Assembly (NCBI RefSeq): GCF_021869535.1
Contig: NW_026262581.1
Location: forward strand, 30,566,001-30,630,000
DNA length: 64,000 nucleotides
DNA from: Mytilus californianus
Taxonomy: Eukaryota
Direction: 5' to 3'
Positions 1-64,000 of this stretch are shown here, one piece after another. The notes below the pieces were generated by a model, which saw nothing but the letters and a program-made list of their open reading frames with translations, did not search any database and had not been told where the DNA came from. A program made the translations under genes and the position numbers. The first letter of the stretch is position 1. Each line of letters begins with the position of its first letter.

Positions 1-402
1 TATCAAGCGTGCATCTATCCAGGTGAAATCGGATGTAGATGATAAGAAACTTTTGCAGCTCAATGTATATGTTGCACTTGAATTTAGCTGCCTTGAAAAT
101 AATACATAATTTGGATGAAGTTCAAGATTTTTACAAAATTGGTAGTTGAAGTTAGCAACGTCCATTGGCCAATATTACAGGATAAAAAGGACGATGCTGT
201 GTACTAAATCGTCTTTTTTATCCTGTAATATTGGCCAATGGACGTTGCTAACTTCAACTACCAATTTTGTAAAAATCTTGAACTTCATCCAAATTATGTA
301 TTATTTTCAAGGCAGCTAAATTCAAGTGCAACATATACATTGAGCTGCAAAAGTTTCTTATCATCTACATCCGATTTCACCTGGATAGATGCACGCTTGA
401 TA
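1..402. repeat. Long near-perfect inverted repeat (foldback); left arm runs off the window edge
   Basis: Base i pairs with base 403-i. Arms are 1-195 and 208-402, checked by hand at 194/195 complementary (single G.T at 189/214). The spacer is 12 nt, gctgtgtactaa (196-207). Confidence 0.97.
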
Positions 403-1069
403 AAGCTAGTTAGTCTAGCGAAATATTGCGTTTATTTTCATCATTTTGTAAATATTTTAAACATTCTTATATTTACATACTAAATAGTGTGTTAAAATTA
501 CATTGTTAGGCAATCTATATATATATATATATATGTACAGTCGTGTTGATAAACAATTTAAGAATAAACAAGTGAAATTGTTTTCTCTTTTTTAAATTTG
601 CAATAAAGGGATTGAAATGGGTTTTGTGACATAAACAGAAACCATGATTGCTGTTTTAAAATAGAAAATCATTACACAGCTTGTTTGATATAAATTTTAA
701 GACAGGTGTCGAAAGTAAAATGAATGACTTGTACAAATAATTTCATGAGCAGTGGCAATACCTATTAAAAATAACTGTTAGGACAGTTCTAATACTACGA
801 GTATCCAAGTATTATTAAGTATGATCTTAACATAAGTATTATTTACTAACATAATAGTGTATTATATATATGAACATTAAAATAAATTTATATCAATCTG
901 TCCATTTAAGAGTTACTACGGATAGACAGTAAAATGACAACGTATAACTAGTGTCTCCTGATAACAAGTCCCACCCCTTTCCACCTATACATATTAGCTA
1001 AAGTTTTAAAATTACCAAATTCCTAACAGCTTTTTTTTATTCTTGTGTGGATATAGGTTTAAATGTGAT

Positions 1070-1113
1070 GTGTCCGAAGCACTTTGCTGGATTTACCTCC
1101 ACCAGGAACGCTC
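1070..1113 (-). ncRNA. Degenerate minimal type-I hammerhead-ribozyme-like motif
   Basis: Minus strand reads gagcgttc-CTGGTGG-aggtaaatcca-GCAA-agtgct-TC-ggacac. This is the layout stem I / CUGAnGA / short stem II / GAAA / palindromic stem III / UC / stem I, with core substitutions. Homologous to 13336-13379. Confidence 0.45.
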
Positions 1114-3210
1114 AACAACAAACATTTGAATGCTAGCGATGTCTAAATACTGAATACTTGAGGAGCGCTATATATGACAAAAAGGGGACATAAAAAGACT
1201 GACTATATCAAACTAAGGTCAACGTGCGGCCTGAAATCAGCATAGTTGTATGCTAGACTACTCTCTCTTTTTTACGAGGATGACCGTGAGGGACAATGAT
1301 TCATTGAATTATGTTAGAGGTAACATAACATGTACATATTACAAATAGTTGAGAAAATGACCATATCAGTGCCCTACAATTGTATATACAGTGTAGTTGT
1401 CTCATCGGCAATCATGCCACATCTCCTCATTCGCGATCATACCACATCTTCTCGTTGCCAATCATTTCACATTTCATAACTTTTATATAATATATAAGAT
1501 TATGGAATTGATCACGCGACATGCGTGCAGATGACGGGGAATGCACTTAATTCGTCGTCATCATCGAACGATACAGTATCACTTACAATCAGGGACTTGT
1601 TAAACGTATTTACATAATTGATAAAGTATCTCATATAGATACACTAATTTTTAAATAATACATGAATGTATATATTTAGAATATATATTCATATTTATAT
1701 AATTATGATATGTTTTCAGAAATGTTTTATTTGTCCATCGGTGATTTTTTAAATCATTAATTTCAATATTTCTAATTTGAAATCAGTTTTCAAGAGATTT
1801 TTTTTATCTCATGACTTAAATTACAATTATAATTTTATACATTCTTAACATTATTCTATATATCTAGTTAGCACCGTGGAGAGAATTTACTATCATGAGT
1901 ATACACTTTTAGAATCTATATATTTTGAGTTCAATACACCGTTGACACTGAAGAAATGTTTGATAACTAAAAAAAGTATTTAAAAAAAGAATCATTTCAA
2001 ATAAATGCAAAGAATAGCAAAAAAGTAATGTTTCTTTCCTTTAGCTTTAAGCAAATGCATATTGTGGTATGTGTCATGACATAATGCACAAAACCCTCAT
2101 TTCTAGTGAATAGAATGAATATTCGAGTGAAAAATTGCTCGTGTTGTGTCGAGCAGCTGATATTTTACAAAATCAATAATGTGATGAAAATCTGATAATC
2201 GATTTATCGGATTGTATTTGTGTGGTTTTTTTTATGATAGACCAATAGTTTTTTCTTTGTTTCACTAGCAAACCGGTAGATGACTTGATAAGTAATGGTC
2301 AAACTTAAATATATCAACGTCGGTAATAAGTGTGGGTCAACTTATTTGATACCACAAAGCCATGCTTGATATGCATCTTTACGAAGAGCGGAGTGATAAA
2401 AGCATAGGGAAGTACGATAAGCACTTGTTTCCGATCGACTCTCTGAATTTTCAATATCGCAAATAGTCAAATTTATAGATGTCTTTGCTGATTAACTTAT
2501 TGTGTTATGTTGCTCACTCAATCTCTCATTTTGAAAATGATGGAAATCTGTATCATTTACTACCTAAACTTCAGGTCTATGGGCCATCCGAGTTAACAGT
2601 ACGTCAGTAGTTTGATTGTTATTGTTTTGTGTTTTTATTTTCCGTTCTTATAAGAGAGTACAGGATTTTTTTTTAAGGAGTGCGTATCTTTTTAGTACAA
2701 TATTGTTCACTGAAACATTTCAGTCATAACACATATAATAAAATTTCCCCGTCAACTTCTCGAAGTTATACACGCGGCCATAGCGAAATCATAGATGTGA
2801 TTATAATTAGATTTATTAATTACTATTTATTGTAAGCTGAACATGCATGTAACAAATGTCAAAGGGTAAATTAGCAAACGAAGAAGGGGACCAGTCCAGT
2901 GTACACGTAGCAATTTAAAATAGCAAGCGAATCCACCCCTTTCTGGACATATACAGCACTGATCAATGATATATTTAAGATAACGTACTGTGAGATAGTT
3001 TTGCTATTCTATTTACTCGCATAATATTTTGTTTTCTACAACCTTGTACCAAATATAGTGTTAAAGAATGTGCCAGTAGAGTACTCGACAGTATTTAGGA
3101 TCAATAGGTTCAAACGATGCGCGTTCCATAGACAATTTAGTGTCAACCTTCCTATTACACGGATTTCAATGGTCACAACACGAATATTATAGACATATAT
3201 TTTCGCTTAC

Positions 3211-3326
3211 TTGGAAACATGACCACTAAAATGTTTTCCGGTCCAACAAGGACTTCCGCCGATGCAATAGTTTCCTCACGGATGTCCTTGTCTGTCATGC
3301 TTAGAAATTCATCCCGATAGAACTTG
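3211..3326 (-). other. Candidate orphan coding exon (116 nt)
   Basis: Acceptor ttgactggttttacag and donor ccaa|gtaagc. One open frame, KFYRDEFLSMTDKDIREETIASAEVLVGPENILVVMFP. More GC-rich than the flanks. No family recognised. Confidence 0.25.
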
Positions 3327-4604
3327 CTGTAAAACCAGTCAAGTTGGTGTAATTATATTGACTCTTAGTGTTGAGTTTTTTTGTACATGTGCTAGTAGTC
3401 CGAACACCGTAAGAGCCATGCAAATCTAAAGATGTTATGAGGAATTCAATGAAATAATTTCATCCAAATTGCAAGAAAACTAAAAAAGCAATTGCGTATC
3501 ATGTTAAAATATTTTCGGCTCCTTAAACCATTAAGAGATGTTCGTTTACCACTTAACCTATATCCAATATGATTTTAAAACTTCTAAAGAATATTAAAAC
3601 ATACACTTAATCAAATTAAAAATTCAAAAGTTGAAATACTAAAGATCAAAATCTACTGGCATACTACCAAAACCTCTTATCAAGAGGAATTCTTTAAAAA
3701 AAATCAATAAAAGTGGATCAAATGTAACCATTCCCGTTATGGAATTAATATGATATCCCTTTTTTCGTCCAACATTTTTCCTCATATATAACTTTAAAGT
3801 CATATGTGTTGAGCAAAATCTGTTAAAATAATACCGAACTTCTTTGCAAGTAGAACGCAATGAAAAAAATCTCATTCACATTGAAAGAACACTATAAAAA
3901 CAGTATGTATACCCAAGGGGGGGGGGGCTTTTTTGACGATCAATGCTTTTGAATGGGGACATATATTTGGAACACCCCCCCACACTTTTTATCCTGGGTT
4001 GGAACCCCCTTTTAAAAATGGCTGGATCCGCCTTTGATATCAAAATATGTAAAAGTGATATTTTCTATCTCCTTTTATGTTCTTATAATATATCCTTTAG
4101 GGTTTCTACAAATGTTATTGAAAGTGCAAGCAGACATTTCTTATGAAATTCAAAGAAGAACACCACATCAAAGTTAATCTTTAAATGAGAAAGTCTTTGG
4201 TTTGGACCCCGAGGGTCCCTTTTTCTCGACAAAGCAAAGATTGTATCTAATGTGCTGACCCATGTAGGGATTTGTATGCACAATAGAAATACTATATCAA
4301 AATCTGATGGGGGAAAAAAACTCATTTTAGATCCTTTTTGGTTCTTTTTTTAGAAACGGTTGAGTCCTATATCCCACAAAATTAATTGTTATTTTTTAAT
4401 GAAAAATAACTTCAAATCTAAATAGGGATAATTCAACTACAACTAACACAAGTTTGAACAACTAAAACCTACGCTCCATCCATACACCATGCCCGCATTT
4501 AAGCAAAACGATGAAAACCTGCAAAAACGCATTTGCAGATTGCCGGAAGTACTAGTTACATATAGCTTTCTTTTTTAGATAATTTTATTTTTTTTAAAAG
4601 GGTA

Positions 4605-4820
4605 AATTAACGGCCTGATTTGTGCAAAAACAATACAGGATAAAATACAACAGACAGCAACCATCAACATCCACTGGATTACAGACTCTTAAATTTGGAC
4701 GGACATATAAAGAATGTGGTGAATATAAACATGTTTGTGAGCGCTCAACCCTACCCTAACCTAGGAAATAGGTGTAACAGCACAACATAAGTACAACTGT
4801 AAAAATCAGTTGGAAAGGGC
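4605..4820 (+). mobile_element. 3' part of a high-copy interspersed repeat (family A, see 19204)
   Basis: taacggcctgatttgt...ccactggattacag...gagcgctcaaccctaccctaacctagg is a diverged match to the distal half of the 19204 and 45592 copies. Confidence 0.5.
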
Positions 4821-7711
4821 GCAATTGACGCGTCATGCCGGTATAAAGTACAAATACTAACAAGACAAGACACACAGTACTCCCATAAACTGAATGCTTT
4901 TTCAAAGCTCAATTAAAATATCAATCAGTACATCTCCAATGGATTTATTGTAAAGTCGTCATAACTTGGCAAAAGATGAGACATTTATAATTATTGTAGA
5001 CCTTTTCTTTTTTCTGTCGCTGGGTTGCTGTCTCATTATTCACATCTTCTTTTATTCATTTGTTTTAACGCTCAACCCACACCTGACCTTGGACAGAAGT
5101 GCAACACCAAAACATGTTTTTTCCCCCGCATTGACATACACGCTTGATTGCAGATGCATGCACATTATAGATGACTGTTGTGATATTGATTTCAATATAA
5201 GTTATTCCATCTGTCATACACATTTAAGTATTATTTTTCATGTTTAACACATGTTGTTTATTACTGTATTCAAAGGCAAATAAATAAAAAAACGATATAA
5301 ACTTAACTTTATTGAGCTTATTTAAAAGAATACCACAACACACTTTATCGACACAAACATTTGGCAATACGGTGATGAGTATTTTTCTTCACACTATGAA
5401 ATATGATGAATATTCATTCTCGCACTTCTTTGTAGTATCAGTATCATCGCAATATGTTACATTTAGACAACAATGTACTTTTGTTTTCAAACAGAATAAT
5501 AACAAATCATTTATGTTAAACCTTATTTGTCTCAAAATGACCATATTTATTGTAGGAGTTTCCGATTCGATTCTATTATGTTTTAAAATTCCTTTGAGTA
5601 TTTCGATCTTCTCTTTTTTTTTAGCAGACACAAACATAATACACATTACAACTGATCAATAAATATATAAACATTTACATTCCTGACATTCCATTCCATT
5701 TCACAAGTATACATATAGTTAGTATGTAAAACATTTACTATGGTATAAAACATTTCATATAATCATTTACAAGTTTTTGTCTCGGATGGTTCCATTTCAA
5801 AATATGCAACATTTGTATGTTCGGTTCGACCCTCTACCAGTCAGCGAATCCTTCCCCTTGTGCCGATAACTAGAACGAACTTTTTTCTTCTTGGATAAGC
5901 TTATGATAACATATAGTAAACACTGCCGTTTCGCTATCAAGAAAGGGAATTGCAGTAAGTCAATCTACACAAATACATTAAACTGATGAAAATGCATTAA
6001 AAATTCTCACAATTGCCTAGACCTCGGAATCTGTTGTCGTCATAGGTCTATTTTCCTTAAATCTCGCATATAAAGTAACAAAGTTTGAGCAATGATTAGA
6101 ATTTAGATCCCTAAAATCGAAAATTACCTGATGTGTGCATGCTTCAATTTATAATGCATGGTATTTTCAATATAAAAATAGACACGAATAACACAAAAAT
6201 GATAAAGTAAACAACTATTAATTATGGCACTAAACATGTAAATAAAATTATTTTTAAAACTTTCTTCCATTGTTTAGAACCCAATGCCGGTATTTTCACC
6301 CATACATACGATTTTTACAGTTTTTTACTCTTAAAAAAAATCATATCTCGAGACATGTTTTTTTGTAGAAATTTCAATAAATTACAGGATTTTAGGAGCT
6401 TCAAAAGGAAGAATATTTCGAATACTGCTTTGCCTTTGAAAATGAATTGATAGGTTGAATAATTGCAGATATCGCATTTGACATTTTTTACCAGGTTATA
6501 TTAAAATTTTCTTCGGTTTGTCATTTCTAACGAGATATTTCATTGAGCTCGATTAAATATCACGTGAGAGTAGAAAATAACATCTCTCTTATCAGCTTCA
6601 TCTGCATTAAATTTTTTAAGTATTCAAATAAAATGTATAATAGTAAAAAATACTAAATATTTGCCAAATTCTTTCAAAACTGTAGTTTACAGTCAAGTAT
6701 AAGAAGGACTGCTTGTGAGGAAATAAACATACTTGAGAAATTAGACCATTTAATATTTTATACTTGTGATCAAGGGTTTACGAAGGAAAGTCGTCATAAT
6801 GACCATTGCTATACAGTGCGCAAGTTCACAACAGTAACAGTTTGATTCTACAAATAACAACAAAACAAAACACTAATAGCCTAATGGCAAGACATTGCAA
6901 TACAAAGCATATAAAACAACTACAAGCCTGGACTCTTTCCTATATAACATTGTACAATCAGTTTTCATTGTAAATATCCACAAGTTTACATTCGGAATAT
7001 AACAAACAGCAAGCGTTTTTTCACATCTCGACTTTTTGAACCAGCTTATCTCCAATTACTACAGAATCTTTATGTGAATTTACAATTTCATGATTGAAGT
7101 TGATAATTCGGGCAATGCTATAGTTAGGTCTAATCAAGTTCGATACTCTAATTTCAAAAGCAATAAGTTATTTTTCTGGCTAAAACAATATCCCATTTTG
7201 ATTAAAATTCCTTTAAACTTTTGAGTTTATAGCCAATAATGCAAAGTCAATGATAGAAAAGGTTAAATTTGTTGATTATATCTTAAAACGCTTCTGCAGT
7301 TATTTGATTAGACGAAGAGAGACGTATGAACTGTCAATGTTAGCTGATGCTACAACTTACTTTTCTATTCACAGATTAATCAGCTAATCATCTAACGAAT
7401 TACTTGAATGTATAATGCGAGGTCACGTTTCATTTCTATTAGATACATAAAATAATTTCATTTCGTTGTAATCTGACTTTGGTATTGATGTTGTAAGAAA
7501 AAATATCTGGTTATAAACCCTGCACACATATAACAACTAAATTCTTGACAATTAACAAAGCACAAATATAAAAGTTTCATTTATATTAATCAAAACGCTT
7601 TTGGCAAATTTTAGAGAATAGCTTTACAAATATCTCTTAAAAAATCTATCGCTAATACAACAAATTGCAATAACTATAAACCTTACACTAATTGTAGTAA
7701 AAAGCATTACA

Positions 7712-9142
7712 CTAAAATAGATACGGAACAATTCTGTGTGGTACTCTCTCGCAATAGTCCGTCCAGAAGGGGCCATACTTCAAACTACATTTGTCGTCGT
7801 CTCGGTAGCTACGGTGCGTTAAGAGTACAGTGAGGAAAATGACGTAAGAAAATGGCATGAAATTCTCAAAGCCTGCTGGTAATGTCCAGAACAAGGCTAA
7901 CAAAATCTCAGGTATGTAGTGGAAATGGCGAGAAAGTCCCCACCATCCGGAGGCTAGAAGTATACTTTCCTTCTCTTGTCCATCCTCAAGCGTATATTTG
8001 GCTCTTATGATGTTCGGTTTCTTTCCCCATATGAGACAATCACCGTCTGCTGATCGCACACGTTGTTTCTGCCAGTCTGCGAAATAATTAACAGAGATCG
8101 CCAGTAGTCCACAGGTTAAAATAAATGTCGACCAGAACCAACCAAGATAAACGGGGTTGTTTACTAGATAGAGGCTAACTGAGGCATATAAAGAAGGTAC
8201 ATATACTAAGCATCCCCAACATATATAATATCCAGCGCGGTCAACCATGATGTCTATTGTGCTTAGATATCCTGCTTCCCACCAAAAGAACTTTGAGATA
8301 TATGCCAATTGCAAAATTGCTGATACGACCATACTATCAACAAATCCATGAAGTTCGTAGCTCTTTAAAGCATGTATATAAACAAGCACGGCCCAAATTG
8401 TCATTCCAAATCTACAATTAGTGAAGACTTTGATGTCAACTCCAAGTACACGAGGATAGAGTTCGGTTCCCCAGTAATAGTCAAATATGATGTTTCCAGA
8501 AGACCCACAGTCAGTTGAAGACGGTGAATATAACCCTTTAATGTATAGAAAGATGCAAAATATAGCACTTAAAACATTAAGTGTTCCGAGAATGTCACCA
8601 AAGTTATCATAAACTACAGATGGCGACAAGTTATACGTCTTAAGAATAACGGTCAAAAGAAATAAAGTAGTCATGGTAACGACATAATGCGAGAATCCAT
8701 TGTCTTTGTAAACTGGAGTGTTTCCTTTTGGAGTAATTGGACCTCTGACCTGCTTTCCTGGTAAAAATTTCATCAACAGTAATGCCCAGATGCAATAGCC
8801 AAATACGACAGAAAGTGCGAAGTTGCTGCAAATATTAACATCTCCCCATAACTCCTTTAAAGAGTCCAACATTGACGCTTGGGTAATGGAATGGACCATG
8901 TTTCCGTAACTCCCTTTGTGTTTTGTAGCTGTGTACCATAACAACATAACGAAATTTGGTGTTGATACCATCAGGAACACAGGAACAAATATTTTATTGA
9001 AAAAATCCCGGTTACGCTGTGTAACACCAATCTTTTCCAATTTTTCATATCCTTCTTTGTAGCCATGGAAACCATTACTCAACATGTCTGATCCCGTTAC
9101 AAGGTCTTGTTGCTTCGAAGCGTTTTCCTTTCTCTTCGACAT
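7712..9142 (-). CDS. DHCR7: Sterol delta-7 reductase (7-dehydrocholesterol reductase), ERG4/ERG24 family, DWF5-like; single coding exon
   Basis: 476-aa uninterrupted multi-TM ORF. Motifs include GPITPKGNTPVYKDNG, DYYWGTELYPR, DIKVFTNCRFGM, KFFWWEAGY, DRAGYYICWGCLVYVPSLY, SGWWGLSRHFHYIPE and RDDDKCSLKYG...YCERVPHRIVP. A splice-acceptor-like tttaattttag lies 7 nt upstream of the ATG (AG at 9151-9150). Confidence 0.93.
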   Translation of the reverse strand: MSKRKENASKQQDLVTGSDMLSNGFHGYKEGYEKLEKIGVTQRNRDFFNKIFVPVFLMVSTPNFVMLLWYTATKHKGSYGNMVHSITQASMLDSLKELWGDVNICSNFALSVVFGYCIWALLLMKFLPGKQVRGPITPKGNTPVYKDNGFSHYVVTMTTLFLLTVILKTYNLSPSVVYDNFGDILGTLNVLSAIFCIFLYIKGLYSPSSTDCGSSGNIIFDYYWGTELYPRVLGVDIKVFTNCRFGMTIWAVLVYIHALKSYELHGFVDSMVVSAILQLAYISKFFWWEAGYLSTIDIMVDRAGYYICWGCLVYVPSLYASVSLYLVNNPVYLGWFWSTFILTCGLLAISVNYFADWQKQRVRSADGDCLIWGKKPNIIRAKYTLEDGQEKESILLASGWWGLSRHFHYIPEILLALFWTLPAGFENFMPFSYVIFLTVLLTHRSYRDDDKCSLKYGPFWTDYCERVPHRIVPYLF

Positions 9143-11101
9143 ATCTTATCTAAAATTAAATCAAACTTAAATAATCGAGAGGGTATATACAGTGCTTTTC
9201 GTCTGGTAAACATCAATCAAAGTGATGAAGTTCGGTGACAAACAGTACTTTTTCTTACTTTGTTGTAATTTTAAGCTTTTTTTATTAATCTGTTGTGTGT
9301 GATGTTGTGTGATAATGGATATTTCTGTATTCGCACTTAATGGTGTAAATGCAAATAGAATTATTTTTAAATTGTTAATTACTAGTAGACTCGAAAGATA
9401 TGATAACAGTCAGATCCTTATCTCAATTTGAGAAGGAAGTGGTTATCTTCTTACAAGGACTGCGTTTCCGGTACGATTTTTAAAAAAAAGCATGTAGCGT
9501 TTATGCAGTGATGCATAGAATTTTCAATCGCATTGATACATGAATTTGGCTATCTTTGATGTCAAATATATGCAGGGGATCCATTCCTAATATCAATTAT
9601 CAAACTCATGCATGGAAGTAATATAATAAATCCATGATTTCTGCAACAATTTTTGAAAAAGACTTCTTTTTCCGTAGAATCAATTGTTTATCTACGTTCT
9701 GAGATATTGACAGTTTTATATAAATGCTGAATTAGAAGTTAACTAGGATTTCAACTCACTCGGGCTAATTTGTAGTCCATTAGATGTTCATTATGTATTT
9801 GGTTTCTCAAACATTTGATGGCCAGCGTTCCTTTGGAGGGAGGGACAATATAGAAATTGGATACTGACGTGCAGTTGGGATTTAAATAAACACCAACATT
9901 TCATAAATTGAAGTTCATTTAAATATTTCAATGAAGCATCTATGTATACCCTCTTTTTTATGCTTGTTAGCTCCCTCCTGGTTGTAAAAACTCAAGGCGT
10001 TCTTAATCAAGATTAACTGAAAATGTGTACAGAATTTTCCAAAAGCTGTGCAGTTTGCTTGTATTACTTCCACCTGTATCAACATTCACTCGTAAAACAC
10101 ATTAGTAAAGTAGAAATAAAAGACAACAGAGGCTCCCGATGCCCAAAAATGAGGTTCTTAGTGTCGCAAATCAAATCGATGGGCGGGAGTGTAGTTAGAC
10201 CTAGACCTGAGCCAGGGCTGAGTGGTGCGTGTGCCCCCAATTTCATTGTTGAAATGGAAGCAAAACTGTGTCATTTTTTTCAAATATATAAATATATATG
10301 CATATCTAATAACCGTGTATAATTAACTTTTCAGTGGCATTTGAAATACATTTTAACAAAGTGCACCTGAGTACTAATTAAAGGATACACGAAAGTTTAC
10401 TTCATGAACTCTCAAAATCCATGTACTTGAAGTATTTTTATCTTCATGTAAAATTATATCATATGCAATTAAAGTAACTAGTTGCTACGTCTACATGTTG
10501 ATATATGTATATATGAAAAATGTAAATTAACTTACAAGCTGTGCATTTATCAGTCCATGTAGATATTTATAAAACATGTACACTCGGCTTGTCGTGTGTT
10601 ATAGCATAAGTTTATACTTATGACGACCTTTTAAGCCATCACATTTCTCGTGTATGATCTCTTATATGACATACCTCGTTTATTAATTTGTCCTTCAGGT
10701 AGAAGCCTCTGGCTCTAATCCTGCACACGACCAGACCAATACACTTCTAAAAAAAGCATAAAAATGTCATCCACTTAACAGATAGCTATGAAAAAGGTGA
10801 TCAAAAGAAAATTCCCTGTCACTAAAAAAAATATTTCAAAAAGAAAAAGCACCACGTTATAACATGTGTCAGTCTGATAAATACTACGAGCAGATTATAC
10901 GAGATAAATCAGAATTATACACAGATATGTATCTTCCTGTTGAGGGAAATGAATGACTATTTATAACTGTATATAATACGTTTTTTGTTATAGAACATTT
11001 CGAACAAAACGCAATTCTTCAGTACTATTACGAACTAAAGCTTTTATCGATCACATGTCCAGTTATAAACAAGAACTGACATGAAAATTGCATTTCCCAT
11101 C

Positions 11102-11735
11102 TCATGGAACAGAAGTTCCTTTAAAATGTAAGTTCTAAATAGAAGAAATATTCTGGACTATTAATTCTACTCGAAGAAATATATCAGTTTTTTTGTTTCT
11201 GACGGAATAAAAAAAGTATAGAATATTTATTCCGACAGTTTATAGCAAAGTTTCCAAAGGAAATTTTGTCAGGTAGAAAGAATATAATTGACTCTCGAAC
11301 ACCATGAAGGGTGGATATGTAGAAATATCATTTTGTCACAAGATCCCACGAGGGTACGGTACATTAGGAAAAAAGTCGGATGTAAAGATTTATATGCTAG
11401 TAAGTCATCTGTCGGATTGCGTTTCCTGTGTCATGGAACGGAAGTTCCTTTTTAATGTAAGTACTAAATGGAAGAAATTTTCCGGAATATCAATTACATT
11501 GGAAGAAAAATTACAGTTTTTTTTGTCCCTGACGGTATTACAACTCAAGTATAGAATATTTATTTCAACAGTTGATAGCAAAGTGTCGATAGGAAATTTT
11601 GTTAGCTGGAACAAATACAATTGACACTCGGACACCATGAAGAGGGGTTAAGAAAACAATAGCATTAGTCACATGATACCATCAGCTAGGATAGTACAAT
11701 GAAAAAAAGTCCGATGTGAAGATTTGTATACAGTC
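11102..11735. repeat. Diverged two-copy tandem duplication, period ~329 bp
   Basis: tcatggaac at 11102 and 11431. The colinear blocks agtatagaatatttatt, ggaaattttgt, acaccatgaag and aaaaaagtc.gatgt.aagattt are shared. Confidence 0.8.
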
Positions 11736-12539
11736 TATTGCCGGATTAAACTTAAGGGATTTTGACACGTGTAACACGAATGTTCTTGTCTTCCTTCCAT
11801 CACTACAGTTAATCAAGTACATTTCAAGTGTCCATGTTCTCTTTGAAGTGTTTTAGTTTAAGTGTTTTACATAACACCAACATTAATATTAGCTTGGCAA
11901 CAGACCACAACTTGGCCTTATCACTTTAACTTCCTTCTTCTTATGTAGAAGTGTTCACTTAACAATATTCATTCTACCGATTTAAGATTGATCGTTTGGT
12001 TGCTATACTTCAGTGGCAACTATTTCAGGCTACTTTAGAACGAACAAGTAAGACCATACAACAGAGTTTTTGATATGCATTGAAAGAGAGAAGACAAAGA
12101 GAAGAACAGCATAATTTTGTCTACCCTGTTGGGACTATTACATTGCATACAATGTATGGCAATTTTTCTGCAAACAAGACCCATACTGGGTTTGCACCTG
12201 CGTCGCTGAATTCAATTGATTGAGGTAACATATACACTGAAACATAACTGATGAAGATGATTTCCAAAACTATGTTCAATTTAACTTCAATTAAAGTACT
12301 TTCAATGATGTAATGTTAAGGGAGAAAATTTTCCTTGTACAATGAGTGTTACAAAATTTCAAACAATCAGCAAACGAGAAATGGTTGCACGGCAGATGTA
12401 AAAATTGCTTATTCGCTATTACTCAACATTATCAACCTCCAGACAAATATAAAAGCATTCCCTTCCATATAGAAGCCAAGGAAATTTTGACAAAAAAAGA
12501 GTATTGTAAAATTTCAAACTATCAGCAAACAGGAAGTGG

Positions 12540-12760
12540 ATGCAAAGCAGTTCTAAAAATTGCTTCCACGCTTCAACACACCAGTATCAAACTTTGACGA
12601 AAGCTATCTACTGGCAAGGTCTTTCGGACGGATGGACGAACGCGGACAGATCGACGGAGTAAGGCGGTTACTAGACTTGCTTTCACTATTAGCGACGAAA
12701 TTAAAATTACTAGCGAAATTTCTAAAAGAAATTGCCTATTTTTTTTGAACTAGTTAAAAT
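12540..12760 (-). mobile_element. Decayed HINE/Helentron-like terminus
   Basis: (GGAC/GGAT)-like microsatellite ggacggatggacgaacgcggacag followed by a terminal block, which is the reverse of the layout at 26255. Confidence 0.3.
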
Positions 12761-13335
12761 CTAGCTTTTTTCTTATGTATTTCTGTTTTCAACAACTTAC
12801 CAAAAAAAAACCTAATAAACATGAAATAGCACAATATACTTAGTGAGTATAAAAACACATCCAAACTGGAAAATATAAAAATGTTGACAGAGTATAATGA
12901 GAGTATATGAATAAATAAATGAATGAATGAATGGATAAATTAAAGATTATTTCTTAAGAACAATTACATTTTTACTAAAAGTTTGTGGGACTGATGAAGG
13001 TAGGGTAATTTTACAAGCCACTGGAAAATGAAGGCCCGAAATTAGCCTTGCAGGAAAAAAAGTTCAACATAAATCGCCTTTTAACAGACAAAGAACGTGA
13101 CATTCTTCTTTTTAATTTTTTCAGTAAAACAGTAACGAGGTCACAGACTGTTCACAGAACGTCCACATATGCACTTAATATTTAGGATCCATTTATACAG
13201 TGTGTAGGTTTCAACTCCATCACGAAAGTCGACATTGGATGGATTTGGTTATTACCTTTATGTCCTTTTTGGTCATATATAGCTTTACAAATGTTTCGGT
13301 TCTCATACATTTTTGACTTTCAAATATTCGGCCTT

Positions 13336-13379
13336 GAACATTCTTGATTGAGGTAAATCCAGAAAAGCGCTTCGGACGC
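13336..13379 (+). ncRNA. Degenerate minimal type-I hammerhead-ribozyme-like motif
   Basis: gaacattc-TTGATTGA-ggtaaatcca-GAAA-AGCGCT-TC-ggacgc. GAAA, the self-complementary stem III (AGCGCT), the UUC cleavage triplet and the 3' stem I strand are intact. The CUGAUGA box is mutated. Confidence 0.5.
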
Positions 13380-14610
13380 ATGAAATTTATAAAGTGTTTT
13401 TTTTTTTATTTTTCCGATACAGTGTGTAGAGGTAGAAATACTCTTCTTCTTATTTTTTGTATAAATAATGCATGTATTAAAAGTTCTAAAAGAGCAGAAA
13501 TGCTAACATTATGTGAAACTATAATGTTATGGATCCATATCATTGTGTACGGATTTTGCCTAATAAGCGATTTTCCCTTTTTCTTCTATCTTTTTTGAAG
13601 TTTTGCATATATATCATATATCAGAGTGAAAATGTCTTACCTTATACGAAATCTTTATAATGTATTAATGTCCTTTTCCAAAATAGTTATGGATTGATAT
13701 ATAAACCTTACTATTCACTATAGCTGTAGGCGCTGAATTCAACAGATGTCATTTTTTCATCGTTTGATCGATAGATCGATCGTTATCATCTGGCGGAGCC
13801 TATTAATAATGCTACCAAGAAAATATTGCTTTCAATATAATAATTTCACAAACCGACAGTGCCTGTAGCAAAATATGTCAGTTTATCACATGATTAATTC
13901 CTTTCAGTATTCAATCTTATACTATTAGGATATTTTTATATTGGATATGATAAAAGTGTCACCTCTGGTCACTTGGTGGGTGAAAATTGGACAATTAAGG
14001 CCTTTATTGTTTACAGTTTATAATTTGACACGAGAAGTTTCATGACTTTTTTCTTGTGGCCTTGTCACTTGAGTTAACGATCATATTTTTTTTTATTATT
14101 GATCTAAAAGGAATGACCACCTTTACCGATCAAGGCAAAAAGACCAACTTTCATATGCACAACAGTAAAAACACACGCAAAAAAAAACTTGCAAAGTATA
14201 TATCAGAAGAATAAGCTTTGACAAATGTGGATCCTATTTTCGTAATGCTAATGACTACTTTATAAAGATAAAGACTGCTGGAAAAATTACAAATTTCAGC
14301 TTAATAATTTCTTGTATTTGTTTATTTATAGGACAAATAGTATCAAACCCCAATACCGCGTGTTTTAGAGTGCTTGGAATGAATCCGAGTTAAGTGTGGC
14401 TTGATAATTTTCGGACTTTGCTCGACATTTAAATTCTAGACCCTCGACACTCCCCCCAAACCACAAAATTAAACAATGAAAAGAAATTTTGAGGTCAATG
14501 TTTTGTCTGAATGTAACAACATTTTCTATTTAAACAGGATTTGGCTGATTTCAGGGCTTTGTTTTGATGCTCTGAGATTTTATGTACTGCATTCCAAACG
14601 TAAAATAGAC

Positions 14611-14648
14611 AGCATACCTGATGAAAGTTCTTCCAAGTAAACCTGTGC
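14611..14648 (+). ncRNA. Third, more decayed hammerhead-like motif
   Basis: agcatac-CTGATGA-aagttcttcca-agtaaacc. The CUGAUGA box is intact and the stem II spacing is similar, but the 3' half is degraded. Confidence 0.3.
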
Positions 14649-15979
14649 AAATTTAACAGAATTCAAAAATTCAAGAAATCAAAGAATTTAGATTTTATTT
14701 TCGTTCTTTTATATTCTAGGTTTCTTTACAAAGGAAAGTGTTAATTGCATGCCGAAACACAGAGGCTCGTATCATAGATGTTTTTGGGTCTGAATTAAGT
14801 GCCATCGACAGGTATGCATTTTAGATTGTGTATGTACGCAATCTAGAACGCATACCAGTCGACTAGCACATATTTCCAATCCAAAATCATCTATGATATT
14901 GACCCCAGTGCCTGAAATGTCATTTCTGTCTCTTCGGTGTTTTGAAAAATGCATTTCTATTTGAAATTCCAATTTCTTTAATGCTTTGATTATACCGAAA
15001 TGTTAACCACTTTGCTTGATACTAATTTTTTTGGTGACCTTGGGTGTAATATGACTAAACTATTGAAACCAAATTACTCATCCTCATCCACGATAGAATC
15101 ACTTTTAACGGAATCATCTTCGTTGCAGCTTTGTTTTTAAAAGTTCGACGACTCAGTGGTCGATCATCCGAATGACATCCAAATGACATTAGCATGCGTT
15201 TCACGGCGCCTCTTTTTCAAACACAAGACACGAAAGAACTATATAGCTCGACTACACGTTGATAATAACGCTGACAAATTGAATCCCCTAATGTAACATT
15301 ATTATATTTATTAGCTGGACCGGTTTTTCAGTAATGATGTTGTGTTGTGTTTGGGATATTTATCGTTCCATTATTGGAATATAATAAAATTGTCTGGCTT
15401 TCGGACTTCTATGAATTGATTAATGCAGATGAAGATGTAAGAGACGTGGTTAGGATCAATATTACTCCAGCATGATTTTCAGTTTATTAAGACTGTATAA
15501 TATGAAGACTAAAAGGTTTTTTAGAAACATCAGTAACGATGCATTTTGTCTAGGTTTTGTGCAGTGTTCATACTATAATTTTAGAAAATCTATTGTCTTT
15601 GGTTAAAATTAAGGAAAATTGAAACAAATGATGGAATTACCAACACTGAAATTATTTTCAGATACAGAATGCTCAGGCCAAACAAATAAGTATGTGAACG
15701 ATTTCCTCCTTTAGAAAAATAGGGTTGATACGTAAGTTTTTAACCTTGAGTATATTAGAACAATCTGCAATTTTCAGTTCAAAAAAGGAAATTAATTTTT
15801 GTTCAAGGTAGGCATCTTGGGTTTTATAAGGAATGAAGATGAAACACTTAACACAAGAACAAGAATAGCAGGTAAGAGCTGAAAATAAGTTTGCACAAGG
15901 CACGATGAACATGAATATTCCGCAACACAAAATGTCGGAAATAATTGTGTACAAAAGTGTAAATAAAGCTTCGGAAAAA

Positions 15980-16070
15980 ATGCGAAGCAACAGATGAAAA
16001 TGATATATAGTCAATCCGCAACCCCCCCCCCCCCCCCGCCACCACCCGAATTTCAAATGTTTGTCCCCCT
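15980..16070 (-). mobile_element. Terminus-like block of an unclassified dispersed repeat (shared with 49644-49722 and its copies)
   Basis: Minus strand agggggacaaacatttga...G-run...gcggattgactatatatcattttcatctgttgcttcgcat versus atgggacgaccattcga...G-run...gcggattgactatttatttttatctgttgctacgtat. Confidence 0.6.
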
Positions 16071-17794
16071 TGCACATTGCATAGTTGTAGCCGTAGATGC
16101 TATATGATAGCTGACTTTTGTTAAAGTTTTAGCTAAAAGTGATCTATGTGTACTGTTGTTATCAATGTAAGCTGGCTGTATGCATGGAGTTGTTACTTCT
16201 ATTTGAGGTGATTGTGAATCTTTCCTTAGTAAATGTCTGCAATCATCGCAATTCAACTTTTTAAAGAATACAACAGTTTTATATCTATTCTGTAATTTCA
16301 AACGGTTCTCTTTAAACATCTTTAATTGTGAATAAAGTGACCCCTGCTAGTCTGAGTCTTAACTTTGTTCGCGTTTTCCGCACAATTTAAAACATTCCCG
16401 TACAAACATATATTTAATGCATCATCCAGGTTCAATCATCTGGATTTATCACGACTGCTGCCTCTCACACACGTGTGCATACATTTTTGGCAAATAAAGC
16501 ATTATTGCATTAATGATTTAATAATTACAAACTTATGTTCATTTCGCATTATACTTAAAATTTGTTGGGGCAATCGCTGGGTATAAACTTCTTTGTTAAT
16601 TTCTAAGGATATATTAGTGGCAAAAAGAATGATTGCCCCGAAGTAGAGTAAAATACGACTTTTGAATGTTATCATTATAAAAAAATATTTTTCTATAATT
16701 TATATGACGAATATGCTTAAATGTTCCTAACAGCAGTGCATGCGCATGATGCACCTTACTAACATATAATAGACAAAAAATTATTAAAGAAAATCTTAGA
16801 GAGAATTTTCCATCTGAATATATAATCGTCAAATTTGCCAGTATATATGCCTTAAAAAATAGACAAAAAAACGTCTTATGTATAAAATTCGAATTTCCTT
16901 ATTTACTCAAGTGGCAAACTGCGAGCAGAATTAACAATTTCAAACGCCCTGCTCTCATCATCTGAAAATCCATCCTGTCACTAATTTAGGATTAGTTGAT
17001 GGACAGAAAATGCCTACTACTGCTTGTCATGTTTGCGGAATGGATAAGTCTATTGGAATCTCCAAAAATTAATCGGATCTAAACATAATAACAGATGCGA
17101 AATGATATTATGCAATAGATATAGATGATAAAGAATTTATGTTTGGTATGATCAAGGAGGTTGTTACAACTCCTTCATTAGTATGATGTTGGCTCAGTAT
17201 ACCCATGGGTATATAACAAATTCTGGTAAACCAAGATTTCTAAAGCTCTGTGACTGTAATAAATATTTCCATTTTAGAATACTAAATGTATACACCTTCT
17301 CTTCACCCCCCCCCCCCCCCATGAAAAAAAAATTGTCATGTTTGCAGTTATTGCTAAGTACATATTTGCTAGAGGGAACCACAAATGTCAATGAGATAAA
17401 TAAAAAGTACATGAAATGGCAATATTTTCTGAAGTTTTTTCTGAGAATTTTAATCAAATCTAGCAAGCGGTTTAAGAACAGTAACATTCACAGAGAGCTG
17501 GGACGATCGATCAAACGAACCCACGCCCGGATAGCATAAGGTTTCAAAATAAAAGACACCATTTATAAAATATCATCGTCGTAGCCAGAAAACAAAGTTT
17601 TAGCATGAAGCAATAAAACAATAATGAATGGCAATTAAATGCTCTTCCTATGTTCTTTCCTAAATGCATCTGTTACTAAATACTCAGCTCCTTAATTTAT
17701 GTATGTTGATATACATAATGTTTCAGTTTCCATCAACACGTTAAATTGGTATCGCTAAATCCGATGCCTCGTGTAAGGTGAATGTAACGCTTTC

Positions 17795-18412
17795 AGCACG
17801 TAAAAGAACCTCCGGCAACATTTCTCTGAGTGGTCCGTATATACGTGTTTTTGCAAGCGTTCTGCATGTTAAAGAACCCTTGCAACAACTCTCTGAGTTG
17901 TTCGTGTACACGTGTTTTTGCAAGCTTTCTGTACGTAAAAGAACCCTTGCAACAACTCACCGAGTGGTCCGTATACTAATACCACGTGTTTTTGCAAGCT
18001 TTCTCCACGTTAAAGAACCCTTGCAACAACTCTCTGAGTTGTCCTTTTACACGTGTTTTTGCAAGCTTTCTGTACGTAAAAGAACCCTTGCAACAACTCA
18101 CCGAGTGGTCCGTATACTAATACCACGTGTTTTTGCAAGCTTTCTGCACGTTAAAGAACCCTTGCAACAACTCTCTGAGCGGCATGATATACATGTTTTT
18201 GCAAGCTTTCTGCACGTGAAAGAACCCTTGCAACAACTCACCGAGTGGTCCGTATACCACGTGTTTTGGCAAGCTTTCTTCAAGTAAAAGAACCCTTGCA
18301 ACAACTCTCTGAGTTGTCCGTGTACACGTGTTTTTGCAAGCTTTCTGTACGTAAAAGAACCCTTGCAACAACTCACCGAGTGGTCCGTATACACGTGATT
18401 TTGCAAGCTTCC
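17795..18412. repeat. Minisatellite of ~9 units with alternating 67/74-bp monomers (141-bp higher-order repeat)
   Basis: Core aagaacccttgcaacaact starts at 17872, 17939, 18013, 18080, 18154, 18220, 18288 and 18355 (spacings 67, 74, 67, 74, 66, 68, 67). The A units (ctctgagttgtcc) and B units (caccgagtggtcc) alternate. Confidence 0.97.
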
Positions 18413-19203
18413 TGTCCCTATTCAATTGCAACATTACTCCTTTCAAGTGACCGCCTAAATGTCTGGCATTTCATCCAGTCCAGTCTTCTCTGTGAAAAAC
18501 CTTTCTATAGTATTTATTATTATTTTGTTTTCGTCCTGAATATGCATGAAATATTTGCCACTGGACTTTAATCAAACAACAATCAATCAATTGATTCACA
18601 CTGTTTGTTTCTTACTAGTCAGATAATAAACTGGACATTGAATACATCAAATATACATGAATTTACCTTTATGTAAACGTAAATTCAGTCCGAGAACTCG
18701 TACCCGTTCCACCGATATTGCATCTGTTAAAATTGGTCGTGTCTTTTTTTAATTATATATTTAAAGTACTGAATTTCTTCTACTGAGAAACTTTTCAAAT
18801 TTTTAAGAGGTGTTGTATCATTAAACATTATTTAGACAATGTGCAAAGTTAGTCGTTAAAAACTAATAAAACACATTTAAATAAATGCGAAATAGACGAT
18901 CGTTTAGAATATATAAATCAATAAATGACTTTTTCTAAATCTAGATTCTTCACGCATATTGGGTGAATTTCAAGTAGGATATAAGAGCCACTGAGAAAGA
19001 ACGAAAAACACGAATGCTTTATTGTGTTGTTTAATCTAGGTACGTGACGAATTGTTCTGGTTACACGTGACGAATAGTTCTGCAACAGCATGAAATTTTG
19101 TTTGCTTCATTTTGATTTGAAAAAAGTTAAACAGGTTAAGACAATGGTTTGATGGGGTTCGCGTTTCTCAGTCTTTAGTCTTTGAATGTAGTGTATTAAA
19201 TAT

Positions 19204-19545
19204 AAAAAGAAGATGTGGTATGATTGCCAATGAGACAACTATCCACAAGAGACCAAATGACACAGAAATTAACAACTATAGGTCACCGTACGGCCTTCAA
19301 CAATGAGCAAAGCCCATACCGCATAGTCAGCTATAAAAGGCCCCGAAATAACAAATGTAAAACAATTCAAACGAGAAAACTAAATGCCTAATTTATGTAC
19401 AAAATAATAAACGAAAAACAAATATGTTACACAGCAACAAACGACAACCACTGAATTACAGGCTCCTTACTTGGGACAGGCACATACAGAATGTTGCGGG
19501 GTAATACTGGTTTGAAGCCCCCCCCGCCCTTAACCTGGGACTTAA
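19204..19545 (+). mobile_element. High-copy interspersed repeat, family A (unclassified; recalled as a typical Mytilus repeat), nested in another repeat
   Basis: aagatgtggtatgattgccaatgagacaact...ggtcaccgtacggccttcaacaatgagc...ccactgaattacaggctcc. Near-identical copy at 45592 and partial copies at 57430, 58465 and 61230. Confidence 0.85.
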
Positions 19546-20411
19546 TTATAGACAGTATTTTGTTCTTTCTTTATTTATCGTTTTACTCATGGTTTTGTAT
19601 GTCTTTCTTCGACTTGCGAGATTTGATTGTACATCTGGTATCTTCCGCCTCTTTTTAACGTATATTGTCGAAATTGTTACCTAGCAAGAAACCACAAAAG
19701 AAGTAAATTAGTTACGTAATCTAAATTCATGATATTCACACACACAAATAATTTAATTCCCCTTAAGATATCGTGTTTTCGTACATATTCATCCTCCTTT
19801 AAAAAACTATTTAAATATACATTTATTTACGAAACGGGTTTCAAACCTAGGACTACAATGTTTAAAAGGTAGGTTGTGATTTTCTCATCAAATGATGTCT
19901 ATCAAATTAACAGGAGAAGGTAATCTAAAAGAACAAAAAGTACATATATTGAATCTGTTATCCGCTTTGATGAGAACCTATATCATGATGACATAGATCT
20001 ACACCTCGCCACGTATTTAAATGTACTAAATAGCCATTTAACAGTGCCATTTAAGCGAGTGTCATTATAATCCTCTAATTCATTGCTATTAGCATAATTT
20101 TCAGCTTATTAATCAAAATTACCATACAGCGGACGTATTTTAAATGTATTTATACAGAAATATATCGAATACAACGAAAATCACACAACTACGACAGATG
20201 AGATATTTTACCAACTTGGTTGGAATACAATGTATACTCTCTTCTTTTACTTGAGAAAAATTCACCTATATATTATGCGGGAACTTGGTCCCGTCTTTGT
20301 AATCTGTGTTGTAGTCTTTCTTTCATGATTTTATCAATTCTTTTTGCGGGGAACTGCTCATATTGATGTTACATTATTTGGGAACTAGCTTGGACTCGGC
20401 ATGACAACGGG

Positions 20412-20969
20412 ACCTTAAAAGACAATCCAGTCTGCTAACTACATTTTTATTCTGGTTCACAGTCTAATCTTATTTACAACAGTTACAATACAAATTACAT
20501 TTCTTTTCCCAACATAGTTATACACCAAATATTCCGCGATCTAAATCGAACAATAATACAAAACCCGACAATAGTATATACGCGCCATAAATGAACAGTC
20601 AAGTCATTTGTTATCTCCACTTAACTCGTTTACTTTTAATATTTAATCAAGTATCAAAATAAGAATTGTATTTTCAAAAGTTATCTTTACAAAGAAGTTT
20701 AATATCCTTTTTATAAGTTAAGAACCTTTTATTTAAATCATTTACCTTAATATTATTTTTAACTTTGCCTATAATTTATTTAATCTATATCACGATTTTA
20801 CTTGCGAATATGAATAAAATTTACTTTACTGGAAAACATCTTTTAAATCTTTAAACTCATTTCTTCTAAATTTATAAAAGCAATCTATCAAACAACAGTA
20901 AAATATTTACTAACCTTAAAAGACAATCCAGTCTGCTAACTACATTTTTATTCTGGTTCACAGTCTAAT
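20412..20969. repeat. Perfect 57-bp direct repeats flanking a 444-bp AT-rich segment
   Basis: accttaaaagacaatccagtctgctaactacatttttattctggttcacagtctaat is identical at 20412-20468 and 20913-20969. Confidence 0.97.
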
Positions 20970-23900
20970 GAACCAAATAATTTTGCACGACTTTATATAG
21001 CAGAACTGGACTTCATCTGACACGTGAATATTTTGTTACTCAGTACAATAGTTTTCTTTGATCTATTCTAAATAAACAATGAAATATCGGATAAGGGTAG
21101 AATTACTTAATCTTAATTGTTCAAGTCTATTAATTTCAAAAGTATGTATAATTATCTTTATGCCTTCTAAGCTGACACATTTATCAATTAGCCGGGGAAT
21201 ATGTTTGAGACAACGTTATTAAATATGTTTTAAAAGATAAAACACTTACATGATAATTTTAGGAAATTGTTCTATACACAAATTAAACTTTCTTAAACTT
21301 GTTTTATTTGTTTTATTTACGTTCATTTCTTGGTTTACTTATTTTGTAATAAATATTCTCCTTAACTTCTGTGCATTTTTCCATTATTTAACAAAACTTT
21401 ACTTGTAATTTATTAGTAAATACTATCTTTAAATATCACGCATTTTTGCATCATTATATATATAGTTATAAGATTCTATATGTACGTACAGTCTAAAAGT
21501 GTACATTTTGCCCACGTTTCTTTGGAAGAAATGTGACTGCCATATGTTCAAGCGATTTTCAACCAAAAAAATGTTTACATTTTAAACACCAGAAACAGAA
21601 CTTATTTAAAGAATTATAAACAATCAGTCAGAAAATATAACCAAAAGTTCTTGTCATAGAAATTCGATGAAAAATCCCGATCCCTTTGAATTACAAATCA
21701 TTCGAGTATATATTATGCGTAACATTTCAAAGTGTTATTGTCAGTCTCATTGGCAATTTTCGTATAGCTCTGAAATAAGCACTGCTATTAAATGTAATCA
21801 ATAACTATTAAGCAAAGATTCTATCAGGGGAAATTGTATTCAAATAATTTTGCTCCAGCATTACAAATGTCAAATTATACCGAACGGGCAATCAGGGACC
21901 AACATTAACTATGTGTGTAATAATTTACACCGGAAGTAAAGCCACCAACAATCAATCAGTTTTTGTCACAAATTTGATAAATTACTACGCACTTCAACTT
22001 ACTTCTCATTCAAGATATTCTCTGTGCACATTTATACATCACATAAGCAACAAAATACCAACATTTTATTTTGCGCATATTTAGAACCGTCTTTGAAAAT
22101 CTCGAGAACTAGTACAAATGTAGTCTTTAAAAGGTTTGTCAGTTCGGTGGTATATGTATATTAATGAAATTTCAACAAAATAGGTTGGAATCGCATTCCA
22201 TTTTATTTTTTTGTCACAGTATGTACTTCAAATCGTGTTTTTACGGCAATGCTTAAAAAGTTTGATTGAGCTAATATTTCATGCCCGTTTGTCATACAGG
22301 ACAATGGACAAAGTTTAAAAAAACAGTCACACACACAAAATTGAGTCAAATTCCAGTGACGTTATTTAATGTCGGTATCTATTGTGACCACCATGTGCGG
22401 CTAACACTTTTCTACATCTCCTTAGCATCGATCGAATCAACTTTTTGATTATTCGTACTTGTGATATCCTTTGACATTCATATTGCAATTTTGACCGAGT
22501 TGGTCTAATGATTGACTTGGGGGTTAGCGTTGACGGACGCGTCTATCAAGTTCGACCCATAGATGTTCTATGAGGTTCAATTCTGGTCATGGCAATACAA
22601 TATTTGATGTTGTTCTGTGTAAGGAAATAATGTATATTATATACGTGGGTATCTTTGCTGTATTGGGCCGAGCTTTGGCCTGCTGAAAAATCTCCCTCTG
22701 ACATTGAACCAGTTTTATACGCGATAGTTTCACGGTGATTTAATAACAAGTTTCTTGTGGAATACACAAACAATTTGTCTTGCACACTATAACCGCAACC
22801 TTCATTTTTCAGGTCTTATATAAAAATACACTTGCGGCGAGTTTCGAAAATACTCGTACCGGCATTTTGTATTTTAAATACTAGTACACTTTTAATTACT
22901 CGCTTACATATTTAGATATTTAATACCATTTTTATTTATTCATTTTCAAATACAAGTATATTTAAAAAATCTGACATGTTTGTTTCCTTTTTAGCAGAGC
23001 ATATTTTTGATTAGTTACACGTGCATTTTTGTTAAAGTTTAATATAGGTATGTTTAAACAAAGACAAAGTAAAAAAGCAATCTTTTTTTCATTTTAAATA
23101 GTATGTTATTTGAATATTCGCCCATCGATACAGACTGTAATATAGCTTCAACTTAAGAGAAGAATGGTCATTTAAATATTAAATTTGCAACCGCATACTT
23201 TTAGGTAATAATGTAAAAAAATTGTACTTACTAAACACAACAGAGTCGTTCCTTTTTCCTGTTCTCTTCGATGCAATATAAAAATTCGATTCAATCAACT
23301 GATTCTATTGTACATTGACATACACACACACAAAGAAACTTCTGCTAATGTGATTAAACAAGTAATGGGGTGATCGTCATCTTCCAGTCAGCTGCTTAAT
23401 TTGCATGATGATTCATCCCGCACGCGCATATTTTCAGTCTCATAGTTTTTCTCGCTTAGCCGTGAAAAACGTCTGAAAAACTGTGGAATAGCATATCATA
23501 TATTGTGCTTTGTATTTCTTAATAATAATTGCTAAATGGAGATGTTCAAATAAATGTTTTCACAGTTAATTAATATTATCAGTGATAACAATAATTACTG
23601 CTGAATGGTAGCGATGGGACATTGATGAATATGTCTGTATCGATCAGAGAGGAGAAAAACGCTTTTTCATTCATTATAATTGATTCTATGGTAATGAACA
23701 AGACTAATACAGTTAATGATACATGGTTACAAAATATTTAAACGAGATAGAAGGAAAATTATATCATGGAAAAACTGAAAGATATATTTATATAGAGATT
23801 GAAAAATAAGAATAAATTAATTCTAATTATCGTGTAAGTAAATACTAGTGCTGTAGCTTGTTGCAAATATAAATCATAAACAAACACAAAAATTGATTTG

Positions 23901-26254
23901 AACGTATAAAAGCAAACATAAATTAAGAGTTTTCTGTCCTTCGTTCGACTTCCAATAACCTGTTATTTTAATTTGTTGTAGATTTGAGGGATTTAGTATA
24001 TGACTATAACTGAATGGTACCAGTGAAAATGTTTGATTCGAAACATTGATTTGTATTTGAAGTTGTAAGTCAGCTTTACGGAATGAAGCATTGCAAATTC
24101 AAACAGTAAAAGCATAATAATTGTCCGATTTACGGAAAGATGAATAAAATAATCAACATTACAAATTTCTACAATGCGCTTGTTTTGCTCCCGGAATCCG
24201 GAAAGAAAAAAGCCATTTTAATTATCAGTCATCTGAGTCAGTCATCAATAAAAGGGATTACCATTTGATTTGCTGGGGTGCAGGATTTTGAAAATGAATA
24301 TCCTGGCCTGGTAAGAGATGAAAATAAATGATTTTGCCAAAGACAGGATGAAAACCTTCAGTCTGCAACACAAAAAGCAGGAATAAAAATCCTTCTCCCC
24401 CATCCTGGAACACCAAAAGGAAAACTTTGTTGACTTTATAAAAGATTTTGTACTGCATCATCCTAGAAATATGTGGAAAGATTTATTCTCAATTTGTTTT
24501 CTATTAACATTTACTGCAGATTTTGAAATTTATAAGGGAAAAGAAAGCATGTGATGTAGCACATTTTCAATTCCACATTGAAAGAGTCATTCTTTTAAGA
24601 CAAAAACAAAAAATATTTGCCCGCATTTACTAACTTGAAGAAGAGACAAACAAACAAAAGTCTTTATAATTGATGGTACATATTGTTTGCCTCTAGACGA
24701 TTAGCGAGTCAATTGATATGAAACTCCTTAAGACAAGGGAAAGTATAATGTTTTATTCCATTACCTATTCTTTTTAACTTCCTGAAAACACACGAGTATG
24801 AGATGTATCGAAGGAGATGGGAGATATTTCAATGGGGTATCAATCTAACAACACAATAAAACGAAAGAAAACATAGAAAACATCCCAAACTACAGATTGG
24901 AAAATAAAAGTTACAAGGAGGCAAATATCCCTACCATTTTACTTATTTCCATTCAATCAAAATGTAATGCCGCGCTGAATGTTGTTAAGGATTTTTTAAA
25001 TGTTGTTGTTAAGGTTTCTTTATAGAAATCGCAAATTTTCATGTTTTGAAAAGATTTACTTCCGACTAAATTGCGGTTTGGGGCTTCCGACGTTTATTTA
25101 AGTAAAGATTGAGTTGAAAGGCTTTTTTTAAATGACCCTGGTCTGAAACAAATTCAGAGAAAGTTGACCATAAACGTCTTTCAGCTAATATTAACTTGCT
25201 GTAAAACAGTAGTTCGGTCTCATTTATTATATCAATTAATTTTATATTTTGTAAAAGCCAAAATAAAAATTAAGAAATGCATAAATTTAAGACAATAAGA
25301 CATATCTGATTTATTCCATAGGTCCTTGGGGACAGGGCACAATTTTTTAGCCCTCCTCCTTTTTTCTAAAAACCGTAATTTTTTTGTATATCTTATTGTA
25401 TTATCAATATAGATCAATATATATTATCAGTGACCGCTGTGGATAGTAAACTAGGAATTGATAGAACATAGTAAATACATGTCATTTCTACTATATTTGT
25501 GTTATCGTAGCACAGAATAAACGCGAAAGTTATTGAAAATAAAAGAAAAACCAAAAAAGAAAAAAAGAAACCGGATATTAGGAAAAAAAAGGGGGGGGGG
25601 GGGGGGGTAAAAAATGTCCTGTTCCCAAGTACCTATGGTTTCAACGGGTCGAATGAAGATTATTTTTAATTTGTGGCTTATACCTGCAAACGTTTTCTTT
25701 TTAAATGCAAAAGAAGTAAATTAAAAACATGTGGGAATGTCAATTCTTCTAGTAAGAGATAAAAAGATAATAAGTAGATACCGTGGGAGCAATCAAAACT
25801 TATTAGAAATTTACTGGCAGTTTTGTTGACCTATATAGCAAACATTTATTTTAAGGAATTATGTCTTTTAAACTGTCACAGACATTTATAACTTAGTTTG
25901 AATTATGAGACAAACACATTTTCTCAAATCATTTTTCAAAATCTCTTTTATGCATATCAAGCGGCCAAAAAAGTGCTTTTCCCCCCTTTAATTGCGATTT
26001 CTCTTTCGTGATCCGTTCCAAATAATTTTGTTTAAAATTATTTGTTATTGCTTTGAACATTCTGTTTTAATGATGTAAAATATTTGTTCTCGCCCTAAAT
26101 GTGCATGAAATAATTTAGCATAGGCGTTTTAAATACGACTATAATAAACCTATTTTAATGTACGACAGTGTAATTATACAGGTATATTCAAAACTAGCTC
26201 TGCATCATTCCAGAAAGAAAATGAATATTCACTACAGGACATTTATATCAATGA

Positions 26255-26982
26255 TTTTTATACGCCCGTTTACGGGACGTATTATGGTATACCGTTGTCC
26301 GTCTGTCCGTCCGTCCGTCGGACAATAACTCAAAAACGCTTTAACCAATTTGCACGAAACTTTGGTGAGTTGTTTATATCTATTGACGTGAGCTCCCTTT
26401 TGATTTTTATAAATTTTGGATTTCACGTTTCCGAGTTATGGGGTTTTATTAATTAAAAAGGGGTATTTTCCAGTTTTCGGACAATAACTCAAAAACAATT
26501 TGAGCAGTTTTCATGAAACTTTGGTGAATTGTTCACATCTATTGACGTGACCTCCCTTTCGATTTTTATAAATTTTAGATTCTACGTTTCCGAGATATGG
26601 GGTTTTATTAATTAAAAAAGGGGTATTTTCCAGTTTTCGGACAATAACTCAAAAACACTTTGAGCAGTTTTCATGAAACTTTGGTGAATTGTTCACATCC
26701 ATTGACGTGATCTCCCTTTCGATTTTTATAAATTTTAGATCCTACGTTTCCGAGATATGGGGTTTTATTCATTAAAAAAGAGGGATTTTTTCCAGATTAC
26801 GGACAATAACTCAAAAGTGCTTTGAGCAGTTTTCATAAAACTTTGGTGACTGGTTTATATCTATTAAAATAACCTACCTTTAGTTTTTTTTTATAAATTT
26901 CTGATATGACATTGGGGAGTTATGGAACTTTATTCTTTGAAAAAAGCAACGGGCGTATCATGCGCTCATGACGCAGCTCTTT
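26255..26982 (+). mobile_element. HINE / DINE-1-like non-autonomous Helentron with ~3.7 internal ~160-bp tandem cores
   Basis: 5' T-run, subTIR tacgcccgt within a hairpin (acggg-a-cgta), then a (GTCC)n microsatellite. Cores start with ggacaataactc at 26320, 26479, 26639 and 26801. The 3' end has subTIR acgggcgta, a short hairpin and TT. Confidence 0.85.
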
Positions 26983-27574
26983 ATCTTTATTTAAATCTAA
27001 TTCTACATATATGAAGTATATTTTATGTGTAAATAAAAAGTCCTCTTACTTAGGTGTGCTAGGAGAACATGGTATATTTCCCAGGGGCGTAGCTGGACTT
27101 AATTTGAAGTGCAATCATAACTATCGCCAGCGGAGCGAGGCGAAAATTTTTTTTGGACCATTTTATGCAGAAAATGATAACTTTTTTCGGGCATTTTCCA
27201 GGTATGCCATCATATAAAATTCCTTCACGCCCAAACTCCTATTTTGTGAATACTTGTGGACTTTATAGTGATTCTGCAAGGGAGGAGACTATGGACCGCT
27301 CAAAGTCCCCAGCTGGTCCAAGGTAGCACCCTAGTCGGGGATCCATGCAGGGTAGCATCGTAGACGGTGGTCCAGGGAAGCGAATCCCCATGAAGCTCCG
27401 GGCATATGAGTAATTACAGTGACTGCATTGAACATGAAAAATACCCTATCTGTTTCTTACTACTAGTATATCATATTTGCATGAAACGATAGTAAAAGTC
27501 AGGGAGTTCCGTAATTTGCTGCTTATATTATTAACATGGTTATTTTCAAATATAAAATAAATTTTATAAAACGG

Positions 27575-27900
27575 GATGATCAGGAAGAGTAGACAACCGA
27601 AGCGTTAAAAGCCAATGGACAATTGACAAACCCGGGAACAGATAAGACACAAAAGGAGAAACAAAAGCATTCAACATTGAAAACTAAATACAGATGAAAA
27701 ACACGGACCCAGAAAATAATGTGGCGACCTCCGGTGCTCCGGAAGGGTAAGCAGTTCCTGCTTCTTGCAAGACACCCCGTAGTGTTTCTCACGAAGGTCA
27801 TTCTCAAATCAAAGGAGAGGTTTCTACGACAACAGTAGAAGGTCATTTGGGACACAGATACCCCAGGTGACCGTCTTTTGGACGAACGGACAATGGGAAT
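27575..27900 (-). mobile_element. Unclassified interspersed repeat nested inside the hAT element (possibly the 3' end of an RT element)
   Basis: Minus strand gcaggaactgcttacccttccggagcacc, preceded by a frame ending GVSVSQMT. I recall both from abundant Mytilus repeats but did not verify this. Confidence 0.4.
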
Positions 27901-28063
27901 ACGAAATCTAACGGCCACTTTTAAGTCTTGACTTATAAGTAAGGGATATAAATCTAAGATGTTTTCAAGGTAATTGTATTGAGCCTGTATCATTAAATGT
28001 TAATACTGAATAAAGTATAGTTAATATCGAAAGTCCATATATTTATTTTTTTGCCAAGGCAAA

Positions 28064-28310
28064 TTATCGCAGAACTCTCTCGGTGTTGATATCCATTTCT
28101 TTGTGAACATGTATGAGCGCCAACGAAGATAGTCTGTCCTGTATCATGGTTGAACGGAGATACGTTTTCGGTCGCCGTAATGCACTAAATGACCGTTCAG
28201 TAGTTGATGTGGTTACTGGCATTGTAACTAGAATTGAGAAGATTGCGAATATTGAAGGATATAGTTCCTTATTAGTCACTGCTAGAGACGACATTAGAGA
28301 TTTTGGCTTT
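28064..28310 (-). pseudogene. hAT transposase C-terminal dimerisation-domain fragment (ZMYM1/THAP12-like)
   Basis: LYPSIFAIFSILVTMPVTTSTTERSFSALRRPKTYLRSTMIQDRLSSLALIHVHKEMDIN matches the P-x-T-x3-ERSFS-x-L-x-R-x-KT-x-LRSTM-x2-RL motif. Confidence 0.9.
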
Positions 28311-29759
28311 AAACACCGCCCGACACGATAATCTGTAAAGACTAAAGACTATCCGTAATTCAATTTCAGAATATTTTTTTTGTGAAAAAAATGTGCAAGC
28401 AAATGATTTTTTGCGTAAAGGCAGCTACGCGCCTGTTTCCGTTATATTTTTCAGTTGTATTAATATGATATATTATCAATGGTGAATTGGTTTAGAATAA
28501 AAAATATGGAACATGGTAAACTGTATAATACCTATATGTGTAACAAATAAAAAACATGTTTTCAGATGATATTGAATTCGTCCATACATTATATTTTTTA
28601 AAAGCTGAGTATTCAAAATTCAGATGTAAAGCTTAACTTTTCTATCAAGTCAGTTATACAAAATCTTAGTAAGAGTTTTATAAGATTTTGGAACACAAAA
28701 GGAGCAGATATATAAGATAATTATTTCAAAGTAAAAACTTGTTTTTCCAAAGAAATTGATCTGTCTTTAAATAATTTTCAATTGAAAAGTGCCATATGTG
28801 AAACGAGAATCAGCGTCCGTGATCTCAGTCTGATATCCAGTTGAAATTCAACAGAGAACTGGAACTCTTTATTAGAGAAGGTAAAAATGACCAAGTTGGT
28901 ATTTTTGAATTGTTTACATCTGTTTCTATGGCCTCTAAAAGTTTAATACAGTACTGGTGTATTATTTAAGATTTTTGTGCATCTTATACACGTGTTTATA
29001 TTTAAATTACGGTATGGAACTAAGAGATATTTTTTAACTTTTAAATTTACGACAAATTTTCACAAAGCAGTCGATTATGGTAGGTGTAAACAAATTTGAA
29101 TCTTTTTTTATGCATATTAAAGCATAAAATCCACAGAATGACGAAAGATTGATCTTTTTAAAGTATTACTTTGCATTTGTAGAATTTGGTTGAAAATGAA
29201 CAACATTTCATTATATAGTTGTCCATCATACAATGATGACCGAAAGATATTTTTCAAAGAGATAAACAATATTTGCCACTACTTTTCAGATCTCTCAAAA
29301 TGAGGCAAAATTTGTTTGTTATTTACTAATGAAAATTTGTCTGTCCTTAAATGTTGAGGGAATTATATTATTAAATGTCTAGATGTTAGTCGAAATGGAT
29401 ATAATAAGAAACTTACTAACGATGATTACATTGTAACTGATTTTATGGTTCTGATCCTGCCTCGAATAAAATGTACATGATTTGCATGAGATAAAGAAAT
29501 ATATGTCGGTTTATGATTTTATGAACATTTATATGTCATTTCAATGTAAAAATGTTTTAAGAAATCATTGTATAATATTTTGTATGTGAATGTCATGCTG
29601 CCCATCAATGGTCCAATTCACATTCTTTTTCTTATGATTCTTCAAATTTAACAAAAAAGGTGAATATGCTAAACATTTCTTGAATAGCTAAGTTTAACTA
29701 TAAAACAAGGGTACAAAGGCTTTCTTAAAGAAAATCCTTTGTTTTATCCAAATCCTCAG

Positions 29760-31130
29760 AAATGTACTGCTATTGAATTATTGTCTTCCCGTTCTATACT
29801 TCGCCATTGACGTGTGTAGTGACCTTAACCATGACACCTCTCGATAGAAATTCGACAATTCCACAGTACAAGAGCGAAGTGAAAATCCGTGATGGAAGAA
29901 CAAATTTTAAAGAATGTGAACGGATAATTTATGGATCTTTACTTAACGCCCAGTGGCAAATATTTCATACATGTAAAATATCAAATCATTTAATAACTGG
30001 AATATGGAAAAGTTGAATTAAAAAATGGAAACGCAAGAAAATATAAAGTAAATACATTTAAAACATCGCTCAATCATATCCCTTTTTAAAGACATGCTCC
30101 ATGATTATATTTATATTTGTTGTTGTTGATCAAGGTCACGATCAGTAAACTTCCGGTTACTAAAACCCAAAGTTAATTAGTAGCCAAAGTTTTCGATCAA
30201 CAATCAACGAATAAATAAATTATTGTCGATTATACGTTATGGATTCGTAATAAATGATAAAAAATAAAACGTGAATGAAGACTTGGTTTAGTATACATGC
30301 ATTGGTTCAATATTTCCCTAAACATTATAATCACAAGAAACTCGTTTCATAAGACTTTAAGCAAACAGCAAACAATCGAGCATTTTACATAAATGCATTA
30401 TAAAAAGTAGACCTGTTAAACCTTGATGTTAAAAAAGTCATATGAAACTTCACTTAAAAAAAATTGAATATGTTTCAATACTTGTACTATAATACAAGTG
30501 TACGTGATCTTTCTTGTAAAAAATCCTTTATATTATCAAAATCTTCATACATTTACTGCTTTTGAATTATTGTCTTCCCGTACACTAATTTGCCAATATT
30601 TTCCCGTATGCAGTGACCTTAACTACGAGACCTCTCGTTAGAACTTCAGCCACTGCACAGCGTAGGTGCGAGGAGTAACCCGTGATGAAAGAATGTAAAC
30701 AAACGTGCACTGGTAAGTAACAGTATAATAAATGATTCTTAAAGAACAAATTGAATTCACCAAATCATTTAACAACTATTAAGGAAAGGTTTAATAAACA
30801 AATGGGAACGCATGGACAATATAATTTTTGTTTTATCACGGCCCTATATATCAATTCACTTATTTTTCACATGCTTAACATGCTCTGTGTTGAATGTCAT
30901 GTCCCAATGCGGTAAAATTCGGCTACAAACTCGAAAGTTAATTAGCTTGCGATCAACAAGCAAAAAGTACTGAATGAAGTATAATTTGTTAATTAAATAC
31001 GTTATAGATTCGTAATGCATGTAAAAAAAAACGTGCATACAGGACTTAGTTTAGTATATGTGCATGCTTTGGTTCAATAAATTCGATAACATTATAATTA
31101 CACCAAACTCGCTTCATATGACTTTAATGA
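29760..31130. repeat. Old two-copy tandem duplication, period ~760-790 bp, with patchy conservation
   Basis: Shared colinear blocks: ttgaattattgtcttcccgt, agtgaccttaac..gacacctctcg.taga, ccgtgatg.aagaa, aaatcattta, aagttaattag, tacgttat.gattcgtaat, gactt.gtttagtata, ttggttcaata, aaactcg.ttcata.gactttaa. Confidence 0.85.
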
Positions 31131-31440
31131 TGCATCATTAAAATCTTAAGCATTTCATACTGTATATAAATTATGTATATATCATATTGCTTTTTAAGTA
31201 TTTTAATATCACATATATAGGTATTGCAGAGCATAGTTACCACAATTTACGTAATGTTGATCATGTTAGAAAAAGCTTTTTATTCTAAGAGGCACATTAG
31301 TAAAATTAAGTTTGCTTGTTTCTGAATCCTATTCATTAATTTACATGTTCATGTATTATATTGTGTGATGCTAAATCAAATTAATATAAATAAGAAGATG
31401 TGGTATGAGAGCAAAAACTGTTTTTACTAACATACTGGCA

Positions 31441-31626
31441 TTAGTCTCTGATGCATGATTTTTTATTATTAATTGCTTTGGCTTTTAACTAGCTGTCAGT
31501 AACTGCGAGTACTCTCAAATCGTACTTTCTTTTTAATTTGACCTGTTGATACTATTTGTAATGCCTGTTTGTTATTTAATGTTAACATGGATCTTGTCTA
31601 TATACCAGCTTTGATTATTTGGTATT
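31441..31626 (+). mobile_element. Dispersed repeat with an inverted copy at 41849-42043
   Basis: ttttaactagctgtcagtaactgcgagtactctcaaatcgtactttctt (~31484-31532) is the exact reverse complement of aagaaagtacgatttgagagtactcgcagttactgacagctagttaaaa (~41952-42000). The flanks also align. Confidence 0.85.
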
Positions 31627-31668
31627 TAATTACTACAAATTTTCACTTCTTCGTACTATGAACATCAC

Positions 31669-32076
31669 AATTATTTCATTTTTCCTTAGATGCTGTTCTT
31701 GGACCTGTACAGGAAGTTTTATCTAGCACTAATTGTATATTTGTATTGTTGATATTCACCCCATATGTACCAAGTGTTAGATTAGTTTTATTGATATTAA
31801 AGAAATTTCTTGGTATTCCTAAACGGAAGATGTTATACACACAGAAGAAGAAGTATACTTAACAACAAAATTATTTCATTTTTCCTTAGATGCTGTTCTT
31901 GGACCGGTACAGGAAGTTTTATCTAGCACTAATTGTATATTTGTATTGTTGATATTCACCCCATATGTACCAAGTGTTAGATTAGTTTTATTGATATTAA
32001 AGAAATTTCTTGGTATTCCTAAACGGAAGATTTTATACACACAGAAGAAGAAGTATACTTAACAACAAAATTATTT
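31669..32076. repeat. Recent 200-bp tandem duplication
   Basis: ttatttcatt at 31671 and 31871, ttattt again at 32071. Only 2 differences seen (gacctg/gaccgg and gatgtt/gatttt). Confidence 0.96.
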
Positions 32077-33712
32077 ACCTGTGTATAATATGACGCAGGT
32101 TTCTTCAAAAGTGATGATTTTCTATAAATTGTTTGAAATTTTACAGTGATATCATACGTTAACTTTGTTTAAACCTGTTTATTTACTTTTGACTTTAAAT
32201 TTATCCCTTGTATTTTTTTATTAACTGTGTATTTGCATTCAGGTGTCACAGGTCTCATTGGCACTCATACCACATCTTCCTATATCTATGGCATGTCTAA
32301 TTATATAATTGTAATTACTAGTACTTCGTGATGTAGAAAGATGTCCCGGCATTATTGGGTTTGCATTAAATTCGACCTTGTACAAAAAAGTATCATGTGA
32401 ATTATTGATGCTGTACTGTTTTTGGTATAGCTGCGTACTACGACGTCGACGTATATATAAGTCTTATTGGACAATACATTTAAAAAAATTAAACATCAAA
32501 TTCCTTGTTCTTTGAATTCACCGTGAATATCATGTCCAGTGAACAGCGAAACCCGGGTCAAAACACTAATTTGCCATGCATTTCAAGGTATTGGGAAACA
32601 TACGTTTGCGCCAAAAAAATCGTCATCTTGCGCCACAACTCGTTTGCGCCACTAGTTTTCAAAATACCTAGTATCATTTGCGCCAAAAAATTAAGCATAT
32701 GATTATGCCAATTTAAAAAAAAAAAGCAAAAGTTTCCTCCTCCTTTATTCGATTTTAGGACTGACATTTTACACTGTTGGAGTTAAGTCATTTAAAAGCA
32801 CATTTGAAACATCAAAATATTGACAGTCAGACAACATAATTATATATTAAAGGCTGAAATTTGTAACTCAAGACACAAACATAATCTCTACAGCTGAATT
32901 CTTCTCTCGTATAATTCTGATACTTTTTAACGGCGATTTCCTTTTCTGATATATGCCTAGTTGGATTAATACTATTGCACAATTGTAAAATTCATGAGTA
33001 CAAGGGAAAAGTCTGTGTATTTTCTATGAAATTGTCATATGTTTAGCATTGATACAACAAAAGGATAAATCCTTAACACATTTACATCTTATTAAGACGT
33101 GTATAGTTAGTTTAAATCAAGTTGCTGTGACCCTCGTGTGATGTGACCGGACGTATGCACATACTGGAAAACATTATGCCTCCTTCTGTACATGTCGTAG
33201 GTAACTAAACTCTGTGACTAGGATGTACAAGGAAAATCTTGATTAAACTTGACAAGATTTGATTAAATGCGTCTTCTTTTGTAATTTTATTGATTTGTAA
33301 AAGCATTAATTGTCCATGCTAAAATTACTAAAATGAAGTGCTTCTGTCAATGCTTTTTATACCACAATAGAATATTTAATATTATAATCTAGAGAACAGA
33401 TTCTTGGCGGGAATTTATGAGATATTAACATGCGGGTAATCATTTTCTCTGAATGATTATCTTCGTTATTTTTTTCAAATTGTTAAATATAAACCCATTG
33501 GTGGCCTTCGGCTGTTTTCTGCTCTTTGGTCTGGTTGTTGTCTCTTTGATACATTCCCAATTTCCATTCTCAATTTTATTGATATTTAATTTCTACGATG
33601 ACTTCGTATTTTTTTATTGAAAGAAAGACAACTCTGTCAGAATTACTAACATTTTTATCTTCGGATTTTAGAATTAAGCTCTAGGAGGGTGACTAGCATT
33701 TTTTTTTAAATG

Positions 33713-33897
33713 CAGGGGCGGATTCAGGCGGGGGCATGGCAGGCGTGCGCCCCTCCTAAAATTTGCAAAGCATGGGTTGTCCTCAGCTTAATAAAGAATA
33801 TTTCGATAATTTTACCTCAAAAATATTTTCGCCTCGCTCTGTTCGGCGAAAATTTAAGTTTGCGCCCCCCTAAACTAAAATCCTGGATCCGCACCTG
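33713..33897. mobile_element. 185-bp hAT-type MITE with a 5-bp TSD (AAATG)
   Basis: TIRs CAGGGGCGGATTCAGG and CCTGGATCCGCACCTG. aaatg occurs at 33708-33712 and 33898-33902. Confidence 0.85.
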
Positions 33898-35730
33898 AAA
33901 TGTAACTTTCCAAAAGTTTGATAATATTTTTCCTTCGAACTTGCATACCTAAGCAAAAAGTTGCACATCAGGGGCAATGTTACAAATTTGTTAACAAGTA
34001 CATGTAAAAGATAATGCAGTGAATCTAATATTTAAGCTAGTGGTCAGGTGTTCTATTCATTATTATAAACAACATATTTTAAGTATGAAAAGATATCATT
34101 TTGGTCAAGGATCTTTTATTTGTATTTGAGTGAATGGCACTGCTAAGGACACTATTGAATGGCTATTGTGGTCATAGAATGTACCGTCCTTGTTTAGGTT
34201 GATTGTGAAATACATATTTTCTATGGAGACCTTATGAGCAACTTTTTATGCAATAAGATAAAATTCTGGGAAAACAAATCCAGAGTTCGTATAACAAAGA
34301 GAAACAAATGGGATATAAATGCAGCAACCAAATATATTATGAAATTTTGATTTTTATCATTTATTGTTGAAGCTTTAAAGAACTTAAACGCACTTTAAGC
34401 ACTGTTTAGAGTCCAGAACATTTCCTTGTATAGTCGATGTAAAAGAGGTAGGGCCAATTTCCCCTGAAATTTTTTCACAGAATGGCCAATTTCAAAAAGT
34501 GCTGAAAGAATAAAATTTACGATAAAAACATGAAATAAAAATGTTTTTTTGTCAATATCTCGATTTTTATGTATTATGTTATGACTGGAAAATATTTAAT
34601 TTAACCTCCAAAAAAGGATGAAAGTCAAATATGCGGAATTTACCGTGTTTTTAGGTTGGAAAAACAGGGAATCCCCCTAGAAGGACACTTCAAACCAAAA
34701 CAAAGTTATGTTTTTTGTTGTTGTTGTAATCTATACAACTTTTCCCCTCAAAAATGAAATTGGTTTAGTGTGTCCAAAAATGAAATTGGTTTAGTGTGTC
34801 CTTAATACCTAAAAAAACAACTTTTTTAATAAAAAGTGGAACATCACTAAATTTTACCTATATAGCTGCTTGATATCGATTCAAGAGTCGCCGTGGCTCC
34901 ATCGGTAGCGCTTAAAACTGTAAATAATGGATTGTTTTTAAGATGGGGTTCAAATCTCACTCTAATTTTTCTGATTTTTTATGTTGAAATATTAAAATGT
35001 TATGTTTCTATCACATTTTTTCGGATGTTTGTTTAATTCAAAGAATCACACTGAAGTAGGTGCTTGTACATAACCAATAACACGAGAATGGATTATATAG
35101 CAATGAAGCCCAAATGTTGTGTGTGTTATACACATAACGAAAAAAGGCCATAGCATAAAAATTTCAAAACAACAATTTTTTTTTTCTTCTAAATCTTGAA
35201 CAAGAATGTTTTAGAAAATGGTATGATATGTAACAAATGCAGACAGTAATTTTATCGCCAATCCACCAACTGTGTAGATACTAGTACTGGCATTGTTACA
35301 TTGTCCCTACACCGGAACCTAAGTCATAAGAAAATGTAAAAAAACACCACAGAAAAAATCAATTACACTACCAATTGTGACTATAGGTAAAACATCAAGA
35401 AAGTGTTGAATCTGTTTCACAACATAGGGTCGATCCATTTGGTACAATGCCATGCAGAAAAGACCAGATTGCATGTGTTTGTTACGCAAGCCGTTCTAGT
35501 ACCAACTGGTGTAAGCTGTTGTCTGGTTCATTTTGACGGTAAACCTTAAAAGCTGGAACAGTGTATAGATATAGATACATCCAGACTGAGCAAAACAACA
35601 TCCCAGTTAAATGCGTCCTATATTTTTTGGCGTCTTGGCATTAAAACAGAGACCGATCTTGAATCAGATTAGCTGATTTATATCAGATAATTAGATTATT
35701 AAATGTTTCTTGTATTTATATTTAACCCCC

Positions 35731-35995
35731 TTTTTTAGGCGCCACTTAGGGGCATTCAGTTTTTCGGTCCCTTCGTTCGTCCGTCTGTCCCGTTTCAGGT
35801 TAAAGTTTTTGGTCAAGGTAGTTTTCCATGAAGTGGAAGTCCAACCAACTTGAAACTTAGTACACATGATCCCTATGATATGATCTTTCTCATTTTAATG
35901 CTAAATTACAGTTTTTATACCAATTTCATGGTTCACTGAACATAGAAAATGATAGTACGAGTGGGGCATCCGTGTACTATGGACACATTCTTGTT
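35731..35995 (+). mobile_element. HINE / Helentron-derived element with one core
   Basis: Degenerate 5' subTIR/hairpin (ggggcatt), ttcgttcgtccgtctgtcc microsatellite, core with gaaacttagtacac, and 3' ggggcatc plus a gtgtac-tat-ggacac hairpin and ttgttt. Confidence 0.7.
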
Positions 35996-36439
35996 TAATA
36001 TTTTGTTAGTTTAAAGTTAAACAAAGCTGTGAAATACATATACGCTACAAATCACCTACCAACATTAACACGCTAACTGAAGCACCATGTTTTTTTTAAA
36101 TACAAAACTAATTTTGAATATCTATTAGTTGATAATTCATATTTTAATGCTCCTCAGGGGCATTAACAAACAAAATCAATAATGGTTTTGATAAACAAAA
36201 AAAAATCAATTGTCTTGGCCTTGATTATTGTAGGAATACCTGTTCAAGGTATGAAAATAGATGATGTGACGTGTTTTCATATACTATAATTAGTATCTAT
36301 CGGGCTATTTGAATTGAATGAATGAATGAATACTTTATTTGCAAGAAGCATATACATGCTATGGCAAACGAAAAAATATATACAATATATGACAAACAAA
36401 AGACAGCAGAGAACAGTAGTTACAAAGTATACAATAATA

Positions 36440-39400
36440 TTATGACAATATATGTGATCTAATTTTCCAAGCTGCGTTTAAATAATTGCATAGTTTTACT
36501 GTCAGAGATTTACAATGAGCTTGTAATAAATTGTCTAACTTGTACCGATTTGGCCAAGAATAATAAAATTTAGGTAAAAATTCTAGTCGCACAGATCTAT
36601 ATGCTGGACATGATAAAACAAAATGATATTCGTCCTCTAAAACATTCATATTGCAACATATACAAATTCTATTTTCTCTTTGAATATTTAGATAACGACC
36701 AACTTCAACATTTAATTTTAAATTTAAATTTTCTCAAAATATGCAATGGCAAATGCCCAAGTTCACCATATAAAAAATTTGTAGGGACTTTCTTGCCAAG
36801 TTTTAAAACAAATCTACAAAATCTATTATGTATAAGCTCTATATCACCAGCACGATGAAAACCCCATATTTCAGCCCCATAACTTAAAACGGATCCAACC
36901 ATACTATCGAATAGAAAAATCTGTTGTTCAGTAGTCAGATACAATTGTTTCAAAGAATTTATAAGTGAAGACAACGCTCTTGAACCTTGCTGAGATAAAC
37001 GCTTTTGAGTTTGCAAAAATTTTCCATTATAGTGGAGCAACACACCGAGGTATACATAGGAGTTCACAATTTCTAATTCTCTGTCATTGTAATAAAAACG
37101 ATTTACCACAGGCCTCCATCCATTTCGAAAAACAATAACCTTTGTCTTTTCCGTGTTCACTTCTATGTTCCATTTATTACAATATAATAGTAATTTATCA
37201 AGTAAATGCTGCAACACATTCGGTGATTTTCCAAAAAGTACAGTATCATCAGCAAATAAGATCAAATATATTAAAAATCCACTTAGAGACACAATGTTAT
37301 TATCTGATTCAACGGAAATATCTTGAATAATGTCGTTGATAAAAAACAAAAACAGCAAAGGAGATAGAGGTTCCCCTTGTTTTACACCAAGAAAATTATC
37401 AAACGCATCTGACAGCACTCCTCCGGATCGTACACGAAGACGCACTGATGAATATAAAGTTTTAACAATAGATACAAATTTATTACTTATGCCATTATTT
37501 AGCAGTTTGTATATTAAAATTCTTCTGTGTAGCTTATCAAAAGCCTTACGAAAGTCCACGAAGGCACAAAACAGCTGAAGTTTGTGTACTAATACATGTG
37601 TTATAATTCCATGCAATGTGAAAATGGCATCTACAGTTGAACGACCAGGACGAAATCCAAACTGATTGTCTATTAATTTCTGTTCGTCCTCCGACCATGA
37701 AAGCAATCGTTCCGTTAGTATGCTAGTAAAAATCTTAGAAAGAATGCTTACTAATACTATTGGCCTGAAATTGTTTGGGTCCGACAAGTCACCGCTTTTG
37801 GGTACAGGGATAACTATACATTCGGTCCAATTATCTGGATATATTCCATTGTCATACATAGAGTTGAAAAGAATTTTAAAAATAGGCGCAAAGAAAAGAG
37901 GATTTGCAGCTATCATTTCACCAATTATATCGTCACTTCCCGAACTTTTGCCTGTTTTAAGTTTCTGTATAGCTTTTTTAATTTCATCTTCTGTAATTTC
38001 GGAATCAAGAATATCAATACTTATGTCACCAAAGTCGGTATTGTTTAATAAATGTAAAACTTCATCACAAAGTTCTGGAGGGTCCGATCCCAAAATCTTT
38101 TCAAAATAGTTCAACATTTCATCATTTTCAACTAAACATTTTGATCTGTTTTTCGGTTTTACAGCGGATTAAAACTTTCTAGGTTCCCTTTTTGCAATAT
38201 TACAAAGTTCAAGGCCTTTTCTTTTTTTGTAGTTAAACTGTGCATTACGTTTAGCCTTATTAAATTTGTTTCTAGTCGTAACATAGGAATGTCTATTTGT
38301 GTCTGTCGGATGACGCATATAAAAATTTCTCGCAGTGTGAAATTCTATTCGAGCGTTTGAACATTTCTCGTTAAACCATTCGTTATTTGGTCGTTTAACA
38401 TATATATCGTCTCGAATTAAAATGGTGTGTCCAAAAACTTTAAATGCACTTTCGTAGATAGTTCGGGTTATCTCCTTCACTGCGTTATTAATATCAATTT
38501 CGGAAGTTACATTATTCACCAAGCTCAATAGGTTGTCACAGTGAGACTGTAAAATTTGAATATACTCATCGCATCTATTGTTGTCCCATTTGATGAATTT
38601 ATGAATTTGGGGGAGATTTTGTTGACGAATGACAGATAAGTCTAGTTCGAAGTAAATAGGCATGTGATCAGAAAACTCGTTCATAGGTAGCACTATAAAG
38701 TCATTTATTAATCTACATTCGCTCTGGGGCACGAGTAGATAGTGACTGTCATTTACACTTCTTCCTTTGGCCGTACAGAACGTAAAATTACCATCTTTGT
38801 CATTACAAAGTCTGCCATTGGCTACAACTAAACCCGTGTTAAAACACATTTGTACCAGTTTACGGCCAAACGCATTAACGATTTTGTCCATTGATTGTCT
38901 ATCATAAATGATAGGGTTAACAACGTGCTCAACACTTTCAACATATTTATCTAGATCATCATTGAGTAAAAAATCACTTAATTCACCTATGCGGCTATTT
39001 AAATCTCCACATACCATAACAATACCTTTATCACTATAGTTATTTACAATACTTTCAATAATGTCGTGAAAATCTATATCACATAATTGGTAATAATTAG
39101 ATCTTTCATGTGGTACATAAGAAAAACAAATAAAAATATCTTTATCAGTAGCAAAGAAATTATGATCAAGTTTTAACAGAATAATACCATCATTTAATTC
39201 TTTTTCAACAATTATACCGTTACACAAAAAACTTTTACAAAATACAGCAATACCTCCTTCATTTCTAGTACCAATATTTTTATTACGAAATACACAAGAA
39301 ATTCTTTCAAAACCATCTATAACTATCAAGTTATTTTCTTTTAGCCAGGTCTCACTGAGAAATAAAATATTGTAATCATTAATTAAGTTCAAAAAGTCAT

Positions 39401-39479
39401 TATCTTTGTAGACCGACGTCAATCCATGAACATTCCAACATAAACATTTTAATTTACAAAATTGTTCTCTGGGTTTGTC
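36440..39479 (-). pseudogene. LINE ORF2 (AP endonuclease, reverse transcriptase, CCHC knuckle), disrupted
   Basis: APE motifs: CWNVHGL, FLSETW, CGDLNSRIG, SDHMPI. RT motifs: FRPIVL, QFGFRPGRST, FVDFRKAFD, GVKQGEPLSP, LFADD, YLG. C-terminus: CICCNMNVLEDEYHFVLSC. There is an in-frame TAA at 38171-38169 (RKF*S, where FW is expected) and an apparent internal deletion with frame change near 36720. Confidence 0.93.
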
Positions 39480-40664
39480 CTATGGCAAATATTCCTTCCC
39501 ATTTACAAATATACGGTCTTTCACAAAGTAAGCCTTGATGTCCCGCTCTCGTAGGTTCTTTAGGATCGGCAGCTTTTCTTTTCTTCGTTTCTGAATATCC
39601 AAAGGTAATTGTTCTGAAATACCGAAACCTGTTTCTTTTAAATTTTTTGCGCTTTTTTTCACCAAATCCCGGCTTTCAAAATTTGAAAACTTTACTAGTA
39701 TCGGACGAGTCTTCTCACCATGCTTTCCTAGACGATAGGCCTCAGCAATAGATAACTTTGTAGCCACATTTTCAATTTTCAGACTTTCGTAACAAAATTT
39801 GTTTATAATTTGGGTACAGTGTTCACCTTCCGATTCCGGGATATTGTAAAATATCAGGTTATTCCGCATGGACCTCATTTGGACGTCTATTAACTCGGAC
39901 TTCAGTTTTGTATTTTCTTTCCGAATGTCATCTAAAGTTTCTCCTAATCTATCGACAGAATGTGTTCCCTCTGATTTAATATGCTTCGAAATATTATCAA
40001 GTTCGGTTTTAAATTTAGAAAAAACAACTTTCTGAGTATCAAAATCGTTGCTTATTAGCTGGGAGCTTCTTTCTACCTGGTCCATTCGATCGTCTATCGA
40101 TTTGGCATTTTGTTCCAGTTTAATAACTTTAGAATTTATAGACGTAACTAACGAGTCAATTTGATCGAGCTTGCACAATTTAATTTCAAAGTTATCCATT
40201 TTTCGGAACAGTTCGTCAACCCAACCTGGCCTTTGATCTGGAATTTGTTGGGCGAGAGGTGATGTGTGATGTACTTGGTGTATTGGAAACGACATCATAC
40301 CGGGGTTAGGTGTAGAGCAAAGATGTTGACTCTGGTTCTGCATTTGGAACATCGGACTGGGGTTTTGTGAATACATTAAATTTGTATCGTTAACATAACG
40401 TGGTTGATCATTAAAGCTAGACATTAAATTCACATTGTCTACTGTAGAAGAAGTTTGATTGTTTACATTTCGAAAGTCACCTGAACCATTCAAGTGTTCA
40501 CTTTTGTGTTCACCTTTGTTTACGTTTGACGACTTGTTTTTATTCCTTTGTTTACTTTTCTTTTTGGACGGTTTTTTCTCAACTGATTCATCAAAAACAG
40601 TATTATCACTTGTGTTGCTATAACTGTTACTGTTATTTGTTCGTTTGATACCTCTGCGAGGCAT
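39480..40664 (-). CDS. LINE ORF1p (coiled coil plus RRM/CTD, L1-ORF1/Transposase_22-like), intact 394 aa
   Basis: Low-complexity basic N-terminus, heptad-rich middle, then RSMRNNLIFYNIPE...AYRLGK...RPILVKF...ISEQLP...RRK...AYFVKDRIFVNG. Confidence 0.88.
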   Translation of the reverse strand: MPRRGIKRTNNSNSYSNTSDNTVFDESVEKKPSKKKSKQRNKNKSSNVNKGEHKSEHLNGSGDFRNVNNQTSSTVDNVNLMSSFNDQPRYVNDTNLMYSQNPSPMFQMQNQSQHLCSTPNPGMMSFPIHQVHHTSPLAQQIPDQRPGWVDELFRKMDNFEIKLCKLDQIDSLVTSINSKVIKLEQNAKSIDDRMDQVERSSQLISNDFDTQKVVFSKFKTELDNISKHIKSEGTHSVDRLGETLDDIRKENTKLKSELIDVQMRSMRNNLIFYNIPESEGEHCTQIINKFCYESLKIENVATKLSIAEAYRLGKHGEKTRPILVKFSNFESRDLVKKSAKNLKETGFGISEQLPLDIQKRRKEKLPILKNLRERDIKAYFVKDRIFVNGKEYLP

Positions 40665-41121
40665 ATTACCATAAAATTTTCACATTTTCTTTCTCTCATG
40701 AAAAACACTGCCGTCCTCCATTTGTCACATCGATATTTAAAAACATGATTTACCTAGCTAATCAAATGAAAAAAACTCACGGGAAAATGGCCCTACCTCA
40801 AAGTTTGAAGAAAAACAATATTTTACCTTCCTACCTAACCTACTCTAGTTTAATATATTCTACATTACGGCAGGGAACCAGTATGTACATTTTGGGGCCT
40901 AACTGTAAAAATCCTCTCAGGTTTAGGAAATCACCACAGGAATTAAACACAAGCTCTAGAATATAGTATCATATTGGTGATACTTTATTTATTCCATAGC
41001 CATGATAGTAGATGTCGGCTTTTAAATTCTCCTTGCATATGTTAAACATGTATGGCTCAAAACTTATTTACCATACAGATAATATTCGCTTATAGGTTTA
41101 GTGTTTGCCATTCTATAGACC

Positions 41122-41525
41122 ATAAGAAGATGTGGTATGAGTGCCAATGAGACAACTCTCCATCCAAGTCAAAATTTATAAAAGTAAACCATTATAGGTC
41201 AAAGTACGGTCTTCAACACGGAGCCTTGGCTCACACCGAACAGTAAGCTATAAAGGGCCCAAAACATTACTAGTGTAAAACCATTCAAACGGGAAAACCA
41301 ACGGTCTAATCTATATAAAAAACGAGAAACGAGAAACACTTATGAACCACATCAACAAACGACAACTACTGAACATCAGATTCCTGACTTAGGACAGGTG
41401 CAAACAAATGCAGCGGGTTTAAACGTTTTTATGGTACCAAACCTTCACCCTTTTTCTGAAGCAATAGTGTAACATCACAACATAGAAAGACACACTATAA
41501 AATATCAACTGAAATAGCTTAACTC
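41122..41525 (+). mobile_element. High-copy interspersed repeat, family B (shares its 5' end with family A)
   Basis: aagatgtggtatgagtgccaatgagacaactctccatccaagtc...gcagcgggtttaaacg. Highly similar copy at 54413-54795. Confidence 0.85.
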
Positions 41526-44500
41526 AATCAAAGGACATATTAACACCAGTGAACATACACTGAACAAATAAATTTGACCTATGATACAATGTAAATACGA
41601 AATGAATAAACTAAGGGAAGAATAATAAAAGTAACATGTTATATCGGTATGAAATGTTGAACAATTTAAGAAAAACAATATGCTCGAACAAAAATATCAG
41701 CCATTTGGAATAACTATTAACTTTAAACACAGGTAAAAGAAACTTAATTTTGTTGTTAGGTATACGTGTACAGTTCCAATAGAGAAAGGAAATATTTTTA
41801 CAAAATAAATAATTTTGATTTTCATAGTACGAAGTGAAAATTTATAGTAATACCAAACACTTATCAAAGCTGGTATATAGACCAGATAAAACCCTGAATA
41901 ACATTAAATAACAAAAAAGCATTACAATTAGTATCAACAGGTCAAATAAACAAGAAAGTACGATTTGAGAGTACTCGCAGTTACTGACAGCTAGTTAAAA
42001 GCCAAAACAATTAATAATTAAAAATCATGTATCAGAGACTCAAATCAACTAAAACACATCCCAGGGATTTAGTATTTTAACGTCATGGACAGTCAAAGAA
42101 GACAGGACTTGTGCAATGCCAAAAATAAATGTATCGACAGACAGTAGGATAGTAAGTATTTCTTAATTTCCTTGTACGTTAATTTGATTCCTATATAACT
42201 TTTTATATCTCAATCAAATATTTATGATATTGCCATATGCGCTTTTAAACTTTAATCTAAGATTTTACAACTATTACCAAATAAGAAATACATCACGATT
42301 AGATTCACACGATGTTTATGACTCAAAAAAAATAAATTTCTGCAATGAAATGCTTGGTTAATTTCCTACAACTGTCAAATTCAAGGGAATATTTTTTTCG
42401 ACCCTTTTTTCGTACGAAACCGGATGTGATGTACTATGTTTTGGTGGTATGACACCTAGAAGGCGGTTTGAGGAATGTCTGCTTAGACACAAACATATTG
42501 GATGCCCCAGTGGACTATAACATATATGGTTGTCTTCTCTTCGTTTAAAGAAGTAATAGGTAACGGAAAAGTCAAATCTTACATACACTAGAAAGGTCAT
42601 GGTAATTAGAAAATGGCGACGGAATGTAACAAAGGTAGAATCAAAACCCAAAAGTCAAAGAGAGACCGAAAAAACCATGGCAAAAAAACCCGAAAAAACG
42701 ACGGAAAGACAAACAGCAGTAAAAAAAAAAACAACACTAGATTTTGTAATTAAGACAAAATCGTAAAACCATTCCTTCGCGTGTAATTGATCTGTTTTTG
42801 AAAATAACAATAAGGGACAAAAAAATGGGGCCAGACCTTGCGAATGCTAGGAAATAGGTTTGGGCGTAGAAATCGCAAATGTAAGTCCCTTTATAGTAAT
42901 ACTATGACCATTTATCACAAAAGAGAGACTGGGTATAATAGCCCTCACAAGGACAACAACATATATTGATCACTAGAAAAAGTTTAATCATGACATTTGA
43001 GAATATGTATTCACAATTTATGTTATATGGGACAATGCATGATCCCCGTAGGATAAAACCTATGATGCACCAAAATGACCTTATCATGACACTTAAGACT
43101 ATATATGGTTAAGGATGGGTACCAGGTCGGTTTTTGAGATATTTCGCGTATAAATAAACGAGTTGACGGTTCATCTTCCCCATATTCAAACCTAAAGAGC
43201 CCAGACATGTCTTACTACGACAAACAAGAATATAACGATCAACTATTTGACGTTCAGTTCAAAGGTCAAGGTCAGGGACATTTGGAATGGTATTTGAAAA
43301 TTTATCTTGAGGTAATGTTTATATATACATGTGTCAAATGTTATATAAAAAACCTACGTCAAAAGATAAAAATTCCCCGGACAAATAAATGTTAAAAACA
43401 TGGTATTTTTCAAACGTTACATGAAGTTCATAATCATGATGCAAACCTTACGTTTTATGATAATACACATTTAAAGCAAATATCATGAGTCTGTGTCAAA
43501 AGATAAAAATATGACAAGGACGAGGTCAAATGAGAACTAGAAGAATGTATTATTACTAACCTTTTAATGGATGACATCCAAATACGAAACTTGGAAGTAC
43601 TTCAATGTTTGGTTTTAAACGAAGCTTTATACAGGGACTCTTTGTAAGATACAATCAATAGATAAGTTCTGTCAGTGTGTTAGATCATTGAAGTTATACT
43701 TAAGAGTTACGACTTAGATATTACAAAAATTTGCATTAAAAAGAAACGGCACCACGACATCAATGCGCCTAGCATATCAAATGTATTATTCCTGTCTTTG
43801 ATAATTAATATCTATTCATCGAAATGAAAGATGAAAAGGAATAAAATAGTGGGTACATGACGGATTCTAATAAATTGATAATTCAAATCTAGGGATTACT
43901 TAAGAAGCTTGTGTAATCGCAAAGACCACGTGTTGTACTAGAAAATTGCACTATGATCTTTACATATTAATTACTAGTGCTTAAGGCAGACCAATTCAAG
44001 GTAGTATATATCAATTATTATATGAAAAATCACGAGCGTAAGCTCATTGAAACAGCAACCCAATGCAAAAAAAAAAAAACAACAATAAGGTCAACATATA
44101 ATACAGTCTTTAACAATGGACAGCTGCAGATGTTATATAACCAAATTTCTAGTTCTAAATCGTCCCAGTGCAGGTAAATAGATAAAACAAAAACAATTAA
44201 AGATCTGCAATAATTACCCAATTCTCTAAAAAAAAAAAGAGCGCTATTGGAACATTTTATACAAAATTACAAATTTTATATTTTTGTTTGCTTAAAACTG
44301 CGAAGGACGTCTAGCCACAAAAGTTTGTAAGTTGTGGAAACCTATGTCTTGCATGCGACTTCTGTTGTTAGTGTACTAATGTATTGTTGACTGCTACAAA
44401 ACTAAGTCCATTTATCAGTCAGATATACAGAAAAATTAATGAGAAAAAATATTTTGCTCCAGAGGTTGTCTATGAAGAAGTTTACATCCCAGCTTTGTAC

Positions 44501-44552
44501 AGTTCAATGAAGGTTTGACAAAATAATAGATGTCTAAAAAAGGAATCAGGAC

Positions 44553-44672
44553 AACCTGCGGCTCTTTTCACAAAAAAACTTAAGAGTAAAAATACTCGTA
44601 AGTCATACACATTTCAGTATAACTTACGATCAATTTTTATCGTAAGATTTTTTGTGAAAAGAGCCGCAGGTG
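44553..44672. mobile_element. ~120-bp palindromic MITE-like element
   Basis: acctgcggctcttttcacaaaaaa (44554) pairs with ttttttgtgaaaagagccgcaggt (ends 44671). The inner arms tcgtaagt.atac and gtataacttacga also pair. Confidence 0.8.
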
Positions 44673-44756
44673 CAAAATTACGGAGCAACTGAGCAGGGTT
44701 AATTAGGGACAGGTAGGTACATTTTTTTGGGCTTTTTATCTTATAGAACTTACCAA

Positions 44757-44838
44757 CGACGTCACAATATAAGTGGGAAAGTTAGAAGCGACGTCACAGT
44801 GTAAGTGGGAAAGTTATCAGCGACGTCACAGTATGAGT
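44757..44838. repeat. 32-bp tandem repeat, ~2.6 copies
   Basis: cgacgtcaca at 44757, 44789 and 44821. taagtgggaaagtta occurs in units 1 and 2. Confidence 0.9.
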
Positions 44839-45591
44839 ACTTTATTTCGGTAGGACAACCAAGCGTACAAATGACTAGAGTTGATCGGGTAATTACCGTA
44901 TATACTAGTATTACATTTCGCTAGTTTTTATGATAAAATTGAGAAATGTAATGTGTTTTTATATTATTTACTGATCATAAGATATTTATAACCTTGTATG
45001 TTTACGTGTTTACGATCTTCTATCATAGAATAGTTTTGTTTGCGGGCGTTTTTTTGAAAGATGATCTTGTTCAAAAAGTCACCAGATTCTAAGTTTGGCT
45101 TATTTAATGTAAGATCTTTATACTTTAATCGAAATTTAGAAAACTGATGGAAACTGAATGACAGATATTTTTCCATGTAGTATAAGTGAAAACATTTCCT
45201 TTAAAACGGACTGGGAGTGGGTGTACCCATATAATGTCAAAGTACCATCGTATAATGTTGAAGTACCATCATATAATGAAAGTTTTTAACATAAGGCAGT
45301 TACGGCGTTCCATAGTGTACGTTATATATATTACCCTACATGATATTTTACAAACGTAAGGAGTCTAATATCGTACACGTCAGCTTTTTGCGTGAACCCC
45401 TGAGGATTCACGCATATTAATTAGTTAGAAATATAGTCTATGGAGGAATATTCGGAAGCTAAAATAAAGTTGACAGTTGCAACGTTTGATAAACAAGTGA
45501 AAGTTAAATGGTCAAGATTTAACGACCTATGGTATCGAACATACGCCAGATATCAATGGTGTTGTGGTTTCTACATAATGAGTTCTATATA

Positions 45592-45879
45592 TAAAAAACA
45601 AGATGAGGTATGATTGCCAATTAGACAACTCTCAACAAGAGACCAAATGACACAGAAATTAACAACTATAGGTCACCGTACGGCCTTCAACAATGAGCAA
45701 TGCCCATATCACACAGTCAGCTATAAAAGGCCCCGAAATGACAATGTAAAACAATTCAAACGAGAAAACTAACGGCCTAATTTATGTACAAAAAATGAAC
45801 GAAAAAACAAATATGTAACACATAAACAAACGACAACCACTGAATTACAGGCTCCTGACTTGGGACAGGCACATACATA
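45592..45879 (+). mobile_element. Family A repeat, interrupted by the TA-flanked MITE at 45880
   Basis: Colinear with 19204-19490. The host sequence cacata...cagaatg resumes at ~46334. Confidence 0.85.
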
Positions 45880-46332
45880 CAGGTTGCATTTCTGTAAATA
45901 TAGACAATGCAATTTCCCATGGGAACTCCCTTTGCGGCTGAAACTGTGACACTTTTACTATGAAGTTTCGTGAAAAATAATATCCCAGAACGGAAAGTTT
46001 ATATGCACTATACTATTTTATTCAAAGGTCAAAATATAGGGCTGTGCGGCATATTTTCAACATTTATATGCCCTGAACTTCTAAGAGTTTAAACTTGTAC
46101 TAAAATTCTATACTACCCTTACCTCCATATTTGGACCTCCTAAGAATTAAAATTTAGGCGCTACCATGTTTTTCTATACTGGTTACATTCCCAAGTGATG
46201 TCTCTATGAGATGAAACACAGAGATCATAAATGGGAACCAGTACGTTAACAAATTAACATATCTATGAATATTATATATCTCCCTAAAAGAGGCGTGGTT
46301 TGAGAAACAGCTGTATTTACAAAGTGCAACCT
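45880..46332. mobile_element. Non-autonomous Tc1/mariner-pogo-like element (TA target)
   Basis: Left end caggttgcatttctgtaaatatag versus the reverse complement of the right end, taggttgcact-ttgtaaatacag. TA lies at the left junction and the right end is slightly eroded. Confidence 0.65.
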
Positions 46333-46929
46333 ACAGAATGCTTTGGTTTGTAACAATAAATTTTATGCACATGTCATTTTGACAAATCAGATAAACAAAA
46401 ATGTCCGTTTCAAAAACTGAAAATAAAACAAATAAAATAAAGACTGTTTGTTAAAATTCCCAGGAAATAATCATATTCTTAATAATAAAAAAATATATTA
46501 TATACTTTTTAAATAAGGAAATAGATTTAACAATTGCATGTTAATCTTTCATGAGGTCTTTAAGAAATATGTTATGCAAAAGAAAAAAATACAAATACAC
46601 AAAACAATTAACTCTAGATTTTTACACTGAATAAGCATACAATGGATTCTGTAAACATTGAAAAGTTAGAAAAAGAGTGTATTTGATCTTACGTTCGGGT
46701 ATTTGTTTAAGCAATTATATATCAATATAAGAATAAAGATTGAAAATACATAATATACTGAGACCAACATTCTTTTAATGAATATATCTGAATTTATGAA
46801 ATTGTGTTTTAAAGTTAAAAATTATTATGAAATGCGGTTCCTTCAACCAACATACGTAATAAATCTCAAGACTTTAAACCGTTTTTGCTAACTAAATAAA
46901 TGTTTGTTGCCTATAATTCAGAATTTTAT

Positions 46930-47330
46930 CAGTGTTTCGGGATTTTTTGCTTAAAATTGTTTAAGCATGGGTCCCTTTTCAAAAGTCTCCCAACTACTAC
47001 CTCGCAAGGTATTCCTGTGGGCATGCGTTTATATGCTTTTTTGACCTCGTGTGACTCAATTTTATTAATGAAATCTTTTGTATCTCGAATGTAAAAGTTA
47101 AGCCTCTTCAATAATGGTTTTATAATTAGATCAAGAAATCTCTCAATGCGTCTCGTGGGAGAGTTACACTTATTGATAATTGGTCGGTAAGGAACATTTA
47201 ATGTCTCCTACTATCTGACCAGTTCGCAATGTCTCATTAATTATGTCTAGATTTATTTTATGAATTTTTGAAAGAAGGTACATGTTTTGAATCATTATCA
47301 TTCTTTGGGAATGTATACGTCTGGGAATCC
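46930..47330 (-). pseudogene. Penelope-like element RT N-terminal relic
   Basis: MYLLSKIHK, then after a frameshift VPYRPIINKCNSPTRRIERFLDLIIKPLLKRLNFYIRDTKDFINKI. This follows the PLE pattern YxLPKIHK...RPII...YIKDTxDF. Confidence 0.65.
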
Positions 47331-47335
47331 ATTTC

Positions 47336-47883
47336 TTTTTATGCCCCCTACGTAGCGGTGGGGGCATTACGTTTTACCCTTAAATGAGTTGGTTTCCGTT
47401 CTCTAACTTAAGTTTGCCTCAAACAAATGTTATGAAACTTATACACAATGCTTATTACCACAAAATACAGATCAAGTTCGAAATTGGTGGCGTCACTTTA
47501 ACCGTTCTAGAGTTATGCCCCTTTTCAAATGAAAATTGCTGAATTTTTCATTTCCGTTCTCTACCTTTAGTTTTCCTCAACCAAATGGTATGAGACTTAT
47601 ACACAATGCTTATTACCACAAAACACAGATCAAGTTAGAATTTTGGTTGTGTAACGTTTACTGTTCTAGAGTTATGCCCCTTTACAAACATAAAAGTTTC
47701 CGTTCTCTTACTTAAGTTTGCCTCAACCATATATTATGAAACTTATACACAATACCTATTACCACAAAAGTCAGATCAACTACAAATTTGGGTAGTGTCA
47801 CTTTTACCGTTCTTCAGTTATGTTTTTAAAACTGTATATGAACTGCAAGCAGGGGCATCATGTGTGTCCCATGGACACATTCC
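47336..47883 (+). mobile_element. HINE / Helentron-derived element with 3 cores (~146-158 bp)
   Basis: 5' tttttatgccccc...gggggcatt hairpin. Cores start with tttccgttctc at 47393, 47551 and 47697. The 3' end has aggggcatca plus a tgtgtcc-cat-ggacaca hairpin and a T-run. Confidence 0.82.
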
Positions 47884-48350
47884 CTTTTTATTTTCATCTC
47901 ACTTTATAATTAACACCACTCTCATATTGTCATGATTTACAATAATTTAAAAAGAAAGTATCATCCTCCACACACATGGCCATGAAAGCACTGAGATATA
48001 ATTTTTAATTTAGTTGAATTAATAAATAGCATAAAAAAGTTCTAAGGTTCACGTATTGTCTTTTTTTCTTTAAAGCAACTTGTAAACATGTTAGTTTTGA
48101 TTGAGTGATAAAGAGACGTACAATATTGACTTATCTTTACTTATATCTATGATTTTTGTTAAATTATCAAATTAATTGCAAAATAAAACAAACAGAAAAA
48201 CCCCTAAAACAACATCAATTCGATCTGGGGAAAAAGAGGTCATGATCAAAAATATGTTATTTTCGATTCTATGAACCACATGTTGGCTGCCAAATGCTTA
48301 AGGGAAGACAGAAATGTGCATGTCTTCAAACTGTTTCTCGTTAATTGTGA

Positions 48351-48490
48351 GGGTTCTGTGTGCCCAAGTGGGCTAAGTAGTTCGTCTACTGTATCGCTAA
48401 CCAGTCAACACTAATGTTGTGACTTCGAACCCCGCACATGGTAGGTGTATTCGAATATTAATTGAATAGGATTGTCAGTTTTCCCGACGA
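48351..48490 (+). mobile_element. tRNA-derived SINE head (decayed)
   Basis: A-box-like gtgcccaagtgg (48360) and B-box-like acttcgaacccc (~48422). No complete cloverleaf. Confidence 0.45.
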
Positions 48491-49168
48491 ACAATAAAAC
48501 ATAAAAAAAACTATACTACAAAAAGTATTGCAAGATGTTAAATATATATGTTATTAAGAAAAGTGTCCATGAAATATTGCTTGGACTATTGAATTAAGAT
48601 GATGCTATAAACCAGGAAGACCAACCGACTTAAAATCATATATATAGTAAAATTTGCTGCCTCTCAGCTTACAATGCGGAACTTGATTGTAAAGACCGGT
48701 TAGCTTAGAGTTAATGTTATGTCTAAAGAGGGTGACAAAACTTTCTTCAGACTGTGAACTATAACGTTAAAAAGCTTTGTCTTTTATACAAATCAGGCTC
48801 TATATGTATATCCCTTATCAAACTAAAGTCATGCATATCACATAAACTGCCATGTTCTCGTCTTGATATCCATGTATGATTTGAAACTCAACGTTACTGT
48901 CTGAAACACCAGTCCGTCATAATCATGTCTAAATTCATACTGATGATTTATGGAAGCTTTAAAACAAAAACAAAAATCGTAGGACACTTGCTTTTTTGTC
49001 CTTCTTTTGCAATTTTTGCATAGTTACTCAAATTTTGTCAATATATATTCAAAATTGTAGCTTTGAGTTGTCTTTGACTGTTTATAATGTTGCATTCTGT
49101 AATCAAAAATACTGTTAAAATCTACATCACGACATGGAGCTGTGATACTGTGAATTTAAGTAAAGACC

Positions 49169-52100
49169 TTTTTTTAAAATGACTCTGGTATCAAATAAAC
49201 AAGTCCTAGTCATTTCCAAATAGCAATCCTATTTTGAATTTAATCAATCCACGGAATTATACACATCAAGATGTACAGAAATACACGACATCCGTACGAT
49301 GTTAGCCACATTGACTTTTCTGTTCGATATGATTATTCTCGGTATTTTATCTTGAATGGCAAGGAAAAAGGCATACATTTATACTTTCTACGAATGATTT
49401 AGTTACCGGTGTCCTTCTAGAACATTGTAGTACCAAACAGGGAACCAAATGGCATTCATTTGGAACCAATAGTGTACGAAATTACCCGACCGACTCTATG
49501 GGGCATTTGATGAAACGAAATGTTTTAAAAAAGTAAATGTAAAACAGTTTGGTTTTCATTTACTTTTTTAAAGATTTGATTGAATTATTTAGCGAACTTG
49601 ACCAACCACAAAATGGCCGCTTTGACCTGCAGCATTGTAATTATGGGACGACCATTCGATTTTTTTCGGGGGGAGGGGGGATTTTTAGCGGATTGACTAT
49701 TTATTTTTATCTGTTGCTACGTATGCTTATAATATTCATCACATTTACCTGTTTCGCTTTTATAGATATGCATGTAATATTTGCCACAGGAAATTGAACG
49801 TCAATCCATCATCGCCATAAAAAAATGTGTCGGAAAATCCTACAGAAGGTCAGCGAATGCGTCAGTTCATTAGAGTTTAATTACCAAAACAATTAAGCAA
49901 GTTAAGAAATTCTAACAACTCTGTCTGGTCATTTGTTTTAATTCCAAATTGTATAAATCTGTGTTTTAAAAAACTAATGCCAATTTTATGTTAGTCTGTT
50001 AAATATGCATTTGTTTTAGTGCATGAGATTGCAAAGAAATTGCAAGCAAATTTCCACTTAATTATATTCACATCGGGGGCATTTTCTAAAGGTTCTTTAT
50101 TTTTTCTCAAATTCACAGGATCATAGATTCAAATGTATATTTAAATGTTTAACTTGCGGTCAATTATGGATGCCTAAAGATGGCACACAACTGCAATTTT
50201 CACATATTTTGGCAAATTTTAAGTTTTTATCAAAAAATGTATCAGAAGGACACCCTTAACTTATACCTAGATTGTGTGGAAAGTTAAGCTACATGACCGT
50301 ATACAGTTTCCAACGAATACAAAAAAGTTCATTTTTTTAAAATGACTCTGGTATCAAATAAACAAGTCCTAGTCATTTCCAAATAGCAATCCTATTTTGA
50401 ATTTAATCAATCCACGGAATTATACACATCAAGATGTACAGAAATACACGACATCCGTAGGATGTTAGCCACTTTGACTTTTCTGTTCGATATGATTATT
50501 CTCGGTATTTTATCTTGAATGGCAAGGAAAAAGGCATACATTTATACTATCTACGAATGATTTAGTTACCGGTGTCCTTCTAGAACATTGTAGTACCAAA
50601 CAGGGAACCAAGTGGCATTCATTTGGAACCAATAGTGTACGAAATTACCCGACCGACTCTATAGGGCATTTGATGAAGCGAAATGTTTTAAAAAAGTAAA
50701 TGTAAAACAGTTTGGTTTTCATTTACTTTTTTAAAGATTTGATTGAATTATTTAGCGAACTTGACCAACCACAAAATGGCCGCTTTGACCTGCAGCATTG
50801 TAATTATGGGACGACCATTCGATTTTTTTTTGGGGGGGAGGGGGGATTTTTAGCGGATTGACTATTTATTTTTATCTGTTGCTACGTATGCTTATAATAT
50901 TCATCACATTTACCTGTTTCGCTTTTAGATATGCATGTGATATTTGCCACAGGAAATTGAACGTCAATCCATCATCGCCATAAAAAAATGTGTCGAAAAA
51001 TCCTACAGAAGGTCAGCGAATGCGTCAGTTCATTAGAGTTTAATTACCAAAACAATTAAGCAAGTTAAGAAATTCTAACAACTCTGTCTGGTCATTTGTT
51101 TTAATTCCAAATTGTATAAATCTGTGTTTTAAAAAACTAATGCCAATGTTATGTTAGTCTGTTAAATATGCATTTGTTTTAGTGCATGAGATTGCAAAGA
51201 AATTGCAAGCAAATTTCCACTTAATTATATTCACATCGGGAGCATTTTCTAAAAGTTCTTTATTTTTTCTCAAATTCACAGGATCATAGATTCAAATGTA
51301 TATTTAAATGTTTAACTTGCGGTCAATTATGGATGCCTAAAGATGGCACATAACTGCAATTTTCACATATTTTGGCAAATTTTAAGTTTTTATCAAAAAA
51401 TGTATCAGAAGGACACCCTTAACTTATACCTAGATTGTGTGGAAAGTTAAGCTACATGACCGTATACAGTTTCCAACGAATACAAAAAAGTTCATTTTTT
51501 TAAAATGACTCTGGTATCAAATAAACAAGTCCTAGTCATTTCCAAATAGCAATCCTATTTTGATTTTTATCAATCCACGGAATTATACACATCAAGATGT
51601 ACAGAAATACACGACATCCGTACGATGTTAGCCACATTGACTTTTCTGTTCGATATGATTATTCTCGGTATTTTATCTTGAATGGCAAGGAAAAAGGCAT
51701 ACATTTATACTATCTACGAATGATTTAGTTACCGGTGTCCTTCTAGAACATTGTAGTACCAAACAGGGAACCAAATGGCATTCATTTGGAACCAATAGTG
51801 TACGAAATTACCCGACCGACTCTATGGGGCATTTGATGAAGCGAAATGTTTTAAAAAAGTAAATGTAAAACAGTTTGGTTTTCATTTACTTTTTTAAAGA
51901 TTTGATTGAATTATTTAGCGAACTTGACCAACCACAAAATGGCCGCTTTGACCTGCAGCATTGTAATTATGGGACGACCATTCGATTTTTTTTGGGGGGG
52001 AGGGGGGATTTTTAGCGGATTGACTATTTATTTTTATCTGTTGCTACGTATGCTTATAATATTCATCACATTTACCTGTTTCGCTTTTATAGATATGCAT

Positions 52101-52662
52101 GTAATATTTGCCACAGGAAATTGAACGTCAATCCATCATCGCCATAAAAAAATGTGTCGGAAAATCCTACAGAAGGTCAGCGAATGCGTCAGTTCATTAG
52201 AGTTTAATTACCAAAACAATTAAGCAAGTTAAGAAATTCTAACAACTCTGTCTGGTCATTTGTTTTAATTCCAAATTGTATAAATCTGTGTTTTAAAAAA
52301 CTAATGCCAATGTTATGTTAGTCTGTTAAATATGCATTTGTTTTAGTGCATGAGATTGCAAAGAAATTGCAAGCAAATTTCCACTTAATTATATTCACAT
52401 CGGGAGCATTTTCTAAAAGTTCTTTATTTTTTCTCAAATTCACAGGATCATAGATTCAAATGTATATTTAAATGTTTAACTTGCGGTCAATTATGGATGC
52501 CTAAAGATGGCACACAACTGCAATTTTCACATATTTTGGCAAATTTTAAGTTTTTATCAAAAAATGTATCAGAAGGACACCCTTAACTTATACCTAGATT
52601 GTGTGGAAAGTTAAGCTACATGACCGTATACAGTTTCCAACGAATACAAAAAAGTTCATTTT
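49169..52662. repeat. Tandem triplication of a 1163-bp unit, ~99% identical
   Basis: gactctggta at 49181, 50344 and 51507. Each unit ends gaatacaaaaaagttcatttt and the junctions fall in a T-run. Confidence 0.98.
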
Positions 52663-52754
52663 GGTGAAAGTCGTCTTTTACAATCAAATTTGATTTTTTT
52701 TTGTTTTTTTTTTTATCTTCAACAGCGATATGTTTGGCTAAATAACATTTTCAT

Positions 52755-53012
52755 TAGAGCTTAATTCCTAATGCTTGTAGAGTTCGACTTTGGTTGTCTT
52801 GCTTGCTTTGTTTGTATGAATGTTTGCTCAAGCATTGTAATTAAGATTGACATCTGCAAACAATATAAATAGGCGGAGTTAAACCTGTATACATTATATT
52901 TAGATTCCTTACCTCCAGGATAACATTCAATCAAATTTAAGTACAATGTATACAAACAAAGCAAGTAAGCCAACCAAAGTCTCACTCTGCAAGGATTAGG
53001 AAATTAGCTCTA
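52755..53012. mobile_element. Foldback MITE with ~63-bp imperfect TIRs and TA at both ends
   Basis: 52755-52817 tagagcttaattcctaatgcttgtagag...ctttgtttgtat versus the reverse complement of 52950-53012, tagagctaatttcctaatccttgcagag...ctttgtttgtat. The spacer is 132 bp. Confidence 0.8.
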
Positions 53013-54412
53013 AACTTAGGTGTGTAAAATTGCTGGTAACTTGAGTGAGAATATTATATAGACCTAATGAAGATCACCTGTAAGTTTTGAACAAATTTCA
53101 AATTTTGTCCCTGTTAGTGAAAGAAATGCAGGGAAAATCGGTACTGCCTGATTTTGTGGTGCCGTATAATACTTACAAAACACAAGTGTATATATGTAAG
53201 GTAAAATTGTCTTTGTCGAATTTGACCAGAGTCCAGCAAAGATATATTAAAAAGCTGTCATCTCAATGTATACAATATATCTTGCACAAAATTATTAGTC
53301 TTTATCTAGGAGATAGAGTTACCTTTCTTTATATATATATAAGAAGATATACAGATATTTCAATATTTCAATTCACACCACATATAAAACCAACAAGACG
53401 ACAACCGTAAGAAATGCTTTTAAATATGTACTAGTATAACAAGCCATACGATTTTTACTTGATAACAGGAACAAATTTTTTCTTCTTCATTTTATTATAT
53501 GCATTTTGTTCACTTTGAAATGTTAATTTGACCATCGCCGATTTTGGCTTTAAGTCACTTGATTAACCCTGGAACTAATATACTATTATATTATGTCCCA
53601 GATTAACCGTGTGCACATTTCTATAGAGTAACCCTTTGGAATGCGTTTGGGTAGCCAAATACTTTGAATAAAGTTTAGTTGGAAAAATGTATGGAAAATT
53701 CCACATGGAGTTGGGAAATGTCGATGGAATGCATGTTTGTTAAATATTGTTACTATAGAGAGCAGCAAGCAAGTCTGTGTCAAAAGTAATTTAAATGTTT
53801 TAAACCCGAATGCGCTTTCTGATAAGGCTATCCCTGAATTCTCTATAATGACAAATTAATGTTTTTACCTTAAATGTTGAATACATTTTTTTTCCATTCA
53901 ATGCCATTGCATCTTACTAGTGCTTTTAAACATTAGACATGTAAGTTTTGATAAAAGAAAGGGGGAGTAACTACTGCATATTGAACGGATCTAAAAACCC
54001 CAGTGATATGCATACCCTGTTACGGTTAACCGGGTCTTCTTTATCATTGATTCAGTAGCATCTTTGTAAGGCTAAGCAGCAAACCTTCTATGAAGATAAT
54101 TCTGATGAGAAAAACAATTTATGGAATATAAAACAAAATTGCAAAAATTATTTTTCCTTTATAAGGAAAAAATACTTCATAGGCATGTGTTGTTGGATTG
54201 TTGGTACATGAAACTGGGTGATTTATATTTTGACGTATTGTATACTCTAGATGAATGTTGGTTATTTTTGTCATTGGATTGCTGTCTCGTAAATTGTATA
54301 CACACATCTTCTTTTATTCATTTAGCGTGAAAGTTGAAATTGATACTGATGCGCTTATTCCGGAATTCTGTGTTCTGGATGACCAAAGCTCTTTTACGTC
54401 TACGATATATAG

Positions 54413-54795
54413 ATATAAGAAGATGTGGTATGAGTGCCAATGAGACAACTCTCCATCCAAGTCACAATTTGTAAAAGTAAACCATTATAGGTCAAAGAAC
54501 GGCCTTCAACACGGAGCATTGGCTCACACCGAACAGCAAGCTATAAAGGGCCCAAAAATGACTAATGTAAAACCATTCAAACAGGAAAACCAACGGTCTA
54601 ATTTATATAAAAAACGAGAAACGAGAAACACTTATGAACCACAACAACAAACGACAACCACTGAACATCAGGTTCCTGACTAGGACAGGTGCAAACAAAT
54701 GCAGCGGGTTTAAACGTTTTAATTGGCGCCAACCTTCACCCTATCTGAAACAATAGTGTGACATCATGACATAGAAAGACACGCTATAAAATATG
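54413..54795 (+). mobile_element. Family B repeat
   Basis: Colinear with 41122-41500. Confidence 0.85.
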
Positions 54796-55799
54796 TTGAC
54801 CCATTGCCACTCGCAATTAATCTTATCAAAGCAAATAATATGATTTTGCGATGATATATCGATTCTGGAATCTCGGGGTTTTTTTTCGGGGGGGGGGGGG
54901 GGGGGTGGGAATTCTTCAATCATTTTGTGGTAAAGTGAGCAGCTGAGACATCTAAAGTATCCCATCCTTTTTAGATATTTTGAATAAAATACAAAATACA
55001 TACAAAAATTGACCTAGAGCTATGATTCGTTATGTCATGGAGAGTTAAAATAGATTTGACAAATATCTGATGCATTTACATTTGTTCGACTGTGGTCTTA
55101 ATCGCATCTTTTATGATACTTACTTCTGATTCAGTTATTTAAGAAACTCATGATATTATCAGCAGCATATTTAATTTAAATTTATCACGGTTGTTATACA
55201 TTATGAAGCTAGCAATTAGTGATCTTTACCAGCGGCTCATCCCCACCACTCAGTATATAGACTAGTGAATAAATCCCCACCCCTCGATCCTACTATATAT
55301 GCATTTAAGTTGGTAGGGGAAGGGTGGAAAACACTATGTGTATAAATCTAAGTTTATGCATAGGTAGTACTTTAATAAAGTGTCTTGTCTTGTCAATCTG
55401 TTTTCATGTCAAAATGTATACTATAAGTAATACTAATAATCAGCCATTATCTTATATATGTGAATACATGAGCATCTTGTCAAATGTTATCACTAACTTC
55501 TTTAGAAAGTATGTTTTCGTTGTGTCCGTAATGGCGACTTTACTTACACTAGATGTTTACATGTCGGACTTGCTGAAATACGTATGATGCTTTTGAATTG
55601 TTTTACATTTTGTCCTTTCGCGGCCTTATATAGCTTTCTATATGGTATGGGCTTCGTTGGAGACCGGTGACCTATATTGATGCATACATCGAAGACATTT
55701 GGTCTCGGCTGATAATTTCACTGTCTCATTGGCCATCCATATCTTTCTATTTTACTATAATGGAGGACGAAACATTTTTAGAGTTGTCATCATTTTATT

Positions 55800-56640
55800 A
55801 AAAAAGAAATCCGATTCATTAAGTGCAAACATATGCATATCGGTAAACCAGGACCTGACCTAGACTCAAAGTATACACTGAAGTCTACAATATTTCCAAG
55901 AGCTACTGAAGAAAAAGATCTTGGAGTAATTATTGACACTGAACTAAATTTCGAAAAACATATCACCGAAAAGGTAAATAAGGCAAATTCAATGTTTGCA
56001 CTAATGAGAAGGACATTCCAATATTTAGATACAGATACCTTTGTACCACTATAAAAGACACTTGTAAGAACACATTTAGAGTTTGCAAGCTCAGTATGGC
56101 ATCCATATAAAATAAAATATATTGACATGATTGAGAATGTGCAGCACCGAGCAACGAAACAACTACCAGGATTAAAGAATTTAACATACTCAGAAAGATT
56201 ACAGAAATTAACTGCCATCACTTAATTTTAGAAGGGTCGGAGGGGACATGATTGAACTATACAAAATATTAAACGGAAAATACGACAGAGAGACGACACA
56301 GTTTGTAAAACTATGGAAGGGTATGACCACGAGAACAGGGGTACGAGGCAACAGTCTGAAAATCTTCCCACAGAGAGCCAGAACAGAATTAAGGAGAAAT
56401 GCCTTTGCTCCATGCGAGTGGTAAAACCATGGAACACGCTACCAGATAATATTGTGCCATCAGCAACTACTAATACATTTAAGAACAGACTTGATGAATA
56501 TTGGATGAACCAAACAATGATGTACGAAGACTATAAAGCAAACATCACCGGAAATGGGGAGGAACTAGATGTAGACTGATGAAGAGGAACCCAGTGTTCC
56601 TGTAGCAGTAACAGATCCTAGTTAAACCTAATTATTAAGA
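55800..56640 (+). mobile_element. 5'-truncated CR1-clade LINE (ORF2 C-terminus plus 3' UTR), with stops and frameshifts
   Basis: KCKHMHIG...EEKDLGVIIDTELNFEKHI...VNKANSM...LVRTHLEFASSVWHPY...IENVQHRATK...YSERL...RVVKPWNTLP...NTFKNRLD. A 3' stem-loop aggaac-ccagt-gttcct lies at 56585-56601. Confidence 0.9.
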
Positions 56641-57068
56641 ACTAGAACATACAAAAAAAAACAATATGATGTGGCCGAAAACGAATCGGACTACATTAAC
56701 AGCAACAGAGTTATTGTTCTCCTTATTATTACTATTTTGACAAAATAAAAACATGTAGATCAAACTTTTAACATATTTTTTAATTGAAAATAATAATAAA
56801 GCTATATTAAAATATATATAATATATATATATTGTATCACCTCAACGGGCGTTTGGACGGTAAACTGTTTACTAGTATTTTAGTTTATCCGTGTCAACGA
56901 ACGCATGGACGGTAAACGATAGATATTATCCATCCGTTAACAACGGACGAGTAAACTTAAAAATACATCCTTCCTTTTATCACAGATACTTTGACGATAA
57001 TTTCAGTTCAAACTAAACAAAAAAATAAATAGTACATTAAGAAATACAATTGTTTTTCGTGGTTGCGT

Positions 57069-57395
57069 TTATTTTTTGAATGCATGAAATAATTGTCCAC
57101 AAGCCTCGCAACATGGTACACAACAACAGTTAACTAATGTAGCATAGATTCTCTGGCAAAGTCCGCAGTTGATTTCGAAGATTTTCATGCATGGAGAAAT
57201 TATCCAGATATGGTAGAAAGCGATAATAGCAAATTCACATCCCCATTCAGCAGCAATACAGATACCGTAGAAAATGGTCATAATGTTGTAACAAAGCAGC
57301 TTCCAGCAGTCGAAACATTTGGCTGATATTTTCCATACGCAATCGATACTGTGTATCCCATCAGGTTCACCAAAAACGTCATTGAAATGCAAAGT
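57069..57395 (-). CDS. CAV: Caveolin, last coding exon (108 aa plus stop)
   Basis: Acceptor gttttattctattccag (AG at 57397-57396), phase 0. The exon begins TLHFNDVFGEPDGIHSIDCVWK, matching the caveolin signature FEDVIAEPEGTHSFDGVWK. It continues with CYNIMTIFYGICIAAEWG...FYHIWIISPCMK, QRIY and PCCEACGQLF. Confidence 0.93.
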   Translation of the reverse strand, partial: TLHFNDVFGEPDGIHSIDCVWKISAKCFDCWKLLCYNIMTIFYGICIAAEWGCEFAIIAFYHIWIISPCMKIFEINCGLCQRIYATLVNCCCVPCCEACGQLFHAFKK

Positions 57396-58207
57396 CTGGA
57401 ATAGAATAAAACATATATATATAAATAAATAGATATGGTATGATTGCAAATGAGACAACTATCCACCAGAGTTCAAATGAAGTAAATGTAAGCATTTATG
57501 GGCAACCGTACGGCCTATATATACATATTTGTTTTCGCGAAGAAGCACGTTACCTTGTAAAATCGGATTACTGTTTGAAAAGAGATATACGTTCGTGTAA
57601 AACAGCGTTTATTATAAATGTCATGCTTGTGTGCACATAAAAAAATATAACTTGTACGAATACATTTCAGAGACAGATTCTGGTAGTAAATTTTGAGCAA
57701 GTCAGAGTTCAGGTTAACTTTGTTGAACACTTTGGGTCAAAGAACGCTTTGAAAAAAAGTTGAAGGTAGCATAAAATTTAACTGTAGTTTGAGAACTCAA
57801 TTTCGATTGACATATTTCAAATACTTATTTTATCTTTAAAGTAAGATATTTGACATTGGACAAATTATCAAATGCTTAATGAAAACGATAATCAATTACG
57901 ATTATTAGTTCTTGATAGAAACTGACTATTCATTAATTATTTAAATGGCACTCCGATTAAACATGTTAAGTCATTCACATGTAGTTGTCGCTTAGTTACA
58001 AGAAAAACAGATTTCCAAAACATAACTAGATGTTTCTTATTTATCTTTGAGATAATGAAACTAGTAAGCTTAAAAAATAATAAGAATTAAATAGTAAATC
58101 CGTATATAAATTTACAATAAAGTCAAATCACACAGTGCACAATCTTTGCCACCTATACTTCTCAAGTTATCTTGTTCCAATACTAAACTTTTTTTTCTTG
58201 ACACAAT

Positions 58208-58445
58208 ATAAGGGAGCTACCATTTGATTTTTTATGGGGGGGCTAGGATGAAAAATTGTGTCCTGCATTTTTTTTAGTTGTAATCTCGGTCCTGCCTTTT
58301 TATATTTTTCACTTTATTCGGTCCTGCCTTTTTATATTTTTCACTTTATTCGGTCCTGCCTTTTTTTTATTAGTTTACCCTGACTTTTTATACATAATTT
58401 GTCATCCTGCCTTTTTTTTTACTCAAAACTTCTGTCCTGCTTTTT
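58208..58445 (+). mobile_element. Unclassified repeat in the caveolin intron with internal tcctgccttt reiterations
   Basis: Starts taagggagctaccatttgattt...G-run. ggtcctgcctttttatatttttcactttattc is tandemly repeated. Confidence 0.5.
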
Positions 58446-58827
58446 TAAAAATTTCATCCAGAGATTTATGTAAAAACATCAAACTAAAAACAAATATGAT
58501 ATCCAGTAACAAACGATAACCACTGAATTACAGGCCCCTGACTTGGTACACGCATGTATAGAATGTTTTTATGAGTTAGTCGACAGTTAATTCAATTTGA
58601 CAAAATATTGAAAAGAAGTATCGTAATAAATTCTAATATAATTTATAAAAATATCATTTAAAAAAAATTCTTTGACAAATTATTTTCATATTTATTCTGA
58701 TTTTTTTATTATTTATTTAGAGGATGCTTTTAGAAGTGACCCATAGAGATATTCATGTTACATTCTTTTTCTATTTTCCACAGTTTAAAATATAATATTG
58801 ATAAAATATGATTAATTAAAAACTTAC

Positions 58828-58890
58828 CCCTAAATGAGCATTAAGTCCATTAGGATCTCTGTTAACCAAATCTATTTCACCGCCAGACAT
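58828..58890 (-). CDS. CAV: Caveolin, first coding exon (MSGGEIDLVNRDPNGLNAHLG), absent from the ORF track
   Basis: ATG at 58890-58888, 21 codons containing the caveolin RDP-x2-LN-x-HL motif, and a perfect donor ggg|gtaagt (intron 58827-57396). It joins in phase 0 to give 129 aa. An upstream acceptor ttcttacag at 58953-58952 suggests a 5' UTR intron. Confidence 0.9.
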
Positions 58891-60249
58891 TTTGGAAAAG
58901 GAGATGTGAGAAGTAGTGCGTCAAAAAATGTTGTGTTGCTTTGTGACTGATCTGTAAGAATTTTACTTTTATGGTCAGTTTTTGTTTGTTTGCCTATGAC
59001 TTGACAACCCTGACCAGTAGTCGTTTCGGTCAAATGGTCATTACTAAGGCTTTAAATAATTAAAGTTTTATTTTTACGCTATTTTTGATATTTATGTTTG
59101 CACTGTGTTATTATTAAGTCAATTCAAAATTAAATGCTAATTTAATTATATAACAATATCGGTAAAATAATAATGTAATTAATTACTTTTTATGTACTTT
59201 TACTGACACACATTATATGAACAGAAATACATGTATTTACATGTAATATCCTGTCAGGTCGATTTTTTTTTTTTTGGGGGGGGGGATTTACTAGTTAGAG
59301 TTTAGAAAGCTTTCAATACAATTTGACAACTAATTAAATGGACTTAAAAAAATAAAACCGTGTTGTTTGATGATGACATGAAATATTTAATTCACAATTC
59401 ACACACACACACAAACAGTCTTAAAAGCAAAGAAGAGTTTTTTTAATTCTTTCTTTGCTGATTTCTTTAAAAAAAAATAACGAAGAACAAAATACAGAAA
59501 ATCACAATCTTCAATATCAACGTAAAAACAGTAATGCTTGTTTTTCTTAGTTTACTACATAAATTCCAATATGGCCTTAAAATAGTTTTTCAATCCAAAA
59601 TTCAATAATCTCTTGTATAAATAAGTTATAGGAATACTCAGTTTTAATTATGTGACATGATGAAACAGAATTTTTTAAAGATTGCCTGTAAAGTACACGC
59701 AACTTTTTAGTGATGGTAACTCTTTTAAATTTACGTATCCGTAGTCCTTTCTTCTTTCTTTAGCACCAGTGAATATGTCAGTCAATAATTACTTTGCAGT
59801 TTTAAGTGTAAAATACTGTCATTCCGATGTTTATTTTCATTGTTTTGTTTATATGTATAATTCCCGTATTCCCAATGAATCTTGCCGTTTTTGTCTGGTC
59901 ATGTTAACTACGTCGAGTTTTGGGTGGTTTATTTGTTCTTTTTAATAGGTTTTTGTGGGTCGTTTTTGCTTTGCCTGTTCGTATTCAATTCATAACGAAT
60001 TAATACACGTGTATGTATATTTAGCGTGATTTTACGACCGTATAAAAATATGACTTTCAAGATCATGAATAAAGGTCTTGTGCGTTGCATTGCAAACCAT
60101 TATATAGCATACGGAAAAGTGAAAGATCTTTTGCTTTGTTTCTGATTTTTTTTTTATCTTCTGTCGCTGATCTTGAGAATCTTTTTTTTGTATCGCAACA
60201 AGGAATTTGGATCATGATATCAAACAGTTATTGCGCTTTCAAAACTCAC

Positions 60250-60309
60250 AGCCTGTCATCTGAACACTTTTCTTGGTTAAAGTTATCCACTAACGCCGTC
60301 CTTTTTATA
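60250..60309 (-). promoter_or_regulatory. Putative TATA box and short non-coding first exon of caveolin
   Basis: Minus-strand TATAAAAAGG starts at 60309, with a YR start ~31 nt downstream (~60278) and a consensus donor ggct|gtgagt at 60250/60249. It fits the orphan acceptor at 58952. Confidence 0.45.
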
Positions 60310-61229
60310 TGTTATCGCTACTTCTTCGAAACTGGTTAAAGATATCAATTAACTTTTTCTTCTGAAATTAGTCTTTTATACTCAGGATATTGCAATCAAT
60401 TCGAACCGATGACTTGTTATATGGGTTATTTCCCTTTTGTATTGCAAAAAAGTGGTATGTCAGTGTAACTCATAAACCGTAAGTCATAGATACTTATACT
60501 CTTTTGATATGATGTCCTTGGTTCAATTCCAGGAATTAAAGGTCAAGGTCAAGATATTGTTCTAAGTTTTTAACTTTGCTTGTTATTGCTATTAATCAGA
60601 AACCTTTTATACGATAACAGCTTTTTGTCAAATTGTTAGATACGATACGACACAACTTCAATACATTTTGGCAGAAGCCCTCAAGCAATTAGGCAGTATG
60701 ATTTTCAAACCATAAATATATGAGTCAGCGGCCTATAGATTTGATATCCTTGAACGATCACATTGAAATTTAGGTCAAGGTCAAAGCTCAATTTGACGTG
60801 CTATATTTTGACCTTAGTTCACCTCCAAACTGTAGAAAGAGACGGAGCAACATTTTTGGTACGTTATGGCAAAGATTTGATACATATGGTTCAAGTCATT
60901 GTGAGTTACATTTATATGCTTCCGAGGAGTGCATTAATGGTAGAAGGGTCGATTTGAATATACTATGGCACTGAAAAGTTCAAGTTTCGACAACATAGCA
61001 GAAAACTTCTTTCCGGTTATTTTTCGCGGGATTTTTCGTAAATATCAAAAGTGAGAATACGATTACCCTTAAATTTGTATCAACTTACACCAAAAAAGAG
61101 CATAGTTTTACGATTTCCCGCTCATTTGTATATCTGATTACCGAAAAGTATGATGACAAGTAGAACTAACTTGGAAAATCCGATTGTGTAAAACCAACTG
61201 TCTCCAGGAAAAAAATAAGAATAATCTTG

Positions 61230-61416
61230 AGAAGATGCGATATGATTGTCAATAAGACAAATCTTTACCAAAGACATAATAGCGTAGGAGTAAGCAACTT
61301 TAGGTCACCGTACATCCTTCAACAACGAACAAAACCAAGTCCGCATAGCAAGCTATAAAAGGCACCGACATGACAAATGTAACACAATTCAAACGAGAAA
61401 ACTAACGGCCTGATTT
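61230..61416 (+). mobile_element. Family A repeat, diverged and 3'-truncated
   Basis: gaagatgcgatatgattgtcaataagacaa...ggtcaccgtac...caattcaaacgagaaaactaacggcct. Confidence 0.75.
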
Positions 61417-61799
61417 GTAGGAGCTCACAAGGTAGTATCTGCCTTAAATATAGAGTTATTGCCCCTGGAATATTAAAATTAAGGATTTATTAATTATAGT
61501 TGATAAAGAGCTATGTGGATTTTTGTAGTTAGTTTACATATCGCACTAAAAACGGAAAAGCGGAAGTGTAAACAGAAAGAAACTAGTTTGCACAAATTTC
61601 GAGAAAAGATACCTAGTAACCATATATTTTTGGAATCAGTGTGATGAAACCTATCATATGACATCAAAAACGACATTGTATTAACCGGAAATGACAAATT
61701 ATCGCACGGAACGTGCATAAACACCTTATATTTTTGGAATCAGTGTTAACTAAGCTATTATTTCCCGCCGCTAGTGACTTTTCAGTCGGAAGTCCTTAA

Positions 61800-62493
61800 A
61801 GGGACACTAGCTGTCAAATTCATGTTAGCCGATTTGACTCAAATTCTCATATTTGATTTATAACAATGTAAAACATTTATCCAAACTATTAAAAGTCTAA
61901 AATAAACAGTTAACAGGACATGGGCATGATAACACGTAGCTTCGTTTCGTGTGTATTTTAGTCTAGACGCCATCTAATTAACTATCAAGTTGACCTCCAA
62001 AGTCATCCGATGACCATATAAGCGATGTGAACATAAATAAAGATATAAATAGATTAAGCGAACTCGTGCTATTGTATTTTTCTAGGTCTGTTAAATTTCA
62101 TATTATAGATTAAAAATATATGTTTATCATCGTTTTTACCTGTATAAGAATGATTTTTTGTGGATCGAATCAGTCAATCAAATGATTTACCTTTGTTTCA
62201 CTTTCAATGTTGACATTCTTTTCCTTTAAATATATTTACACATACATTTCACGTGTTATCCATCTCTAGCTAAGGGGTTAAATTGAAGTTCATATGAATA
62301 CGGATTCAATGAGGTCGAATTATTCACTTGCAAGTGAATAATTCATCGTCAATGTTTCTTAGCTTATTTTGACAAAATTGAACCATACTGGCGGCTAAAA
62401 GCGAATAATTATTTCACTATTTCACTTTCATTAATGATTGAACAAAAAAAATCATATATTAGATTTTTTATATATCTCGTAGCTAGTGCCCCT
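61800..62493. mobile_element. 694-bp non-autonomous Kolobok-like element (TTAA TSD, AGG termini)
   Basis: ttaa|AGGGACACTAGCT ... AGCTAGTGCCCCT|ttaa (12/13 TIR match). TTAA at 61796-61799 and 62494-62497. Confidence 0.85.
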
Positions 62494-62916
62494 TTAACTG
62501 TATCCCATATTCCATGAAAAAAAACTATATTATTCCACTGTTTAAACATATTGATAGTTTAATCAATATTTGATTGGTTGAGACTATCCCACGTGTCATT
62601 GAAAAAATCTTCATATTCCATTCTGAGGATCATATTCCCCTCTGAAATGTCGGGATTACTTCGTGCGACGTTACGCGCGGTTAATGTACATAACGTTTTG
62701 AACTTCTTATTCTTCTTAAAATAGCGATAGCAAAAATCATTATCATGTTCAAATTTATTTCAGACGATAAAACAAATGTTTTTGATCCTTACTGTTTATC
62801 AATGGGTATGTCGTGTTTAGTTTGACTTACAAAAACAAGCGGATAAGAAAAAAAATGTATGCAAAATAATATTTTTATGTATTGATAGTAAACAAAGCAT
62901 AGGCAGTGGAATAAAA

Positions 62917-63060
62917 CATTCATTTCCCTTTGCCTCGGGAGATATGAAGATTTGCTCACCCTCGAAAAAATCATATTTCCCTCGGGCAGAGCCCTCGTGA
63001 AATATGAATATTCTTGGGTGAACAAATCTTCATATCTCCCTTCGGCACGGGAAATAAATG
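62917..63060. repeat. ~144-bp interrupted palindrome (hairpin-type repeat)
   Basis: gggagatatgaagatttgctcaccc (62937-62961) pairs with gggtgaacaaatcttcatatctccc (63016-63040) at 24/25. The outer arms catt.atttccc / gggaaataaatg and the inner arms catatttc / gaaatatg also pair. Confidence 0.85.
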
Positions 63061-63360
63061 TATAATAGCCTATGTATTGTTGGAATCAGTGGTGGAAGAT
63101 AATATCTTTTCAGACACCAGAAGTAACTTTTTAAATCAGAATCAAATTTTTCTCACCCTAATTTTCTTTTCAACGGATGTGCATTTAAGGTGTAAAGACC
63201 ATCAACTGTTCTCTGAACAACTTGTTTTTATTGTTTCCTTTTCGTATCCTTGAATTTTCTTTTTTATATTTTTGAGTTTCTGGGTTTTCATGGTGTAAAT
63301 TAGCACCATTTATCCCTTAGTATTGTTTGAAAATGGTTAAGTACTATCGAGCAAAGAATT

Positions 63361-63888
63361 CTGCTCAAACTGTTGCTAAGGCCCGTCTTTCCCTTGTAGG
63401 GAGATGAGAGTTTTTGCTTCGTTTTGAAGAACTCTCTTCTCAAACCGGTTCTAGGGACCTTCTTTAATTTACAGGGGGTGAGAGTTTTTTGCTTCCTTTT
63501 AAAGAACTCTCTTCTCAAACCGGTGCTAGGGACCGTCTTTAACTTGCAGGAAGATGAGAGTTTATGCTTCGTTTGTTTTGAAGAACTCTCTTCTTTAACT
63601 GGTGCTAAGGACCATCTTTAATTTGCAGGGAGAGGAGAATTTTTGCTTCGTTTTGAAGAACTCTTTTCTTAAACCGGTGCTAAGGACCGTCTTTAACATG
63701 CAGGGAGATAAGAGTTTATGCTTCGTTTTGAAGAACTCTTTTCGCAACCCGTTGATAGGGACCGTCTTTAATTTGCAGGGAGATGAGAGGTTTTGCTTTG
63801 ATTTGAAGAACTCTCTACTCAAACCAGTGGTAGGGGCCGTCTTTAACTTGCAGGGAGATGAGAGTTTTTGCTTCGTTTTAAAAACTCT
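63361..63888. repeat. ~75-bp minisatellite, 7 units
   Basis: gagatgagag-equivalent positions at 63401, 63475, 63551, 63630, 63705, 63780 and 63855 (spacings 74, 76, 79, 75, 75, 75). Confidence 0.96.
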
Positions 63889-64000
63889 CTGTGACTATAA
63901 GCGATAACTTCTCGAACGTGTGCTACTTAATTTTCTTGATTTCGGTCAGTTTATTGTTATTTACTGTTATGTAGCCCATCCTATTATTTGCTCCATGCAC

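What the first reader, a model, noticed from the sequence alone, without database searches (positions are those of the whole stretch)
7712..9151. Intronless plant/DWF5-type sterol delta-7 reductase in an animal genome
Seen: a single-exon 476-aa CDS with DIKVFTNCRFGM, KFFWWEAGY, DRAGYYICWGCLVYVPS and GWWGLSRHFHYIPE, plus an acceptor-like AG 7 nt before the ATG, suggesting a spliced 5' UTR. Host-type repeats flank it, which argues against contamination. Established (sequences recalled from memory): these motifs are nearly identical to Arabidopsis DWF5 (DIKVFTNCRFGM, KFFWWEAGY, DRAGFYICWGCLVWVPS) and to sterol reductases of Coxiella/Legionella-type bacteria. They differ from human DHCR7 (DFKLFFNGRPG, DFFWNETWY, DHFGWYLGWGDCVWLPY). 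Inference: either horizontal acquisition (the intronless CDS fits a bacterial, viral or retro-mediated route) or an ancient paralogue lost in vertebrates. Bivalves accumulate delta-5,7 sterols and eat 24-alkyl algal sterols, so a DWF5-type enzyme could serve dietary sterol remodelling.
Basis: partly seen in the sequence, partly recalled or inferred. Interest (0 to 1): 0.72.

Follow-up and report, generated by a model that had tools for sequence, protein, structure and literature searches.

The report
Mussel plant-type sterol delta-7 reductase gene
This is the mussel's own expressed gene for the enzyme that removes the C7 double bond of sterols. It belongs to an old lineage shared by molluscs, worms and probably arthropods that resembles the plant and bacterial enzymes rather than the vertebrate one. 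It is therefore not contamination or a recent gene transfer, but its deep origin is an open question.

Summary
An intact 476-aa single-exon ORF lies at 7712-9142 (-). It is an ERG4/ERG24 sterol reductase (Pfam 4.8e-69; AF2 model matches 4QUV, TM 0.93). RNA reads show it is transcribed from the minus strand. They confirm a GT-AG intron (9150-10674) ending 7 nt before the ATG, and point to a second 5'UTR intron reaching an exon at about 23232. It is a host gene, not contamination.

The genome is a Mytilus. The gene is the only delta-7-type reductase found there; the three other family loci are C14-reductase-like. Orthologues at 54-65% identity occur in molluscs, annelids and nemerteans. Their coding regions are also intronless (Pecten, Octopus, Capitella, Lineus).

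The motifs match plant DWF5 and bacterial homologues (46-59% identity), not deuterostome DHCR7 (31-34%). Deuterostome DHCR7 forms a strongly supported clade with fungal and amoebozoan enzymes. Forcing lophotrochozoans to join deuterostomes is rejected (AU p=1e-5). Lophotrochozoans join arthropods (100/99) in a reduced tree. Their next neighbours, bacteria or plants, are unresolved.

The event is ancient and covers lophotrochozoans, probably all protostomes. Ancient transfer versus old paralogue remains open.

The parts
7712..9142 (-). [quoted passage not shown]
   Evidence: ORF. PF01222 4.8e-69 over residues 58-476. AF2 pLDDT 89.4. Foldseek 4quv TM 0.93. RNA depth 10-25 on the gene strand only.
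9143..9149 (-). Seven 5'UTR bases between the splice acceptor and the ATG (start of the coding exon)
   Evidence: Joint 9149->10675 in runs X21, X1, X2 and X5.
9150..10674 (-). 5'UTR intron, 1525 nt, GT..AG on the gene strand
   Evidence: Joint 'skips 1525, CT..AC' in 4 runs of 4 studies. Single-copy in the genome.
10675..10746 (-). Non-coding 5'UTR exon, 72 nt
   Evidence: Covered by reads and contigs. It is bounded by the joint at 10675 and by a loose end at 10746 with AG (CT on +) at 10747-10748.
10747..23231 (-). Second 5'UTR intron, about 12.5 kb (inferred); holds a dispersed repeat at about 12324-12542
   Evidence: The loose-end letters beyond 10746 match 23245-23262 exactly. They follow a GTAAGT donor (ACTTAC on +, ending at 23231). 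No read was laid directly across this intron, because the stretch given to read laying ended at 13000.
23232..23262 (-). 3' end of the first (non-coding) exon; its 5' end and the promoter were not mapped
   Evidence: The reads differ from the assembly by a small indel here, probably allelic.
5362..7711 (-). 3'UTR, about 2.3 kb; its end is approximate
   Evidence: Continuous same-strand depth runs from 7711 down to 7001, the edge of the laid stretch. Contig X1 record 1 (3830 nt) extends 1639 nt further. AATAAA lies at 5313-5308 on the gene strand.

Best explanation
The window holds the mussel's own, functional, single-copy gene for an ER-membrane, NADPH-dependent sterol delta-7 reductase of the DHCR7/DWF5 orthogroup in the ERG4/ERG24 family. 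It has three exons: two short non-coding 5' exons and one exon carrying the whole CDS and a long 3'UTR. The enzyme most likely reduces the C7=C8 bond of delta-5,7-sterols, such as 7-dehydrocholesterol and possibly 24-alkyl delta-5,7-sterols from algae, to delta-5 sterols. The gene has been inherited vertically at least since the common ancestor of molluscs, annelids and nemerteans, with an intronless coding region throughout. It probably shares a single protostome clade with the arthropod gene. This lineage is separate from the deuterostome+fungal+amoebozoan DHCR7 clade, and no gene of that clade was found in this genome. For the deep origin I commit to the following inference, which is not shown: an ancient pre-Cambrian replacement of the opisthokont-type gene, in the protostome stem, by a DWF5/bacterial-type gene acquired horizontally (about 45%). 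Sorting of an old paralogue is about 30%. Two separate acquisitions, one in lophotrochozoans and one in arthropods, are about 10%. The intronless CDS fits either a bacterial donor or a later retroposition.
For: Identity and integrity. The motifs LLxSGWWGxxRHFHY and RxxRDDxKCxxKYG are invariant or nearly so across 51 sequences. Among 10 SNPs in the CDS, 6 are synonymous and 4 are not. Expression and host linkage: stranded RNA and two spliced 5'UTR exons. Only delta-7-type gene in the genome: the PF01222 scan finds it plus three multi-exon loci with C14-reductase HPNYLGD-type motifs. A hemichordate DHCR7 query hits this gene best and nothing new. Distribution: 54-65% identical orthologues in molluscs, annelids and nemerteans. 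The CDS is contiguous in Pecten, Octopus, Capitella and Lineus, and Patella residues 2-489 lie in one exon. Separate from deuterostome DHCR7: the deuterostomes+fungi+Acytostelium clade has 100/100 support, and lophotrochozoa+deuterostomes is rejected with dlnL 332 and AU p=1e-5. Protostome clade: 100/99 in the 56-row PMSF tree, and not rejected in the 97-row set (p=0.25). Closeness to bacteria and plants: 46-54% identity to 421 bacterial species genomes; ML sister to bacteria at 73/64 or 88 under LG+G4. A mytilid DHCR7 transcript is localised in gill epithelium (PMC5421315).
Against: No enzymatic assay exists for any protostome member. Substrate and even bond specificity are inferred from family membership. 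The backbone of the tree is unresolved and changes with model and sampling. Lophotrochozoa+bacteria without arthropods is not rejected (p=0.158). Nor is a single clade of all animal, fungal and amoebozoan sequences (p=0.065). The trees are unrooted, with no C14/C24 outgroup. Non-bilaterian animals, most ecdysozoans and most spiralian phyla were not sampled with names. Absence of the opisthokont-type gene was tested in this one genome only. Many tree rows are unnamed metagenome or transcriptome representatives.
Confidence: 0.8

Rival explanations
1. Ancient paralogue: two delta-7 reductase paralogues coexisted from an early eukaryote, or at least the opisthokont ancestor, to the bilaterian ancestor. 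Protostomes kept the DWF5-like copy. Deuterostomes, fungi and amoebozoans kept the other. No transfer is involved.
For: The arthropod members have introns. One cockroach intron (after the residue aligned to K146, phase 0) is at exactly the position and phase of a Hevea DWF5 intron. Two more arthropod introns lie within 3-4 nt of Hevea introns: tick at codon 304 versus Hevea codon 303, both phase 1, and cockroach G399 versus Hevea W400. This hints at eukaryotic rather than bacterial ancestry. A single clade of all Amorphea sequences is not quite rejected (p=0.065).
Against: It needs many independent losses of the DWF5-like copy (fungi, amoebozoans, deuterostomes, and probably cnidarians according to bioRxiv 10.64898/2026.05.06.723128). 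No genome with both types was seen. The deuterostome-type clade nests among other eukaryotic lineages as an ordinary Amorphea orthologue would. The intron matches are few: one exact match out of four.
Confidence: 0.3
2. The intronless coding region arose by retroposition of a spliced mRNA of an intron-bearing DWF5-type parent in the lophotrochozoan ancestor, and the copy then picked up upstream non-coding exons. This can be combined with either deep origin.
For: The whole CDS is in one exon while both introns lie in the 5'UTR, a common retrogene layout. Arthropod relatives in the same clade have introns. No parent copy remains. The barnacle CDS is also intronless, so intron loss recurs.
Against: No poly(A) remnant or target-site duplication can be expected after more than 500 My, and none was looked for. 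A bacterial donor explains intronlessness equally well. The arthropod introns could be later gains.
Confidence: 0.35
3. Lophotrochozoans alone obtained the gene from intracellular bacteria (Chlamydiota, Legionellales, Coxiellaceae or similar). Arthropods obtained theirs separately or by descent.
For: The best tree of the 97-row set joins lophotrochozoans to a monophyletic bacterial clade (73/64; 88 under LG+G4). Identity to bacteria is 46-54%, against 33-42% to arthropods. The CDS is intronless. Lophotrochozoa+bacteria without arthropods is not rejected in the 56-row set (p=0.158).
Against: With long unnamed branches removed, lophotrochozoans join arthropods at 100/99. Lophotrochozoans are sister to bacteria, not nested within them, so direction is undetermined. 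Published work argues that the bacteria received the gene from eukaryotes (PMC2667531, PMC2817430). Lophotrochozoans and P0122 carry a 2-residue insertion (KTYNLSP region) that bacteria lack.
Confidence: 0.15
4. Contamination of the assembly, or a recent mussel- or bivalve-specific horizontal transfer.
For: Only the first impression: an intronless CDS with plant- and bacterial-like motifs.
Against: The CDS is spliced to two upstream exons across 1.5-kb and 12.5-kb introns on a 126-Mb-class chromosome-scale contig. It is 95% identical to the M. edulis protein, with graded orthologues through three phyla. CDS GC is 0.40 against 0.33 for the window.
Confidence: 0.01
5. A true orthologue of vertebrate DHCR7 whose separate placement is a tree artefact.
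For: Deep branches are long and the models are imperfect. The deuterostome-type clade sits on a very long stem (1.65 substitutions per site).
Against: AU p=1e-5 and dlnL 332 against lophotrochozoa+deuterostomes. Deuterostomes share many derived states with fungi and Acytostelium that protostomes lack. No intron positions are shared between the starfish and cockroach genes.
Confidence: 0.05

Closest known systems
Host DHCR7 of the deep-sea mussel Bathymodiolus platifrons (Takishita et al. 2017, PMC5421315)
   Same: Same family of mussels (Mytilidae) and, by the description there (groups with Crassostrea and Lottia DHCR7), the same gene. It is transcribed in gill epithelium and placed at the last step of cholesterol formation.
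   Different: That study used 15 taxa. In the text I read, it did not address gene structure or the relation to plant, bacterial and deuterostome enzymes. No enzyme assay was done.
Plant sterol delta-7 reductase DWF5 (represented here by Hevea brasiliensis P0128)
   Same: Near-identical signature motifs, and 56-59% identity over the part of the Hevea model that is present. Same fold family.
   Different: The plant gene has at least 10 coding introns; the mussel gene has none. The mussel protein has a disordered N-terminal tail of about 45 residues. Specific sisterhood with plants is not supported.
Bacterial DHCR7-like reductases (Legionella drancourtii, Coxiellaceae, Parachlamydiaceae, Myxococcota, Bacteroidota; PMC2667531)
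   Same: 46-54% identity over the full length, intronless, same motifs. They are the nearest neighbours in several trees.
   Different: Bacterial proteins start at the first membrane helix and lack the 2-residue insertion of the lophotrochozoan proteins. Their role in bacteria is unknown.
Vertebrate/deuterostome DHCR7 (mouse P0363, starfish P0399)
   Same: Same orthogroup name and presumed reaction. Same 10-helix ERG4/ERG24 architecture and C-terminal NADPH motifs.
   Different: Only 31-34% identity. Different versions of all four motifs. A separate, strongly supported clade with fungi and a dictyostelid. A multi-exon CDS with introns at other positions.
MaSR1, delta-14 sterol reductase of Methylomicrobium alcaliphilum (PDB 4QUV)
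   Same: The only close solved structure: phmmer 1.1e-58, and Foldseek TM 0.93, rmsd 2.4 A, 30% identity.
   Different: It acts on the C14 double bond and belongs to another branch of the family.

Membership tests
ERG4/ERG24 sterol reductase family (PF01222) | Full-length match to the family profile above the curated cut-off | tested here: met
   233.6 bits against a cut-off of 27; profile positions 17-432 of 432.
ERG4/ERG24 sterol reductase family (PF01222) | Ten-helix membrane fold with a C-terminal NADPH-binding half | tested here: met
   AF2 pLDDT 89.4, pTM 0.87. Foldseek 4quv E 7e-22, TM 0.93. C-terminal motifs conserved.
DHCR7/DWF5 (delta-7) orthogroup within the family | Closest relatives are delta-7 reductases rather than C14 (ERG24/TM7SF2/LBR/FK) or C24 (ERG4) reductases | tested here: met
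   All named relatives among the best hits are called 7-dehydrocholesterol reductase. The genome's other three family loci carry C14-type HPNYLGD motifs and are only 25-50% identical on short stretches. No explicit outgroup-rooted tree was made.
DHCR7/DWF5 (delta-7) orthogroup within the family | NADPH-dependent reduction of the C7=C8 bond of delta-5,7-sterols | not testable with these tools
   Needs expression and GC-MS.
Deuterostome/fungal/amoebozoan ('vertebrate-type') DHCR7 clade | Branches inside the clade that holds vertebrate DHCR7 | tested here: not met
   That clade has 100/100 support without lophotrochozoans. The forced union is rejected, AU p=1e-5.
Plant DWF5 clade | Specific sister relation to Viridiplantae sequences | tested here: inconclusive
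   The motifs are nearly identical, but the trees place plants, bacteria and protostomes on an unresolved backbone.
Horizontally acquired gene | Strongly supported conflict with the species tree | tested here: met
   Protostome sequences are excluded from the deuterostome+fungi clade.
Horizontally acquired gene | Recipient nested inside a donor clade, giving donor and direction | tested here: inconclusive
   At best sister to bacteria (73/64). Bacteria are paraphyletic with weak support. The trees are unrooted.
Horizontally acquired gene | Physically part of the host genome and expressed | tested here: met
   Spliced to host exons.
Retrogene | Intronless CDS derived from an intron-bearing parent, with recruited 5' exons | tested here: inconclusive
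   The layout fits and intron-bearing relatives exist in arthropods. However, no parent copy or insertion hallmark is available.

The most novel reading that the evidence does not exclude
Before the protostome radiation, animals of that lineage replaced the ancestral opisthokont DHCR7 with a horizontally acquired plant/bacterial-type delta-7 sterol reductase. The donor was perhaps an intracellular bacterium of the Chlamydiota/Legionellales kind, or an alga. On this reading the last step of cholesterol formation, or of dietary sterol salvage, in molluscs, annelids, nemerteans and arthropods is run by a xenologue of the vertebrate enzyme.
Probability: 0.4. Interest if true: 0.75.

Novelty: new member of a known kind. 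Interest (0 to 1): 0.55.

Why it matters
The enzyme class is well known, and the mussel gene is already annotated as DHCR7-like. The unexpected part is the split among animals. Deuterostomes share their DHCR7 with fungi and amoebozoans. Molluscs, annelids, nemerteans and probably arthropods use a lineage that looks like the plant and bacterial enzyme and is intronless across Lophotrochozoa. I found no paper stating this; the library searched is limited. If it holds, three things follow. Inferences carried from vertebrate DHCR7 to invertebrates, such as inhibitor sensitivity, substrate range and regulation, need retesting. Claims of 'HGT of DHCR7' in single animal groups, such as corals in bioRxiv 10.64898/2026.05.06.723128, need a family-wide frame. 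And the case gives a concrete way to test ancient gene replacement in animal sterol metabolism. A plant-like enzyme could also accept 24-alkyl delta-5,7-sterols. That bears on how filter feeders and sterol-auxotrophic arthropods process algal sterols.

Tried and rejected
- Rfam at gathering thresholds on window 1-26000 gave no hit.
- The ESM Atlas feature search returned only the family, with no lineage information.
- The giant-virus route is not supported: one IMG/VR hit at 40% identity.
- The first searches for the upstream exon with the 30-nt read consensus failed in the window and in the genome. The reads differ from the assembly by a small indel; an 18-nt piece located the exon.
- Naming unnamed representatives by cluster look-up was mostly unproductive. 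P0122 is a divergent relative that shares the lophotrochozoan 2-residue insertion. Its organism stays unknown and it has no contig on record.
- The LG+G4 tree suggested a clean sister relation of bacteria and lophotrochozoans. I did not adopt it because the site-heterogeneous model and reduced sampling changed the picture.
- Intron positions gave no shared intron between the starfish (deuterostome-type) and cockroach genes.
- The complex-prediction tool was not used; no binding claim is made.
- dN/dS between species was not computed.
Full report
**Observation**

The window has one long ORF in the stated place: 7712..9142 on the minus strand, 476 aa, ATG start. It matches Pfam ERG4_ERG24 over almost the whole profile (4.8e-69). 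It also matches the solved bacterial sterol reductase MaSR1, 4QUV, over its full length (1.1e-58). An AlphaFold2 model built on a 51-sequence alignment is confident (pLDDT 89.4, pTM 0.87; only residues 1-32 are disordered). It superposes on 4QUV with TM 0.93 and rmsd 2.4 A. The C-terminal motifs that line the NADPH site in this family (LLxSGWWGxxRHFHY and RxxRDDxKCxxKYG) are invariant or nearly so.

**Transcript and host linkage**

I laid one raw stranded RNA-seq run and three contig sets, from four studies, on 7001-13000.
- Depth is continuous from 7001 to 9149 and lies on one strand only.
- All four runs show the same joint, 9149->10675. It skips 1525 nt with CT..AC on the plus strand, which is GT..AG for the gene.
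- The upstream exon is 72 nt (10675-10746) and is itself preceded by an acceptor.
- The read letters beyond it match 23245-23262. They sit next to a GTAAGT donor at 23231/23232.
- A first non-coding exon therefore lies about 12.5 kb upstream. This last junction is inferred from loose ends; no read was laid across it.
- A 3830-nt contig implies a 3'UTR of about 2.3 kb. An AATAAA lies at 5313-5308.
- Ten SNPs fall in the CDS: six synonymous and four not.

This is an expressed host gene, not contamination.

**Genome context**

The protein is 95% identical to a Mytilus edulis protein, so the genome is a Mytilus. A six-frame scan of the whole 1.65-Gb assembly with PF01222 finds this gene and three multi-exon loci. 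Those loci are only 25-50% identical on short stretches. They carry the LLVSGWWG..RHPNYLGD motifs of C14 reductases of the LBR/TM7SF2 kind. A hemichordate DHCR7 used as query hits the window gene best (6.6e-79) and then the same three loci. The window gene is therefore the only delta-7-type reductase found in this genome.

**Distribution and gene structure**

Proteins 54-65% identical, mostly named 7-dehydrocholesterol reductase(-like), occur in bivalves, gastropods, cephalopods, annelids (Capitella, Paralvinella) and nemerteans (Lineus, Tubulanus). In Pecten, Octopus, Capitella and Lineus the gene range equals the CDS length and translates directly. In Patella, residues 2-489 lie in one exon. 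The intronless coding region is thus a shared feature of Lophotrochozoa, not of mussels.

**Affinities**

Identity to the mussel protein:

| Group | Identity |
|---|---|
| Bacterial homologues | 46-54% |
| Plant-clade sequence | about 47% |
| Hevea model, over the part present | 56-59% |
| Arthropods | 33-42% |
| Deuterostomes | 31-34% |
| Fungi | 30-31% |

Relatives occur in 421 bacterial species genomes. These include Chlamydiota, Legionellaceae/Coxiellaceae, Verrucomicrobiota, Bacteroidota, Myxococcota and Spirochaetota. A profile of the 'vertebrate-type' representatives retrieves vertebrates, amphioxus, hemichordates and a starfish. It also retrieves early-diverging fungi, an aphelid, Acytostelium, and a EukProt entry 'Sdes' that I take, from memory, to be an ichthyosporean. 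Arthropods of all major groups have their own DWF5-like clade: barnacle, ostracod, springtail, mite, tick, centipede, termite and cockroach.

**Trees**

The 97-row tree used LG+C20+F+G4 (PMSF) with ultrafast bootstrap and SH-aLRT. The backbone between the supported clades is unresolved.

| Clade (97-row tree) | Support |
|---|---|
| Lophotrochozoans | 97/100 |
| Bacteria | 96/91 |
| Plants | 97/94 |
| Arthropods | 97/88 |
| Deuterostomes + fungi + Acytostelium | 100/100 |

Tests of forced groupings:

| Grouping | Data set | Result |
|---|---|---|
| Lophotrochozoans + deuterostomes | 97 rows | rejected, dlnL 332, AU p=1e-5 |
| Lophotrochozoans + arthropods | 97 rows | not rejected, p=0.25 |
| All animal, fungal and amoebozoan rows | 97 rows | borderline, p=0.065 |
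| Lophotrochozoans + bacteria | 97 rows | present in the ML tree at 73/64 |
| Lophotrochozoans + bacteria, no arthropods | 56 rows | not rejected, p=0.158 |

A plain LG+G4 tree gave lophotrochozoans+bacteria 88. After removing long unnamed branches, the 56-row tree under the same mixture model joins lophotrochozoans, the unnamed P0122 and arthropods at 100/99. Bacteria are weakly supported neighbours of that clade.

My reading is as follows. The separation from deuterostome DHCR7 is solid. A single protostome lineage is likely. The next-nearest group (bacteria, plants or other eukaryotes) is not settled. The trees are unrooted.

**Introns**

- The cockroach gene has three coding introns, at the equivalents of K146 (phase 0), 278 (phase 0) and G399 (phase 1).
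- The tick gene has one, in codon 304 (phase 1).
- The barnacle CDS has none.
- The starfish deuterostome-type gene has introns at 46, 120 and 322.
- The Hevea gene has at least ten.
- One Hevea intron is at exactly the cockroach K146 position and phase. Two lie 3-4 nt from the tick and cockroach introns.
- None matches the starfish positions.

This is a modest hint that the arthropod branch descends from an intron-bearing eukaryotic gene. If so, the lophotrochozoan form would be a retrocopy or the product of intron loss.

**Function and origin**

From family membership, fold and conserved cofactor motifs, the protein most likely reduces the delta-7 bond of delta-5,7-sterols with NADPH in the ER. 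A mytilid orthologue is transcribed in gill epithelium and was assigned that step (PMC5421315). Activity and substrate range are not shown for any protostome member.

The deuterostome-type clade includes fungi and amoebozoans and nests among other eukaryotes. The simplest account is that it is the vertical Amorphea gene, and that protostomes replaced it by an acquired DWF5/bacterial-type gene. I put this at about 45%, including donor uncertainty. An old paralogue with differential loss is about 30%. Separate acquisitions in lophotrochozoans and arthropods are about 10%. Recent transfer or contamination is excluded.

**Literature**

Earlier work links the Chlamydia, Coxiella and Legionella genes to plants, or to Naegleria, and argues for eukaryote-to-bacterium transfer (PMC2667531, PMC2490706, PMC3220658, PMC2817430). 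A 2026 preprint calls coral DHCR7 a transfer from fungi (10.64898/2026.05.06.723128). In the frame found here, that may simply reflect the deuterostome/fungal type; I did not check it. Six searches found no paper on the protostome placement or on the intronless structure.

**Verdict**

The gene itself is an ordinary, annotated, vertically inherited host gene. The notable point is the deep split of animal delta-7 reductases and the lineage-wide intronless structure, which deserve a proper phylogenomic study.

Noticed in passing
window 36705-40664 (-): Three consecutive long ORFs of a non-LTR (LINE-type) retrotransposon. ORF 39480-40664 has no clear domain and only a weak coiled-coil-like match. 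ORF 38169-39422 has an Exo_endo_phos endonuclease domain (2e-6). ORF 36705-38117 has an RVT_1 reverse transcriptase domain (8.8e-34). The open frames suggest a young copy.
   Followed up: partly
window 57069-57458 (-): An ORF of 129 aa matches Caveolin (PF01146, 1.8e-30). It is probably an exon of a host caveolin gene.
   Followed up: no
window 12324-12542: A short dispersed repeat inside the second 5'UTR intron. RNA reads and several contigs map here with many different flanks and loose ends, and with a 156-nt 'joint' 12350->12507 seen in two runs. It is expressed from other copies or as part of another transcript.
   Followed up: no
window 23232-23262: RNA reads of two studies differ from the assembly in the first exon by a small indel (reads TAAAACACAACAGTCG, assembly TAAACACAACAGAGTCG). 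This is probably allelic variation.
   Followed up: partly
G000 C110:69364843-69379891 (+); C165:30274248-30313179 (+); C165:12879361-12886597 (-): Three multi-exon ERG4/ERG24 loci with C14-reductase-type motifs. Two lie on the same chromosome and look divergent (CRHPNYLSD, SRHPNYLGD). An animal is usually expected to have LBR and TM7SF2, so a third copy is notable.
   Followed up: partly
L112 (Amphibalanus), L110 (Periplaneta), L115 (Hyalomma): Arthropods, which cannot make sterols de novo, keep a DWF5-like delta-7 reductase. The barnacle CDS is intronless, the tick has one intron and the cockroach has three spread over 34 kb.
   Followed up: partly
P0156 (EukProt Sanchytrium tribonematis) in the tree: A sequence labelled as a sanchytrid fungus branches with chelicerate sequences inside the arthropod clade. 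Its contig name shows coverage below 1, so it may be a contaminant in that transcriptome.
   Followed up: no
P0353 (Acytostelium) in the trees: The dictyostelid DHCR7 sits inside fungi next to Mortierella (100/97), which looks like a fungus-to-amoeba transfer or contamination.
   Followed up: no
window 1-26000: Another first-stage note reports decayed hammerhead ribozymes at 1070-1113, 13336-13379 and 14611-14648. Rfam at gathering thresholds finds nothing in this stretch. That does not exclude decayed copies.
   Followed up: partly
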